Both the position numbers and the translations under genes were made by a program. Under the pieces are notes generated by a model that saw nothing but the letters and a program-made list of their open reading frames with translations, was not told the origin of the DNA and did not search any database. From assembly GCA_003971905.1 (NCBI GenBank), contig RSEE01000049.1:310001-374000 (forward strand): DNA of 64,000 bases. Reading direction: 5' to 3'. This document shows positions 1 to 64,000 of this stretch, one piece after another. Origin of the DNA: Moniliella sp. 'wahieum' (Eukaryota). Numbering within the stretch: the first letter of the stretch is position 1; the number at the start of each line of letters is the position of its first letter.

Positions 1-1077
1 CCGTGCATGTCCAACAGTTGGAAAGAAGGTCAGGGACTTCGCGAGTGAAGCTTGAAGCTAGTGGCTTGAAGCGTGAAGGTAGCACGAAGCCTAAGTGAGA
101 AAAGTGACCTAGTGACCAGAGAGTGGAGAGAGGTGGCGAAGGGAAGCATGAAAGCCCGCACGCTGCCATACGGATAAGTCCGAGAATTCGATGGGCACCA
201 GGCCAATGTGCGATGCGCCACCAAAGGCATGGCGGACGAGAGGAGCGTGAGGCCTGGGGGAGCCCATCCTTCCCTCGACCTCATCGATCTCATCAGTAGC
301 CAACTAGTCAATGGCAACGTGGTGGCGGCATGCCAGAGCCGACCAGGACAGGCCGAACCGGCCCCCAGCCAAAAAGCCTATATCATGACCTGGTCCAGCC
401 TGCGCTTGTCACATGTCACGCGTGATTCATTGGCTGGCTCCGCTCTGTCGTCACGCGTCACGAGTCACGCGTCACGCGTCATCGAGTGAGTTACGCGCTA
501 CGCTCAGCCAGGACTACCCGCCTGCCCCCCGTCGTCCTCCGCGGCTTCCCCCGCTCCGCCCTCGCGCTGACCTTCGACAGCCTGCTCGGTACTCAGGCCT
601 CCTCCGGCTCCCCATCCAATCCATTCCCTCCCTGCGTCGCACAGCATCACCCATCACGCACCACCCGCACGCATCCCTCACCCCACCGCGTATGATGTAA
701 CCCCATCCCATCCATCTCCCCCTCCGCTTCCCCCTGCCAACGTCCGTGCGCCCAGCCGATTGCGTCAGGAAGATCGTCAAGCGCTCTTGCGCGGCCAACG
801 TGCGACGGGGAACGGCTACCGGCTAACTACGCTCCACGCGCCAACACTGGGCCCGTGCAGCCATTCCGTCGCAGGCCTCAGGGCGCTCTTTACTTTCCCA
901 ACTGCACAGCCTCCCCCGCCCTCTCCCCCCAGCAGACCGTGCACGAGCCATGGACTGTATATAATCCCCCCGCCCGTCGTCCTTTTCCCACATCTCTTTC
1001 CCCCCACCCACCAGATCTTCTGGCACCTCCCTTTTCCAACTTTCTCTCTTCCGTTTCTTCTAGACAACACTTCAACC

Positions 1078-1821
1078 ATGGGCCTCTTGATTCTGTACGT
1101 GATCTACTCCCACGGTGCATACTGCTCCTTTCACCCCCTTGTACCCGTAGCCCCGCCCACGGATGCAGTCCGTCCTAACCGTCTTTCCCCCTAGGCAAAG
1201 CAATTCGCCGAGAACAAGGCACAGGAGAAGTTCGGCGGCAACAACAGCAACAACCAGTCTGGCGGCTACGGCGGTAACTCTGGCTCGGACTCGTACGGGT
1301 CGGGCAACTCTGGCTCAGACTCGTACGGCTCGGGTAACCAGTCGAGCGGCTTTGGTGGCAACTCCGGATCGGACTCGTACGGATCGGGCAACCAGTCGAG
1401 CGGCTTCGGTGGCAACTCCGGATCGGACTCGTACGGTTCCGGCAACCAGTCTGGTGGCTACGGTGGTAACTCGGGCTCGGACTCGTTCGGCTCGGGTAAC
1501 CAGTCGAGCGGCTTCGGAGGCAACTCTGGCTCGGACTCGTACGGTTCCGGCAACCAGTCTGGTGGCTATGGTGGCAACTCTGGTGGCTACGGTGGCAACT
1601 CTGGCTCGGACTCGTACGGGTCCGGCAACCAGTCCGGCGGCTTTGGCAGCAACTCGGGCTCGGACTCATACGGATCCGGCAATCAGTCCGGCGGCTTCGG
1701 TGGCAACTCGGGCGGTGGCTATGGCTCGGGCAACCAGTCTGGCGGCTACGGCGGCAACTCTGGTGGCGGCTCGTACGGATCTGGCAACCAGGGCGGCTAT
1801 GGCGGCAACAGTGGCTTCTAA
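1078..1821 (+). CDS. Small Gly/Ser/Asn/Tyr-rich tandem-repeat (prion-like/hydrophilin-like) protein, 2 exons
   Basis: TATA-like TATATAA near 957. ATG at 1078; exon 1 reads MGL(F)DS if one T is restored. Intron 1095-1194 (GTACGT..CCTAAC..CTAG). Exon 2 (1195-1821) is open: AKQFAENKAQEKFGG, then about 8 copies of an ~18-aa unit GGNSGSDSYGSGNQS(S/G)G(F/Y) with synonymous third-position variation. Stop TAA 1819-1821. Confidence 0.85.
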
Positions 1822-2511
1822 ATCTAAAGAAGCTAACTGGAGGCCTCGTGACGGCCCATGGACGTCTTGCTATGCTTTGGTCGCCTGAATGTATTGATCC
1901 TGTTCGCTGAATAGAGTAGAAATGATTCCGTGTGCGTCGACAGGAGTGTCTAGAGTGATATATAGTTTGGCTTGTCAACGTTAGGATTCGTGCTCATGTT
2001 AAGAAATAAGGAGAGGTCGGTGAACAAGAGCGTGTATGTAGCTTCGTTTGGGAACAAGCTAGTGGACGCTTGGTGGTGCGCACTGCGCTTTCATTGCCGC
2101 TGAAATATATATGCAGAGCTGTGGGATTACGGATGGCGCGTCACGCGTTTCCCTAGCGAGAGCCGACATGATGTGCATGCATGATGGTTGGTGTGCCGTG
2201 GATCCAACTGCGCCTGTGTTTTAAGGGCAAGGCATCCTTGCGCAACTGCTATATCTGGTTGGACTGCCTGGTCTAGCCTCAGAGCTCGTACCGCGACGAG
2301 GCCATGGACTACGTGTGGTTACTATAGAGGTCATACCCCTGCCATTAGCCCCTGCCATTAGCAGCCAGCCAAGACGAGGAAAACAAAGCCTTCGCCGAGC
2401 CTCATAGATAATCCGAAGTGAGTCTATATAAGCTCCGAAGGGTCAACGTACCGGCCCCGACGTGCCCGTGGCCCTGCTCCGCTCACGACGTTGAACGTTG
2501 AGAGACGCGAA

Positions 2512-2893
2512 TCTCTATACTGCAACCATATCATTGAAGGGGCTTAAGGCGGGACAAAAAACCGCTGCACCTAAACCGACGCCCGTTCATCCGGCGTGTG
2601 CTGCTTGTTTGTGCCAATACCGTTTAAGGAACCAGGGGAATCGCCAGGAGATCAGGTCGATTAGGACGCTCTGGTACCCGCAATCCGTTCCCATACCCAA
2701 GGAAGCGCGTGTGGATGCGGATGATCGATGAACGTGGTAGACATCTCCGAACGGTGAACCATCTTTATTGAGAGTCAGTAGTCAAATTCTTTCAGTGCCC
2801 AAGCATCTTGCCTGCTGTCTTGGTAGTATAGTATGCTCGCGTCGTCAAACCAAGGGGGGAAACGAACGGGCCGTGGGCCCGGTGGCCTCCTCG
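2512..2893 (+). mobile_element. Non-autonomous Helitron-like element, copy A (internally deleted relative to copy B)
   Basis: Homology to 30138-30881 begins exactly at A|TCTCTAT. The 3' end has a CGGGCC-GTG-GGCCCG hairpin (2867-2881) followed by CTCG|T. No TSD or TIR. Confidence 0.75.
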
Positions 2894-4106
2894 TGATGAA
2901 TGATTGTTGATCGGTATCAAGCGGGTGCGATCGGACAACGAATCAGTGTTGCGAAGGGGAATGATGAATGAGAGTGAGCTGCATAGTGAGCACCACAAGC
3001 GTCCGAACGGGGAGGGTGTAGGGGTTGAATAAACCGGAGTTTCATCGCCACCCGCACCACCCATATCTTCTCCCAGGAGTGCGTATGCACCGGCACAGGC
3101 GAGCAAGTCACACTTATCGTTACTTGCCACACACCAAGAGGGTACAATCAGTGATCCCCCTCATCGGCCTCGTCGATCATATGGCCATTCTCGTGACACG
3201 CGAGTGGCCACGGAGAAGCGAAGGTCGGCGGTGGAGGTGGGTGCCTGGCGTGGGCATGACGCTCGGGAGCATGAGCGAAGCGGCGCGCATCAAAAAATAG
3301 CCGAGCGCTCAGGCTGCGGCGAGCTGAGTCAGTGTGCTGAGTGTGCTGATAGGGTTATGGTGGCCGATGATGCCAAGGGTGATTGATGACTCGATGACTA
3401 GGTTTAAGCTGTAAGCCTAACCAGGCGCCTTTGAACTTTGCTTATCGATTCCCACTACTCGGTTCTGATCTTCTGGCTTGGCTGCCGATCGCAAAAAAAG
3501 ACTGCGCATGGGTATTGGCACAGGGGGAGAGGATTAGGCAGGCGCTCAGCGGCCCAAGCCAATGCCCGGTGGCACTGTCAGGCGCAGACTGGGCAGATGC
3601 ACGGATGCGCAATCGCAGCTGCGGCCAAAAGAAAGACAACAGCCAACGAAACCGCATGGTCCGCTCCTCCGAACGCCCGCCCGCTGCGTGCGCTGTCTGC
3701 TCGCGCCGATCCCCCCAGGCATGGGGCCAGTGGGGCTGCGTGCACCCTGGGCCCCCGATGCATGATGCATCCTGCATGCCGCCCAGCCAGCACCAGGTGA
3801 GTCACCCCGAGGCACTGCCCAGCCCCTGGCCGCCCCCTTGCCGTAGCCGCCGCAGAGCCTGAAACGCACAGCGCTGTTACATGTTATCGATTATCGGTTA
3901 CCGGTTACCGGCCGACCAATTAACGTCAGCATTGTCGATCGATTATCGCTTGTCGCTTCCTCGGTTCATTACCCATTCCTTGTCAAGCACCTCGGCTTTC
4001 CTCGTAACCCCCATCCCACCTCGCCGCCCCCCGCCTGCCACCCACGTTGAGGCCGCCGTTTGCCTTCCGTGTGCCCTCCCGCCACCACCACCTTGCCCTG
4101 CTTGCC

Positions 4107-6076
4107 ATGGCCCAGCTCACCTCCCTGCTTGGCCTCGTCGCTCTCGCAGCCGCCGCCGTGTCGGCGCAGTTTGTGCCTGCGCCGGCCAACCTGACCACCA
4201 AGCTCGGCTTTGCCAACGTCAGTGTGCATTACAAGCAGGTGCCTGCTGGCATCTGCGAGCTGCGCGACGACGTCAAGTCCTATTCCGGCTTTGCCGAGGT
4301 CAGCCCCGGGCAAAACATCTTCTTCTGGTTCTTTGAGGCGCGCACCACCGATCCCAAGCAGGCCGAGCTTGCGGTCTGGATCAATGGCGGACCCGGCAGT
4401 TCCTCCGAGATTGGGTTGTTCCAGGAGCTTGGGCCGTGCCGCGTGCTGCCCAACGGCACGCTCGTCAACAACCCCCACTCGTACTCCGAGGTGGCCAACA
4501 TGCTCTTTATTGACCAGCCAATCTCTACTGGCTTTTCCTTTTCCGACCCCACCCGGGCTACATCAGCTCGACTGGCAACCTGATCACCCTGCCGTCGGAA
4601 GAGTGCCCCGACTATGCCCAGGCCCTCGGCACCTGCGGTACCTACTCGTCGCCCAATGTCCTCACCTCGCCCAACTCGACCGAGGCCGCCGCGTCCGACT
4701 TTTACCTTGCTCTTCAGGGCTTCCTGGGTGCCTTTCCCGAGTACAAGCGCGACCACTTCCACTTTACAACCGAGAGCTATGGCGGGCATTATGGGCCGGT
4801 CTTTTCCCATTACGTCCAGGAGCAGGCCAAGGCCAACGTGTCCGGTCACACTCCGCTTACGGTCAAGACGCTGACCATTGGGAATGGTTGGTATGACCCG
4901 GTGCTGCAGTACGAGGCCTACTACCTCTTTGCCAAGGACAATTTTTACTTTGGCACCAGCCTGTACAACACCTCTTCCCTCTCTCAGCTCGAGAACATTG
5001 TGTATGGCAAAGGCAACTGTCTCGACCAAATTCGGCAGTGTTACAAGATTGGCACGCCCGAAGTGTGCTCGGTTGCGGACAGCTTTTGCGCCAACGAAGT
5101 GGAGAATTTCTTTGATGTGTGTATCGGGCCGCGACGAGGTAAGCCTTTTTTTCTTTGCTTTTCTCCACTGTTTTTTTTTCCCGTTTTGCTCTGCTCCCCA
5201 CACCTCCAATGTGGGACTAGGAAGACTGACTGATGTGTAACTTCCCACCAGTACGATGCGCGTGAGCTGATGCCCGACCCGTTCCCCTACGAGGCCTACG
5301 TCGACTACCTCAACCAGCCCCACGTGCAGACAGCGTTGGGTGTGTACACGAACTTTTCCGAGTCGTCGACGGTAGTAGGCAACGCGTTTAGTGCGACGGG
5401 CGACGATGGGCGGGAATCAGGTACGATCCAAGATGTGCGTTCGCTTTTGGAGGAGGGGGGTGTACGTGTCGATGCTGTTGGGCGATGCAGACTACAATTG
5501 TGGTTGGTACGGCGGGTTTGGGGTGGCCAACAAGCTGAATGCGTCGGGATGGAGTCGTGCTGGCTTTGCCAACGTGTCCACCAGCGATGGTGTGGTGCAT
5601 GGGGAGACGAGGCAGACGGGCACGTATGCGTTTACTCGGGTCTTTTACTCGGGTCACGAAATCCCCTTTTACCAACCGCTCTTGGCGCTCACCCTGTTCA
5701 ACCGTACCATCAGGGCGTGTCTCTTGCGGATGGCAAAGTGGACGTCCTGCACAACTCGTCCTACCTCACCACCGGCCCTACCTCACCCACCTTCTTCGAG
5801 GGCAACAGTACGGTCCAGTGGAACGTTACGTCCCCCGATGCGACGTACAACACCACCACTGGCGCGCCCAATCCGGTCCCAGCATCGGACTCTTCTTCCT
5901 CCTCTTCTTCTTCTTCTTCTGCCGGGGCGGCGCGGCGCGCAGCAGCCGTGTTGCTGGACACCGAGACGCCCATGCTGCGCAAGAACAAGAAGAGCTTGAT
6001 GCCCAAGTTTGAGGCTCTTCTACGCACCCGCTCAGGCAGGGCGTACCCGCCACCGATGCTGATGCCTCGGGCGTAA
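4107..6076 (+). CDS. Secreted serine carboxypeptidase (peptidase S10, carboxypeptidase S1-like)
   Basis: Signal peptide MAQLTSLLGLVALAAAAVSA. Motifs WINGGPGSSS, FIDQP, catalytic TESYGGHY, IGNGW, GDADYNC, SGHEIP. Intron 5139-5251. Several 1-nt frameshifts. Confidence 0.93.
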
Positions 6077-6927
6077 AGTAAACGGCAAGAGACTAATGTT
6101 TGCGAGGGGACGAATCTCACCGTGGGCCAATGGGCCAATGGGCCAATATTAGGCCAGTGGGCCAGACTGATGCACTTTCTCTGCGTCGCAGGAACGTTGG
6201 CACGGCACGTTGAGCGTTCGAGCATGAGCGTTCAACTGTGGACTGTGAGTGTTGGGGAGCGGCTAGTCCTTCTTTTGATATTAATGGCATTTGATGGTAT
6301 TGGATGGTATGTGTACTGCTGGTGGTGGGGTTGGTTGATGGGGTAAGAGGGAGACCGAGCAATGGGTTTAGGGTAACAAGGGGGCAAGGCAAGGCAGGGT
6401 AGGGCAGGGCAGGCTATTTTCCCGTTCGCTTTATGGTGCCCCCCCAACCACCTATACCCGTATTTACTGTTGGTCTATCCACATGGCACGGGACTTTGTT
6501 CCACTCAGTTTGCTCTTTTCTTTGCTTTCATGTTAGTTGCCCAGCGGACTTGTGCATGTTGTGGGACAAAGGAGGAAAGTGCCAGCCCCGGCGCTAGGTA
6601 GCATTGAAGCAGTACATGTACTTCCCGTCCAAGCCAGGCTTATAGTGCTTGATCAGCTTGATCAGCTCGACCAGACCCAGCTCAACTTCACATGACAACT
6701 CACAACTGCGCATTCCTGTACGGCCCTGGCGAGCGGGAAGCAGCAAGCTACGTAGCTATGTGTACGGCAGACAAGCCAGGCAAGCAGAGACCAATGGATG
6801 CATCAGTGGGTTAAGGGAGAGTGCTGAACACATTTTGCATGCTGCATTTTTTGGGTGGTGGGCAAAGGGCAAGCACTGCAGGCACGACCAGCAAGTCCAG
6901 ATCCAGAGCAAGGAAGCGAAACTCCTA

Positions 6928-9900
6928 TCAATCATATCCTATCCGGAGCCAGCTAAGCACGCGAAGTGGTTTGGACGAGGGCGAGGCGGTTGAAGCTGTA
7001 GTGCGAACGGGGTGGGATCGGACGGGACCCGGTTTGCCCGATTGGAGCAACGGGTGAGCCTCAACGGCCGCTGGTCCCATCTTATCGTAATCCTGCAACA
7101 ACAAGCGTACCTGGCCCAAGATGGGAGCTGGGAAAGCGCGTTCGTGCATCCGTTCCAGGAGCCACTGAGCTGGTTCGAGGTGGCCGGCAGAAAGTTCCGT
7201 TTGGATCATGGCAATGTACGTTGACGGTTCGCGGAACGTGCGTGCCCAAGGGTTAGTTGGGCTCGGCGGGACGGGCGGGAGGATACGGCGTCCGAGGCAG
7301 CGGCGGCAACAGCGTCCGTTTGGCCTGGGAGCAGTTGGGCGTAGTACGAAGGAAGTTTCAACGCATCTTTCTTGTTACCCTTTCCGTCGGCCCGGCTGGC
7401 ATGGTTGCCAATGGCCGCGACGCCGGTCGGGGGGTCGTTCATTGAAGCAAACACCCTCCTGGCTTCGGTCACACCATGTTCCCCGTTGGCGCCAAACGCG
7501 CGGATGGCCACATTGGCGTGGTAGGCGGTGAACCGGACGCCCTGGCCAGCCAAGCGGTGAAAAAGTCGTACAGCAAGTCCACAGCTTGTGGTGCCGTACA
7601 CCTCCATCATGTTGGTGGCAAAACTGCATCAGGGAGAGCTTAGCGCCGCGCCGGCCCGAGAGGGGTGTGATCGAGTCGTAGATCCCCTGCGCTTTGGTGA
7701 GATCGTTCTGCTTGGTACCGTACGAGGTGATGAGAGTGGCAAGGTGCGTGCCCTCGACTGCATTCACCGCTGCAATTTCGTTAAACGTCTTCAATGCTTG
7801 GCCTCCTCGACTGGCTCGATCAGTCCGTACGTCCAGCAGCAGCTTCCAAGTGTACCCCGAGAAGGAGAGTTTGTGGGCGCGCATCTTTCCAGGTACTCCA
7901 GCGCCGAGGCACGGTCGCCTTGACGGACGTAATGGCCAATGAGCGTGTTGTACGGAGCAGGCGAGGGACGGAAGTCTGGCGCTGTTCCATCAGCTGGAAA
8001 AAGTGGAGCGTGCTTGATCTCCCACGACGAACAAAGGCATTGACCAACGCACCATACTGATGGACGAAGGCTTAATCTTGTGTGCCAGCATCATCTTGTA
8101 GTACGCAAGTGCCGTCTCGGCGCGGCGGGCGGCGCGACTGAAGTATGAGATGATGGTGTGAAGAGGTAAAGGTTGGGCTTGACGCCCAAACGGATCGCCT
8201 CATCAAACAGTTCTTTCGATACCAGCACCTCGTCCGTCGTCACCTTGCTCGCAGCGATCAGTGACCGTACGCATCCGCCGAAGGAATTTGTCCCGCATTG
8301 ACCAGAGAGATGACGTGCGGTTGGCCAGGCGGCACTGACCCGAATGAGCCGCAGCGCAGATCATTGCATTCTCCAACTCGACCCATGCACTGGCCTGGAC
8401 ACTCGTGCCTCCAAGCTACGAACCACATGCGAGCCCAAGAGGTAGAGCAGACGCACGTGGTCCATATCTCTCTTCACCCCTGTGAGGTTGATCAGCGCAA
8501 CAATAAAAGGAATGGGGGGGGTAAGTGCCCTTGCGTGCGCTCTGAAGGAGCATCTCCCACAGCATGCGGCCATCGCCCTTACCCCCGCTCGGACCGCCCG
8601 AGGTGTAAAGAGTGTGTGCCTGACCACCCAGCTCATCGCTCAGCGTCTTGACCGGGGCGAACTCCAAAGCTGGATCGCTCGACACGGTCTCGGACGGCTG
8701 CACGGGCCCAGCGCCTTGAGTGCCCGCTCGGACAGCTGCGGCAACTCCGTCTCTGGCTGGGGTGCAAGAGAGGTTCCTCCTCGCCAGCCGCGGTGTCCCA
8801 GGGTTTGCTGTGTACCATGCGGAAGTAGGAGGGATTGATCTTTTCCAGCAGGGGACCACCTCGCTCTCGGGGTACCGCGCGGAAAGGATTTCAAAGGCCT
8901 GCTCCACGTCCGGACGAACAAGGTGAGGGCGCTTCGGCTTGGCGTCAGTTTGACGGCGGCCAACTGGAGCATGGCGGGCGTAGCACGAGCATAGTCCTCC
9001 GCAAGCATCCCGAGCCCCGAAGAGGTCACACGGGCCAGATCAGGCTCGAGCTGTTGCTCCTCCAACGCAAAGGCACGGACAAGAATCGTCCACTCGTCAG
9101 GCGAAAAATGAGTAATGACGTTGTCCCGGTCCTCGGTTTGATCTGACGGTAGAGCAGGGCGAGCCTGGTGGCCCAAAGGTGGGCACGCGGCAGCGCCTGC
9201 GTCTTGCTCACACACCGTGCAAGAGCGATGGGTACAGCTGCACATGGGGGTAAACGTGTGGAGCGTGTAGTAGAGCAAGGCGGCGGCGCGGGGCTAGCCT
9301 CATCGGCCGGGATACGCCGATTGAGACGGATGAGGTGAAGCATGCGCTTCGCCACAGCCGCCAACGTACGCCGCTTCGTCGGGTTACGAGAGCGCTCTTC
9401 CTCAAGAGGAACTCTTGACTTCCACCGAAACAGACATGATCTGCTGCAAGACATGCGTCAAGAGCGAAGCAGCGTCGGCAGCCCGGCCATAACTCATGCA
9501 CTTGTCCACGAGGAAAACAGATTCGAGACAAACTGAGGCTCCTTTGGCATCTCAAAAAGGCGCTGTCCTCTACCTGGGAGAAGGCAGATCCGACCAAGGA
9601 CAACAGCGCATCGGTTTGCGCCTCATCCATCTTGGCTACCACTGCGGGCGAAAGCAGTTTTTCGATAAAGTCAAGGTGGGTACGCGTAGCCCCCTGGTGC
9701 CTTCACTCAGGTCGTTCGCAATGACCTTGAGCACGCGGGCGTACGAGCCAGTCTTCTGGCCCTCCTCCCAAAGAGTGTCATCCTCAGCAGTAGCAGCATC
9801 GGCGTACTCTGGGACAAGGAAATGGGCCCTCCAAAGATGGGAGTGCCACACCCTCCTCTGCGCTAAGCAACGCATTGTACCACTCGGTAGCTGTCGGCAC

Positions 9901-12003
9901 ACCTTGGGTAGCAGCAAGACAACGAGCATGATGCTCACTGTTTCCCGCGTGGGCGGAGGGGTGTGGAGCCCCAATTGGGGTGGGGGTGTTCGGCCTGTTC
10001 GTCGAGCATGCGCTGAAGAGTGCAATTGCGCCCTCAGCAGGCCTAGAAGGAGTGGGCATGGATCATACCGTCCAGACAGAAACAAGTGGGTTTGCAGTGC
10101 GCAGGGCCGCGTCGCGGAAGACACCATTCGACTTGTCGACAAACGGAAGCTGCGAACGTTCCTCACGCCCGGCTGTTCTGGTATCAGGATCCAGGGTCCA
10201 GTGGGGCAAAGCAGCATCAAACACGCTCTGCAGCACTTCGAGTGCGTCCGCTTTCCATGCATTCTCCTCGCTAAGAGGGGCAATGACATGTTGCGACAGA
10301 GGCTTGCGCGAGTTGACGTTCAGTTCCGAGGGCTTGAGTAGCTTTTTGCCAACAAGGGAACTGAGGATAAGTGAGAACATCTTGGGCTCAAGGTAGTCCT
10401 CTGGTAGCGACTCGTTCTCTTGCATCAACGCCAGCACCTCCAACGCAACGCGAGCGTCGCTCCTTCTGGCCGCAACCTGCAAAAGGGCATTGTACGCCCA
10501 CGGGGCATTTGGCTGAAGGTCGGGTCCGCATTGATGGCATGGAGGAGCGACATGGCAAAGTCAAAGCTGGTCACGGCTTGGAAAGAACCGCGTTGACGTC
10601 AGCGGCTCCCTCCTCCACTTCGCCCTCCTCGTACTCGCTCTCCAATGATTCGCCGGTGGATGCTTCCTTGCTTTCAGGGATAGAAAGCAGCTCATAGAGA
10701 GACGGAGGGACCATGTCGTACGGATTCGTTGCAAGGAACTCGATGATTTGGGCACGAGTGTTTGTTGATCCCGTTGTAGGTAGCGTCGCGCGCATCCAGT
10801 TGAGTACCTCTTCCTTTGGCAGCATCTGGTCCGGAGGGGCCGAGGAGTTCAACGCGGCGAGAAGGAGGAAGGTGATGCGCCCATTAAAGAAGTTGGTCCG
10901 CTGGTCAACAGGCACGGTGAGTGCTTGTTTGAACACACTTTTGGTCTTCGCCAGCACGTCTTGCGGCCGGCCTTTCCCGGGAAAGCGGAATTGGAACAAT
11001 AGCGAGCGTACTTTGGTTTCCAAAGACGCAAGCTTAGCCCGGGTGGAATCATCAAGGGGTGCCATTTTCACGCCGCGCGTCCACGGGGGGCTGTTGGACA
11101 TATCGGCGAGCGAGTCGGAAATGCGCTTGACCAACGCCTCGGTCTCTTCCATGTCAAGCTGGCGTAGCGTAGCCCGGGTCGCTTTCCAAGCTCATGGGTG
11201 TAGGGCTCTCCTCCGGACCCAGGGGGGCGTCGTCGGTGGAAGCGACCGAAGCGTACCCACGCGCCGAGATCCGGGACCCCAAGCTGGAGGCACGGGGACG
11301 GGTAGCGCGGCTGCGAATTGTGGCAGAAGACTCGTGGGCCACTGCATAGAGCAGCTGCTCGACCGCGGCCGACTGACGAACGCGGCGGTTGGACCTGGCG
11401 GCCGAAGCACCGGCAGCACGGGGAACGGCCTTCTTGCGGTGGGCTGATGGCTCAATCAGTCTTGGACCAGCAGTGTGAAGATTGGAGAAGAGACGGGTTA
11501 GACGTTCTTGAACCTGAGCATTGGAGGGGTTGAGCAAGATGCGTGTCTCAGGCGCGTGCTGCAGGTTGCCGCGGGGGTGGGGCAGAGTGCGCGGCTGGGC
11601 GACAACGAGACGCGAGCGGAGACGGAAATGGTCTTGTTCCGAGTCATCCGTCTCGGCAAACGCATTTGACGGAAGGTTCTGCACCGTTGGGCTCTGGGCA
11701 AGCAGATGCTACACACAACGCCGGTCAGCAACCAGGAAAAAGAGAGGAGGATGGGAAACGTACTTGGTAGCTGCCATGCCAGGCACCGCTGGTGCTGCCG
11801 CCGGCGCCTGCACCGGCTGAGGCGCCAGCAGAGGCGCCGAGGGCAGAGCTAGCACCGGAAGCAGCGGTGGATGCGCCAGCCACGACGCCACCGACAGTGG
11901 CAACGGTGGCAGTGGTGACACCATTCGCGGCATTGGATGCGGCGTTGGCGCCTGCGGCGGCGAAGCGCGCCAGGTGGATGGCAAGCTTGGAGGGGAGGGG
12001 CAT
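6928..12003 (-). CDS. Large pentatricopeptide-repeat (PPR) protein, probably mitochondrial RNA metabolism
   Basis: Start MPLPSKLAIHLARFAAA (transit-like) followed by an Ala/Gly tract and a short intron near 11695-11763. PPR-like helices across frameshifted ORFs: YNALLQVAARRSDARVALEVLALMQE, YKMMLAHKIKPSSISYGALVNAF, YTWKLLLD, YHANVAIRAFG..EARRVFASM, WLLERMHER. The 3' end is approximate. Confidence 0.82.
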
Positions 12004-15000
12004 GGTGGGGGCTAGGGAGAAGGGCGGGCTCCACGCGGGGCGTGGGGTCCCAGACGGTGGCAGCGGGGGGGCGGCAGTGGAGGGAGGCTGCCGGGGGGGG
12101 AAGGCGCCACGGAGGATGGAGCTGGCGGGGCCCAAGAACGGCGGTGGCGGTGGATGGGATGGGAGGGGGAGGGATGGATGCCGACGGGTGAGAACAGCCG
12201 AGTACGTTTTGGACGCAGCGTCAGCGCCGCTGAGCTCAGCCAGGCGTCTGCCGGGCGGGACAAGCCGGGTGCGTTCCGCCCACACTGGCGCTGTGCTGCG
12301 GGCGGCGCCGTCCTTCCTTCTTTCTCTGCGGGCGTCGAGAAGACTTGCAACCCTACTGCTGCGCGTGGCGGCCGAGCGCAGCTCTGGCAGGCCGAGTGGC
12401 ACGTGTCTTGAAGCGGCCACCCGCCCCAGTCTTCCTTTTTTCTCGGCCGGGCCCGGCAAGAAGACCAAGTATTGGAGGAAGTACCTCTCGTATGCGCAGT
12501 CGGCCTACTAAGCACGGGGAGGGTAGCTGACTACATGACTCCCAAGAACGAAAAACAACGTCCAACGAACAAAGCATGCGCACTGACGTGTCTTGCGACC
12601 ATCGGAGGCGAGCCAGTTGTGGGTCCGTCGTAGAGAGGGATCTCCACGCGTGGATCCCTCAGGCCGAGGCCTGACGCTTAATTGCCGGCCCTCACTCAAA
12701 TCCTCAGACCGCATGAGGTTGAAGTCATATCGTATTTACCGCGGCGATATGAGATCGCGATAGCGTTCTCTATAGTTGAGGACGTGTTTGCAGCTGTCAT
12801 GGAAGAGCTTTAGGGTCCGACACAGAGGGACACTGCAACTGTGGCAGCTCGACAGCTCGTCACCATCATAAGCGCAGGAATGGTCTGCAGTGGGCGTAAT
12901 GCTCTCGTCGTATGGCGTGTCGGACAGAGTAGAAGCAAACGTCGTGCTTGGACGCCGACGAGAAGGAGCCCACACAGCATCAACTCAGGCACAGAGAAAG
13001 AGATGGTTCTGGCGAACTGTGAAGATGCCATACCAGGAGACAGGGTGTCCTGTCGCATACGTCGTCTCTCACTTTCTCGGCCTTGACATCGGCGGGGTTA
13101 GCGATACGTTAAACCCATCAGCAACCTTGCCTCGAGGCCCGATGACTTCGTTATGCGCCGCAATGGCGGCCGGACCGAATGGTTGGACAAGGGCTTTAAT
13201 TCACGACAGACGAGTGCCAAGAACCGAGGAACACCAACTATTTCATCAACACAGAAAGAAGCGTGCGGTCGAAGAGAGCGTGGCGATAATGACGGGGTCG
13301 GGCACAGCTTCTGTCTAATGCTTGTTAATAAGCCTGCGGCTCGTATGAATGTGGCCTTGAAAAGCAACTGGTGCGTACGGGTGGATGCTGACGACGCGCG
13401 ACTCCTAAATATGCATCCACGCGATGAACGGGGAAGGGTTGGGATTGTCTGAGATTTGTTGATGGCAGGCATCTGCAGCGGCGGCGTCATCATTGGAGAA
13501 CTGGATATCATGGCGTGGAACAAGCCTGGGGGATGGCGGAGAGATTGATGAGCAGTGTGACATCATCAAGTCACCAACATCCCCAGACGTTTGAGCCGGA
13601 GTATTAGAGGTGCGGGGAACACACCAGGTTCTGGCATCTTTTGGCCGGGGCGAGTATAGTAGGATGAAAATATTGAATGCCGACCGAAAACTGGGATTGA
13701 GATGACGGCGACGAACGAATGCGAGCTGTAATACGGGCGTAGTATGGTGGCGAGAGATGCAGGCCCGTATAGACAGAGTCGGGATGGCGGCGCAGCGCAC
13801 AGATGCGCTGAGGTTGGTTGGATAGGAGGGGGGTGATGGCGGGGTGCCTGGAATTGCGGACCCCCCCCCCCCCCCCGGGGGCTTGACGGTCTTACTTGTT
13901 GGGGCGGTGGAGAAATATATAGGCCGGTTGTACGAACCAAGGGTGTTGAGTCACCGCGGGTGGCTCGTGTGTTTTGACCAACGCCACTTCAGTCCCTCAC
14001 CTATAATAGGCCGCCTGAGTTTCGTTGTTTTCTCGCTTCTGTTTTTGTTCTACAGCCTAGATCCTGGGGCAACTGCCTGCTTGATGTTTCTCTGTAGGCG
14101 TTGCTGGTTGGCTTACGACCACCACCACCAGTGCGATTGCTTCACTCTCGAGGACCATCAGGCCTTAAGACTCTCCAAATCTCACGAAGGCGGGGTGGGG
14201 CATACATATAGACGTATCACTGGTGGGCATCTGTGTGACCCGACGCAGTCAAGCTTCAAGCGCTAGTTTCAAGCTTCACTTGAGATGGTGACTAGGAAGA
14301 AAATCATGACTTGAACAGGACGGTAAATGAACACCTGCTATGCATCTCTAAGTGAATATAATACGGACAAGAGAGAGTATACTAAGATAGTGAGTACACG
14401 TTCTGAGAGTACTGTGGTACTGAATGGAGCACACGGAGTAGGGAGTCCTAGTGAGACTAGGGAGGGAGTACAGAGAACTGATGCAGCCACCCGAAGAGGC
14501 CACAGAGGGCCGGAGAACAGAAACGATGCGGGGGGCTGGGGAAGGCGCTGCCACACGGGAGAGAAAACAGCGACGTGCCGGTCATCGGTGGCGTGATTGA
14601 ATCGTGTGGAGGCGAAGCGGTGGCGTCATTGCGGGGTGTGGAAATACTGTGGGGCAAAATTCAAACAGGACAGGCAGAGTGTGTAGCAGTGCGAGGAACA
14701 TCGGGCATGCGGGCAGACGCCTGCTTTCGCTTGTGACTAGCCTGTTCGCTCTTGCTTTCGCATTTGCTTTCTGGGGCCATCGATGATCATGCATTGTTGA
14801 TCGAGTTAATCGAATCGGACGTTTACGACGGGAAAGCATCGACTGTCGCTTGGCGATTGTCCCCGTCTCCACCAGCAGGAGCATGGACTGGTGGCATGGA
14901 CCTAAGGCACGCCATCGATCATCGGCCATCCATGCACGGACCTCTTCCGCAGCAGCCTGAGGCTTCCCTGAAGCACCTTATACTATCTCGGTATTAGTTT

Positions 15001-15499
15001 GTAAGTAGTCGCGGTACGATACTAAAAGTCTGTATAGTCGCGGCGGTCGGCAGTCGGTACTCGGTAGGAGCTGGTGGTCGCTACGTACTACGCGGTGACG
15101 GTCACCGGTGGTAGTCTTGGGCTCTGTCCTCCAGGCAGCCCTGGGTAGCCTCAGACCTCAGGGTCTTAGACCTCATCGATCATCGGCCTCATCCGTTATC
15201 CATTATCGACCTCGGGCTGAGATCCCATCGATCAATACAATGCAGGCATCGTCTGGGACCTGTGTGAGCCAGCCCAACACCCATCTCGTGCTTCTCCGGG
15301 GCAGCGGTGGCGGTGGAGCAGTTCGAAGTGATTTGTCTGGCAGAAGCCAAGCCATGCAGGGTGGCAAGGATAAAAGATCTAAATGTATGCCCGCACAGTT
15401 TGCACGAAACCGTTCCCGTCTCGCCTCTGCATCTGCTTTTGCCTTTTTCTGCTTCCTCCTCTCCATCCTGCAGAGTCGGAAAAGCCACCCATTCGCAGC

Positions 15500-17290
15500 A
15501 TGCCCACCTTCCCCTGGTCGCGCGCCTCCTCCGCGTCCCCGGACGCGCCCATCCCAGCGTCGCCCCACACGGACGAAAAGTTGCGCCCCACATCGGCCGA
15601 CGTTGCGTCCCTCTCGGGTACGGGAGAACCCATCGAGCCCAACCGGGCCTTATCCCGCCTCAAGCCCGACGGTACCTACCGCGTCACCTTCTACCGCTCC
15701 GTGTTTTGGAACATTACAGTGCTTGGTATCTGCTCCTTCTTGGCCCCGGTCTCTGGGGCGGGCTTTCTCTCCTTGGTGCTGGAGGTGGGATGGACATTAG
15801 CACGGTCAATGCGTCCAACTCGATCACGTACGTACTTTTACTCCCCCCTCGCCCCCCTCGTGGCGAACAGAGCCTGCGAAGAAAGGTGAGGCCTGACAAA
15901 CCCCTCTGTTTTGGATGGGTGTAGGTTTTGTTTGATGGTAGTCACCTGTTTCCTCCAGCCTGCTCTGGTCAAGATTACCAACATCAAGTTTGCCCTGATT
16001 TTTGGTACGTGCGGATACGCGCCTTATGCCGCTGGGCTCTACGTTCTTTCCAAGGACAACAAGAGCTGGCTCGTGATCCTGGGTGCCACCCTTTGCGGTA
16101 TCACAGCCGGTACGTTTTGGGCGACAGAGGGGGCGTTGGTGATGGGCTACCCGGAGCGCAAGAAGCAGGTCGGTACCTTTCGTATTGGTTATGCTACCGG
16201 GTAGCGGCCAGGTGCTTTCGGGGCTCATCTCACTAGGTTTGAACCACAATTCGCAAGCGGCCTCGGGTGGTGCCATCTCGTTCACCACATACAAGGTCTT
16301 TATTGCGCTGCAAGCAGCTGGGCCCTTGGCGGGATGCCTGCCTCGATGCCAAAGAATGTGCAACGCATAGATGGGACGCCAGTTGAGCTCGCTACCACTC
16401 CACCCCTGGGTGGAAATTCGGTTGATGGCCAAAACGCTAGTACAACCCAAAGTCTTGCTCCTCTTGCCCATGATTTGGACCTCGACGTTTTTCCGAGTCG
16501 CTCTGTGGCACCTTCAATGCCACGTACTTTACGGTGCGCAGCCGTGCCCTCGCCTCGCTCATGGGGGCGGTGGTGTCGATGATTTCAAACTTGCTGCTGG
16601 GCGTGCTATTGGACTACCGACCATGGACTATCAACCGCCGTGCCAAGGTAGGCTTTGGGTTGGTGTATGGATGCGCGATGGGGTACTGGATTTACGCAAT
16701 TGTTGTCATGAACCAGTTCCACAAGCACCATGCCCCTCACTACGATTGGGTCGATGGTAGCTCCACTTGGGGCAAAGGATTTGGCGTCTACCTTATGCTA
16801 GAGATCCTCTTCTCGACCATGTATGAGAGTACGTTCTGCACCCCCCCTCCTCCCTCGCCGCTCCTCCTTCCTTTTTATTCCTGAAGCAAATGGTGCTAAC
16901 AGATTCTTGCATTTGGCAACAGTGAATTACTGGATTGCTTCGGGCTTGTCGGACAACCCAGCGGATCTGATCCGGCTCACTGCCATCATCCGTGGTGTCG
17001 AATCGGCGGGCCAGGCCGTGTCGTATGGGCTCAACTCGACTGGGTTCCGTCTTGACGGCGTGGCAGGGCTCAACATGGCCCTGTTGGCAGCAAGCATGCC
17101 GCTTTGTTATGGGGTGGTGCACAAGCTCGGCGTCAAGCCGTCGGGAGAAAAGATCCACGAGTTTGCCATGTACGCCTCGGACGACCAGAGAGCCAAGCTT
17201 CTTTCGGAACGGGTGCCGCAAGCTGCTGCCGACGAGAAGGGTGACCAACTTTCCAAAGACCAGGCATTTGCGGAGGAGCCCCACTTGTAG
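15500..17290 (+). CDS. UNC-93-like MFS membrane transporter
   Basis: FYRSVFWNITVLGICSFLAP..LGAGG, GTCGYAPYAAGLY, GITAGTFWATEGALVMGYPE, IIRGVESAGQAVSYGLNS. Multiple TM segments. Introns at about 15828-15924 and 16828-16922. Confidence 0.88.
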
Positions 17291-17893
17291 GGGTCTCTCG
17301 ACTGCGCGAGCAAGTGGGCGTTAGCCTTGGTTCTGTTGCTGTATGATACTATGTATACCCCTCCCCTTTCCTCTCTTTTGGTCCAACAACGAGAGGGTCG
17401 AGCCTGTGGCTGCTGTGCAATATATTCTTGTTAAACGTATTTTCCTTGAAATGTGGTTTCAGGGCTCGGGCCCCTCGCGTTCATTTTTGTCGTCCCTGGT
17501 GTCTTGCAGCTTTGCGACCATCATGAAGAACAAGCTTTTGCCCGGGATTCAAACGCAATATATATTGAGGGTGCAACCAGTTGGTGACACTGCACATAAC
17601 CTCTTCCTGGATGCAGTACGCACAAGATGGGCTGGCTACGCAGAGGCAATTGCCTTGGGTACCTTACGCGACCGGTTATAGCTTCCATCTAAAGGCACGC
17701 GCCGTGCGCAGCTGAGGCGTGGATGCATTGAATCGGCATGCACCTGAGGTAGGGTTAACCCAGCCCTTGAAACGTTCAGTGTGCAATTTCAAGCCGAGAG
17801 AGCTCCAACGCGCAGCGTCCCTCCGCCGTGGGATCGAGCAGCGCCGAGCGGCGCAAACACGGCTGGCGGCGGCCACCATCTGCCTCTCCACCC

Positions 17894-20676
17894 ATGGCAT
17901 CTCGCCCCCGCGCCCCCCGCACACCCCCGCCGCCCCCCGCGCCTGGGCCCGCCGGGACGCATCCACCGGCGCACGGCCATATGGTCCCTCCCAGGGACGC
18001 CCCCAAGGGCCTCCGGCACGCTCCCAAGGGCCCCGGCACGCCCCAAGGCCCCAGGCACGCCCCCAAGGGCCTCCGGCACGCTCCCAAGGCCCCAGGCACG
18101 CTCCCAAGGGCCCCAGGCACGCCCAAGGACCCCAAGGTCACCAAGGTCACCAAGGACGTCCCCATGTACATCGAAGCGGAAACCCAGGTGGACTCCGAAC
18201 CGGACACCCGGCCGCGCGTCCTGCCGCGCCTCCCCGCCGCCCCCCAACACGCCTGCCTGGCTCTGGGCACTCGTGGCTCCTTTCCATGATCTTCCCTCCC
18301 ACCTGCCTCCGTTCCTCTCCTCGCCACCCTCCTCGCCCCCTCCGCTGCCGCCCCCCCAATTCCTCTACCAGCCGCGGCAGCCTCAACAGTCATGCGTTTC
18401 GCTGGCTCCCACACCACAGCCACGCTCTTCGCCACTTGATCCGCACCCTTTCCGCCCAGTCTTCCCGTCCCGTCTATCCCTCCCCACAAGCTGAGGAGGC
18501 CAAAGAGATCAACTCGATTGCCGGCCGAAAGTTGGTCGTTTTCCAACTGGTTCGGCTGCTTGGGCTCGCCTCGCTGGCTGCTCACTTTGGCCAAGCAACC
18601 GACCGCATCTCTCCCGAGATGCGCAATGGGGTTCTCAACATCCTGTACGACTTTTGTGAAAGCTCTTCGCGCTCAATCCGTTTCCTCGGCTACCGCGCCC
18701 TCGTCGAGATTGCGTTTTCTGACCCCCTCGTGGTGCGGCGAAATGTGGATGTGTTGATCCAGCTGCTAGTGGTGCCGCACGAGGACGAGAAGCGGACGAT
18801 CAAAGCAGGATTGCACACCTTTCTTTCTTTCCAACCAGAGACGACACTGGGAATGCTGCTGGATCCCGAATCCCTTCAATCACCCAATATCCGCAACCCA
18901 ATCCTTTCCTTTCTCGTGGAAGCAGCCCAGCCGTTTCCAGATACGAAATTGTTGGACGGCATGCCCTCCACGGGGAGGGACGACTTCCCTACGCGCCTGT
19001 CCGTTGACTCTGAACTTCAGGCGCTCCTCGCCACTCGTCTTGCTGAGAACCTCGTCCCTCCCCCTCAAAAGGAGGAAGGGGGGGAAACGCTGGTGGAGTC
19101 ATTTTTTGCCACCCTTCCTGAGCAAAGGAAGGAGCTGGAGTCCATCTCCCACCTACTTTTCGGCCTTGGTGGAGACAGTGGGCTTACACTCCTCTGGAAC
19201 GAACAAGCTAACCCGTCTCGTGCTCGTGCGGCCAAAGATGCACTACTAGACTCGTTGTGCTTGCGGGGGCACAAAAACTAGCGGTAATGATGCATTGTTT
19301 GCGCCTCGTCCCGGACGACATGCGGGTCGGACCCGATTCGGGGAGGCAGAAGCAGTGTTGGAGGTGTGGAAGGACACACTTCCTCGTCCTGTCGACACTG
19401 AAAGCCGCACCCAAGTGGATTCGATGGACACGGATCTGCCCGACCGCCAAGGCGAGCAGATGGAGCGTGCCATCAAAAGGGTGCTCAAATATCTTCTCCA
19501 GGACGAACCTTTGCTCCGCTCCCGTTCGGCCCCCGAGGGGGGCAAAAAAGTGGCCAATGATCAAGTTCTATACGAGAGCTTTCGCATTGGATGTCTGGGG
19601 ACGAGGGAGAGGCAACATTGGGGCTCGTGTCAGCGGGCGTCAAGGTATGCTTGATGAGGCTGGCGGCGCTTGCGGCGTTGTCCCGTCGGAAGACTGCCAT
19701 TCGTCACACGACCATCGGGGCCTATGATTCCAACCTAGCCGAAGTGCTGTTCGAGGGACTGGCGAGCATCGCGATCCCTCTTGAGGAGTGGGGTCCCGGG
19801 CATACCTTTGCGCTCGAAGGAGCCGAAGCCGCTTTCTGGGGACTTGCCATGGCTTTGCCTTTAGTACGTTCCCTTCCTTTGCTCCTTGCCTGGGTACAAA
19901 GCTAATGTTGCGCATTGGATAGCGCCCTCAACGGTCGTTACCCAAGCAGTGGGTGACGGACAGCGCCGGGGCACAAGAGATCTGTCAACGATGGGCTGAA
20001 GTGGCTGTGCGGGGATCGGAGGTTACCCGTCAAGTGGCCAAATGGGGGGAAGTGAGAAGGCGTACCTTTCCATTCTGCTTCGGACGATTGAAGGGGTCAG
20101 TGCGCAGCTACTCCTTCCTGCGAATGAGCGCGTGGCACTCGATTTGCCCCCGGTTTGGATTGATGTATCGGCGCCCCTCTCCATTCCAAGTGCGCAGCTC
20201 CTCAATGATGCTGGACAGGCAAAACGCCGACGTTCCCCGCTCCTAGTGACGTCGCCGCCCCTAGTGACGCCCTCTGCTCCCGCAACGGTAGGGGGAGGCC
20301 TATGAGCATCCGTGGTGTGGCAGGGGGCACCAAGCGGGGACGCTCCGAGGAAAATGTCTGCCTTGTGAATGGGACCTTAACCCCCGTTGTATCCATCAAA
20401 GGCAGTGCTGGTCCCGCACCCCTCGTTCCCGTCGACCAGCCCCTGGACCAGCCCAGGCCTCTGGACCAAGGCACACCCTTCAACCAGGCCCCGCCCATCG
20501 CCGTTCGTCTGTCCCATTTCGCGCCCACGGTATCGTCGCATGCAGAGGCCGGATTCAGTTTCCCCCCTGCTTCGACTAGTGGTAGTTTGTTGGACCGCGT
20601 CGAGCCACGGAACCAGAATCTGATGCGGAGGATGGCCACGCACCCGCGTCTGCACAAGAAGCAACGAAACTACTAA
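17894..20676 (+). CDS. API5 (apoptosis inhibitor 5)-like HEAT/ARM protein with putative Pro/basic N-terminal repeat extension
   Basis: NGVLNILYDFCESSSRSIRFLGYRAL..VVRRNVDVLIQLL..EDEKRTIKAGL..PETTLGML parallels the API5 N-terminal motif (AINAQLDLCEDED..IR..ADILTQLL..D..E). The start is uncertain (17894 or ~18392). Frameshifted. Basic C-terminus ends at TAA 20676. Confidence 0.65.
17995..18155 (+). repeat. Imperfect ~21-bp tandem repeat (CCCAAGGGCCCCAGGCACGC[T/C])
   Basis: About 6-7 visible units, translating as RHAPKG(P/L) in the frame of ATG 17894. Confidence 0.8.
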
Positions 20677-20879
20677 CTGGTTTGGTTCGTAAATGGCCCC
20701 ATTCGCATGCCATCAATCATCGTCAACGTTCAACATTCCACCGTGAACGAGGTGCCAGAGACAACATGATAGATATGCGTAAACAGCTGGACAGCGAGGG
20801 TGGATAAAGGCGAGAGGGACGTCACCATATCCAAACAGGGGGGAAAGACGAAGAAGAAGAGAAGAACAAGAAGGCATGC

Positions 20880-23424
20880 TTACAGCCTAGCTACTTTTTC
20901 CTGTAGGATGGATGGGAAGGAGTCGGCGAGGTGGGCGAGGACGTGCATGTCCTCCGTGTCAAGCAAGAGATGGTCAACTTGGCCGCGCCATGCAGACCCG
21001 CCATCTTGATCAACTGGAAGAGTCGAGCGCCAAGCAACTGTTTCGCTTCGTTCAGGGCAAGAGGAGGAGCGAAGCAATGTACGTCTCGGTCGCAGCCCAA
21101 GCCTCGGGAGATGCAGGCTGGTACACAGGGGCAAACACTCCGGACTGTAGCTTTCTCAGCAGCTCTTGCGAGGGCAGAGAGAGCAGCATGTCCAGCGGCT
21201 CCATCGACGGCTCGGACGAGGAACCGAACACTTCATCCTCGTCTTCGTCGGTAAGGGAAAGAATGTCGCGTGCCTCTTGTACTTTTTGCGCGAGCACATC
21301 TCGATTGAACAGACACAGCGCCTTCTCCTTCTTGGGCAAGCTCACCAGCAGATCCGTCACGTCCCGCACCATTGTTTCACTGGGTAGGTTAAACGAGCGG
21401 ACAGAGACCAAGAGCCTGTCGCGCTCGCTCATCGCTGGCCCCGGGACCGGGAAGGATAAGCCCACATTCCATCAACCAGGGTTGCGTCTGGGTCGCGACC
21501 CGAGTCGGTCGAGGCCGATCCCGGGGTCAAGCTCCGAGTCTGTTGAGACGCCGAAACGCCCAACGGAATGCCCCCCGAAAGAACCCCTGCATGGGAAAGG
21601 TTCATGCCCACCGTGTTGGCATGGCGCAGGGCATGCTCGAGGAGCAGAGCCGGATTGTCCAGGGCTTCGACGGCTTCGGACAGAGGGATCTTAGCCACCA
21701 TCTCCTCGACAATCTTGCTCTTCTTCATCGGTCCAGTTCACTCTCTCGGGTTGGGCAGGCTCATCTTTCCCTCCATGTGCGGCACGGGCCAGCAACGCCT
21801 GCCGCCGCGCCTGGGCCTCTTCGAGCGTCTCTGTATGATAGACGCCTTCCTCCTCTGCTGCGATAGCATCAAACCCAGGCAACTTCTTCAGCCGTCGCGC
21901 CAACAGTCCTGCCAACACTTCGTTTCGCACCGAAGCACTGAGGGAGGCCAATTGGGGGAAAGTGTACTTTTCCCCGCGCAAGTCGGCCTCCATGGCGTCA
22001 CGAAAGTACGAGTTGGACTTTTTGCGTTGGAGGGTAGGGTTGCGTTTGAGGGCAGACCCGTCGCTTCGACAGCTGCATCAGTAGGCTGCGGAGAGAGGAG
22101 GAAAGGTGATCCTGTGGACACGGATCCGGACCGGGCCAGTTTCTCTTGTCGCGGTACTTTGGGTTGATGGAGTCGGACCGTGATGGGTTGACCATCGAGT
22201 CGGGTTCGATCCATGTGCCGCAACGCTTCGGCGCTTCGTCAGCATGTTTGTAGCTAACAAACCCAAACTGACGACTGTTCCCATCATCGTCGCGCATCAC
22301 CCGAGCCGAGACCACATCGCCAAAAGGCACAAAGGCACGGTAGAGTATGCTGCTGTTGACCGTGGGGGAGAGGTGCTTGATGAACAAATTGCACGGGTCG
22401 ATCAACTTGGTTCGAGACGGTGTATGAGGGGCGTCGCGGGCAACGAAGCGTAGCCCCTTCCAAACTCATACATGAGGGGAGAAAGGGGGCTAGTGACAAG
22501 TCCCGACGGAGAAGGCGAGGGGGGGGAAGCAAACACGCTTGCCTGCGCTCCCGCGGAAGGGGGAATGGTCAACTTGGGCACAAAGACCGGAGCGGTGGCG
22601 CGAATATGGTGTGGGTTCGATTGGCCGTGTCGATGTGGCGCTGAATGGTGTTGCCTCCTACATTGGAGCAGTGAAGAGCTCGTTCGGCGACCTTGGCATC
22701 CTCTTCGAGGTAAAACTCGACGGTGGCCGCTCCGCTGAACCGATGCAATTGCCCCGACGGGCCATTGGCCGGATCAACCCCACCTTGTACACTGGTCCAA
22801 AGGGCGTACGAGACGAAATAGATCCGCTTCTGTGGTTTGAGGGGGCAACTGGTTGATCAAGCGTGGCTTGCTGTTGGAAATAGGCTCGGGTGTGCCTCCC
22901 CCGGGGCATAGATGGAGAGCACGGGCGAATCAATGGTTGCGTACGCCAGCTCGGCTAATGGATGTCATCATCAAGTCAGTTATAGGCACCCTTATTAAAA
23001 CGGAGAGCATAAAGAAAAACGACGACGCACCGTTGGAAAGACAAGAAAACTGGACCGTGCCAGTAGCCATATTGGGATTGACCAAGTCGTCCAGCACAAA
23101 CTTGACAGGGAGGCAGTGGTTAAACACCTCTCGCGCCAGCAGGCTCTTGGTCACGTTGATGCCCAAATGAGACATGTACAGCGCGGCTCAGTCAGGTGGG
23201 GGTTGGGCGGCCAGGACTCGTCAGGAGCAGCGAAGAGGCAGCCGCTTCGGATGCGGAGACAGCCTTGACACTGCTGGCCCTGCCAGGGGAGGGGGAGGAG
23301 CTGCTATTGGTGGGGAGCCAGTCAGCCATTGTGGAAGCAGCTGGTCGCTTTGAGGGGAGGAATGCTGGCCCGCGGCAGCGGAGGCGTACGAGGAGGGCGC
23401 ATGGCGGGAGGCCGTAGACGCCAT
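20880..23424 (-). CDS. rrm4: Rrm4-type endosomal mRNA transport protein (3 RRM + 3 MLLE/PABC domains)
   Basis: RRM1 LYMSHLGINVTKSLL..GTVQF; RRM2 PRLIKQLP..RPFGPVYKV; RRM3 NLFIKHLSPTVNSSILYRAFVPFGDVVSARVMRDDDGNSRQFGFVSY. MLLE-like segments RNEVLAGLL..LSEAVEALDNPALL, VTDLLVSLPKKEKALCLFNRDVLAQKV and C-terminal KQLLGARLFQLIK..GAAKLTI.LLDTEDMHVLAHLADSFPSILQEKV, matching the Ustilago Rrm4 architecture as I recall it. Confidence 0.9.
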
Positions 23425-24430
23425 GACTGCAATTGCGAGCAGGTGGTGGAGGTGGTGGGACAGGAGAGAGCTATTAAGAGGGGTGAAAGGGGCCACACCA
23501 GGATCTGTGGCCAAAAAATTCAGCGCTGAAGGGAGCTAGGAGAGGATCGCCTTGGCCAGGAGCTTAACACCCCACACCCGCCCGCTCTGCGCCACCGGAG
23601 TGGATGATCATCGATGGTTGCGAGGGTGACCGTGAACGTGGTGAACCCCTCTCTCACACCATTATATTCCCTGCCGCTCTCTTTGGGGAATTAACCCCTC
23701 TGCGATGGATATAGGATACTTATATAGCTGTAGTCTGTATGAACGCATCTGCGTCAATTACCTCACCGCATCTCGCTAGCCCCTGCCTCTTTGCTATATG
23801 CTCCTTGATCGTGAGCTTATCTTGTTGGCGTTGGTCCCCACATTTTGCCGGGGTATAACATATGCATAACATGCATAACACTTTGCTAGCACTACCTCGT
23901 CTCGGGTAACGCCGCAGCCCAACAAAGTTGCCACTTTACACGGTGTTGAGATGGCTACGACCGCATATAGCTTTAGTATTCAGCTTAGCAATGACCCAAG
24001 TCGTCTTTATCTTCTTTGGTGTGGGGATGTTGAAGTGGCGGCATTCGAGGGGTCCATGACATATAACAAGATGCGCAATACAGTATAGATAGAAAACAGG
24101 GATCTCAAGGGGGTATGGGGCGATCAAAACGTTTCGGCGTCCCTATTTTGATGCCCCCCAATCACACTCACCGTTTTCGACGGTACACGGGGGACTAACC
24201 TTGAATCCCTCTCCTCCAGTGCCTCAGTTAGCGCGGTTCTACCGTTTATATATGGTTTTGTGCCAACCGCAGAGAGCCTTCGATATACTATTGCAGTGAG
24301 CTTCTTTCCATGCCCTATTTTCCTTGTCGGTGGCCTTTGCACGTAAAAGGCGTTCATTCATCACTCTCATTTGTTGCGTTGTGGAGACGATAACTCCCCT
24401 AGACAGAGCTTATGCGACCCTTGCACTAGG

Positions 24431-26556
24431 TCACTGGTAGCTCTGTGAACGCGGCTGCGCATTTCCTTCAGTTAGTGCTCCTGTGGTCGTTTTCCCCTCC
24501 GTTATCTCTCCACGACCGACACCGCTCCCACTCGAAACTTCATTTAGCCTCGCGTTCGTGTTGATTAGCAGCTCCCTAGCTCTTGCAGTCAGTAGGGGCC
24601 ATCTGATTCTGGCCAGTTTGCAGGTCCCCTGCTTGATCTGTAGTGCACGCACTATAAGAACGATATCTGTTACAACAAAAGACCTCCTTGAGGGATAAAA
24701 TTGTAGGAAGCAGCAGGACAGAGATACACGTGATACAAAGAAGTGAAGAGTGAAGTCGCAAAGGCTTCCCCGACCAAAGGGTGACAGTATGCTGAGGAAA
24801 CCAAGGAAATAAATGGAGCTGAGGGTTGGTATGCTCTGTACACCCACGCCTCCAAGTAGGAGAGTGTGGGCAGACAAGGTCATGCCGAGGGTGGGTTGGA
24901 CATTAAGGTTCGGGCACAAGGGATGCTTGTGGACTGCTCCGTCCCGATGGCATCCCGCCTGAGCCACGAGCCAAGCACGGGCTTTTTGGACCCCATCCAT
25001 CCTTGAAGGTGGGAAGGAGTGACCGGGGAGGGAAGCGATGGGCCGTGCACGTTTGGCCGGCGGTTCTGGATCGGGATCTGAACCGTGTTTGGGCTCCGAA
25101 GCGAGCGTTTGGATCACGTGTGCCATCTCATCGGGTGCGATCAAGTCAAATGGTGAGTCACTGGCACGCGCAGTGCTAGGTGAAACGGGGTAGTTGGGCA
25201 GGGCAAAGCCCGGGTCCAAGTTGAATTCCTTGGCAAGCGACGGATCTTTCTTACCTACAGCGGGGTCGTCTTGTGGTGGTGCAAAAGCTGCAATAGAGTT
25301 TTTTTCAAGGTTAGTATATTATTGTTTTAGGAATGGAAAAAAAGTTTAGAGGGTGTATTGCGGAATGCTTACCTTGATCTGATCCGCGTCGCAACACCCC
25401 GCTTTGTACCATAACTTCTGACAAACGACGAATGCAGCCGACGAGCACTCTAAGCATTTGGAACATATCCCCAATATCGCGCACAGAGGCGATACCTCCT
25501 TCCTCGGCATTGAGTAGCTCGGGATGGGCTTGGATCGCCTGCATGCGTTCTTGCACCCGGACGAGCCAGGCAGCGTCAAATGAGTTTTGAGGAGGGATGT
25601 GGCCGAGGAGAAGGAGACACATGTATCCGCTGGTGGCAGTTTGGGACGAAGGCCATGCCTTGTCCTCTAGCTGGACATCTTCCGGAGAGTAGATCGGCAA
25701 GGGTAGCGCAAGAACTCGATTTGGAGTGTGCGGAAGATTCGGAAGAGGAGAGTTTGAATCGTCAATTCGACGGGCCGCGTCGTGGCTTCGATACGGTGGA
25801 AGAAGGTGCTCATATCATACCGCGGCATAGGTTCTGACGGTGCCAGCGTCGGATCTTGAACGGTATGCAGCACAGGGGAGCGCGGGGCGGACGATACAGG
25901 AGAAGGGCTGTCTTCTAGTGAGGCACGATTCATCATCTCCGATACGGATCCTATCCGTGAGCCCTTGGGGGAAGAAGGCTTGTGGTAGAGGGAAAAGGTG
26001 GAGACGGGAGGCAGTAAATGACGGTCGCCAATGCGGCGGGGCAACCTGTCAGAGGCAGGACGGGGTAAAGAAGAGCGACGCGACGGCGGGAGCGACGTGT
26101 TGGGTGTTGACGAAGGAGCCATGTCCATGGAGAAGGTGCTACCCCGCTTGCGGATCGGGCGTGGTCCGGTGGCAGTGGGGGGGACAGCATTGTAGGTGCT
26201 CCTCAGTGATGGCGGTGGGACAGGGCCCGACGGATTGCTGCCTACGTTTGAGGGAGGGTGGGCTGCGGACGCGGGGGCATTGGGCAGGTGGGGACAGGCG
26301 GTGTGACTGGGTGAGCCGCCCTGAGCAGTGTCGTGCAAGGAGTAAGCAGCTAGGCTGGGCGTGGAAAACTTGTCCGCCATGCGCTGCGGGAGGGGGGCAG
26401 GGGGGCTGGGGGGAAATATGCTGGATCGCACACATGAGGTGGCGGTCTGGTGTGAGGATGGTGGTGGTCGGGAGGGAAGGGGACAAGGGGTCTGGTGCGA
26501 GATGAAGGATACATATGCATTGAGGGGGGGAGGGTCATGTCATCGTCATTAGGCAT
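24431..26556 (-). CDS. Hypothetical protein (Pro/Ser-rich N-terminus, helical core, NLS-like PPAKRARP)
   Basis: Chain of overlapping minus-strand ORFs. A canonical intron at 25372-25288 (GTAAGC..ACTAAC..TGCAG) joins two of them in frame. No family recognised; the 3' end is uncertain. Confidence 0.55.
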
Positions 26557-26949
26557 GAAAAAGCTCGAAGAAGCATTAGGATCAGTATCATGTACTGGCT
26601 AGCCAACAGCTTCAGCCAGCGCCCACGGCCGTACGAACAGGCCATTTCTATAGGGCCGCGCGCGACCTACCGCACAGCGGCAGCATGTGCGGGCCGTCTA
26701 TTAGACATGGTGCATTATGTAGCGAAGACCTTGCCACGGCGGGCCATTCCGGGAAGACAGCCGGGAGGCACAGCTGGCCACATCGCGGGCGTCGCGCATA
26801 CGGACGGCAACCAGCGCTGCTTACGCGCTTACGCGCTACGCTCCCTGGGGGGGGCGCAGCCGTACCAGGCCGTACCCGTACGGCGCGGACCGGCGCGTAT
26901 CCCAGGAGGTGTCAGGGTGGGTTGATCGTGGGTGGACGAAAATATGAAT

Positions 26950-29900
26950 GGCCAATCGCCGTTGATCGATGATCATCGACCACGCGCACGTACTAGCCAT
27001 GTCCGCGGACCTGATGCCCACGGCCTCACAGCGCTGGAAGGCTTCTATCACAATTGGCACCACCTTGGTATCCAATTGTGGCACCAGCACTCAGCCATGG
27101 CTCAGCGGCCTCAGGGCCTCAGCGCCTCCCCTCCAATTCTGCCGGTATCCGCGATATCCCCTACAGGGTGGATATCATCTTCTCTGACGCTTGACGTCGA
27201 GAAGGGGTGGGCATATGTAGTCGCCGTTCGGGCAGCGACTAGTGACTAGCAACGCGTGACGAGCTAGTGATGCATGAGGGCGACTAGGTGACTCTGCAAG
27301 TGACCGGTGAGTGCCGGTGATCCGGCCGGTGACCCGGCGACCACGACGCCGATCATCGATCAGTCTGCAAGGATTAATGATCGTAATCCCTACCGACTAA
27401 TACACACGCTCAACTTCAACCAACGCTTAGCGCTTAGGCTAAGCGCTAAGCGCTAAAAATGAATTAATAATTAAATTTTTATTTTTATCTTCGTGATCAT
27501 CCATCATCCATCACCGATCGTGCTGGCGTACGCGTTGTTTGTGTACAGGTAGGTGTACAAGTGTACTTGTGTACCTGTGGGGGAAACCTCGATCACGGAA
27601 CCAGTATCACGTCCCCTCAGGCCTCAGGCCTCACCCGCCTGAGGCCTCGGACCAGGCACCGAGGCCTCATGAGATCTGAGATCTCCCTATTTGCTACTGT
27701 AGAGAGGAGGGTAAAAAAGGTGGGTCCCTGTCATGCAGGTCATGCAGCTCGTCAAATTCATTTCTACTTGGTCTCCTCGTCTACTCATAAAAAAATGTGG
27801 GAAACGCGTCTGGTCTGCCACTACTGCCACTGACGACGTAAGGCGCTCAGCGCTCACCAGTGAGTAGTGAGTACTCTCAGCGCGGCCAGCCCAGGATATC
27901 GGCGGTATGATTTTGCCTCTCCACTGGCGTGGAACGGTGGAACGGGTGGCAAAGGTGGCGAGCAGGCAGAGAGGAAGCCCCAGTAAACCGGGCCGTAAGC
28001 CCGGTGGTCCCCTAGTGCCGTATTCCTTTAAATTTGCACAAAACTCCCACACTGCACTTCTGTTGTGGTTTTAGACAAAGAAACGTTTTCAGCTCCCTCA
28101 CAGGCTAGTCTCTCTACTACCCTCCCAGCTCTCACATCTCCTTTTTCTCGTTCTTTACGCGGTCTCTAATATAGTATTCGTTTCCCTTCAAACGGGGCTT
28201 GCTGTTGACAACTTTTATTGAGGCCTTCTCGCACATTTTCCCTCTTCTTTGCCTTAAGTTGTCCGGCGGCTGTGTTGCTATCATAGTCCCGTGGGTCACT
28301 AGCTGCACTGTTGCACTCGTGTGCACTCTCTTCTCAATTTTCTCACATTCTCAGAGATGATCACATCTCTCCTCCTTCAGCTTCATGCTTCACGCGTCAC
28401 GCGCCAACACGGATCACTATATTGATCCTATCTATCCTATCTCCAATGCTCAGTGCGCTCAGTGACCAGTGCTCCTCAGTGCTCAGTGACTAGTGAGCAG
28501 TGCTCAGTACTCAGTAACTCAGTACTCACGCTCACGGTGCACAGACAAAACCATACATACGGTTCTAGTTCCTTTTCCCGAAAGACCTCTCTGAAGGTCC
28601 CAGCTTCACCTATCTTTATCTTTAATTACCATATGGCAGGACCCATCAAAACGTGCCAACAACCCTACTGCCCCCCGACCTATACGCACGAACGTAGCAG
28701 AGCCTATATGGAGAAAAGTGGAGAGTGCGGGGCAACCGATAACCGTTAACCGGTAGCCGGTAATTCGGGTAAGCACAATGCTATAATCGACAAAGGACCC
28801 TACTGTGTTGCATGTTATACCACCGTCCCAACAGGTAACAGTACTATAGTGTAGTCACTCGCCGTCACTAGTCACTGTCACTGTCATGTCCATGTCATTG
28901 GAATATCTTATGTGCTGAGCCTCAGCGCTGTGAGGCGTGAGGTCACGCCTAAGGGCGTGAGGTCACGCCTAAGGGCGTGAGGAGGCCTGAGCATGAGGCC
29001 AGGCAACCACGTTACGTTCACTGTTTACTATAGTCATTTATTCAGTAGATAGCGTGAAAAGGGCAGTGGACAACTGTTTGATGTGTTATCAATAACCAGT
29101 GGGACCGTTACTGATGGATGTTTTGCCTACTACTCAGGGGTAGATGACAGGCGATAGATGTATAGTGGCAGGGAGATAGGTTGATGGTGGGGAAGATAGA
29201 GCACGTAAAGCTTAAAGCCTTCTTCAGCTACAAAAGTATATAGACGTTCCATGCTATGTATCCATCCGGCTTGAGATCCTTCTGAGAGCTTGAAGCTTGA
29301 TATCCTTGAAGCTTGAAGCTCAAGCTTTTTGAGACTTGAGACTTGAGAGTCCATCGGAAGAAGCGAAAGAGCGTGTCATCCTGCCAATTAAATGATGTCA
29401 AGGCCCACGATGACTCGATGACAAGCATACGCCGGACTAACTGAGCCTGAGCGCACAAGTTTATATGTACAACGCGTCGGGTCATAGTGAACTTTTGTTG
29501 GATGTGTGGTAACAGCACGGTATATGTGGCAACTTATACTAGCGACGTCTTATTCACTCCCCTATGGAGACCTCAATGGATGCTGAGGCGCTGAGGGCGC
29601 TGAGGCTAGTAGTGAAGCAAAGATGGATAGGATAGTTGCGTAGGCGATCGATTGCGAGGGCGAAAGATGAGCGCTCAGGCTGAGCATTGGTAGTCGGAGG
29701 CACCTACATAGAGGAGAAAATTATTGGTCGCTGAGCTGAGGCGCTGAGGCTCAGCGCTCACCGGCACCGTGAGCGGCCACCAGTCTCTCTGCTCCCAAGT
29801 CACTGGCTCGGATACTTACGTGACGCGCTTGACGCGTGACGCGTATCCACGCGCTCGCCGCATCAAATGCCGCATTGGATCCCATGTCACAGTCGGCGTA

Positions 29901-30050
29901 GTCTCCGCGGAGTCCCGGGGGTTAATCACTCACTACTCAGCTAATCACTCTCGTCACTAGTCACGTACTAGTCACTACGCCACTTCGGTATAGTCACTAA
30001 TGACCAACGAGATCGATGAAAGACCAACAGAAAAGTGCTCCGCGAGAGCC
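26950..30050. repeat. Gene-free tract dense in TNA-centred 7-bp periodic palindromic micro-repeats
   Basis: e.g. TTA gcgc TTA..TAA gcgc TAA gcgc TAA (27427-27456), TCA ggcc TCA ggcc TCA (27617-27633), TGA agct TGA (about 29291-29316). Confidence 0.85.
27682..28015 (+). mobile_element. Non-autonomous Helitron-like element, copy D
   Basis: The 3' ~90 bp is homologous to 30770-30881 (GCGTGGAACGGTGGAACGG..). Hairpin ACCGGGC-CGTAA-GCCCGGT (27987-28005), then CTAG|T. The 5' end at A|TCTCCCTAT is tentative. Confidence 0.6.
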
Positions 30051-30137
30051 TGCTCGCTCAGGCCATTCCAGACCGGTTCCTTATAAAGACGGTGCTAAGA
30101 TGTTCCTGGTAACCGCAATACTATATCCAGTCGTCCA

Positions 30138-30881
30138 TCTCTCTATGCTAACCATATCATTGACAGAGCTTAAGGCTAGGACAAAGAAGCGCACAACGCC
30201 TAAACCGACCCGTTCATCTTGCGTATGCTGCTTGGTAGCGCCAACCCCGCTTAAGGAACCAGTAGGGGAATCGCCAGGAGATCAGGACCCTCTGGTACCC
30301 GCCATCCGTTCCCATACCCGAGGTAGCGCGTGTGGATACGGATGAACGTGGTAGGCATCCGAGCGAGAAACCATTTCCATTGAGAGTCAGTACTCAATAG
30401 TCAAAACCTGCCAGTGCACAAGCATCTTTCCCGCTGTCTTGGTGCCGTAGTATCCTCGCGTCGTCAAGACCAGGGGGAAAAACGGCTCTTGGGTGCGTCA
30501 AGTGCCCAGGACCTGCCGTCCATCCTCCCGAATCTGGTCCCGGTTCCGCTCGACGCACTTGCGCAAGTTGAGCGTGAGGCCTGGCGTGTCGTCTTCCAAA
30601 ATCTCCGCATGTCTTGTATAGGTACGGCATCACCAGGTGCCCCGGCGGCAGCTCCTTTTCCAACTTCTCCAGTGTTGGCCGCACCGCGAGATGAAGAAGA
30701 AAAAGGGGGCGAGGGGATCGCCCTGCGAACGCTATCTACCGATATAACGCCCCAGCGTGGAAGGGTTTCAGCGTGGAACGGTGGAACGGTGGACCGGTGG
30801 CACGGTGGTTACGGTTGCGACGCAGCACCAAGCTGGGGCGACGCCCCAGCTGACCGGGCCGTAGGCCCGATGGTCTCCTCG
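30138..30881 (+). mobile_element. Non-autonomous Helitron-like element, copy B (longest)
   Basis: A|TCTCTCTAT 5' end. About 340 bp co-linear with 2512-2860. Subterminal hairpins AGCTGGGGCG-A-CGCCCCAGCT (30831-30851) and CGGGCC-GTA-GGCCCG (30855-30869). End CTCG|T. Confidence 0.78.
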
Positions 30882-30882
30882 T

Positions 30883-31135
30883 GAGCTTTTAAGGCCGGGA
30901 CGAAGAAACGCTGCGCTTAAAACCGAGCCGCTCATCCGGCGTGTGTTGCTTGTTGGCGCCAAATCCGTTTAATAGAGGGAACTATTAGGAGAGTCGTCAC
31001 AGCAAATGAGGACCCTCTGGTGCCCCCCCAACCGTTCCCACACCCGAGGTAACAGCGCGTGTGGATACATATGAACATGGTAGACATCCGAGCAGTGGTG
31101 AACCACAGCTCCATTGAGACTCTGTATAGTCAAAG
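30883..31135 (+). mobile_element. Degenerate partial copy C of the same Helitron-like family, abutting copy B
   Basis: Co-linear with 30166-30410 (e.g. TCATCCGGCGTGTG, CCGTTCCCA.ACCCGAGGT, GCGCGTGTGGATAC, ATAGTCAAA). Lacks the first ~28 bp. Confidence 0.7.
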
Positions 31136-32240
31136 ACTGGTATAAAAATGAACATGGTCAGTCGTCCATTTACTGCTAATACCGGCTGTGTATAGTGTCA
31201 TTCCAGCATCTTCTTCAAATCGTGAGCTCCATGTGGTCTTCGATCCTGCTGCTGAGAGACGGGAATGGAAACACCCCGGGACGGATCACAACTGTGATTT
31301 TATGTCTGTGTTTTACCGGTTACCGGGGCTCCGAGGGCCGTTCTCGATCAACGAACACCAAGATCACCTCTCTAAGCCATACTGATAGACTTGGTCTTCT
31401 CAGATCTCATCCGAGGAATTGACCGCGCTGAGAGGCTGAGCGCTGCGCTGAGTGCGCTGAGTCCGGATTCGATCATGTGTTGTTCGATCGGGCCCCAGAC
31501 CAGTATGGCGCCCGACGCCATGATGCATGATCCCTGCCTCTTCTTTTCTCTGCTGGGCCTATAGTCCCACATCCTGTCTCTGAAAAACTGCCACCGCATC
31601 ACAGCTTTGCGATCCAACAGACACGCTGGCAGACGTAGGCCAATACTGTGCAGTGCCATAGAAACCTTTTGCTTTGTGCGATGTATATAGTGCTGACTGT
31701 GCACGGGTGAAGAGCGAAGCTCCATCTACTGCAGGAAGAGGCTGAGGGGCGGGACCAGATGAGTATATAGAAGGAGGCGGTGGGGTTTGCTTTCTTGAAA
31801 GTGCCGGATTGAAGCTGTACTAATGAGATGTGAGCGCGAGCTGTGTGGGTGGTTACACTTTATTTTGGCTGTGTGTAAACAAAACGTGGCTGGGCTCTCC
31901 GCCGAGCGGGTGTACTTTAGAGTCTCTCGGGCGCTGGCGAGCTTGATGAGCTTGATGGAACTGGTAAAATGAGAGGGATTGTGGGGTTTTTACATTAGGC
32001 CGAGGCTGAGTGCGGCGAAGGCTTAATTTCTGAGACCGGGAGGCGCTGGGGCAGGCACAGCGCCAGTCTGCGCCCGCTCGCATACCGATGCGCGCTGGCC
32101 AGTGGCCTCGTGCTGGCGATTTAACCACTCCACCATGGAAGGCCGGTGGGCTGCGAAAACTTTCTTGTCTCCACCCTGACCCCACTCTCTGCAACCACAT
32201 CATCGTCCATCATCCACCGCGCCCAGGGCTCCATCGCCTT

Positions 32241-33643
32241 ATGCACTACTGGTCCTACACCGTTGTTGCGGGCCTCGTTGCTCTGACTGGCGCAACCACC
32301 GCTGCTGCCGCTGTACAGGCCGGCTTCACCAATAGCACCATCACCCTCTCCGACGCTACTGGCTCCGGCACCGCGTCCTCCCTCTCCCAACATGGTATCG
32401 CCCCCAATGGCTGGGCGTGGGACTTGTCTGCCCCCACTGCCCCCACGTCCGTCTCCAGGCGGGGTATGATTCGACGTGCTGCCACCCATTCGGCTGAAGA
32501 CTGGGTCAAGGAAAACCTCAACCTGTACAATGGCCGGTTTGCTGCCAACCCCGGCAACCTGCTCTTCACCTCCGATCCAGCCAGCTCCAGCTCGGGGAAC
32601 AGTAGCCAAGTCCTCTCTGTCACCTATGGCGCCAATTCGTACGGCCTTCACTCTAATCCCCCGGTGGCACCGCATTCTACCCTCAGCCTTTCCTTAGCAA
32701 TACGAGTGGTATATCAAATACCGACACGCCCTACCTGGTGGCCTCTCACACTGCTGGGCAAACCAACGCATCCGATACATCGCGTCCCCAACTCGCGCTT
32801 ACCTACTCTGTCTACTTTCCCCCGGATTTTGATTTTGTCAGGGCGGTAAGTTGCCCGGCTTGTATTCATCTGTTGGTGCGATCAGCCTTTCCTCCATCAA
32901 TGCCTCCACCTCGAGCTGTGAGGGGGGGTCCCTTGATGGTACCGGTACCTCTTGTTGGTCCGCTCGAGTGATGTGGCGCGCAGGTGGCCAAGGGGAGATC
33001 TACGTTTACATCCCACAACACTTGAGTGGGGGTACAAGCTTTGCCCACCCAAAAAGGCGACGGCCAAAGGCACCAGCATCATTTGCAATTCAGACTATGG
33101 CATCTCTCTGGGGCGCGGCTCCTTTACTTTCCAGAAGGGTAGCTGGACCAACCTTGCGCTCTACGTCCAGATCAACCAGCCGAATGTTGCCAATGGAGTC
33201 ATTGAGCTCTATGTCAACGGTGCCTCCACTCCAGCAGCTTCACTCAGTGGTGTCGCCTTCCGCACCGCCACTGTCAATGCCGGATCGACAACCCCATCCA
33301 ACCATATGGCCTCCCATGTACGCCGAGACGATTGGGACACTAATGGCCAAACATGGGTGGACAAGATCATGTTTACTTCATTCTTTGGTGGATCTTCATC
33401 AGATTGGGCGACGCCCACTGCAACCCAAACCTATTTTAAAGATGTCGCAGTAAGTACAGTCCCTTTTACGCCTTTAACCCTTGAGATCCTTTCGCTGACT
33501 CTTCTAAGCTGTTTGCGGGAGAGGCTTTCTCTTCTGCTGAAGGCAAATCCTTCACTCCTAGCCCAGCTCCTCGCCTGATCAGCACTTCCTCCGTTTGGAT
33601 CAACCTACTCATTGTGACGATGGCGATGGGAATCCTACTCTAA
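32241..33643 (+). CDS. Polysaccharide lyase family 14 (alginate/glucuronan lyase-like), secreted, possibly GPI-anchored
   Basis: Signal peptide. YSVYFPPDFDFVR(G)GKLPGLY, CWSARVMWRAGGQGEIYVY, SDYGISLGRGSFTF..GSW, FTSFFGGSSSDWATP. Intron 33450-33508. Last exon ends in a hydrophobic tail VWINLLIVTMAMGILL*. Confidence 0.9.
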
Positions 33644-33837
33644 ACCCCTGCTTCCATGTGGTCCATTCAACTTTCATACCCTTCTTGCTGCTCCTGCTGC
33701 ATCATCTCTTATTCCATGAAGGACGTTGTCCTACCCATCTGTGATCAAACAAGAGGATGCGGTAGATTGATGGCGATGATGTACATTTGTAGGAGCTTGC
33801 CCAATTGGCAGCAAATGTTGAAGTAGACCACCAATGT

Positions 33838-35527
33838 TCACTTATTGCTTTCACTCCGGCTTGCGTTGCCTCCACTTTCATCTTCATCTTCGCTTTCGCT
33901 TTCGCTTTCGCTTTGACTCTCCTCGCTCTCCCACCCCACTGTGCCCTCGAGAATGAGGGCAACTCGACGAGGCGTGCCCCCTTGGCCTAACAGGCCTGAT
34001 TCCGAAAGCGGTAGGGCCAAAATTTCTTCCGAGGGACGTACGATCCTCCTTGGGTAATCCGTAACCAAGGTGAACTTATACTCAGGTCGCATCTGAGCCA
34101 ACTCTGTCTCCTCAAACTCTGTTCCCTCGTCGCTTTCAGGGAGAGGCGAAGCCAACTCGATTGCCGCAAAAAGGGCCTCCGCCTTACTTTCGGGAGCGAG
34201 GTGCAAGGTTGTCCTTGCCCCCGAGGGCAACCGAATGACAAACTCCACCTTGCTCCTTGGGGCAGGAACCGAAGTTCCTCCCACCAGCACGTCCGAATGC
34301 TCCTGTCCCTCGGCCATCTTGGCCGCCCACATTCTCCAAGCCACATACCGCGCCTTGAGTTGAACCTGGGCTTGTCGTTTGCTTTCTTCTTCCTTTTCCT
34401 TTTGTTCGACCAAGTGGGCCTCGGCACGTTTAGCCGCGATCCGGTCCGCGTCCCGCTGGGCTGCACGAGCATAGGCCTCCTCCTGTTCGATGCGCCACTC
34501 GCGTTCGACCTGCTTGGCCCGTTCCTCATCTTGTAGTGAGGTGAGGAAAGGCAAAACACGGGGCAAGACGACTTGCTCCAGTTGGGTGGTCAACTGAGCT
34601 ACGCTCACCCCATCTCCTTGCTGGCGCGAAATCACCGAGAGACGAACCCTCCCCCCTGGCCGCGCGGCTGGGAGGCTACAAAGGCCACAAACGGATAGTC
34701 GTTCGCATGAAGAATACGAGCGACCTGGACAGCCTCCTTGCCTGCCGATACGTCGCCAGCCCAGAGAAGCACATTATGCTGGTGCAGGAGTTCATCCAGC
34801 TGCGGGTTGAGCAGTGTCGTGCGCAAATACTCCTTTGCCGCATCATCATCTTGCCCCGAGTCAAGTGCAATGGCCAGCACTTGGTGCCCACTCTTGGCTC
34901 GTGCGACGGCCTGCTCATATGGAATAGAGAGCAAGGCCGTAGGTATGCGCAGGTCCGTTTTGGGTCCTGCACTCGCATGACGCGGAGTTAGTTCCGCCGT
35001 CGTCTCCAGTGCCGTCGAAGTACCCGAAACTGGTTCAGGCGGAGCAAACTCGCCCCAGTCACAAAACGTCTGTAAACGTTCGCGGTACCGTGCCGCCGCC
35101 AGTGCCGGATCCGCCGTGCCCATGACCCATCCAGATCGCGAAGGAGGGGGGAAGAAAACGAAGGCAACAGCGCACGGAGCGGCAGCCAGCGCGAGAGGAA
35201 GAGCAGTAGCGCCTGGAGCAGTTGCCAGGGCTTGGAGAGTACCATGGTCAGACCACCGGGACCAGTGGGAGAAGGATTGAGACGAGGACGAGGACGAGGA
35301 GGGTAGGCATGAGGGCGGGCACGGCGTGGGCGCTCCGAGGGAGGGGTGGGCAAAGGGGGTTGGCCATTGAGCCTCTGCTCAGCTCCGACGCTGTCTAGGA
35401 CCATGGCGCGCGCCGCACGGACGTTTCCGCCTGTAACGGCGAGCAGAACATCGAGGGCGTCGTCGTCCGGCTGGCTGGAGGGCGGCAGAACAGTGGCGAG
35501 CTCAGCGCGGAGAGCAGCGGCCGACAT
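33838..35527 (-). CDS. UBA-UAS-UBX domain Cdc48/p97 cofactor (Ubx2/FAF2-like)
   Basis: N-terminal UBA-like LDVLLAVTGGNVRAARAMVL, hydrophobic hairpin, UAS (YEQAVARAK..LLWAGDVS..EAVQVARILHANDYPFVAFV), coiled coil (RIEQEEAYARAAQRD), UBX (FVIRLPSGAR..FTLVTDYPRR). Confidence 0.88.
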
Positions 35528-35827
35528 GGCGAGTGATGGAGCGGTGTAGCAGGGAGCTAGCCCCCCCTCTCTCTGGGGTCCAGGCTGAGGTTAGGCCTTA
35601 GGCTAAGGCGTAAGCCTTAGGGCCGTGCGGTGGCATCACGTGATCGCCACCCAGTCCCTGACGTAATCCGCGGACAGTGGTGCGGAATGGGGCCCAGGCG
35701 GGCGGAAGCAAAGAGAAATTTCCCGCTGTTTTTTTTTTAGCTGCGAAGTTGGTTGGCTGGCGCTTTCGCGTCAACCTTCGCCTCTCCTCCGACACCGCCG
35801 ATCCCACCTTTCCCTCCCCCAACAACC

Positions 35828-37529
35828 ATGGTTCTCGTTCTCTTTGAGACGGCTGGTGCGTACGAGCCATCGCATCTGTGTTTTCAGGAGCTGACCACCG
35901 GACCGTTCAGTTGGCTTTTGTCTCTTCCAGCTCGCATCCCCCACGTCCGCTATCAAGAGCGGTGACCTGGCCAAGAAACTCAAGTCAGCCGACGATGCTG
36001 CCAGCCTGATTAAGCTCCAGGCCATTCATCGCTTCACCTCTACTGCCGAGGCGGTGCAGGATGCGTCTGACATTGGCGAGGGCAAGGTTTCCAAGTCGCT
36101 CAAGAAGTTCCTGACGGCCGAGATCAAGGACAAGGCGGCCAAAGGTGGACCAGAGCAGCTGGTTGTGATCGACCCCAAGCTGGGTGGAGCAATTAGCAAA
36201 AAAGTGGGGATCGACGTGTACTCGGACTCGTCGGTCATGGACTTGTACCGTGGTATTCGGGAGCACCTAGCTAGTCTTCTTTCGGCTTCGGGTGCAGCCG
36301 ATGGCTCGGGCGCCGTCGACTCCCGGGACATCTCGACCATGGCGCTGGGTCTGTCGCACAGCTTGTCGCGGTATAAGCTCAAGTTCAGCCCCGACAAGGT
36401 GGACACGATGATTGTTCAGGCCATTGGTCTGCTGGACGACTTGGACAAGGAAGTCAACATTTATGCCATGCGTGTCAAGGAATGGTACGGCTGGCACTTC
36501 CCTGAGATGGGCAAGATTGTGAATGACAATGTTGCCTATGCCAAGTCGATTCGCGCCATGGGATTCCGTACCAACGCGCATTCGACTGACTTTTCTGAGA
36601 TTCTCCCTACTGAGATCGAAGAGACTCTCAAGGCCGCTGCTGAGATCTCGATGGGCACAGAAATCTCCGAGTCGGATCTGGCTCACATCCAAGAACTTGC
36701 CGAGCAAGTCATTAACATCTCAGCCTACCGTGCACAGCTGTACAGCTACCTCCAACAACGCATGTCACACATTGCGCCTAACCTTACCGCCCTTGTAGGG
36801 GAGTTGGTCGGGCACGTCTCATTTCCCACGCAGGTTCGCTGATGAACTTGGCGAAGGCGCCAGCTTCAACGATCCAGATCCTTGGTGCCGAGAAGGCCCT
36901 CTTCCGTGCCCTCAAGACAAAGCACGACACGCCAAAGTATGGTCTGTTGTACCACGCCTCGCTTGTGGGACAAGCACCCAACAAGCTGAAGGGTAAGATG
37001 GCGCGTATGGTGGCGACCAAGACGGCGCTGTCGGTGCGCCTTGATGCTCTGGCGGATGATCAGACCGACGAAGCGCATGCTACATCGACCGGCAATGACA
37101 ACACGGGCCATGCATCAATTGGTATTGAAGCCCGCAATGTTCTGGAACACCGCCTCCACGCTCTTGAGAGCGGAAACTTCTCGGGCGCTCTCAAGAAGGA
37201 TCGGTCTTTTGGTGCGGCCAAGCAGAGCGCATACCAGCCTGAACTTTCCTCTGCCCCACGGACGTACAACGCGGGTGTTGACGCTCCAGTCACGCGCCGG
37301 CTGAGGAGGAGAAGAAGCTTTCCAAGGAGGAGCGGAAGGCAGCCAAAAAGGCTGCGAAGAAGGCAGCTAAGGAAGGAACGTGTCGATGGCTACGTCCGAG
37401 GCGGACGAGAGCAAGAAGCTTTCTAAGGAGGAACGCAAGGCCGCTAAGAAGGCCAAGAAGCGTGCCGCCGAGGAGGATGGGGATGAGAGCAAGACGGAGA
37501 AAAAGAAGAAGAGCAAGCACAGCGCTTGA
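35828..37529 (+). CDS. NOP58: Nucleolar protein 58 (box C/D snoRNP)
   Basis: MVLVLFET start. [100 protein letters not shown]-rich tail. Short intron near 35856-35910. Confidence 0.97.
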
Positions 37530-38908
37530 GGGTTTGTTCCAGGCCCACTTTCATCAATCCTTGCAATTCGTCTTCATCTCGCGGCCGCATGCCCCCCTCT
37601 GGCGGCGCCCCCCCATCCTAACTCCCATCCTAACCCCCATCCAACATCTATCAAAAACACCCAAGATGGCACCACCAGCGGGTCATGCGCTGCTGCATGC
37701 CCGTGTAATTGTATGTCTAGTCAATGACATTGACTTCCTCATAGTTAGGCAACGTCAAGGTAAACTGAAGTGGAAGGCAGGCGTTAACGGAGTTACAAGT
37801 ACCGCGTTCAATATGTAGCCTGCTGCCATGATGGAATCGAGACAGGAACAAGAAGAGTACGTCAGTGACGTGTAAAAAACAGAGGTTACGGTGTTGTGGC
37901 ATACTGTGGATAGATGCCTCGTATTTTGACTGCTTCCGTGACCCTGGTCCATGATTCATGGAATAGGCTTATGTGCGCGATAGTCCGTGCTGCATTCATT
38001 GTGGTGCGACGAAGCCTGTTCCCACGGGTATTTATACACCACGCCTGGACTTCGCAGCTCTCCAGTGCAGCTCCTGAGGGCATCCCCACAGAGTAGCTTG
38101 TCCATATTTTTGGCGCGGGGTGTTGCTCTTCGATTGTGGGTGTACACGAGACCGCTATGATGTTGGAGGCTGGTACGCGCGCGCAAGCACACGACATCTA
38201 TTTCGCCTTCCGTTTTCTTTGTGCTTATATTCGACACTTACGCCCTAATCAATTAAGCAATGCTTTTTACCAGCTGATCAGAGTTTCCTGCTTGTGTGGC
38301 TCTCTTATCATATAGTCAACACAGTAGCCGAGGGCATTTCATGGAAAGTCCACGGAGCAGTACTGAGGCTAAAGCAGGTGCTCACTTAATACTTAAGATA
38401 TAGGGTTGTCTTGGGCGCAGCGCTCAGCTGAGCGTTCACAGAACACTCGGATGCTCCCGTGTACTAAAGTTAAACCCGTAAGTCCCCTCTTTCAGATGAT
38501 GCTCAAAGCTAACTCGTATGGTACTTGTTGACCGATGAACCGTTGACCCCGTAGGAGGTCTAGTAGATCCATCACTCATAGCTACAGCATCACGCGGCTT
38601 CGGTTTGATGATGGGAATCTGGGTCCGTGTGCCATAATGCATAAGGTCTTGTTCGTGTACAACTGCCCCTCCAGTGCACACACCATCCGACCACATGAGC
38701 ACTACAAGGGATGATCGAGAGGGAAGGGTAGCATAGCAATACCAATGAGCGGTCTCAGCGCGCCGGTATGCGCATGGGGGGAGGGGGCGTGGGCCATCAC
38801 GCATCCGTCACTTAGTTGAACGCCCTCGGGGATTGAATATTGATACGACCAGGGGCACAATGCATGTGGAAAGCACGCCTTGTGCGAACTGGTCCAACCC
38901 ACAGTTTC

Positions 38909-39212
38909 CTACTTCTTTTTGTTCTTGTTATTGTCGGGAGAAACGGCCCAGCGGGCGGCAACTTCCTTAATGATTGCTGTAGGGTGAAGGTAGGGCTTCT
39001 CTGCTTGGACGACCGGAAACGTCTTTTTGACAAAGTGCGAGTACAGTGACATCGGACGCTTCGGCTTGTCCTGCAGGGTGGGGCCTTCTTGACGGGCACC
39101 AACGCTGGGGCTGAGAAGTGGACGCAGCGGATTATGCTGGCAGTGGACGCCGGGGGTACACAGCGGAGCGGCAGAGGGCAGGGACAAAGAGCATTGCGGA
39201 GGCAGTGACCAT
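38909..39212 (-). CDS. Small HMG-box (YABBY/HMG_box_2-like) protein, possible mitochondrial presequence
   Basis: KPKRPMSLYSHFVKKTFPVVQAEKPYLHPTAIIKEVAARWAVSPDN. TATA-like ATATAAA about 60 bp upstream. The N-terminus needs frameshift correction. Confidence 0.75.
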
Positions 39213-39633
39213 GGAGTAAGGTGGTGGTGGGGCAGGTCGAGAAGAGGCGGCGCACGCCGCACCGTCATTTATATCTGCTCTGTGGTCTGCCGAGCTACTT
39301 GAATCTGGGTCAGCGGCGTCCAACGGTGGGCGGGGCAGTATGTACCCCTCTGTCCCCAGGTTGGACGTTAATATATGACCCTCGCACATGTCACAACATC
39401 GTCACCCTCGTGTGTCACAATCTCGTCACCTCGTCATAATTGGGTGTGCATTCCATTCCGCCCGCTCTTCCTTCCGCCGCGCCCGCATGTCCGCCTGGAT
39501 GGGTTTCAAATTGCAAATCACCCCGTCTTTTCCGTTTTCGGGGTTAGGTGCTTGGCATTCGCCAGCTCGCCTCGCAAACTTTGGCCTTCTCTGCCTTTCT
39601 TGACCCCCACTTCCACCACCCCTTCTCTGCCCG

Positions 39634-40713
39634 ATGATCACGCGCGAAGAGCTTGCGGCACCCGTCGCGGCCGTATCGATCGCGTCCTGGATCCTCGTCT
39701 ACTCGCCCCAGCTATACGAGACATGGGCACGCAAATCCGGCGATGGTCTCAGCGTCACCTTCATTTTCATCTGGCTCGCCGCCGATGCGCTTAATGGCAT
39801 TGGCGCCTTTCAACAAAAACTGATGCCGTCGATGGTGGTGCTGGCTGTGTACTACTGCATCTGTGATCTGATTCTCCGTGGCAGTACTACTACTACCGTC
39901 ACCTGCAGCGCATGCGTGCGCGCAAGCACCTCCAAGCTCGTGCCCAAGCCAGTTTTGCCGACGAGTCCACGCCCTTGATTGTCGGTGCGACGGGCGAGGG
40001 GGACGAGGACGACTGGACGACGCGGATTTGGACATTGATTTGACGCACGACCTGGCTGCTGCTGCGGGCAGACGAGGATGTGGCGCATGCCTTGGCCGAG
40101 GACGAGGCGGCTGAAGCGGCCGAGGCACAGCAGTGGTGGATCCCTCTGCTCAAGTACCTGGCTGCTATTTTTTCGTCGTCTGCTCTGGCTTGACCGTGTG
40201 GGCTCTCAGCCCCGCCCCAGGTGATGTGGAGCCCATCTCGATTGCACTGCATGAAGGGCGGAATGGCGTTGGGATGCTCAGGTGGCCGGATGGATCAGCG
40301 CCGTGCTGTACCTCACTTCGCGTATCCCTCAGATCCTGCTCAACCGCAAGACCCACTGCGAGGGTCTGAGCATGGCTCTGTTTTATTTACAGTTTTGGCC
40401 AACGGCACTTATGTCGCTGTACGTGTTCCCTACGATGGGATCTGAGACGAGCCACCTGGCCAAAAGCTGTACGCTGACCCTTTTTTTGGAAGAGCACTAC
40501 TCAAATCGACCGAGCGGTGGTGGGTGATGGAAACCTATCGTGGATCGTGGGCTCGCTGGGGGACGCTGTTATCGATATTTTGTGTTGGGGCAGTTCATCT
40601 ACTATGCCCCGCTCCGGCGCCACGAGGAGCACCTGGCCAAGCGCCGCCGTATCCTCCTCAAAGCCCGGGCGCGCCAACGCCAGCGCGCTGCTGCCAACGA
40701 GTCGGCAGCCTAA
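39634..40713 (+). CDS. PQ-loop repeat vacuolar amino-acid transporter (Ypq1/PQLC2-like)
   Basis: SWILVYSPQLYETWARKSGDGLSVTFIFIWLAAD and GWISAVLYLTSRIPQILLNRKTHCEGLSMALF; WIVGSLG. Confidence 0.9.
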
Positions 40714-41227
40714 TGACCTCTCGGGCTATGCTCTTTCATCTCACTTTTGTGCACTGTCTGTACGATCTTGTCTGTACCGTCCCTCACCATATTAGTCATT
40801 GCCCTGCATTTTCACCATCGGGTACTCTGATAGAGGGGCCAGCCGTCGGACTGAGAGGCCAACTCGCTAGCGCACTTCCCTACTAGATCACATTTGGTCT
40901 CGTGAGAGAAGGACGTGAAAGTGGGTGTCGTCGCTATGGGTTACACGACCGCCAGGGCCGGGGGAGGCGCTGGCATGCTGACATAAGTGGGGGGTACTGT
41001 CCAGGGGTAACCTCAACGTTATAATCAGCAGTGCCCGCTTCCTCGGCCAGTCTACTAACCGCTAGCACGCCCAGTGGAGGGGGCAGTGGGGGCTTGGCTG
41101 GGCCGAATGGCGCAGAGCAGGCAGGGCGAGTCTGGTCCCTTGCCATTGCAGCGGGCGAGGGGTAGATGCATTGGTTGGCTCCTCCACCACCTCTCTCTCT
41201 CTCTCTCCCTTCCACCTTGCCCCCGCA

Positions 41228-42270
41228 ATGGGAGAGTCGCGCACCGAGCTGATTGCCTGGCTCAACGAGCTTCTCGGCCTGGGCTACACCAAGTCGAGCA
41301 GTGTGGAGGGGGCGGCGTATGCTCAAATCATCGACTCCATCTACGGTTCGTCTCTGATCTGCATTGCTGATCGCTCATGCGTGTCTTCCCTTCCCCACAG
41401 CACAAATGCTGACCTATAATACGCTGTACCAGGCAACGTGCCCATGTCCAAGATCAACTGGAACGCGAAGCAAGAGTACGAGTACTTGGGCAACTACAAG
41501 GTTCTCCAAGAAGTGTTTAAGCGCAACAAGATTGCCAAGCCGATCCCGGTCGAGCGGTGACCAAATGCAAGATGCAGGACAACCTCGAGTGGCTCCAATG
41601 GAGCAAGGTATGTCCTCCTACTTTTCCCCTGCCTTTCTCGATCAAGGACAAAAGCTAACCCACACAGAGGTCTGGGACAGCAACTTCCCAGGGGGAGAAT
41701 ACGATGCCGAGAGCCGTCGACACGGCGCGGTGGCGGGCGCGCATCGCCAGCTGGGCATGCGGCTGGTGGTCATGGCCGTCTGACTGCCGGCCGAGCGCCG
41801 GGGGGCGCAGGGCTGGTGCCGGAACAAGGGCTCGGTCGCCTGTCTCTCCCTCTGCTCGTCGCCCCGGCGCTGCGTCCGCCCGCCGTCGACTCGGCAGCAG
41901 CCGGGCGGCCAGCAGCAGCATGAACAGGATGCAGCGGTTGGCCTCGTTGACGGAAGAGGTGGATGATGCGGGCCAATGTGGCGACGATTGAGCGAGAGCG
42001 CGACTTTTATTTTGACAAGCTTCGTGAGATTGAGATTTTGGTGACGGAGCGACTGGGGCAGGTCGCAAGTTCTGGACACTCGAAGGACGAAGTGGCATCC
42101 TCACCCAACTTCAGACTATCATGTACGCACGGACGAAGGGTTTGCCGTGGAAGGCGAGGAACAGGTGAGTCTTGCGTGATGATCAAGGTGGGAGTTCACT
42201 GTGGGAAACTGGCACAGAGGCTGACGGAAGGTCGAAACAGGGCGCGGTGGATGAAGAACAGATGTTCTGA
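41228..42270 (+). CDS. BIM1: EB1-family microtubule plus-end binding protein (Bim1/Mal3/Peb1)
   Basis: MGESRTELIAWLNELL, AAYAQIIDSIYG, EYEYLGNYKVLQEVF, KCKMQDNLEWLQW, IERERDFYFDKLREIEIL, C-terminal DEEQMF*. Several short introns. Confidence 0.95.
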
Positions 42271-44244
42271 TCCCTCCTCTCTGTGCAGCCATCGCTAGGC
42301 ATCTCATTCTTCGATCCCAATCCCCAATGCCTCCCAGCAGCTCTTGAATACCTTCATCCATTACCCTTGCAAACATCTTTCTCGGGCAATTTGTCCACAA
42401 TGCGTAGAGCATGTGATACGTCCAGGAGGATTTTTTTTCGCGTCCTCACTGTTGGCCTCCTACAACGCCACATCAATCATGCCAGGGTCATTGAAATCTC
42501 AACGTTCAATCCTCAGCTAGTGTGGGGGTTATACTGTACCACTTACGATGAGGGCGAGTGGCGCCCTGGGTTGACGTTCGTCATCGAGATGTGAGATTTT
42601 GGATGTGTGTATAGTCGGAGGAAGATGAAGGGGAAAGGGAGAGGGATATATAGCAACGAAGAGTTTTACATTATGTAAGTGACTTGCAGGCCAAGGACGA
42701 GTGGAGGCCAAAGTGACGAGGAGGAGAAAGAAATGGAACAAGGAAAGCGGGGGCTAGGGGCTACCTATGGATTGACGGCTCTAAGATCGAAGAGAGACAA
42801 ACTGTCCTCTCGGTCCCTGTCAACACACTAAATGAATGACAAGACTGTCACAAGATTGTGCTCCTGTTCCAAAGTGCATGTGGCGATCACCATGCCAGGT
42901 GCTTGCACGGGGACTCGCTTGTCCTACACACTTCGTCCACACTACTATGGATGTTGTGTTATAATAGTAGCAACATGGATATTCTCCTCCAATGAATACA
43001 TGAGAGATGGGTGTGGTCGAGGGCACAGGCGGCAGTCCGACTCGGAAACGTCTGACCAGGCCACAATCGAAGCGTACGTTCTTGTCCAGAAGGCGGAGGA
43101 GGCGATCCCCTGCATCTCACCTCTGGTTAAAACAACTAACTTGAAACGCGGCTTTGCTCCTATTGGACCCGGTCCGTTGTGCTAGGCATCTGGCTTACCT
43201 CGGTCACCACCGCGCAGGCGCAAGTCGTTGACTCCACGCGCAACAGGGGCACAGCCGCCATTCCACTTCCACTTGTGTCTCCACTTGCATCCCCTCCTGT
43301 CCCGCACCGTTCTATAAGACGGACCCCGCGGCCCCTCTCGAACACCGATCCTCAGCGCCGGCATCTCATCCAACCAAGGCAACGGAACCCACGGCTTGTC
43401 CTATTCTCCAGCGCTCGCATCTCATCGGCGGTAGCAGTAACGCAGGCGGCGAGGGGAGGCGGAGACACAAGCGGTAGGGAAAACGGATGAGTCTCTAGCA
43501 GAACCATAAGTCTCCCGCCAGGCACCTGACACCGAATTGGATTGTGACGTGTTGTGCTATAAGGGAGCGATCAAGCTCCTTCCACCACCCTCGGTCGCAG
43601 ATGGCGGACGGCGGAGCCAAGATATATAGTGACGGAATCCTGTCTCCGCGATCGTTCCTCAGATCGAGGATGGCAGTGCCGAGAGCAGTTGCACTGCCAG
43701 GCGTAGCGCAAGTGGAGTGGAAAAAGTGGAAGTGGAAACACAAGTGGGAACAGAAAAGAAGAAGCAACACAAGTGGAAGCACAAGTGGATGTAGATGCGA
43801 ATTGGTTCGCAGGACCCCAAGTATCGCGGCGCAAACATGTGTGGCACACGCTTGCGCCGGGGCGGGCGTGGGGGGTGGGGTACACGAGAGCTGGAGTGAG
43901 CAGGCTGGGAGGTTCTTGTGGGCTGTGGGTTGCGACGAGACTCGGACCAAGGGGAGGAATTGGACGCGGTCGCACGCGCGACCGCTCCTTCGGTCCCTTT
44001 TTCCTTTTCACGAACGCTTTGTGCTCTGTTATCCATGCTCGCATATCCTATGTGGGGCTCTCTGACCCCGGTGCTGTGGGTTCCACTTTTCTTTAGAGTC
44101 TTTATTGTTCTGTACAGGTTGTGGGCATAAAGTAAGTGCTAGTCTGAGTCTACCGTTCATATAGCCGTGAAGCGCTCGAAACGGGGCTGTTCAGCGTAAG
44201 ATTAAATGGTGGAGAAATATGAAACAAGGGCACTGTCCAACAAG

Positions 44245-44324
44245 GGCCTCTTGGCGCAGCGGTAGCGCGTGAGATTCAGTTCCTGGCTTCCTCAAGGTCA
44301 TCCGTTCAAATCGGGTAGGGGTCA
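44245..44324 (+). tRNA. tRNA-Trp-like gene with short intron; anticodon as written is CAG (CCA if one C was dropped)
   Basis: Acceptor stem GGCCTCT/AGGGGTC+A. D-arm GCGC-AGCGGTA-GCGC. T-arm ATCCG-TTCAAAT-CGGGT. Followed by a T6 Pol III terminator. The body resembles eukaryotic tRNA-Trp. Confidence 0.85.
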
Positions 44325-46179
44325 TCTTTTTTGCGTCCTCCCAAATTTCTTGTTTACCACTCTTCTGCTTAAATAGAGCCGTCTTCGGGCGTCCCCCGGC
44401 CTTTGAGTCAACGATACTCAGCATTTCATTGTCCACCATTCATAACACTAGCCATGAGTAAGCATACATAATAGTCACGTTCAACATTGGTTTTCTCTCA
44501 GTCTGTTGTGGTGACGACGGCACGCTTGCAGTGTGCTATATATGCCAACCGCCAAACCAAAAACTGCCAAGATGATGCCAAAAGATGATGAAAACAGAGT
44601 CTCATCGCTATGTCTGACACACCGGTTGGGAAAGTGAGAAATATACATAACACATATAACTGATGGAGCAATAATGGAGGGAATAGGCTGCTGAAGCGAG
44701 CCGTCTTGAACCACACGCAGTACTCTCTGATTTTTGTCTTTTCTGACCTCTCTCGGTTAGTCAAGACAGATGGATTGTCGAAGATCGTTCCGTCTGAATC
44801 GCTATAACCACACGCAGCTTGCATGATGCTCAGAAACTTCTTTCACGGTCTATAATGGTCGAAATATGGGCACAGCCTTTTGTTCCCTCCGTCGAACAAC
44901 AAAAACATCCCACAAGCCTTCTCTTTTCTTTCTTGTGGGCACACAACTACATGCTATTCGCACACAGATGGCACCATGGACACACTACAATACTACCGTG
45001 GCACGACTTGATGGCTCATCGCTCATCGGCTGCACGATTCGAGCTCCTTCATCAACAGTGCTTCGGTAACTATAGTAACTCTTCACATAATTTTGGATGT
45101 CGTGCGGTGGAAAATGAATAATGGTGCCACCATGGAACTAAGAATTGAACGCAGGACTGAACGCAGGGCTGCTAATGAACGTAAAACTGTGGATGAAGTT
45201 TGCACCAATGGAAACTGAGTGCACTAGGTTCACTATGAGGCCGGGAGGATGGAGAGTATAACACTCATAGATATATTTTGCTCATAAGAACTGTGTGAAA
45301 GAATCGGCTGAGGGCAGTGCACATGCAGGATGATCGATGATCTAACTGAGCGCTTTAACAATTTTATACTCGCAAATCCTCATTCACGCCGTGGATACAG
45401 ATTGTGGTGTGACGAGGAGACCACCAACAACGAAAGAGAACAGATAGAACAGAGGGATAAAGGGAAGTAGCTTGTGCGGCAGCGCGTGGCATCGAGAATG
45501 GCCCCGTGTTTGAGACCACGGTGCAAAAGAACAAGTCGTCCGTTCGCCATGCAGAGAGAGAGTACGGTGGTATGGTCCCCGTTAGCGGATAAGATATTCC
45601 AGCGATGTGGCCGATATAGCCATGGAAGTGTTGCCACATCATGCATCACTCCTCACAATCTCCTAAAGGAAAGGCCGATGGCCAGAAATGGGATTCATCA
45701 GTTCACTATCAAGTATCCGAGTACCGACGATGACCACTCATTCAGTACAGGCAACTCCTCATGCTCTTAGTCGTCTTTCTACTCCCTGCCTAGTCCACCA
45801 GCTCCCGTCCTCAGCTCTTCGTTCCTCAGTCCTCCCAGTCCGTGTGTGTCTTCCCCGTGCCACGTCGAAGCCCAGCTCAGTTCACCCGCTTGTGATACTG
45901 CCTACAGCCACGCCCCCAGTCCCAGTCAGTTCCAGTTTAGCAGCGCAGGTCCTCCGCTGCCTCATCCCTTTCCTGTACCACGAATGCTTCAGACGCGCTA
46001 CTGCGCCCAAGCCGGTGCTACGCAGCTTTGTCACATGCACCGCATCTGCACAGCCGCCTCTTTCTGCTATACGCCGAGAGGCCTTTTCTAGTCCCTAGCT
46101 CCGCTCGGATCCACAAATCAGCTCAAGCGCATAACTACCGTGAGTCGACCTTCCGTAATTAGGGGATTGAACCCCGTAC

Positions 46180-49100
46180 AACTATTTCCTGGGTGAGCGG
46201 TGAGCGCTGAGCCTCAGCCCCCTGGCGGGGGGCCCGCCCGTGACATTTTACCCGATTCACCCAGTGATGGAGACAGTTGGATGGGTGGAAGGTAGACACA
46301 CGGGACACGTCAAAACGCACCACGGATGGTGAGTTGTGTAGACGTATACTTGGTGGCGCGAGGGGCCGAGGTTGTGATGAATGCTGGGTGCTGGGGGATG
46401 GTTGGTGGTAGTGCTAAGCATGTTACATGATGTCTTTCATTATGCTACGTTGCTCCTGCCAACCGTGACGCGCTGCATATCCTCGGCTAAAGCCAACGCC
46501 GATGAGCAAGCGGCGCAGGGAAGCCCTGACCGTGATCGGTGGCCGGACTGGGTACTGGTTTGTGATGTGCGACATGTGACCGGTGATCTCAGGCAGAGAA
46601 CTGTGAGGTAGTGAGACAAGGCTCACTCAGGTCCAACGTCCGGCTCGAGCAGGTACCTACCCTCGGACCAACCCTCAGGCCCTGAGACTCCTCAGGCCTG
46701 AGGCCCGATGCATGATGTCTGATGCACCTGATGATACAAATGTAAACATCCTGTGCCTGAGTACCTGAATACACCCTATCGAGTGGGGCAAAAGGATCTC
46801 TGTGCTGCTTTGCTCCGTCGCTCAGTATACTGAACTCAGTATGCCGGTCCTTCGGCGCATTTTCGGGATTTCCAGGTTCAAGTGAAGCTTAGGGTTATTA
46901 ATGTGGACAGAAAGTGCTAGCGAGTCACCCGGTCGACCCGAACACCCCGGTCACCGGTCACCGCGCCCGAACAGCCAAAGTGACGTGTGACGTGTGACGT
47001 GTGATCGATTATCGATTCTCGAGATTATCACCGGCACCAATCATCTGAACGATGTCGATGTTCCTTTCGTAATAGGTAGCCTCTCCGGCCTCAGACTGGG
47101 GCCTCAGGCCCCTCAGGCTACCTCAGAGTGAGCTTCAGGCTGAAGCTTGAGTAGCGCTGAACGCCTGAGCCTAAGCCAGCTGGCTAGCTCAAGCTCAAGG
47201 GTCAAAAGCTCTCAGGTCAGAGCCAGCTTCAAGCTCTCAGATCTCGCCAGCTTCAAGCCATCAGATCTCGCCAGCTTCAAGCGCCGCTGTCACGGAAATC
47301 ATTAATCAAGCTCAAGCTCAAGTGGCCTCTTCCTGAGATGTCACATGTCACATAGGAAGCGGCCCCTTCCGGAGACGTCACATGCTTACTTCCGGTGCTG
47401 TGGAACAGGCCTATACAGTTCAAGTGCGGCACTAGAGTGACGAGGTATGTGACCATGTGACGCAGGTGACTTTAGTGACTCGTGCAACGAGCACCTACCC
47501 AATACCGTCCTCATTTTCAGGAGCGTCACATAACTCCTTACCGGGTTACATATTCATGTCACATGTCACCATGTCACCGGTCCCGCCGGCTTTCCGACAA
47601 AAAAAACCACTCTCTGGTCTAAGATCTGATGCAGATTATCAACAGTTTCCAGATCTCAGAGGCCTGTACATACACGTTATATGGCCATCTATACCGTGAA
47701 AAACGTCCAAAGTTCGTAAGTGACTAGTAGTGACATCAAGAGGATGATCTGGTGTCGCATCTACTCTCTTGCCCGCTCTGCGCGCACCAAGCTCCGAGAG
47801 ATGTCGTATCTCAGCCTGAAAGCGCTAAAGTTCACCTGCTCAGCCACTCAGCTACGTCCGGTTCGCTCATCAGTGCTACTTCCGTCAGCTTATTGCTAAC
47901 AGAATGATTTGGTGCAGGGTACACACGGGTGTCTAGACAGTTGTGGGTGCGAAGCGTGAAGCTGTGAGGCTGTAGAGCTTCAAGTGAAGGCACATGTTGC
48001 AGCATAGAGTGAGTATACGGACGAGATGATCACTACACGGACTCCGTGGACGTATAGCGTATACGCCTGAGGTTTTTACATTATCCATCAAGAGAAAATG
48101 ACACATAAGATGTTAACGTGATCCACGGTGTGTGGACTTTCATCCCATTGGGGGACCTGGCAAGGGGATGGTCTAATTCTGCTCAACGTTCGATCGGCGA
48201 ATATACTTTCAGCCCCGATGGAGAGCTTCATAAGAAGTGCCCTAGTGCTCTATCCAGGAACATTATGACGAGTCCCCCACAAACGATAGCCAAAGCTCGT
48301 TCATGTTGCCGTTACGTATTACTTGTTACACTCAATGAAAAAAAGGTGATGAAAGAGGATCATCCTCCCGAGGTTGTGTGGAGACGGTTACATGTTACAT
48401 GTAACCGATTATACGACCGCTGTGTTGATGGCACCATGGGAGAGTGTGACATGTCAGTCTCAGTAAGTATATCCCTCATCCGAGTCTCACCAAAGTATCG
48501 GGGATACTACAGTTACAGCTGTGCGCGCCCCTGAGGCTCAGGGCGCTCAGGCCTCAGGCCTGATGGGCCTGATCGATGTCTGATGATCGATGAACCTTGA
48601 GCGGCTGAGCGCTGAGCCTCAGCTACACTCGGCCGTTGCACTGATGCGTGGCACAATACTCTCAAAGGATTAAGGACTGGAGGATGCAATAATATATGCG
48701 GAAAAATCGGAAGAACCCCCTAAATCAAAGGTTCATGCTCACATGCGTCATGAAGGGAAGCCTAGCGAAGCTCGAAGCTTGAAGCCCCCTGAGGCCCTCA
48801 CCTGAGGCCTGGCCTGAGTTACGAAGCTTAAGGCCTGAGGCTGGAAGCTTGAAGCTTAAAGTGACTGAATATAGGCCAGGTGATACATGATGCATGACGT
48901 CTTGTGGGGGCCCGAGGCAGTGGAAAAGATCTGTGGGGCTGAGGCGCTGCGTCGCTTATGAGGCTCTGGATGAGCGCTCAGCTCAGGCTGAGCCCTGAAG
49001 GTGAGGGGCCTGCGCTCAGACCCAGGGATCAAGCACTGTGTACTGATGCGTTGAAGCTCTCTCTGAGAGATCTGAGATCTGTGAGATCTGTGAGATCTGT

Positions 49101-49900
49101 GAGATCTGAGATCTGAGATCTGAGAGCTAATACTGTATAAGGCCAGGCTCAGACCCTCAGGCCCCGGCCTCAGGTGAGGTCTCAGTACCTCAGTACTCAA
49201 GTTCCCAATATCAATACAACTGTAAACAGTACGTACTCAGGTACCCACGGCAGCCACTAAGTACTAATGCCACTAGTTACTAGTTCCTGGTGCTCCGCGC
49301 CATGGCGAAGTCACTTCGATCACTTGTGATCAATGATCAGCTTGTTTTTGCTGGATGGTGCTTTTCATTAACGTTTAACGTTTACTAGTTACTGGTTTTA
49401 CCGGTTACTTGAAGAAGGGGAAATATCAATGAGGCCTGAGGCCCGAGGCCGCCCGAGGCCGCCTGAGGCCTGAGGGCTTGAGCCTGATAAGGCACCATAT
49501 TTCAGACCTCAGAGGGTGTATAGTACCCTAAGGGCCTCAGTATCAGCCATTCCATACGCATATAATTAATAATTCCTTCAAGCTTCATCTGCTTCAGTTG
49601 TCTGAGGAGCGTGTGCGGTGTGGCCTGCTCGTCAAATCTATACAGCACTATGACACCTTCGGCCGTTTGAGGGGTCTTGGTCTTGACGCATGAAAAGCTT
49701 GAAGCTTGATTAACTTGATCATGATCAACAGCGATCTGTATATCCATCCGGCCCAGTATTAATAGTTGCCATCACAAACGCTACAGGTGGCGGCGTTCAA
49801 CTTGACATGCAAGACCGTCCAATCCCGATAGTTTCGCTCCAGGGCCTCAGGACCTGGCGTGATAGTTCCATATCTGTATCTGTCGGTCAAGTGACATGTG
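46180..49900. repeat. Second gene-free tract dense in TNA-centred 7/9-bp periodic palindromic micro-repeats
   Basis: e.g. TGA cgtg TGA cgtg TGA cgtg TGA tcga TTA tcga (46981-47015), TTA catg TTA catg TAA (48388-48404), TTA acgt TTA acgt TTA ctag TTA (49368-49391). Confidence 0.85.
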
Positions 49901-50066
49901 TTCATCGTGCAGTCTTTGAAGCGGGACGGACGGACCCCATTCGCAGCATATATAAGTAATACCCCTCACACTAAGAAGTGTCCCTGGCTAGAAGCTGCCT
50001 CCTCACAGCAACCACGACCACCCAAAGAGTGTACCCTCCTTTCCATCCTTCTTGGAAGGTTCCTCT

Positions 50067-51022
50067 ATGGCCGCCACAGCTTTTACCACCAGTCCCTGCC
50101 TTTCATCTTCCCCAGCGCAAGAGTGGCCAGTGGGAGGGGGCACCGTTTCCTACTCCATCTACTCGTTCCTTTCCCCCGATTCCACCTCACCCTCCGAGTT
50201 CAACCAACAGGGCAAGGTAGTCGTCTCTAGTGACTCGGCCAACTCTTCATCCGTCCACCCTTCCTACTCGCCCAACGTATCAGAAGAGTATCAAGACCCT
50301 CCCTCGCTGCAATTTACCACCGCGGGCACTGCTTGGCGTAGGGGGCAGCGACGATCTGACGGCTCGATTTCGCTCCGTCGACGGGAGCAGAACCGTCAAG
50401 CGCAATCTAGATATCGGGCTAAGCGCAGAGCTAGTCGTGGTCAACACCCTAATGGCGACACCGACAACCGAAAAGTGGCAGAAACGAGCCCCGAACCCGC
50501 TCGCGGTAGAGTCCCCATCAGTTCCTCTCCTTTGGACTCCTCTCTTCTTCCGCCCCCTCCATGCATACCTCTCATCGTACTTCTTTGGATCCCTCGCCTC
50601 TAGCCCGCAAAGCTACCACCCATTGGCCCCAGTCCTACCCGATTCTCTCCGTCAACTCTTCTTGGCCGTCTCTCAGCCCCCCCATGGAAGCTATTGAGCC
50701 TGCGCCTCAGTTCATTCCTTCTCCCTTGTCTTCTATTCCATTGTCCCACCAAGCCAACCCCCTTGTGCTCTATCCGCCGCCCCTGGCCAACCAAAGCCCT
50801 GCAGTCAAGAAACCATTCTTTCCCCTGCCGTCTCTATCCTCCCAGCTTTTCCAGCTTCCTCTCCGACATCCAACTGTGGGCTCTCTGCGACTCCCACCCG
50901 CGCTCCCGGTTCTGTCACTGGGACCCACACCGTACTCAAGAACAACTGTGTGGCGGAAATGCTCTACAGCAGTCCTTGGTTCCCCCCTGAATGTTGAATG
51001 GTCCGCGATCCACTCGCCGTGA
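50067..51022 (+). CDS. Putative transcription factor with bZIP basic region
   Basis: TATATAA near 49950. RRREQNRQAQSRYRAKR matches the bZIP basic motif N-x7-R. The remainder is Pro/Ser-rich; the 3' end is uncertain. Confidence 0.6.
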
Positions 51023-51413
51023 CTGTCGTCCAGTGTGTTCATTTTTGCGCTAGAGCTTTAATCGAGCACATTCCTAGTAGCTGCTCCATTCTTCCACCTT
51101 CGATTTTTACTCATGTTGCCACAACTACCCTACTACTGATTCTTACCACTCTCTCAAAGTTGTCTTTTTCCGCGTCAATGCACACTTCCGCAGTATACTA
51201 GTGCCAGACCTAGTGACTAGCTAGTGACCGGCGTCTTGATGTGTTTTCTATACCCTATTGCTGCTATGATGCACATCTGCACGCGTTGTCTACTACTATA
51301 CCAGTGACACAGCCCGCCAATGGGGTTTGTAGTTGTATTCAGTACGTGAGGAAGGTGTCCGGTGTGCCAACAAAGTGCGAGAGTGTAGTGTGTAGTGTAA
51401 GGAAGTGTGCCAA

Positions 51414-54061
51414 TTAAGTGAGTTGCCATGACCCAATGGGAGGTTTTAGAAGTAGGGGAGGGGGGGGGAGGAACGTGAACGGTAGAGATGGGAAACGGAA
51501 CGAGCAGGCAACCAGGGGGAACGTGCGACTTACTCGCGGCCATGGACAATGGCCCGAGACGACTGGCGAGCCATGGACGGAAATGAGGCCCATGGATAAA
51601 GTCGAGGTAAAATTGTTCGACGACTTGCTGGTGATTGAAGACCATGTAGGCACGATGCAAGCTGACGGACGTGCCATGTCGTTTGAGCGACTCACAAAAC
51701 ATTCGCTCGTCAAACTCGAATCGGTCCGCCGCCTCTTGCCGCCTCCCATGGTCCAGTGTATCGGGCAAAAACAAAGAGCAGGAAATGTACCGCTCCAAGG
51801 GGGCAAGAAAACGTTGGGTCAAGTCGTGGAAGTAGCGTCGAATCGCCTCAGAGGCTTGATCCACTACCAGCAGTCAGTACAACTCGAATCATGTGAGAAA
51901 AAACAAAACAGGGACGAGGGGAGGGCAACGTACGTTCTTCCTGCTTGCCAGACCGGACGGCCATTTCGGCAAGGCGGATGAGCCGATGGTCTCTCTGCAC
52001 CCTGCGGGTACGGGAGGTGGACAGGCCAACTGTGGCTTGGGCGATTTGGACGAGGACCGGATCTTGGTCTTATTTAGGGGAAAGAGGGCAGGACGGCTTC
52101 CTGGCGGCGGGAGAGTGCGATGCGCTAGAATTGGAAAGCAAGGTAGAAGAGGGAAGTAGTCCCTCAGGAATCCGTGCTCCTAGCGCTTGTAGCGCTGCAA
52201 GTCCCATCGGTTGATCCACGGGGCATCGCCCAGTCGGAAAATGGCAAGATTCGTAGCTTTTCTCTCCTTGGCTGAAGCAGACGTCCAAGCTCTCACATGG
52301 CCCGCTGTCGTCCCTACCACAGCTCCAGGGCCCAACGTGCCGGCCGGGGTGGCCTCGGTGGCAACACTAGCATTCGCAGCCAACGCAGTGGCAGGGAGCA
52401 GAGGCCAGCACCCGCACCAAAGCGGGGTGCATTCTCCTCCCTTGCTGGACTTGCTGGTGGGATGGGACGGATGAGCCCGACGATATGCAGGGCCGTCAGA
52501 CGCTTGCCGGGCACATTTGGGTGCAGTGACGAGTAACGGATCACCCATTAGGATGGATTCCCACAAGAGCCACAGGTCGGATATGAGTGCCAGCGAATTA
52601 AGCGACTCGTTCAGCCCCCGAGCTCCTGATCCGCCCAAACCAAAAGCGGTAAGGAGAGGAGTGACGGGCACGCTGGAGGCCAGGATCGTTTGTCCTATGC
52701 TGGATACGCTCGGATGGGGGCATGTTGAAACTCACTGAGGAGCGGGAAGGAGACATCAAAGCCTAGTTCCAGAGAAGCGGGGTGTGTAGGGGGGCCAGGT
52801 GTGGAGGGTAAGAAGGGCAAGGAGAGTTTCAGTCCCACCCGCCCTGGACGGGGAGCAGGCCAAGAGGCGACCGAGAGCAGAAGAAGTGGTCAAGAACGTC
52901 TTGTCGCTGTTGGGCCGTTTGGGCACGGTCAAAGTACCACTCCCCCACCACCTCTACCAGCCTGATCCAGAGGGAAACCAGGGGAGCGGGAGGGCGGGCT
53001 GAGGTGACGATGATCAAGGATTTTTGAAAGTAGCCACGGGGGAGGGTAGGGTCGGCACGTTGCCGGTAGTAGACGAAGAGGTAGTACCGGTCGTCGACCT
53101 CGTCGCTCTTGTCGACTCGGATGGGCAGCGCAGGGGTGCGAGAGCGGGAGGAGCGGAGCGAGATCGAGATCTACTACCGAGAGACCTACTAGTCGTGGAG
53201 TGGCCCATGCGAGGGGGCTGGGAAGAAGAGCGAGCCGAAAGAGCTGAAGTGAGGTACTCGGACGCAGCATGATGGAGCGTGGTGGCCGAATGGGGCAGGC
53301 CCATAAGAAGAGAGCGGGTGCGCGGGTCGCTTTCCGTTATAGGGGCGGGCATCCATCGGTTTCATTGCATCCTGCACCCATGTTCGCCATCGAGGTCGTC
53401 ATAATAGTCTTCTGACAGACGAACAGTTGCTGCTCGACATCGCCCACACTTGGGCGCTGACGTGCCCCATCCTCGCTGGAACGTACGGGAGTTTCGACCC
53501 TATCGCGATCCAATGGGCGGTCCACCTTGATGGAGGCTGTGTAAGCCACGCCCCTTCTCCTGTCGCCGTGTCCAACCGGTCGGGGAAAGCGGAGAGAGCG
53601 AGGGCCTCACACTCACTTGGCGTCAAGGGACCTGGCGGGTGGGCGGAGGTGGGTCGATGGGAAGATCGATCACCAAACGAGAGGATGGACGAGTAGCCTG
53701 GCCTATCAGGTGTCGGGGGGACCACAGTCTCTGCGACAGGGCCATGCGTGAGATCAAACTGACCAATCACGACGGCGACCAGGTAGTGGTCCAGACGAGC
53801 GCGCTGCTCGGGTGACAGGGCAAGTGAGGTGCTGGGCACACTGCTCGTCCGCGGTAGCGTCGCGAGTGCGGTCACGGCAGGTTCTTCAAGATCCAACTCG
53901 TCCGAGTTGGTGAGGCGGTCAGCGCTGGGGATAGCAGCGCGGACGGGAGGCTTGACTGGGTCCGCCCCAAGCCCGACCGAGTCGTCCCAAGCCAAGGATT
54001 CGGCGCCATGGAGGCCGACATCGCCCGAGATGGAGAGCTGCTGGCCGCGTGTGTGTGGCAT
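51414..54061 (-). CDS. DENN-domain Rab GEF, DENND6/FAM116-like
   Basis: VVIGQFDLTHGPVAE..LALSAFPD, LWLLWESILMGDPLLV, SEAIRRYFHDLTQRFLAPLERY, FYLDFIHGPHFRPWL. The 3' end is approximate. Confidence 0.85.
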
Positions 54062-54286
54062 GCTCCATCCGCCATCCCGTGGCGCACGGCACGAAGGTAG
54101 GGGTGGGGGGGGGGGGGGGGGTGGGGGTGGGGGGGGGGGTAGGGTGGTGGAGCGGCCCCGGCAGACAAGCACGGCCGTCGCCCGTCGCTCCGGCTGGAAA
54201 TTACGTCAGGCGCCACGCGGGCGGCTCTGGATGTTGAGTCCGGCCGAGCACTCACGCCGCCAGACGGCTCGCCGCCTACCACTGCC

Positions 54287-55705
54287 ATGAACGCCACACC
54301 GGCGCTTGCGCCGGCGTTGACGCACGAGTCGGCACCCCTCCCACCGGCAGCCGCACCGCCGCCATTGGCTCCCTTACCGCCTCCTTCCTCGAGCGCCCAA
54401 CGGCCAAGCAGCGCCTCTACCCGCCTCCTCCACAGCACCGACAACCGACTTCCAGCCCTTCTGTCAGCACCTGACCCGCGCCGAATGCGATGCCACCCGT
54501 CGCGCAGGAGGGGGCGGGATCCTCTGGTCGCATCCTGCGCCAAAATTCACTTTGTGCCCGACCCCATGCCACAGACCGACCCATCGTTGGGCACTGCTCT
54601 TACCTCTCTACCTGCCACCGGAGGAAAACCTGCCGCTACCTCCACTTTCGCATTGAGCGGCCCCCAGATCCTTCGGCGTCGGGTTGCTCCTGTGTTTCAA
54701 TGGGAGGCACCCTACCCACCTGATTCCTTCCGTTCTCAGTACTCGAGCGTTCTTCGCCCGCGTGAAGCGCTGACCCAGTCCGGGCTGACGGTGGCTGCTC
54801 CCCTGCCCCACGCCTGCGCACACCGAAACCGATACCATCTCGATTGATGTCCCCGAAGAATTGGAGGCGCTGACACGGGCCACCCCGCCCGCTCAATGGA
54901 TCAATTGCGATGTGCGGGACTTTGAACTGGGCCGCGTGCTGGGCGAGGGACTGTGGGACGTTGTGATGCTCGACCCGCCGTGGGACATCCACATGAGTTT
55001 GCCGTATGGCGTCCTATCTGATGCCCAGCTGCTCGACCTACAGCTAGGCCAGTTACAAAAACCCGGGGGGTTGCTCTTCATTTGGGTTACAGGCCGGGCG
55101 ATGGACATTGCACGGGATTGCCTGGCTGGTTGGGGGTATGCCCGGATCGACGAGATTGTCGGATCAAGACAGGCCACACTCAGCGCTGGTTCGCACCGGA
55201 CGCACGGGGCATTGGATCAACCATTCCAAGGAACACTGTTTGGTCGCCATCAAGCTGGGGGAGGATACCAAAACCCCAGAAGACCAAGCCGACGAGGCGG
55301 ACAACGGCCTGAATGCAACACCCAATTCGGGCCGGCCGGAGCTGTGCGGATGTGGTTCAGCTGGGCAGAGCCACACGTCCACTCTACCGCCGTGCCGGGG
55401 GGACGGCCACGACCGGCACTGCCGCCGGGTACGCTGGGGGGAAGTGGTGCCGTCGTGGGCCGCTGCGTGGGATGAGTGCGGATGCGCTGGTGTCCGAGGT
55501 GAGGGATACGTCGCGCAAGCCCGACGAGCTGTACGGGATGATTGAGCGGCTGGCGCCGGGCGGGCGCAAGCTGGAGCTGTTTGGCCGGCGGCACAATCTG
55601 CGCCCGGGGTGGCTGACGCTGGGCAACCAGATCCGCTCGACGCACGTGCTCGACCCGGACTTGGCGCGGCGGCTGCGGCGTGCGCAGATGGAGGGGGGGG
55701 TGTAG
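54287..55705 (+). CDS. IME4: mRNA m6A methyltransferase catalytic subunit (MT-A70 family, METTL3/Ime4)
   Basis: CCCH-finger remnant (C.KIHF..TDPSLGHCSYLSTCHR.KTCRYLHF). PPAQWINCDVR, catalytic DPPW (DPPWDIHMSLPYG), FIWVTGRAM, RTGRTGHWINHSKEHCLV, TSRKPDELYGMIERLAPGGRKLELFGR.HN.RPGWLTLGNQ. Confidence 0.95.
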
Positions 55706-55961
55706 TTGCTGAATTGATTCACTTGTCCCTGTGGGGGGCGGCCTGTGCGAGCGTGGGACGGATGGACAGGTTCAATAGCATTAGTTCAACGTTGCATCAA
55801 TGTTCAGCGTTTGGGTGTTGTAGCGTTTCTTGATCCGTCGATGCGGCGGCCGCAGTCCGGCGTCGTCGTCGAATTGCCGCCTGCCTTGCACCGCCCCCCC
55901 CGCCACCATCCTCCATCCGCCGGCCGCCGACCCCGCTCTCCCAGGCGGTGGACACTTGCGC

Positions 55962-58900
55962 ATGCTCCCCCGCCGGCCGCGCCCCGACGCCTCGGCGGTC
56001 CCCCGCGACGCCGCCATGGCTGCCCTCTCGCCCGAGCAGCTCGATGTCCGCGTCGGCCTGCTGCCCAACCTCGTCCGCCCGACCACCACCTGGGCCGCCG
56101 GCATCCCCCCGCTCCTGGCGCCTCGGCGCCCCTCAGTGCCGCCCAGCCCGACGTGCGCGTCGGCTTCCTGCCGAGCTACCCTTCCCCCACCCCCGCCCCC
56201 CCCCCTCCCTCCGCCCTCCCCGCTCCCACTCCCGCTCCCTCCGCCCCCCGTCCGCGCCGCAAGAAGAAGACCCAGCGCGCGGTGAGCCCGCCCCTCTCCC
56301 CCTCGCTGTCCCCAGCATCGACGTCACTCCTTCGTCGGGACCGCCGGACTGCCTCCCTCCGAACAGCACCGGACCGAACGCGCGATCGACGGTCTCCTCT
56401 GCCCTCCAATCCCGGTCCCTCTGCCCTCACCCGCCTGACAACCTCCAGGCCCGCTCGCGGCGGGCTAAAAAAGAGGCTCGTGCCAAACAAGATCGTGCTC
56501 GCCGCCGCTGCCGCAGCCAATGGAGAACCCCCTCCCCCTTCCTCCCACAGTTACCACGCCACAGCCGCCCTGGGATCGTCGGCTATGGCTCCGTCTCAAT
56601 CCATGCCGTCGCTCTCGATCCAGGGCGCGGCTGGGCCCTTGGGCCCCATCTCCGGTTGGGGGAGGGTATACCCCTGTCCCTGGACAACACATCCTCCACG
56701 CTGTCGGCTCCCCCCTGGCCATGGCTCAAGGACCCGCACTCTCCATGAGGAGGACCATATCGGACAGCCAAGGGGACACAGACTTGCTCTCGCCTCCTCG
56801 TGCCCCTTCTCCATCAGGGGCAGCGGTTCTGCCAGCCCCTCACACCAGCGTCGCTCCCCGTCCCCTCTTCCGAGGAGGACCAATTTGGCCATCCCCACGC
56901 AAGACACTCGGCCTACCTCTCCGGCCCGCACCAGCCCCGCACCACGCAACACCAATCCATCTGGACTGGGCGGGTCAATGCTCCTGTGGCCCGCCGCCCC
57001 CAACTGGCCCAGAGCAGTAGCGCATCAGGGGGAGATTCGTATTGGCCCACACGCCACACCTTGCCCACCAGCCCAACGCAGCGTATGTTGTCCAACCTGC
57101 CCATACCTTTGGCGCCCCCCGCACCCGCAAGCGTCGTGATCGTCCTTCGGATCGTGCCGAGGGCCCGTCCCAGCCACGCCCGGCCAGACGGGAAAGAACT
57201 GCCGCACCTCGTCCAAGGGCGCAAACCACCTCTGCTCTTCAGTCCGAACGGGATTTGGATACGCATCGGCCTACCCGGCAGAGGGTGGAGCAGCCTCCCT
57301 CCGATCCTCCGCGTCCCAACAAGAAACGATCCCTCCGGGCGCACAGAAGCTTCCCTGGTTCCGTACACCCCAATCCGGATAGCCATGATGAATGGTCCAT
57401 GTTCGAAGAGCAGCTGCATCGCATGGTCCAAGCAGAAGCTCGAGCGGCTCAAGAGGCCGGAAGGGAAAATCTTTCTTCCTCAACGGCGGCTCCGGTCTAT
57501 TCTAATGACGCCCCGCCACCGTGGACAGCACGCAGTCCGCCTCCTCCCTTTGTTTCGGATAGTGAAGGGACCGAATCGGACACTTCCTCCGCGTCGAGGG
57601 GCAACGATTCTGACGTCTCCCTCTCTCGCCTGCCTCCGGATCGAAGACGATGGGAAGCAGACCGCCGTGCTGGGCTTACATTGAGGAACGGATTCGAAAT
57701 GAGATGGCAAGACAAGAAGTGGACTCGGACATTGCGGTGGACATTGAGCAGATAATTCGGCTGAGCAAACCGACTCTCAGCCTGAACCACCTGCTCCCTG
57801 CCATGGCTCCCGAGGCGGCAGAGGCCCATGCCGAGTTGCCTCCTACCGCTCTTCGTTTGGAAGGGGAACCCGTCTTGGCCCATCCCTCTCGAAGGTTCCG
57901 CTTACGACAGTCCAGTCGATCTTCACCCCTCCACTGGCGAGACAACCCATCTGCCTGCAGACAGCACTCCCATTTCTACGTACTTCCCCCCGAGCCAGCC
58001 GTTACGGTCGCGCGTCAACGACCTGCTTCGGCCCAAGCACCACGTCGCCCCGTCAGCACCGGTCCAATGCTCGTCTGTCCTACAACCCTGGGGATGCAGC
58101 GTCGGCCGCGATGCGGCGGGCCGCCTTGTGGGGTGGCTCACCCCGTCCCATGTCGAGCCAGGGACTTCCTTCTCTCGAGCTCGCCCGGGCCCCGCCTGCC
58201 CGCTCACCAGAAGAATGCGTCGGCCAAGGACGTAGTGCCTCAGTCTGGCTCGACTGATCTCGAGTCGGGATCAGAAAGCGATGAACTTGTCTCGGCCGAG
58301 GAAGAGTTGGTTCGGAAAGTGATCGCCTTCCTGGGGGAGGACTCGGACTCGGATGCTCAATGGGAAGAGGAGATGGCTGCACTTGAACGGATGCGGGCGC
58401 GGGAACGTGAGTCGCTCCAAAATGCAGCAGAGAGGTACCTGGCCGTGCCGAAGCGAGCACAGACGAGTCGAGTGACGACGAACCTGTTCCTTCCCCGAGC
58501 AAGGCGGGGATGCAGAGGTGCGTCTCCGGCGCCTTCGCATGGCTGCAGCCGCTGAAGCCCGTGCCAATCGGGCACGTAGGCCCCAGGAGCCGCATCCAGA
58601 TTGGAATGTGGAGGTTCCGCGAGCGCCTGCACGCCTGTCGGGTCCTCCAGACGCATCTTCGCCTCCCTCATCGACTAGTTCGAGTTCGAGTTCGAGCGAA
58701 AATGAAGCAACAGTGATTCCGACTCGCCAACTTCCTCCCCGCGCGCAGAAGGATGGGACAAGCGTTGGTTGCGCCGCCGCTCCCCGAGCGGGCTGCTCAG
58801 AACGAGGCAGAGCGGTCTTCGGAGCAATCCAGTACCCGGGTTCCGCTGTACAGATGGGATTGCTTTCCCGTCCTCCCCCCGAACCGATGAAACGGGACGG

Positions 58901-61461
58901 ACGCACGGTGCCTCTTGGTCCGTCGCAATTGGCTCTGGCGCGGGCCAGTGCCGACGCGCGTGCTGGATACTTTGGGATGAACGAGTTGGGACGCAGACGT
59001 ACGCTCGGACGACAGTCGATGCTCGGTGCGGATATGTTGCCTCGTCGACGCGGTGCGGGACGGGACTGCATCGTGCCTCCACATGGTGGGACGGCCGGCG
59101 AGCATGATGCCCCACTCCAGGGCAGAGGTGAGTTGGGCGCGGCGCGGGAGAGTATGCTGGAACATTGCTCAGTTACGGGATCGGGGGCAGACGACGGAGG
59201 AGATGGCGACGCGATCAATGCGCTTGAACGGTTGATCGGCGCACGCTCTCATACCGCGGGCAATCTTGAGCGTCCCGAACTAAACCCAAACCCAAACCCA
59301 ACTCCAAACCTAACCTCCAACTCCAACTCCAACCCCAGCCCAAGCGCGAGCCCCGCCACGACGGTCAATACGTTTGCTACTGCCGAAGAGGAGGAAGATG
59401 CGGTATTCACATCTCCTGTTTCGTTGCGTCGCAGACGCACTTTACCGCCCGCCGCCTCCGAGGGAAGGTCGTCTGCCTCCCGTTACAGACCACACGGCAC
59501 TTCCCTCCCACCCCTGCCCCTCCTGCTCTTGCTAGCCTCCCTGAAGACGTTACTTCCCCTGTCCTCCCTCATCGCTCGCACTCCTTGGCCAATGCTTCTC
59601 ACGGGGAAGAGGGATCACTGGGCTTGACCCTTCCCCCTCAGGACGCCTCCCGTCGTGGTGGAAACGGACGCAACGGAAGACACTCGCCCTGTGCGCGTGC
59701 CACCCCGTCGGCCACCCCCCCCGCCTCCTCCGGCTGGGAGACGAAACACAGCGGTTTCACGCTTGGTACAGCAGTTTGAGGCTACCCAGCCGTGCGCTCT
59801 CCTCCGCTCCCCGTACAATCTCGCCCGGGGGTGCAGGGCGGTGAGGGTACGTCCACCTTTGCCTGTACCGCCGGAAAGCCCTCGCCATGCTCCTGCTCCC
59901 CCGCTCCCTCAGCGGAGCAGCCGGGGCCAGTGATGAGCCTATTTGTCTGGGGAGGGGGTTCCTTAACCGCCAGTCGCACTGAATCCGAGGGCAGGGAATT
60001 ATCTCAGTTGCCACAGAGGGTACCGCTGGTTGCTGTCGGGGCGGATGCCAGCCCATCTCCTGTGACGGTGCCTCCGATCCCTTCCATTTCCTTTGATGCA
60101 GCTACGCCCTCCCCAACTGCTGCCTCCATGTCCAACAACCGGGAAAGCTGGGGGTCAAACAGACGTAGCCCGCCCTTACGCACTCCAGCTCTTCCCAGCC
60201 CCCCCGGGCCCGCCCTCCGCTTCCTCCCCCTCCGTTGCAACCCGCTTCTGCCGCACAGCAACTCACAGCTGCGTCTGTGAGGGAGCCAGTTGAGAACCCT
60301 GGTCTCAGTCTACCTCCTCCAACTACCAGCCCAGCGCCGGGTAGTCCAGCTGGAAGTGAGGCGGGAAGACAAAGCAGGATGAGCACGGCCTCTTCGGCAG
60401 GGTATACGGACATTGCTGGGATTTACGATGGCTACCATGAAGATGACCACCCTCACCGAGCTGCGTCGCTGGTGGGATGGGAATGGGAACGGGGGCTGCA
60501 CCCATTTTGACCGTCACTTCACCTGTCCCACCCGTCGCCCTGCCCCCCTGGTCCAGAGCAGAGGCAGAGGGCAGCGGCATCTGGGACCCCGTCCGCGCCG
60601 CTTCCTCCCACCCGACGCCCTCCTCCTCCTCCCCCGGCATCAAGGCCCAGCTCCTCTGCCCAAAGCTTGTTGGCCAGAGTACCACCTTCGAATGCTGCGT
60701 CTACCGTGGATGCGAGCCCAGCCACCCAGCCCACTCCACCTGTTGCGCCGCACGAGAACCAGGGGAAGAACGTGCGTCATCCGACGCACCCGGTCCACTA
60801 CGTATTGTTGTCCCCGCTGGGGCCGAGGTGACGGAGCTGGATGTGCTGGCGCGGCAGCTGGAGGAACCAGGGGACCATTATGAGTTGCTCACGCTGCTAG
60901 GGGACATTTTGGGGCCCGCATCAGCCGGAGCAGGAGGTGGTACGACAGGTGGAACCGAGGACGTTTCACGTGGTCAACAGGCTCGACCTATCGTCCGCTC
61001 TCGCCCGCCCGCCGTTCCTACGAAGAAGAGATGAGTCGTTGCCAGTCGCCCCTGTCGACCTCATTTACCGCCGCACCACCGCCGAGGGCCGTACGAAGCA
61101 GAAACTCGAAGTGGCTGGCGTACGGGTGGAAACGTGTGCGATTTGTGTGGCTCAGTTCCGGCCGAGCCAATTGGCTTGTATCTTCCCTTGTTGCATGTGT
61201 ACGTCCCTCCCCCCCCTCCCCCCCCCCCCCTCCCCTCACACAACACACTTCTCCCCGACTTGTCCCTTCCCTTTCCCGACGGAACCAAACCGTGCCAGAG
61301 CCAACGGACTGACCTTGAACTTGGATTTGGACTCGAACTTGGACTTGAACTGACCTTTGCCAACCGTAGGTTCCATGCCGACTGCGCTCGTCGGTGCTTC
61401 TCCATTCGCGCATCTGTCCGCTTGTCGCCACGATGTGGCCGACGCAGTGGTCGATGCGTAG
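55962..61461 (+). CDS. Very large Pro/Ser-rich protein with C-terminal RING-H2 finger (putative E3 ligase)
   Basis: Continuous chain of coding-like plus-strand ORFs. C-terminal YELLTLLGDILGPA and CAICVAQF..IFPC.H|VFHADC..CPLCR across intron 61199-61369. The start, and whether this is a single gene, are uncertain. Confidence 0.65.
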
Positions 61462-61868
61462 CTTGCTCCCGTCTTCTGTTCGCTTACTGTCTTGTTCGTT
61501 TATCCGTGATGTCGATGACTGAGTATTGAGCATTGAGCATTGAGCATTGATTATCTACTAGCGTCATTCCTATTTTCTCCTGTTGCTTGCTCCTATTGCT
61601 CCTACCTCCTGTTCGTTCCTCCTCATGGCACGAGGGCACAGGCACTGGCACTCCGATCCAGTACCGAGTACCCGTGGTGCATGTGCATGTGGTGCCCCTG
61701 CCTATGCGTGTGCCCCTGCCTATGATGGCATGGCGTGCCACCCAGTATACACATTTCTTTGTCGTCCTACCCTTGCTGCCATTCCCATTCGTCTCTCTTT
61801 CTCCTGTCGTTGTTGCATCCTCTTTAGGGGCGGGAAGGAACAAGGTCTCCATAGCAAATGTCTGCGTG

Positions 61869-62365
61869 TGCTTTGCTTTGCTTTGCTTTGCTTTGCTTTG
61901 CTTTGCTTTGCTTTGCTTTGCTTTGCTTGCTTTGCTTTGCTTTGCTTTGCTTTGCTTTGCTGCTTTGCTTTGCTTTGCTTTGCTTGCTTGCTTTGCTTTG
62001 CTTTGCTTTGCTTGCTTTGCTTTGCTTTGCTTTGCTTTGCTTTGCTTTGCTTTGCTTTGCTTGCTTTGCTTTGCTTTGCTTGCTTTGCTTTGCTTTGCTT
62101 GCTTTGCTTTGCTTTGCTTGTTTGCTTTGCTTTGCTTTTGCTTTGCTTTGCTTTGCTTGCTTGCTTTGCTTTGCTTTGCTTTGCTTTGCTTTGCTTGCTT
62201 TGCTTTGCTTTGCTTGCTTTGCTTGTTGCTTTGCTTGCTTTTGCTTTGCTTGCTTTGCTTGCTTTGCTTTGCTTTGCTTTGCTTTGCTTTGCTTTGCTTT
62301 GCTTTGCTTTGCTTTGCTTTGCTTTGCTTTGCTTTGCTTGCTTTGCTTTGCTTTGCTTTGCTTTG
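61869..62365. repeat. (CTTTG)n pentanucleotide microsatellite, ~500 bp
   Basis: Direct reading; interspersed CTTG 4-mers. Confidence 0.99.
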
Positions 62366-63598
62366 TTGGGAGTCGGCCGCGAATGGGGTAGGATTAGTAT
62401 GGTGAGCAGAAGTAGAAGAAAGAGAAAGGAGAGGAACGCGCTCGCCCTGCTCCGGTCCTTGCGCACATAGTAGCCTATGGACGTGCTCGGCAAAAAAGGC
62501 TGTCAGGCATCCCCCTCCCGGCCCCCAACGAGCTGACCGGGCAAGGGAACCTTTGTTTACTGTGCCCACTGGAAAGCACGCACGGTGAAGCAAGGTGCGG
62601 TCGAACGTGCCGGTCGAAGCGAGGCGGGAAGGCGAGAAAGTGAGGGGGCGGGCGTGGGGAGGGGTAGCTGGCCTGATAAGCCATCGGCCATCGGCCATCG
62701 ACCATCGCATTGCATCCACTGACATGAGCGCTAGTGAACATTTCACCTCCCTCGGCCTTTCGGCGTGCTGCCAGCTGTTGTTGGGTACGCTGGTGCGGCT
62801 GTTACTAGTTACTAGTCCATACTGCTGTGCGTTTAAGCGCGCAGACACTGGGTGCTGCGGCAGGGTTTCATGCATAAAACGCACCCTCGGATCCCAAGCG
62901 GATCATCGATCATCTCCATCATTGATTACGGATGCGACGGATCGATGACCCTGACATGGTCCAACGCCGCGCCCCCCAAGGAAGCGAGGGGGGAGTTAAA
63001 TCAACGCATAGCTCAAGCTTCAAGCGCGCCGATACTCGATACCCCCCCGCCCCAACAACAAAGGCGCCTCCCTGGATGCGTTTGAGGTTCTCCACACCGT
63101 CAGTACTGAATCTGAGTACGCACGCAGTACCCAGCACCGTCTGTGGCTTTGTTACATCCTGTAGCGGTGGCCGACGAGTGTGAAGCACATGAGCCCATCC
63201 TATCACACGGCCTCTGTTGTCTCCGTCGTGGGGGCCAAATAGGCCGAGTGTGGCCGAGGTCCCACGGGCGGCTATTAATAATGGCCCGGCACGGCGCCAG
63301 TGTGGCCTGCTGCTGTCCAGCTTCACGCGCACGCGTCACCCGTCACGCTTCACTGATCCTCTCGCCCAAGTGCCTTCCCACCCGCCATGCGCAAACTCGA
63401 CGATCACACATCACCCATTGCCATCCCCATCAGCGCTGGCTTGCACCGATCGCAGTGGACAACGTGGCTGGCTTCCCACTTCCCGCTTCCTGGTGCCCGC
63501 ACTGGGACATAAGTGTGGAAGCATTCAGATAGGCAGGTTTCTGCCGCCTTTCTTCCCCACCTCACCCGCAGGCCTCATCGACCTCATCCCCTCCCACC

Positions 63599-64000
63599 AT
63601 GGCTACCAAGATCTCTGCCGCGACGCTCGCTGAGCACAACAAGGCGTCGGACTGCTGGATGGCCATCAACGGCAAGGTGTACAATGTGACGGACTTTGTC
63701 GATGAGCACCCAGGGGGAGACGAGGTCCTCCTTGCTGAGGCTGGCAAGGACGCTACTGAGGCATTTGACGATGTGGGCCACTCGGACGATGCACGGCAAT
63801 TGCTTGTTCCGATGCTGGTTGGCGACCTGGAGGGGTGGCGGTACGTTGGTCCTTGGTCCTTGGTTCTTGACCCTTTTTCCCTCCCTGAAAACGGATTTTC
63901 TAATTTCTCTTGTTTGTTGTGCAGCTGTCCGGTCCCACACCCGAGGTCAAGACGGCTTCCAAGCAGGGCGGATCGTACGTTCTCCTCCCCCCTCTACCCA
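63599..64000 (+). CDS. CYB5: Cytochrome b5 (5' part; runs off the window)
   Basis: EHNKASDCWMAINGKVYNVTDFVDEHPGGDEVLLAEAGKDATEAFDDVGHSDDAR with both haem-ligand His. Introns start at 63841 and about 63975. Confidence 0.96.
   Translation, partial: MATKISAATLAEHNKASDCWMAINGKVYNVTDFVDEHPGGDEVLLAEAGKDATEAFDDVGHSDDARQLLVPMLVGDLEGWRYVGPWSLVLDPFSLPENGFSNFSCLLCSCPVPHPRSRRLPSRADRTFSSPLYP

Follow-up and report, generated by a model that had tools for sequence, protein, structure and literature searches.

TNA-palindrome-TNA words in non-coding DNA of Moniliella sp. 'wahieum' are flank-templated insertions and probably excision footprints of a cut-and-paste transposon

We analysed a stretch of 64,000 nucleotides from Moniliella sp. 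'wahieum' (contig RSEE01000049.1 of assembly GCA_003971905.1, positions 310,001 to 374,000), which we call the window and number from its first base; none of the words, arrays and clusters described below is assigned to a strand. The window carries a fungal gene set. Pfam searches detected split exons for a serine carboxypeptidase (4008–5996), Nop58 (35895–37423), API5, polysaccharide lyase 14, MT-A70, an RRM protein and a protein with a cytochrome b5 domain, whose gene starts with an ATG at 63600. The first exon of Nop58 has 72% identity to Exobasidium rhododendri and Ceraceosorus bombacis, 70–71% identity to Tilletia species, and 93% identity to one further protein, which marks the source as a basidiomycete resembling Ustilaginomycotina. 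ARAGORN reports a single tRNA in the window, an 80-nt tRNA-Leu(CAG) gene at 44245–44324, which is in a low-GC region bordering one of the word-rich stretches described below.

Several kinds of repeat are also present. Tandem repeats of 54 bp (1251–1816) are found within a likely coding region (1198–1809) that is rich in Gly, Ser and Asn; the apparent start of this gene is an ATG at 1078, with an intron early in the gene. A long array of 5/10-bp units (GCTTT-like) at 61863–62415 gives rise to long spurious ORFs on both strands–for example, an AKQSK-repeat 'protein'. Two runs about 7 kb apart, one G-rich (about 40 nt, 54096–54137) and the other C-rich (about 30 nt, 61205–61237), were reported as an inverted repeat pair. 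Lastly, a dispersed repeat of about 350 bp is present in three diverged copies (2512–2864, 30140–30484 and 30889–31134) that are 72–77% identical. It matches nothing in Pfam, Rfam (0 families) or among tRNAs, the one tRNA being located away from it, and inverted ends are not obvious; we used its copies only as an outgroup to establish the direction of insertions.

Most longer intergenic regions had been predicted, from the letters of the window, to share a word in which two TNA triplets enclose a 4-bp palindrome, repeating every 7 bp. This pattern is real and highly non-random in this window, and the description was correct. The words that it quoted are all present: TGAagctTGA from position 46, tgTCAcatgTCAcg at 407–420, and five TCA triplets in 7-bp steps at 451–481. 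Across the whole window the spacer is palindromic in 92 of 230 TNA-N4-TNA words, and in 76 of the 146 in which N is identical on both sides (the 76 are called same-N words below). As background we made 100 dinucleotide shuffles of the whole window and 100 more in 500-nt blocks, which yielded 2.08 ± 1.44 (maximum 6) and 2.27 ± 1.40 (maximum 7) same-N words, respectively. The claimed enrichment of palindromic spacers therefore holds, with 76 same-N words observed against about 2 per shuffle.

The enrichment is specific to TNA and to one spacer length. With a 4-bp spacer, the palindromic fraction is 31/55 for TCA, 27/58 for TGA, 12/19 for TTA and 6/14 for TAA (43–63%), and 103/1860 (5.5%) for the remaining 60 triplets pooled. 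The effect is limited to the 4-bp spacer, with palindromes in only 1 of 70 pairs at spacer 6 and 6 of 40 at spacer 2. Events occur at 2.0–4.3 per 100 sites, alike for all four TNA triplets, and 14 different 4-bp palindromes occur out of a possible 16, compared with 11 listed by the original prediction, which had rightly stressed the variety of spacers. Pairs of TNA triplets with the same N number 146 at lag 7, 77 at lag 14 and 70 at lag 9, with 31–66 at the other lags from 3 to 30. Of the two autocorrelation peaks that had been expected, the one at lag 7 is thus clear; the one at lag 9 is weak as a raw count, yet 13 of its 70 pairs are strictly structured, as described below. Among the 92 palindromic words, N is identical in 76 (direct repeats), complementary in 9 and otherwise different in 7. 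The nine words with complementary N (TNA-palindrome-TN'A) are perfect 10-bp palindromes, such as TCACGCGTGA, and one of them is at 416–425. They outnumber the other mixed-N classes by a factor of only about two, and they could be either footprints with five P-nucleotides or chance matches.

To divide the window into coding and non-coding DNA we used codon usage, trained on the Pfam-supported exons, in place of a GC3 filter, which was too weak to recognise coding ORFs. The resulting mask is heuristic and conservative and misses some exons, and its non-coding remainder pools introns with intergenic DNA. None of the 76 same-N words is in the 18,420 bases that this mask marks as likely coding, and all 76 are in the remaining 45,580 bases, in agreement with the prediction that the motif is absent from coding exons. 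Two hot non-coding regions stand out. The first (26963–31530) contains 26 of the 76 same-N words, together with events of period 8 or 9 at 27111, 28450, 28511, 29411, 29584, 29592, 29737 and 31449. The second (45331–49709) contains 28 of the 76, of which 19 are within 48000–49999, together with period-8 or period-9 events at 47104, 47450, 47566, 48538, 49064, 49082, 49091 and 49182. TNA-palindrome-TNA words also form a small group at 14158–15896, with four same-N members, and a cluster of five at 62802–63109, of which three are same-N.

The sequence of the spacer follows a rule that involves its flanks. We grouped the 76 words into 68 arrays, of which 62 have two TNA triplets, four have three and two have four. 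Under the rule, an ancestral site xy-TNA-cd has two possible outcomes, xy-TNA-y'x'xy-TNA-cd and the mirror image of this, xy-TNA-cdd'c'-TNA-cd. The palindrome therefore consists of one flanking dinucleotide and its own reverse complement, or, put differently, five bases are repeated, and between the copies stands the reverse complement of the outermost two. The outer flanking dinucleotide predicts the half-palindrome in 56 of the 68 arrays, where about 4 per side are expected by chance. The 7-bp period is continued by the left flank only in 24 arrays, by the right flank only in 22, by both in 10 and by neither in 12. Position by position, periodic matches are seen in 46 and 41 of the 68 arrays at −1 and −2, and in 39 and 41 at +1 and +2, and they fall to background (21–29 of 68) at ±3 and ±4. 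That identity should extend past the word by exactly 2 nt, and on one side, is not predicted by simple 7-bp tandem duplication.

The dependence on TNA was recovered by a search that does not presuppose it. The query was any 5-mer that recurs after a 2-base gap filled by the reverse complement of its own final dinucleotide; it had 58 and 61 matches on the two strands, compared with 4.2 in shuffles. The 5-mers begin with T in 83 of the 119 matches and have A in third position in 86 of the 119, so TNA is intrinsic to the process and not imposed by the search.

Individual sites illustrate the rule. At 46–59 (TGA-agct-TGA-agct), a 7-bp event has produced an agct that is the right flank ag with its reverse complement, and at 407–425 (tg-TCA-catg-TCA) the palindrome is derived from the left flank tg; this second site overlaps TCAcgcgTGA, whose N are complementary and whose 10 bp form a perfect palindrome. 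The array of five TCA triplets with 7-bp spacing at 449–483 has the spacers cgcg, cgag, cgcg and cgcg, and includes three copies of ACGCGT. Upstream of the serine carboxypeptidase gene, the array TTA-catg-TTA-tcga-TTA-tcgg-TTA-ccgg-TTA-ccgg (3877–3911) can be reduced event by event, with one intervening point mutation. A mixed array at 49062–49123 consists of TGAGATCTG, with a 9-bp period, followed by TGAGATC with a 7-bp period. At 28936–28982 we also observed a little over two copies of a 20-bp unit, CGTGAGGTCACGCCTAAGGG, made of TGA, TCA and TAA words, which may be a sequence that was built by such events and later duplicated.

The copies of the dispersed repeat show in which direction the events run. 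The site GGA-TGA-tcga-TGA-ACG (2719–2734) is 7 bp longer than its paralogs at 30340 (GGATGAACG) and 31070 (TATGAACA), and TCA-gtac-TCA-atag-TCA (30387–30403) is 7 bp longer, with one substitution, than TCA-gtag-TCA in the paralog at 2775. The longer state is thus found in one repeat copy and the shorter state in two, at two places. A third case, seen in one pair of copies, is 9 bp longer: TCA-gg-tcga-TTA-gg (2652–2665), compared with GATCAGGACC at 30280, has duplicated the 7 bp gaTCAgg and added a palindromic tc, with one later C-to-T change. Because the paralogous copies have a single TNA where one copy is 7 bp longer, the words are insertions.

To establish how many bases are duplicated, we enumerated junction models in which a left fragment with palindromic bases is followed by palindromic bases and a right fragment. 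At spacer 4, 40 of the 146 same-N TNA pairs fit y'x'+xy and 38 fit cd+d'c' (other triplets: 21 and 20 of 1857), numbers that are near-equal by strand symmetry alone and hence are no test of the heteroduplex step in the mechanism proposed below. In these 78 of 146 pairs, five bases (TNA plus two) are directly duplicated, as in a target duplication, and the two added bases are the reverse complement of the adjoining flank dinucleotide, as in P-nucleotides. At spacer 5, 9 of 59 pairs fit c+y'x'+xy (the period-8 events). Among the 70 pairs at spacer 6, cd+y'x'+xy accounts for 8 and cd+d'c'+xy for 5 (3 and 2 of 2032 for other triplets), where the chance rate is 0.0002. Since these 13 of 70 pairs repeat the full 7-mer with two palindromic bases, all seven bases of xyTNAcd are duplicated. 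The spacer-6 events, which are rarer than the 7-bp events, also account for the secondary 9-bp period of the original prediction. Examples are ct-TGA-tc-ag-ct-TGA-tc (6650–6664), in which ctTGAtc is duplicated with a palindromic ag between the copies, ct-TGA-tg-ag-ct-TGA-tg (31944–31958), and cc-TCA-tc-ga-cc-TCA-tc (63575–63589), whose end is 11 bp upstream of the ATG at which the gene with the cytochrome b5 domain starts. No pair at spacer 8 (0/41) retains both palindromes, a result that is consistent with 3' overhangs and not with filled-in 5' overhangs.

When we ran the rule in reverse and 'peeled' events from the sequence, 63 seven-bp events and 13 nine-bp events came out at TNA, 558 bp in total, compared with 0–8 events for each of the other 15 XNY classes. 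The original prediction had proposed that a mutational process writes the words and that selection removes them from coding sequence. Both parts of this proposal are supported, because the words are insertions, their spacers are flank-templated, and 0 of 76 are in likely coding sequence; a 7-bp insertion breaks the reading frame, which would explain the loss of such scars from coding sequence.

A 7-bp duplication combined with flank-templated palindromic bases points to excision of a hairpin-type transposon, and we think that the words are probably the excision footprints of a cut-and-paste DNA transposon located outside the window. The element would integrate at nnTNAnn with a 7-bp staggered cut, producing the occupied site xyTNAcd-[element]-xyTNAcd. 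On excision, its transposase would leave each flank as a blunt DNA hairpin, which a host nuclease would nick 2 nt 3' of the tip. This would produce a 4-nt 3' overhang, cd-d'c', at the left end and y'x'-xy on the other strand at the right end, with both duplexes recessed to TNA. With no need for trimming or synthesis, each overhang could be ligated directly to the other fragment at its recessed 5' end, so that one strand would read TNA-cdd'c'-TNA and its partner TNA-y'x'xy-TNA. Replication or mismatch repair would resolve this heteroduplex into one of two products, each exactly 7 bp longer than the ancestral site. A product 9 bp longer would result if the full copy of the duplication were kept at one end. 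Each scar would comprise two new TNA sites, and repeated visits would build 7-bp arrays with varying spacers.

We discarded three variants of this scheme. If 3 bp were duplicated and the hairpin formed at TNA, TNA-TN'... junctions would be expected, a class that is not enriched (5/40). Hairpins with TNA as the loop predict either a spacer made of the reverse complements of the left and right flanks or a 2-bp spacer, and neither is found. Filled-in 5' overhangs predict two tandem palindromes at spacer 8, the arrangement that is absent from all 41 pairs.

We infer the transposon from its scars, because neither a transposon nor a transposase is present within the window. When we searched the window for identical TNA-centred 7-mers separated by 30–8000 bp and having inverted inner ends, there were 0 candidates. 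No occupied site of the form xyTNAcd-element-xyTNAcd was seen in these 64 kb, and TNA-centred 7-mer pairs 8–200 bp apart in the window have no common inner termini. None of 269 ORFs from the window (150 of at least 128 amino acids, and 119 shorter ones in non-coding regions) has a transposase Pfam domain. Two further observations weigh against reading the words as transposon scars: for footprints, 76 perfect words within about 46 kb would be a very high density, and the palindrome is predicted by neither flank in 12 of the 68 arrays (11 of the 76 pairs).

The scars in the window come closest to V(D)J coding joints and the footprints of hAT elements. Enzymes of the hAT, Transib, MULE and RAG groups are described, in the excerpted text of PMC5499845, as leaving hairpins on the flanking DNA that may be opened by enzymes of the host, such as Artemis, after which end joining often produces footprints. 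The footprints of Ac/Ds in Candida and Saccharomyces consist, according to the excerpted text of PMC5873905, of deletions and inserted P-nucleotides that are palindromic, with the complement of the base adjoining the element at the centre of the palindrome. As in the window, footprints of Ac/Ds and other hAT elements keep both target copies and have short flank-templated palindromic additions together with small deletions, the joints being made by end joining (PMC5873905 and PMC5499845, as excerpted). The window differs from Ac and other hAT elements in that its duplication is 7 bp long and centred on TNA, not 8 bp, and from Ac/Ds in that its palindromes are even, being centred between two bases, and one type of product is dominant. 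It also differs from studies of hAT footprints in that the scars are seen at the scale of a genome sequence with no element in view. A nick of the classical Ac type, made one base inside the flank, does not fit even palindromes, which imply that the cut would be flush with the element boundary; together with the 7-bp duplication, they led us to reject an Ac-type hAT element specifically.

RAG and Transib enzymes do cut flush at the element boundary. In V(D)J recombination, blunt flank hairpins are opened 2 nt 3' of the tip to leave a 4-nt 3' overhang, which yields two P-nucleotides and an even palindrome. V(D)J, RAG and Transib reactions thus resemble the scars that we propose in having blunt flank hairpins and even palindromes. 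Unlike the window, V(D)J joints have no target duplication; Transib makes 5-bp duplications, and we found no signal sequences or RAG-like gene in the window. Symmetric targets with a central TNA are known from PIF/Harbinger elements, the IS1031 group of IS5, and Tn10, whose target is NGCTNAGCN. These TNA-targeting DDE elements duplicate 3 bp or 9 bp, and to our knowledge neither flank hairpins nor P-nucleotides have been described for them; they share the central TNA with the window, but a 3-bp duplication model fails here.

Duplications of 7 bp are made in basidiomycetes by hAT7 (in Pucciniomycotina), which groups with fungal hAT elements and plant Ac/Tam3, and by Kyakuja (in Agaricomycotina), according to the excerpted text of PMC12730594. 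Both elements share the 7-bp duplication and the phylum with the window, which contains no copy of either. The supplement of PMC12730594 gives consensus sequences of hAT7 and Kyakuja, and in that supplement the string 'Ustilag' has 0 occurrences and target-site lists are absent. We found no description of a TNA-palindrome grammar in the literature that we searched, from which subscription journals were largely absent. Tentatively, and with appreciably less assurance than for excision footprints in general, we suggest that the transposase may belong to a lineage that is undescribed in Ustilaginomycotina, or be a resident enzyme derived from one, with a flush cut like that of RAG and Transib, a 7-bp stagger at TNA, and V(D)J-like scars that, through very frequent visits, are a major source of new intergenic sequence in this fungal lineage, 7-bp arrays and palindromic hexamers among it.

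The strongest alternative is a host process without a mobile element, in which a nuclease or domesticated transposase makes 7-nt staggered breaks at TNA, and either fill-in with hairpin capping or polymerase snap-back adds the two palindromic bases. The 7-bp duplication, the two palindromic bases and the TNA centre fit this process equally well, the window contains no transposon or transposase, and the very high density and regional clustering of the words could reflect resident activity. We know of no host process of this kind, however, and 64 kb is too small a sample in which to expect a copy of a low-copy element. In addition, a stagger duplication with hairpin-type palindromes is a signature of integration followed by excision, as described in excerpts of PMC5499845 and PMC5873905. 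We consider a host process rather unlikely.

Much less probable is a footprint of PIF/Harbinger type, in which the TNA itself is a 3-bp duplication and the 4-bp palindrome is the last two bases of each inverted terminal repeat, as in Tc3. Such a footprint would account for the direct TNA repeats (76 identical N, against 9 complementary and 7 other), and inverted ends that leave a 2+2 remnant always leave a palindrome; 3-bp duplications are described for canonical Harbinger elements in the excerpted text of PMC12730594. The duplication in the window is, however, 5–7 bp long. The spacer follows from the dinucleotide outside TNA in 56 of 68 arrays, the 14 palindromes are used at similar frequency, and the 13 period-9 and 9 period-8 events duplicate six or seven bases instead of three. 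Because all four TNA triplets are used at similar rates with 14 of the 16 palindromes, the spacer is not a fixed transposon end.

Replication slippage, which would make the words ordinary 7-bp microsatellites or minisatellites, is similarly improbable as their origin. It would explain peaks at lags 7, 14 and 21 and a few arrays with three or four identical units (TGAGATC and TCAGGCC), and slippage could be a secondary expander of arrays that were already seeded. As an origin it is contradicted by the 62 of 68 arrays with only two TNA triplets, by spacers that vary within an array while TNA stays constant, and by the confinement of the effect to TNA. A pure 7-bp duplication (spacer cd+xy) covers only 21 of 146 pairs, and the periodic match ends after 2 nt on one side, the other half of the spacer being a reverse complement. 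The original prediction had already argued, correctly as it turns out, that the words are neither an ordinary microsatellite nor a single transcription factor motif, the second point being borne out by the 14 different palindromes and the free N.

We give equally little credence to a selected cis-regulatory grammar, in which the words would be clusters of transcription factor sites such as the ACGCGT boxes in 449–483. Words are found upstream of genes, the three ACGCGT hexamers in that array would suit such a grammar, and hexamers of the form A-palindrome-T are typical dimer sites. No single factor would accept 14 different palindromes, however; the spacer is set by the adjoining bases, and words present in one paralogous copy are missing from another. 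Individual scars, for example those in 449–483, may have been co-opted secondarily as regulatory sites. An assembly or sequencing artefact is the least likely explanation, since no known sequencing error mode makes such a pattern, and a strand-symmetric, flank-dependent rule, avoidance of coding sequence and differences between diverged repeat copies all argue against it.

If the words are indeed excision footprints, the duplication length (7 bp) and target (TNA) of a transposase that has not been seen would be readable from bare sequence, as would the position at which the host opens hairpins (2 nt). A sizeable share of the insertions in non-coding DNA would be explained, with at least 76 events, totalling 558 bp, in about 46 kb. 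Excision would also provide a de novo route to short tandem arrays and palindromic hexamers (ACGCGT, AAGCTT and AGATCT) beside genes, and arrays and hexamers made from scars are candidate raw material for regulatory evolution. TNA words with a period of 7 or 9 bp should be checked against the flank rule before they are called microsatellites or clusters of binding sites. Finally, if the transposase does belong to an undescribed lineage, the genome would be a natural, readable archive of thousands of hairpin-opening and end-joining events.

Follow-up and report, generated by a model that had tools for sequence, protein, structure and literature searches.

The TNA scar rule is real: it is exact, and among the loci compared it is specific to this genome. 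In the window, by which is meant the whole 64-kb stretch of DNA analysed, TNA triplets and their neighbouring bases are found duplicated, with two intervening bases that form the reverse complement of the neighbouring flank. The exact +7 form of the scar is ab-TNA-b'a'-ab-TNA or its mirror. These scars are probably footprints left by the excision of a cut-and-paste DNA transposon whose target duplication is the 7-bp NN-TNA-NN, a reading of the sequence patterns that is given a probability of roughly 0.7.

All expected values are taken from order-2 Markov resamples in local 400–500-bp blocks. The 64-kb window contains 65 exact +7 scars where 0.4 are expected, and other anchors give between 0 and 7. 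This count bears out the 7-bp NN-TNA-NN unit that an earlier note had proposed. The strict scars total 87 at 64 loci and comprise 65 of +7, 10 of +8 and 12 of +9. Targets of 5, 9 and 11 bp are rejected, as the corresponding arm lengths around TNA (1, 3 and 4) are found 3, 0 and 1 times against 4.8, 0.1 and 0.0 expected. Identical TNA triplets four bases apart enclose a palindrome in 76 of 146 pairs (expected 4.4), and the palindrome counts of same-spaced pairs for the 15 non-TNA anchors are between 3 and 15. Exact 7+2+7 duplications centred on TNA number 14 against 0.6 expected. Twelve of these 14 have a reverse-complement spacer, compared with 4 of 138 off TNA.

Palindromes overall show no general excess in the window, and a generic palindrome excess is rejected as the cause. 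The palindromic cores in use are 14 of the 16 possible. This diversity rules out a fixed element remnant as the source of the spacer. Scars with one mismatch number 52 and 51 against 5.1 expected, about ten times background. Their mismatches are spread over all seven positions and 70 of the 103 are transversions; given this proportion, the one-mismatch scars are not claimed as an age series.

Ordinary slippage could also duplicate a heptamer, with the palindromes arising through chance or selection. Informative sites are those where, at each of the two spacer positions, the base expected from slippage differs from the one expected from the rule. At the 51 informative TNA sites, 29 spacers are palindromic (0.2 expected), 8 are plain and 14 are neither. 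At the 409 informative non-TNA sites, which include coding sequence and simple repeats, 12 are palindromic, 161 are plain and 236 are neither. The reversed order of palindromic and plain spacers at TNA and elsewhere speaks against slippage, and the variety of cores speaks against a single selected binding word. As an account of the scars, slippage is therefore considered highly improbable. The same comparison upholds the claim, made in the earlier note, that the spacer is copied from the flank in reverse-complement form.

The scars are unevenly distributed. Five non-coding blocks, which cover 14.8 kb or 23% of the window, contain 78 of the 87 strict scars; the blocks were hand-picked after viewing the data and the concentration figure is descriptive. 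When checked by hand, strict scars in Pfam-matched stretches number 0. The control set, metagenome loci that carry relatives of Nop58 (80 of 80; some are short and mostly coding), has 8 strict scars in 661 kb. The same filter gives 86 scars in the 64 kb of the window, a density about 110-fold higher than in the 80 Nop58 loci. The 21 kb surrounding the window's own Nop58 contain 37 scars. One control locus (L045, 19.8 kb) has two +9 strict matches, at 274 and 6453, which may be due to chance or slippage.

The Pfam matches in the window include serine carboxypeptidase, an RRM protein, polysaccharide lyase 14, Nop58, an HMG box, MT-A70 and cytochrome b5. Among proteins of 173–552 residues, the range searched, the Nop58 frame has its best named relatives in Malassezia cuniculi (69%) and Sporisorium reilianum (68%); Rhodotorula and Agaricomycetes rank lower. 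These relatives point to a smut-related basidiomycete host. The polysaccharide lyase family 14 gene lies at 32833–33575, and the MT-A70 methyltransferase gene (54789–55702) is spread over three frames. At 1251–1816 there is a coding-like tandem repeat rich in Gly, Ser, Asn and Tyr; its periods are 54 and 108 bp, and Pfam gives no match for it. ARAGORN, run with bacterial settings, places a tRNA Leu(CAG) gene at 44245–44324, adjoining the second scar-dense block of Table 1; the call is unsure and the gene may hold an intron. A GCTTT microsatellite of about 500 bp with variant units (61869–62365) is the likely source of the excess at periods 5, 10 and 15 in the spacing scan.

Table 1. Positions of the repeat copies, scar sites, arrays and scar-dense blocks in the window.
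Feature	Position	Strand	Basis or remark
Repeat copy A, non-coding, with a Helitron-like hairpin at its 3' end	2512..2895	+	2512–2864 in the repeat comparison; alignment
Repeat copy B	30140..30484	+	87% identity to A over 227 ungapped columns
Repeat copy C	30889..31134	+	84% to A, 82.5% to B; reference for indel polarity
Site 1, exact +7 scar: ab-TNA, then ab reverse-complemented, then ab-TNA-cd	2720..2733 in A	+	short allele B 30341–30347, also C
Site 2, +9 scar: full 7-mer twice, 2-nt palindromic spacer	2650..2665 in A	+	short allele B 30280–30286, also C
Site 3, +7 scar, mirror type, one G>A	30385..30398 in B	+	agTCAgt-ac-TCAat
Site 3, short allele agTCAgt	2773..2779 in A	+	pairs with B scar
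Mixed TTA array, cores catg, tcga, tcgg, ccgg, ccgg	3875..3911	+	one left-type and two different right-type scars, one register
Plain 7-bp duplication, then palindromic scar, common TGA target	46192..46212	+	array scan
Long TGA array mixing +9 and +7 units; probably scar plus slippage	49062..49125	+	array scan
Mixed TTA array, cores acgt, acgt, ctag	49368..49393	+	array scan
Scar-dense block	26550..32000	.	no Pfam match above cut-off
Scar-dense block	44330..49990	.	no Pfam match above cut-off

In the window repeat comparison, copies A, B and C are a single non-coding repeat. In the alignment of A and B, the indels longer than 3 nt are exactly sites 1–3 (3/3), and five others are 1–3 nt long. 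The three indels from which the pattern was first proposed are all found, in place, in the sequence and in this alignment. Site 3 falls beyond 2650–2733, the interval originally given for the pattern. At site 1, copy A reads gaTGA-tc-gaTGAac and copy B reads gaTGAac, an exact fit to the rule. At site 2, copy A reads gaTCAgg-tc-gaTTAgg, with one C>T change in the second copy of the 7-mer.

Hand counts of mismatches at sites 1, 2 and 3 give 0, 1 and 1 for the rule; a reading as plain tandem duplication gives 1, 2 and 2. In favour of slippage, each site is thus within one or two mismatches of a tandem duplication. When perfect tandem duplications are simulated across B, the rule fits with one mismatch or fewer at 44 of 315 positions for 7 nt and at 42 of 315 for 9 nt. 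Random insertion in B gives such a fit in about 0.1% of cases or less. Because 13–14% of tandem duplications in B fit loosely, which is a further point for slippage, sites 1–3 suggest the rule without proving it.

At sites 1 and 2, copy C aligns gap-free with the short allele. Its stretch at site 3 exceeds that of A by 2 nt and falls short of that of B by 5 nt, and because of this intermediate length the polarity of the site is ambiguous. Judged against copy C, which is only slightly more distant from A and B than these are from each other, the long allele is probably derived at two of the three sites. This agrees with the earlier expectation that the long alleles are derived, with the third site unpolarised.

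The Helitron label for the repeat that hosts these sites is plausible. The hallmark of Helitrons is a 3' hairpin followed by CTRR. Hairpins are present near the 3' ends of the Helitron-like repeats (z of -2.9, -1.1 and -1.7), and a related repeat end at 27985–28020 has a hairpin followed by CTAG and then T. The 3' ends near A and B are degenerate with respect to the hairpin-plus-CTRR hallmark. No RepHel domain was found by Pfam in the scanned frames of the window. Two more Helitron-like 3' ends (27929–28020 and 30789–30888) share a GTGGAACG repeat and a GC-rich hairpin. The second of these is followed directly by copy C, in a head-to-tail arrangement. A scan of metagenome contigs with the shared core of the repeat gave 0 matches.

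Many scars are found in arrays. Chains of at least three identical TNA triplets at 7–9-nt spacing number 46 against 10 expected, and three chains have at least two different palindromic cores. In the mixed TTA array at 3877, the first core mirrors the left flank and the last core mirrors the right flank. The core tcga in this array mirrors the start of the adjacent altered unit, and this counts against slippage because slippage would give a direct copy of the mutated unit. The array may be read as repeated hits at one site, the alternative being a point change in a slipped copy. Homogeneous runs are equally well explained by slippage after a first scar as by re-hits, and some of these arrays, for example 49062–49125, look slippage-amplified, which favours slippage. 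The earlier idea that scars regenerate their targets and so give rise to arrays is thus supported by the apparent re-hits at 3877, and the homogeneous runs do not set it apart from slippage. Slippage as the origin of the first scar is largely refuted; it stands as an amplifier. Two TGA heptamer arrays (61520–61550 and 46980–47004) have the non-palindromic cores gcat and cgtg and may be either slipped plain duplications or decayed scars.

The geometry of the joints was modelled as the left copy plus i bases followed by j bases plus the right copy, and three hairpin positions were compared. With a flush hairpin on a 7-bp duplication, classes (0,4) and (4,0) contain 40 and 38 joints, the plain class (2,2) contains 21, and the +8 and +9 classes contain 3–9 each. 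All enriched classes have an expectation of 0.5 or less. Even-centred classes are enriched more than 100-fold, which is what a flush flank hairpin would predict, as judged from the products. The unambiguous +7 joints comprise 23 left, 18 right, 5 plain and 3 mixed joints, and the unambiguous longer joints comprise 5 of +8 and 9 of +9; the left, right, plain, +8 and +9 classes among them are far above the resamples.

The middle base of the two triplets is the same in 76 cases and complementary in 9. The 7-mer is therefore repeated directly, and an inverted duplication is ruled out. Five sites with a complementary middle base may represent longer P tracts or substitutions. Almost every joint retains exactly two palindromic bases, on one side. 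By analogy, this fits hairpin opening near the tip, as by Artemis. Artemis is described as opening hairpins at the apex or 2–4 nt off it, and RAG signal ends as blunt (PMC13041557).

Flank hairpins and P nucleotides are known from hAT, Transib, RAG and MULE (PMC5499845, PMC5873905). In the earlier note the scars were called a hairpin-type footprint. That description fits a flush, RAG/Transib-like hairpin and does not extend, in its details, to a likeness with hAT. With the offset hairpin of hAT on 7 bp, no class is enriched; on 9 bp, the enriched classes are all common to the flush model. A canonical hAT with Ac/Hermes chemistry, such as hAT7, is thus very unlikely as the agent, although the hAT7 elements of rust fungi share with the scars a 7-bp duplication and a basidiomycete host and group with Ac and Tam3 (PMC12730594). 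The available text of PMC12730594 gives neither a footprint nor a target consensus for hAT7. The usual hAT duplication is 8 bp and the 7 bp found here match only hAT7. The excision of hAT elements does leave P nucleotides in fungi, and the Ac/Ds footprints described in Candida albicans resemble the present scars in their fungal host, in the combination of target duplication with short P nucleotides, and in having few dominant footprints (PMC5873905). In Ac/Ds, however, the centre of the palindrome is the complement of the border base (PMC5873905), and the scars here are even-centred.

Insertion followed by excision would account for these joints in four steps. The element would insert at ab-TNA-cd with a 7-nt stagger, by which the 7-mer is duplicated. 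On excision, the transposase would close each flank into a hairpin exactly at the element border. A host nuclease would then open one hairpin 2 nt off its tip, which would give a 4-nt palindrome, and the other end would be opened at the tip or trimmed by 1–2 nt. End joining would produce +9, +8 or, most often, +7. There is an equally good route to +7, in which each hairpin would be opened 3 nt from its tip and the two 6-nt overhangs would pair through the T and A of TNA. Trimming and overhang pairing would leave products that are alike. With two TNA targets and 12 bp of 7-periodic DNA present after every scar, re-hits as well as slippage would lengthen scars to arrays.

The very high density, with 78 strict scars in 14.8 kb, is a point against the footprint reading, as are the unpolarised site 3 and the failure of the window scans to find an element or a transposase domain. 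The uniformity of the scars is also unusual because excisions in rice are mostly messy; the present patterns count tidy events only. In the rice data, 8 of 94 excisions are perfect and most have deletions or filler (PMC4423477).

A host or domesticated nuclease, or a quirk of repair, might instead make the scars without an element ever being at the site. Such an origin would fit scars that are very dense and uniform, a pattern that is almost absent from the 80 other Nop58 loci, and a window in which no element was found. A domesticated hAT transposase that forms flank hairpins, Kat1, is also known (PMC4763223). This origin is nonetheless unlikely. The +9 scars need the whole 7-mer as duplex at both ends before the hairpins form, and insertion followed by excision supplies that. 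A staggered cut with fill-in would yield plain duplications only, which are seen at just 8 of the 51 informative TNA sites. Fold-back of a 7-nt overhang, or a hairpinned strand-transfer intermediate, would invert the 7-mer, contrary to the counts of middle bases. Scars made by a free hairpin-forming nuclease without any insertion are considered quite unlikely.

In the window, inverted ends with 3-, 5-, 7- or 9-bp TNA-centred duplications form only weak pairs, mostly between scar arrays. Inverted ends with any 6–10-bp duplication likewise form only weak pairs in the window scan, mostly joining scar arrays. The earlier note had looked to TIR elements flanked by 7-bp NNTNANN TSDs, and none that is convincing is present in the 64-kb window. 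Pairs of CA..TG with a 7-bp TNA duplication number 14 in the window against 12.0 by chance, which is no excess. The candidate terminus CTCACTG is found at six sites in the window, two of them after NNTNANN and none of them paired. Pfam scans of 227 of the 232 long frames and of all 149 short frames found no transposase domain and no KDZ domain; five repeat-derived long frames were omitted, the short frames come from eight selected regions, and decayed or intron-rich genes could be missed by such a scan. The choice of a transposon over a free nuclease is indirect because neither an element nor a transposase is present in the window.

The likeliest agent of excision is a CMCT (EnSpm/Transib-like) or Kyakuja-type element, ahead of a canonical hAT. 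The fuller proposal is tentative and held at less than even odds: an undescribed EnSpm/Transib-like or Kyakuja-like lineage, with a 7-bp NN-TNA-NN duplication, flush hairpins and repeated excision, would be the main source of the heptamer arrays. A literature search, thin on subscription journals and Repbase Reports, found no published description of the TNA-plus-palindrome pattern, and no literature on hairpin chemistry for EnSpm or Kyakuja was found.

If the footprint reading is true, the genome is a large natural archive in which fungal hairpin opening and end joining can be followed base by base. It would also point, indirectly, to RAG-like chemistry in a group of transposons for which the literature search found no description of the excision chemistry. 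In addition, the scars would represent a non-slippage route to tandem repeats, in which each scar rebuilds its own target. The rule is exact enough for counting in any assembly, and its spread across smut relatives is testable.

The scar class and the 7-bp duplication each have precedent among known systems. The earlier note had treated a 7-bp duplication as unprecedented, and this is not so: in Kojima's survey, hAT7 elements of rusts and Kyakuja elements of Laccaria both have 7-bp duplications (PMC12730594). In the same survey, the duplication of Zisupton and Dileera is 8 bp and that of the CMCT clade is 2–5 bp. CNEST is described as duplicating TA and KDZ1 as duplicating 8 bp (PMC12810828). 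The term "Ustilaginomycotina" is absent from the available text of PMC12730594.

Kyakuja, a KDZ element of Agaricomycotina, shares the 7-bp duplication (PMC12730594). Its ends are CA..TG without inverted repeats, and an inverted-repeat scan would miss it (PMC12730594). Unlike what Kyakuja would lead one to expect, CA..TG pairs are not in excess in the window. Its excision chemistry is not described in the available text of PMC12730594. The CMCT clade (EnSpm, Plavaka, ESTA and CNEST) is similar in a different respect, as its transposases have RAG1/Transib motifs, which would fit flush hairpins (PMC12730594, PMC12810828). The described members of this clade differ from the scars in duplicating 2–5 bp rather than 7 bp (PMC12730594). 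CMCT/EnSpm-like CA..TG inverted ends and a Tnp2-type transposase were sought in the window by end scans and Pfam, and none were found.

The PIF/Harbinger elements are described with a 0–3-bp duplication (PMC12730594), at TNA/TWA targets, and in the present scars the copied unit reaches two bases further into each flank. The 10-bp repeats of Ustilago maydis, known here from a brief description, are also small intergenic repeats of a smut that have been suggested to be transposon footprints (PMC4081816). They differ from the scars in their length.

V(D)J coding joints and Transib/RAG excision are similar to the TNA scars in flank hairpins, blunt element-side ends and short palindromes from opening off the tip (PMC13041557, PMC5499845). 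The target duplication of Transib and RAG is 5 bp (PMC1131882), unlike the 7-bp TNA-centred duplication here, where the 5-bp arm length of 1 is seen 3 times against 4.8 expected. The present joints are also far more uniform than V(D)J/RAG joints and are without untemplated filler in the counted classes. On the sequence patterns, the scars fail hAT on geometry, and they fail Transib, the described CMCT families and PIF/Harbinger on duplication length. By analogy, the TNA scar is like a RAG/Transib coding-end joint placed on a 7-bp duplication.

Follow-up and report, generated by a model that had tools for sequence, protein, structure and literature searches.

Transposases of the hAT, Transib, RAG and MULE types are reported to close the DNA flanking the departing element as hairpins, which are opened by the host and end-joined so that footprints are left behind (PMC5499845), and footprints with palindromic P nucleotides are described from fungi in PMC5873905. 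The systems differ in how long their target site duplication (TSD) is; for RAG and Transib, hairpin formation is reported together with a 5-bp TSD (bioRxiv 10.1101/2023.08.20.553239, PMC5499845), while PMC12730594 gives 3 bp as the canonical TSD of PIF/Harbinger elements. The same source, of December 2025, describes TSDs of 7 bp in basidiomycetes, namely in the group termed 'hAT7' of Puccinia and Melampsora and in Kyakuja of Laccaria (PMC12730594).

Here we analyze a stretch of fungal DNA of 64 kb, referred to below as the window, in which a 7-bp unit centered on TNA and a short palindrome derived from its flank occur together at about 70 loci. The Nop58 gene of the window (35.9-37.4 kb) has its closest named proteins in Exobasidium, Ceraceosorus and Tilletia (72-71% identity), which places the host fungus in the Ustilaginomycotina. 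Other genes recognized in the window encode an S10 carboxypeptidase, a PL14 lyase, MT-A70, PQ-loop, HMG box and EB1 proteins and a cytochrome b5.

Results

Indels between copies of a Helitron-like repeat

A first-pass annotation of this DNA had proposed that three indels between copies of a Helitron follow one rule, the duplication of a 7-bp NNTNANN target together with two palindromic nucleotides. The criteria used for Helitrons were a 5' TC after a host A, a 3' hairpin, CTRR before a host T, and no TSD. Copy A (2512..2893, + strand) has the A/TC start and a terminal hairpin, GGGCC-GTG-GGCCC, followed by an end in CTCG/T; copy B (30140..30484, +) also has the A/TC start and is without the 3' hairpin, and copy C (30889..31134, +) is 5'-truncated and served to polarize the indels. 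The identities were 77% between A and B, 75% between B and C and 72% between A and C. The 3' hairpin end of another copy lies at 30852-30884, upstream of copy C, and a fragment, D, which corresponds to the 3' end of the repeat, was found at 27929-28017, like copy C, by repeat finding and BLAST of the window against itself; the form GGGCC-GTR-GGCCC followed by CTCG/T or CTAG/T is present in A, in the end upstream of C and in fragment D. Within the 64-kb window, the search for dispersed repeats giving further empty/filled pairs returned only the A/B/C family and this one 3'-end fragment.

The pairwise alignment of A and B shows gaps of +9, +7 and +7 at three sites. The +9 scar of copy A (site 2; 2650..2665, +) reads GATCAGG-TC-GATTAGG, that is, the whole 7-bp target is retained and is followed by two palindromic nucleotides and by a second copy having one C>T change; B and C are short at this position, their single copies being GATCAGG (30280-30286) and AATGAGG (31005-31011), respectively. 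The +7 scar of copy A (site 1; 2720..2733, +) reads GATGA-TC-GATGAAC, the left copy having been cut back by 2 while two palindromic nucleotides were gained, and again B and C are short, with GATGAAC (30341-30347) and TATGAAC (31070-31076). The third site is a +7 scar in copy B (30385..30398, +), AGTCA-GTAC-TCAAT, of the mirror or right-hand type and with one G>A change; here the short allele is that of A (AGTCAGT, 2773-2779), and copy C is +2 (TA) relative to A. Sequence check and pairwise alignment thus recovered the three indels as annotated, +7, +9 and +7. The annotation had left room for the long alleles to be ancestral; in the three-way alignment the third copy, C, is short at the two sites (1 and 2) at which A has the long allele. 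The A/B/C tree is unrooted and copy C is probably the outgroup to A and B; given C as outgroup, the long alleles of A are derived insertions. Polarity is less clean at site 3 than at sites 1 and 2.

The same three indels can also be read as tandem duplications, that is, GATGAAC twice with one substitution in case 1, GATCAGGAC twice with two substitutions in case 2, and TAGTCAA twice with one substitution in case 3, a reading which explains case 3 equally well. Under the scar rule one substitution fewer is needed for each of cases 1 and 2, and the number for case 3 is unchanged. Taken alone, the three indels are not beyond chance, and it is the window-wide counts that decide.

Window-wide counts

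Tandem Repeats Finder detected many short arrays with periods of 7, 8 or 9 in the intergenic parts of the window. Perfect duplications (at least two copies) were compared with 50 simulations generated by order-2 Markov chains fitted per 2-kb block. For period 6, 61 duplications were observed against a simulated mean of 17; the values were 52 against 5.0 for period 7, 12 against 1.2 for period 8, 24 against 0.58 for period 9 and 1 against 0.12 for period 10. Of the 24 events with period 9, nine come from a single, unrelated TTGCTTTGC array at 61.9-62.3 kb.

We then asked of each distinct unit if it could be rotated, on either strand, to the form x y T N A (k bases) y' x', where primes denote complements. 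This was so for 17 of 34 units of period 7, 5 of 11 of period 8 and 7 of 16 of period 9, the corresponding values for random k-mers of the window being 3.1%, 4.9% and 6.0%. Two of the nine TNA-containing 9-mer units break the rule.

The specificity for TNA was evaluated over the 16 classes of trinucleotide b1-N-b3, counting the occurrences of a trinucleotide, four bases and the same trinucleotide in which the 4-mer was palindromic. TNA plus a 4-nt palindrome plus TNA occurs at 76 sites against 2.9 simulated, whereas the other 15 classes remain at background, with 3-15 sites against 2-8 simulated. In the 72 sites with two TNA copies, the flank was compared with the adjacent half of the palindrome, a match having a chance of 1/16 per side; 23 sites matched on the left side alone and 21 on the right side alone, 11 had a match at both flanks and 17 had none, so that a palindrome half equals the flanking dinucleotide in 55 of 72. 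The usual form of a site is hence xy-TNA-y'x'xy-TNA-zw, with xy-TNA-zww'z'-TNA-zw as its mirror. Such a site is a direct repeat of 5 bases surrounded by unrelated sequence, the spacer between the two copies being the initial dinucleotide in reverse complement; it is no tandem copy of pre-existing DNA.

The number of target bases retained by the left copy was followed with the pattern xyTNA-[k]-y'x'-xyTNA on both strands. Matches numbered 78 for k=0 (0.33 simulated), 11 for k=1 (0.27) and 20 for k=2 (0.30); at larger k there were 1, 4, 5 and 9 matches for k=3, 4, 5 and 6 (about 0.3 simulated each), and none of the four matches at k=4 has the shape predicted for retention of both overhangs (see below). 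The k retained bases equal those that follow the second copy in 11 of 11 matches for k=1 and in 13 of 20 for k=2 (chance 1/4 and 1/16, respectively) and never do so for k of at least 3. The left copy hence keeps 5, 6 or 7 bases and never 8, which defines the unit xyTNAzw as 7 bp long. The added palindrome has an arm of 2 nt, which becomes 3 on counting the A of TNA, the two being indistinguishable; arms of 4 or more never occur.

In total, the full pattern gave 109 matches that merge into 71 loci, against about 0.9 expected. Of the 71 loci, 49 are single events, comprising, by our own count, 33 of +7, 6 of +8 and 10 of +9. Targets were reconstructed from these 49; positions 1 and 7 are complementary in 11 of them and positions 2 and 6 in 12, with 25% expected by chance. 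The targets are therefore non-palindromic and it is the event that creates the palindrome, which rules out a preference for palindromic targets as its source. As to the central base of TNA, 27 of the 49 have G, 15 have C, 6 have A and a single one has T. The main points of the first-pass annotation thus extend well beyond the repeat copies from which they were drawn: the rule recurs throughout the window, TNA is the sole enriched class of the 16, the spacer copies the flanking dinucleotide in reverse complement, the unit has 7 bp, and the peaks anticipated at +7 and +9 are present window-wide.

Perfect non-palindromic duplications of 7 bp centered on TNA were found 8 times against 0.30 simulated. 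Five two-copy events have a TNA unit that is non-palindromic, and 4 of them are in the NNTNANN phase, with about 1.1 expected (own count); when all 39 two-copy events of period 7 were tested for phase, 11 were in phase against 7.4 expected, which is not significant. An example in phase is the duplication GCTCATC GCTCATC at 45014..45028 (+), and similar ones are found at 24742, 27859 and 46192. In sites whose two TNA copies differ in their central bases, 9 of 16 (own count) are complement flips, i.e., perfect palindromes of 10 nt. A single complemented junction base, the classical Ac/Ds signature, was seen at 7 sites against 0.17 simulated; single junction mismatches are to the complement in 7 cases and to another base in 5, thus giving only a weak hint of hAT-type junctions.

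Example sites, arrays and distribution

Among single sites, a clean +9 event is GCTGA GT GC GCTGA GT at 31447..31462 (+), and a clean +8 event is TGTCA C CA TGTCA, followed by C, at 47564..47576 (+). More elaborate is the compound array at 49062..49125, in which four 9-mers TGAGATCTG are joined to 3.7 copies of the 7-mer TGAGATC, the whole being the result of repeated +9 and +7 events at one target. At 27424..27456 two opposed arrays meet, CGCTTAG in 2 copies and then GCTAAGC in 2.7 copies; the central base has switched to its complement and a 17-nt palindrome marks the joint, forming an inverted duplication. The array at 27615..27633 (+) is built of a palindromic 7-mer, CCTCAGG CCTCAGG CCTCA, and is followed by CC.

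Many TNA arrays end, as this one does, in xyTNA plus unrelated bases (27438-27456, 27615-27633, 464-481). Such an ending would be explained by new hits on the palindromic 7-mer that the first +7 scar creates, and the growth of arrays by re-hitting, which the annotation had suggested, agrees both with these ends and with the palindromic 7-mer of which the arrays are built.

The loci are clustered, reaching a density of about 70 per 64 kb overall and up to 13 in 2 kb. One hot spot, at 26000..32000, holds 26 of the 71 loci (9, 12 and 5 per 2-kb bin) and a second, at 46000..50000, holds 21 (8 and 13 per 2-kb bin); smaller groups lie at 0-4 kb and 62-64 kb, and no loci were found in 50-62 kb. The clusters have few genes and a lower G+C content, and repeat copies B and C and fragment D are also located there. 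Three other kinds of array are without the TNA rule, namely a 54-bp coding repeat at 1.3-1.8 kb, a 21/60-bp repeat at 18 kb and a TTGCT-type array at 61.9-62.4 kb.

Search for the responsible element

We searched the window for an element with inverted ends flanked by a TSD, using 2353 pairs of 7-bp NNTNANN repeats located 40-15000 bp apart, an exact TSD or one TSD mismatch, and YARNG or CA..TG ends; no convincing element was found among these pairs. The one notable candidate, at 55248-60644 (CATCAAG, 10 of 12 end matches), was judged to be due to chance; it starts between the two MT-A70 exons, and the DNA is GC-rich and of low complexity. Pfam analysis of 283 of the 342 ORFs of at least 90 aa in the window and of 20 long ORFs gave no transposase domain, including that of hAT, and no Helitron Rep/helicase; TSD-flanked YARNG ends, the other mark of hAT looked for in the window, gave no hit. 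MULE or RAG1/Transib-like ORFs were likewise absent from the scanned set (283 of the 342 of at least 90 aa in the window), and an Rfam search of the whole window returned no matches. With no element or transposase found in the window, every site described here counts as an 'empty' scar, and the insertion step is without the support of a filled site.

Discussion

Origin of the scars

On balance, we consider that the roughly 70 sites probably represent scars of excision, left by a cut-and-paste DNA transposon or by a nuclease derived from one; from the shape of the sites we infer the transposon, the hairpin, and the opening and joining steps carried out by the host. In this scheme the element would insert with a 7-bp duplication of a target xyTNAzw, in which positions 3 and 5 are occupied by T and A, respectively, and the center is mostly G or C. 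Upon excision each flank would be closed as a hairpin, its tip exactly at the junction of flank and element, and a host nuclease would nick the hairpin 2 nt beyond the tip. For nucleases of the Artemis type, the preferred position of hairpin opening lies 2 nt from the tip. The nick would generate 4-nt self-complementary 3' overhangs, zww'z' at the left and y'x'xy at the right, of which end joining would keep one whole and trim the other. Complete removal of the trimmed overhang would yield the +7 form, either xyTNA-y'x'xy-TNAzw or the mirror xyTNA-zww'z'-TNAzw, while trimming by 3 would give +8 and by 2, +9. If both palindromic halves were trimmed a perfect 7-bp duplication would result, and a nick farther from the tip could lead to inverted copies or complement flips. 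After a +7 event the first 7-mer, xyTNAy'x', would be a perfect palindrome centered on TNA, and each later hit would add an identical unit, making the array grow.

This excision scheme would account for several of the features described above. The match to one flank only (23 left, 21 right) would follow from the retention of a single overhang; with plain tandem duplication, a match at both flanks would be expected. The left-hand and right-hand +7 forms are about equally common (23 vs 21). The palindromes are even and both copies are intact in the +9 class, which would place the hairpin exactly at the junction. Against the scheme stand the 17 of 72 two-TNA sites that match neither flank, and the observed density, which would need many fixed cycles of insertion and excision, also counts against a transposon.

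The same sites might be produced by a resident sequence-specific nuclease, for example a domesticated transposase, with no mobile element involved, through a 7-nt staggered break centered on TNA, hairpin or fold-back synthesis, and rejoining. We regard this as unlikely, even if a high local density and repeated hits at the same site would be easier to obtain with such an enzyme than by many cycles of insertion and excision. The window does contain only scars, with neither a filled site nor a transposase; however, it covers only 64 kb, so the absence of the element there means little. Moreover, no nuclease known to us combines a 7-bp duplication with the addition of 2 palindromic bases, whereas a 7-bp direct duplication with a junction-exact palindrome corresponds to the known product of integration and hairpin excision as described in PMC5499845 and PMC5873905. 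A process with no nuclease at all, in which replication slips at near-palindromic, hairpin-prone 7-mers and point substitutions follow, appears very improbable. Slippage would suit the three indels, since they can be written as tandem duplications with 1, 2 and 1 substitutions, and arrays of self-complementary units, once they exist, can grow in this way; but it copies existing DNA and cannot make a reverse-complement dinucleotide, 44 of the 72 sites match on one side only, the reconstructed targets are non-palindromic, and slippage offers no reason for TNA (76 vs 2.9) or for the stop at 9 bp. Plain tandem duplication as a general cause is ruled out by the TNA specificity, the one-sided match, the limit on k and the non-palindromic targets.

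Duplications of PIF/Harbinger elements are TWA/TNA and 3 bp long, and the TNA core of our sites resembles them; a footprint of this type would consist of a 3-bp TNA duplication with a 4-nt filler left between the TNA copies. The 17 of 72 palindromes unrelated to their flanks would agree with such a filler, as in TTA-ACGT-TTA-ACGT-TTA at 49368. A filler derived from element ends would nevertheless be constant, whereas at 55 of the 72 sites half of the palindrome is identical to the dinucleotide at its flank; in addition, 6 or 7 bases of the target are repeated in the +8 and +9 classes, and G or C holds the central position in 42 of 49. We hold this origin to be highly improbable.

Returning to excision scars as the favored origin, it is possible, though we put this forward only tentatively, that they belong to a transposon lineage or derived nuclease undescribed in the Ustilaginomycotina, combining junction-exact flank hairpins of the RAG/Transib kind with a 7-bp NNTSANN duplication, and that its local activity is high enough to make its scars the chief origin of new 7-9-bp tandem repeats and of intergenic DNA growth. 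If excision is indeed their origin, the scars would allow the cutting geometry of the element and the hairpin-opening offset of the host (2 nt) to be read from sequence alone, with the target length of 7 bp, the T3/A5 motif, the junction hairpin and the 2-nt offset all accessible without experiment, and the about 70 sites per 64 kb would constitute a base-level record of past transposon visits. They would also trace a route from scars to short tandem repeats, an ordinary site becoming palindromic and open to new targeting. TNA plus a 4-nt palindrome plus TNA is a computable signature with which the responsible element could be found and its activity dated, and TNA, palindrome and TNA could serve to test the origin of unexplained short repeats in other smut genomes.

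Comparison with known transposon systems

Full-text literature searches returned no description of a TNA-centered 7-bp scar rule. The first-pass annotation had attributed the sites to an undescribed cut-and-paste element or site-directed nuclease. The scars are in favor of such an element, and we infer one as the agent (none was found in the window), while for a duplication of 7 bp by itself the term undescribed goes too far, in view of hAT7 and Kyakuja as reported in PMC12730594. Its likening of the sites to footprints of hairpin-forming transposases is sustained by the even palindromes as far as RAG/Transib-type hairpins are concerned, and fails for hAT footprints of the Ac/Ds type.

With hAT elements the scars share the hairpins on flanking DNA and the footprints with deletions and palindromic P nucleotides that are reported for this superfamily (PMC5499845, PMC5873905, PMC3499496). 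The hAT targets carry a symmetric T and A, given as nnnTAnnn for TcBuster in PMC3499496, of which nnTnAnn would be the 7-bp analogue. The 7-bp unit found here fits hAT7 only and not the canonical hAT with its 8-bp TSD. hAT7 resembles our case in having a 7-bp target duplication and in being also from Basidiomycota; it is reported from Pucciniomycotina and not from Ustilaginomycotina in the account of PMC12730594, and the likeness concerns the length of the duplication. As for footprint geometry, those of Ac/Ds are described as odd palindromes centered on the complement of the element-adjacent base, resulting from a nick at a 1-nt offset (PMC5873905), whereas here there are 76 even palindromes against 7 single-complement junctions.

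Kyakuja, of the KDZ group in Agaricomycotina, likewise has a 7-bp TSD in basidiomycetes, but its termini are reported to be CA..TG without inverted repeats (PMC12730594); in the window, the search for CA..TG ends bounded by 7-bp duplications gave nothing convincing. MULEs occur in fungi and have been reported to form a flank hairpin of 43+43 nt in vitro, apparently junction-exact (PMC5499845). They differ from our case in their TSDs of 8-10 bp (8-9 bp in Muta1), compared with the 7-bp limit here and the single event at period 10, and in that the excision of Muta1 in yeast is given as more than 90% precise (PMC5499845). For numerous intergenic 10-bp repeats of Ustilago maydis, a member of the same subphylum, an origin as footprints of transposons has also been suggested (Laurie et al. 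2012, according to PMC4081816); their unit is 10 bp, and the account in PMC4081816 carries no TNA-plus-palindrome rule.

RAG and Transib offer the nearest likeness in the form of the footprint, that is, a junction-exact hairpin, even P nucleotides and NHEJ, the hairpin in our case being deduced from the bases left at the sites. The TSD of these systems is 5 bp, whereas 6 bases of the target recur in the +8 scars (11 of 11 matches) and 7 in the +9 scars (13 of 20). To our knowledge, RAG/Transib-type elements are not known from these fungi, nor do we know of any superfamily that joins a 7-bp TSD with junction-exact hairpins. No described family fits all the features of the scars, which are closest to hAT7 by their target and to RAG/Transib by the geometry of their footprint.

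Helitron-like repeats

The repeat that carries the three indels looks, from its sequence, like a short non-autonomous Helitron, with copies or ends at 2512-2893 (copy A), 30140-30484 (copy B), 30852-31134 (including copy C) and 27929-28017 (a 3'-end fragment). Copies A and B have in common an A|TC start, and the hairpin GGGCC-GTR-GGCCC, with ..CTCG|T or ..CTAG|T after it, is present at three 3' ends; copy C is abutted head-on by the 3' end of another copy, in a tandem or nested arrangement. No Rep/helicase ORF was found in the window by Pfam analysis of 283 of the 342 ORFs of at least 90 aa. Immediately upstream of each of two 3' hairpin ends lie arrays of GTGGAACG (27929-27958 and 30773-30808), an 8-mer without TNA; these arrays are a subterminal repeat of the Helitron-like element, outside the scar rule (xyTNA, two palindromic nucleotides and a second target copy).

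Repeats and regions outside the rule

The TNA rule is likewise not obeyed by a long array of TTGCT/TTTGC-type units with periods of 5, 9 and 10 (61863-62415), which contributes 9 of the window's 24 perfect duplications of period 9. Other repeats lie within ORFs: a 54-bp tandem repeat of about 8-10 units (1267-1809) encodes a Gly/Ser/Tyr-rich repeat protein for which no Pfam match was obtained, and a 521-aa ORF having a weak match to API5 contains the GC-rich 21-, 41- and 60-bp repeat CCCAGGCACGC.. (17990-18157).

The 54-62 kb stretch is GC-rich and holds long G or C runs of up to about 40 nt (54100-54144, 56179-56249 and 61205-61237); scanning of the window gave zero TNA scars there. It also includes an MT-A70 family gene (N6-adenine methyltransferase-like) in two ORF pieces (54789-55702), the gap between them containing the left end of the 'TIR' hit at 55248-60644, which was judged to be due to chance.

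Recurrent and possible compound scars

The perfect 20-bp repeat GGCGTGAGGTCACGCCTAAG (2.5 copies, 28934-28982), located within the 26-32 kb scar hot spot, has in every unit an inverted pair, GCGTGA..TCACGC, flanking GG, and may represent a compound or inverted scar. The 14-nt scar GATGATCGATGAAC is identical at 2720-2733 and 48582-48595, two unrelated places with different flanks, reflecting either a common target hit by coincidence or a target preference for GATGAAC.
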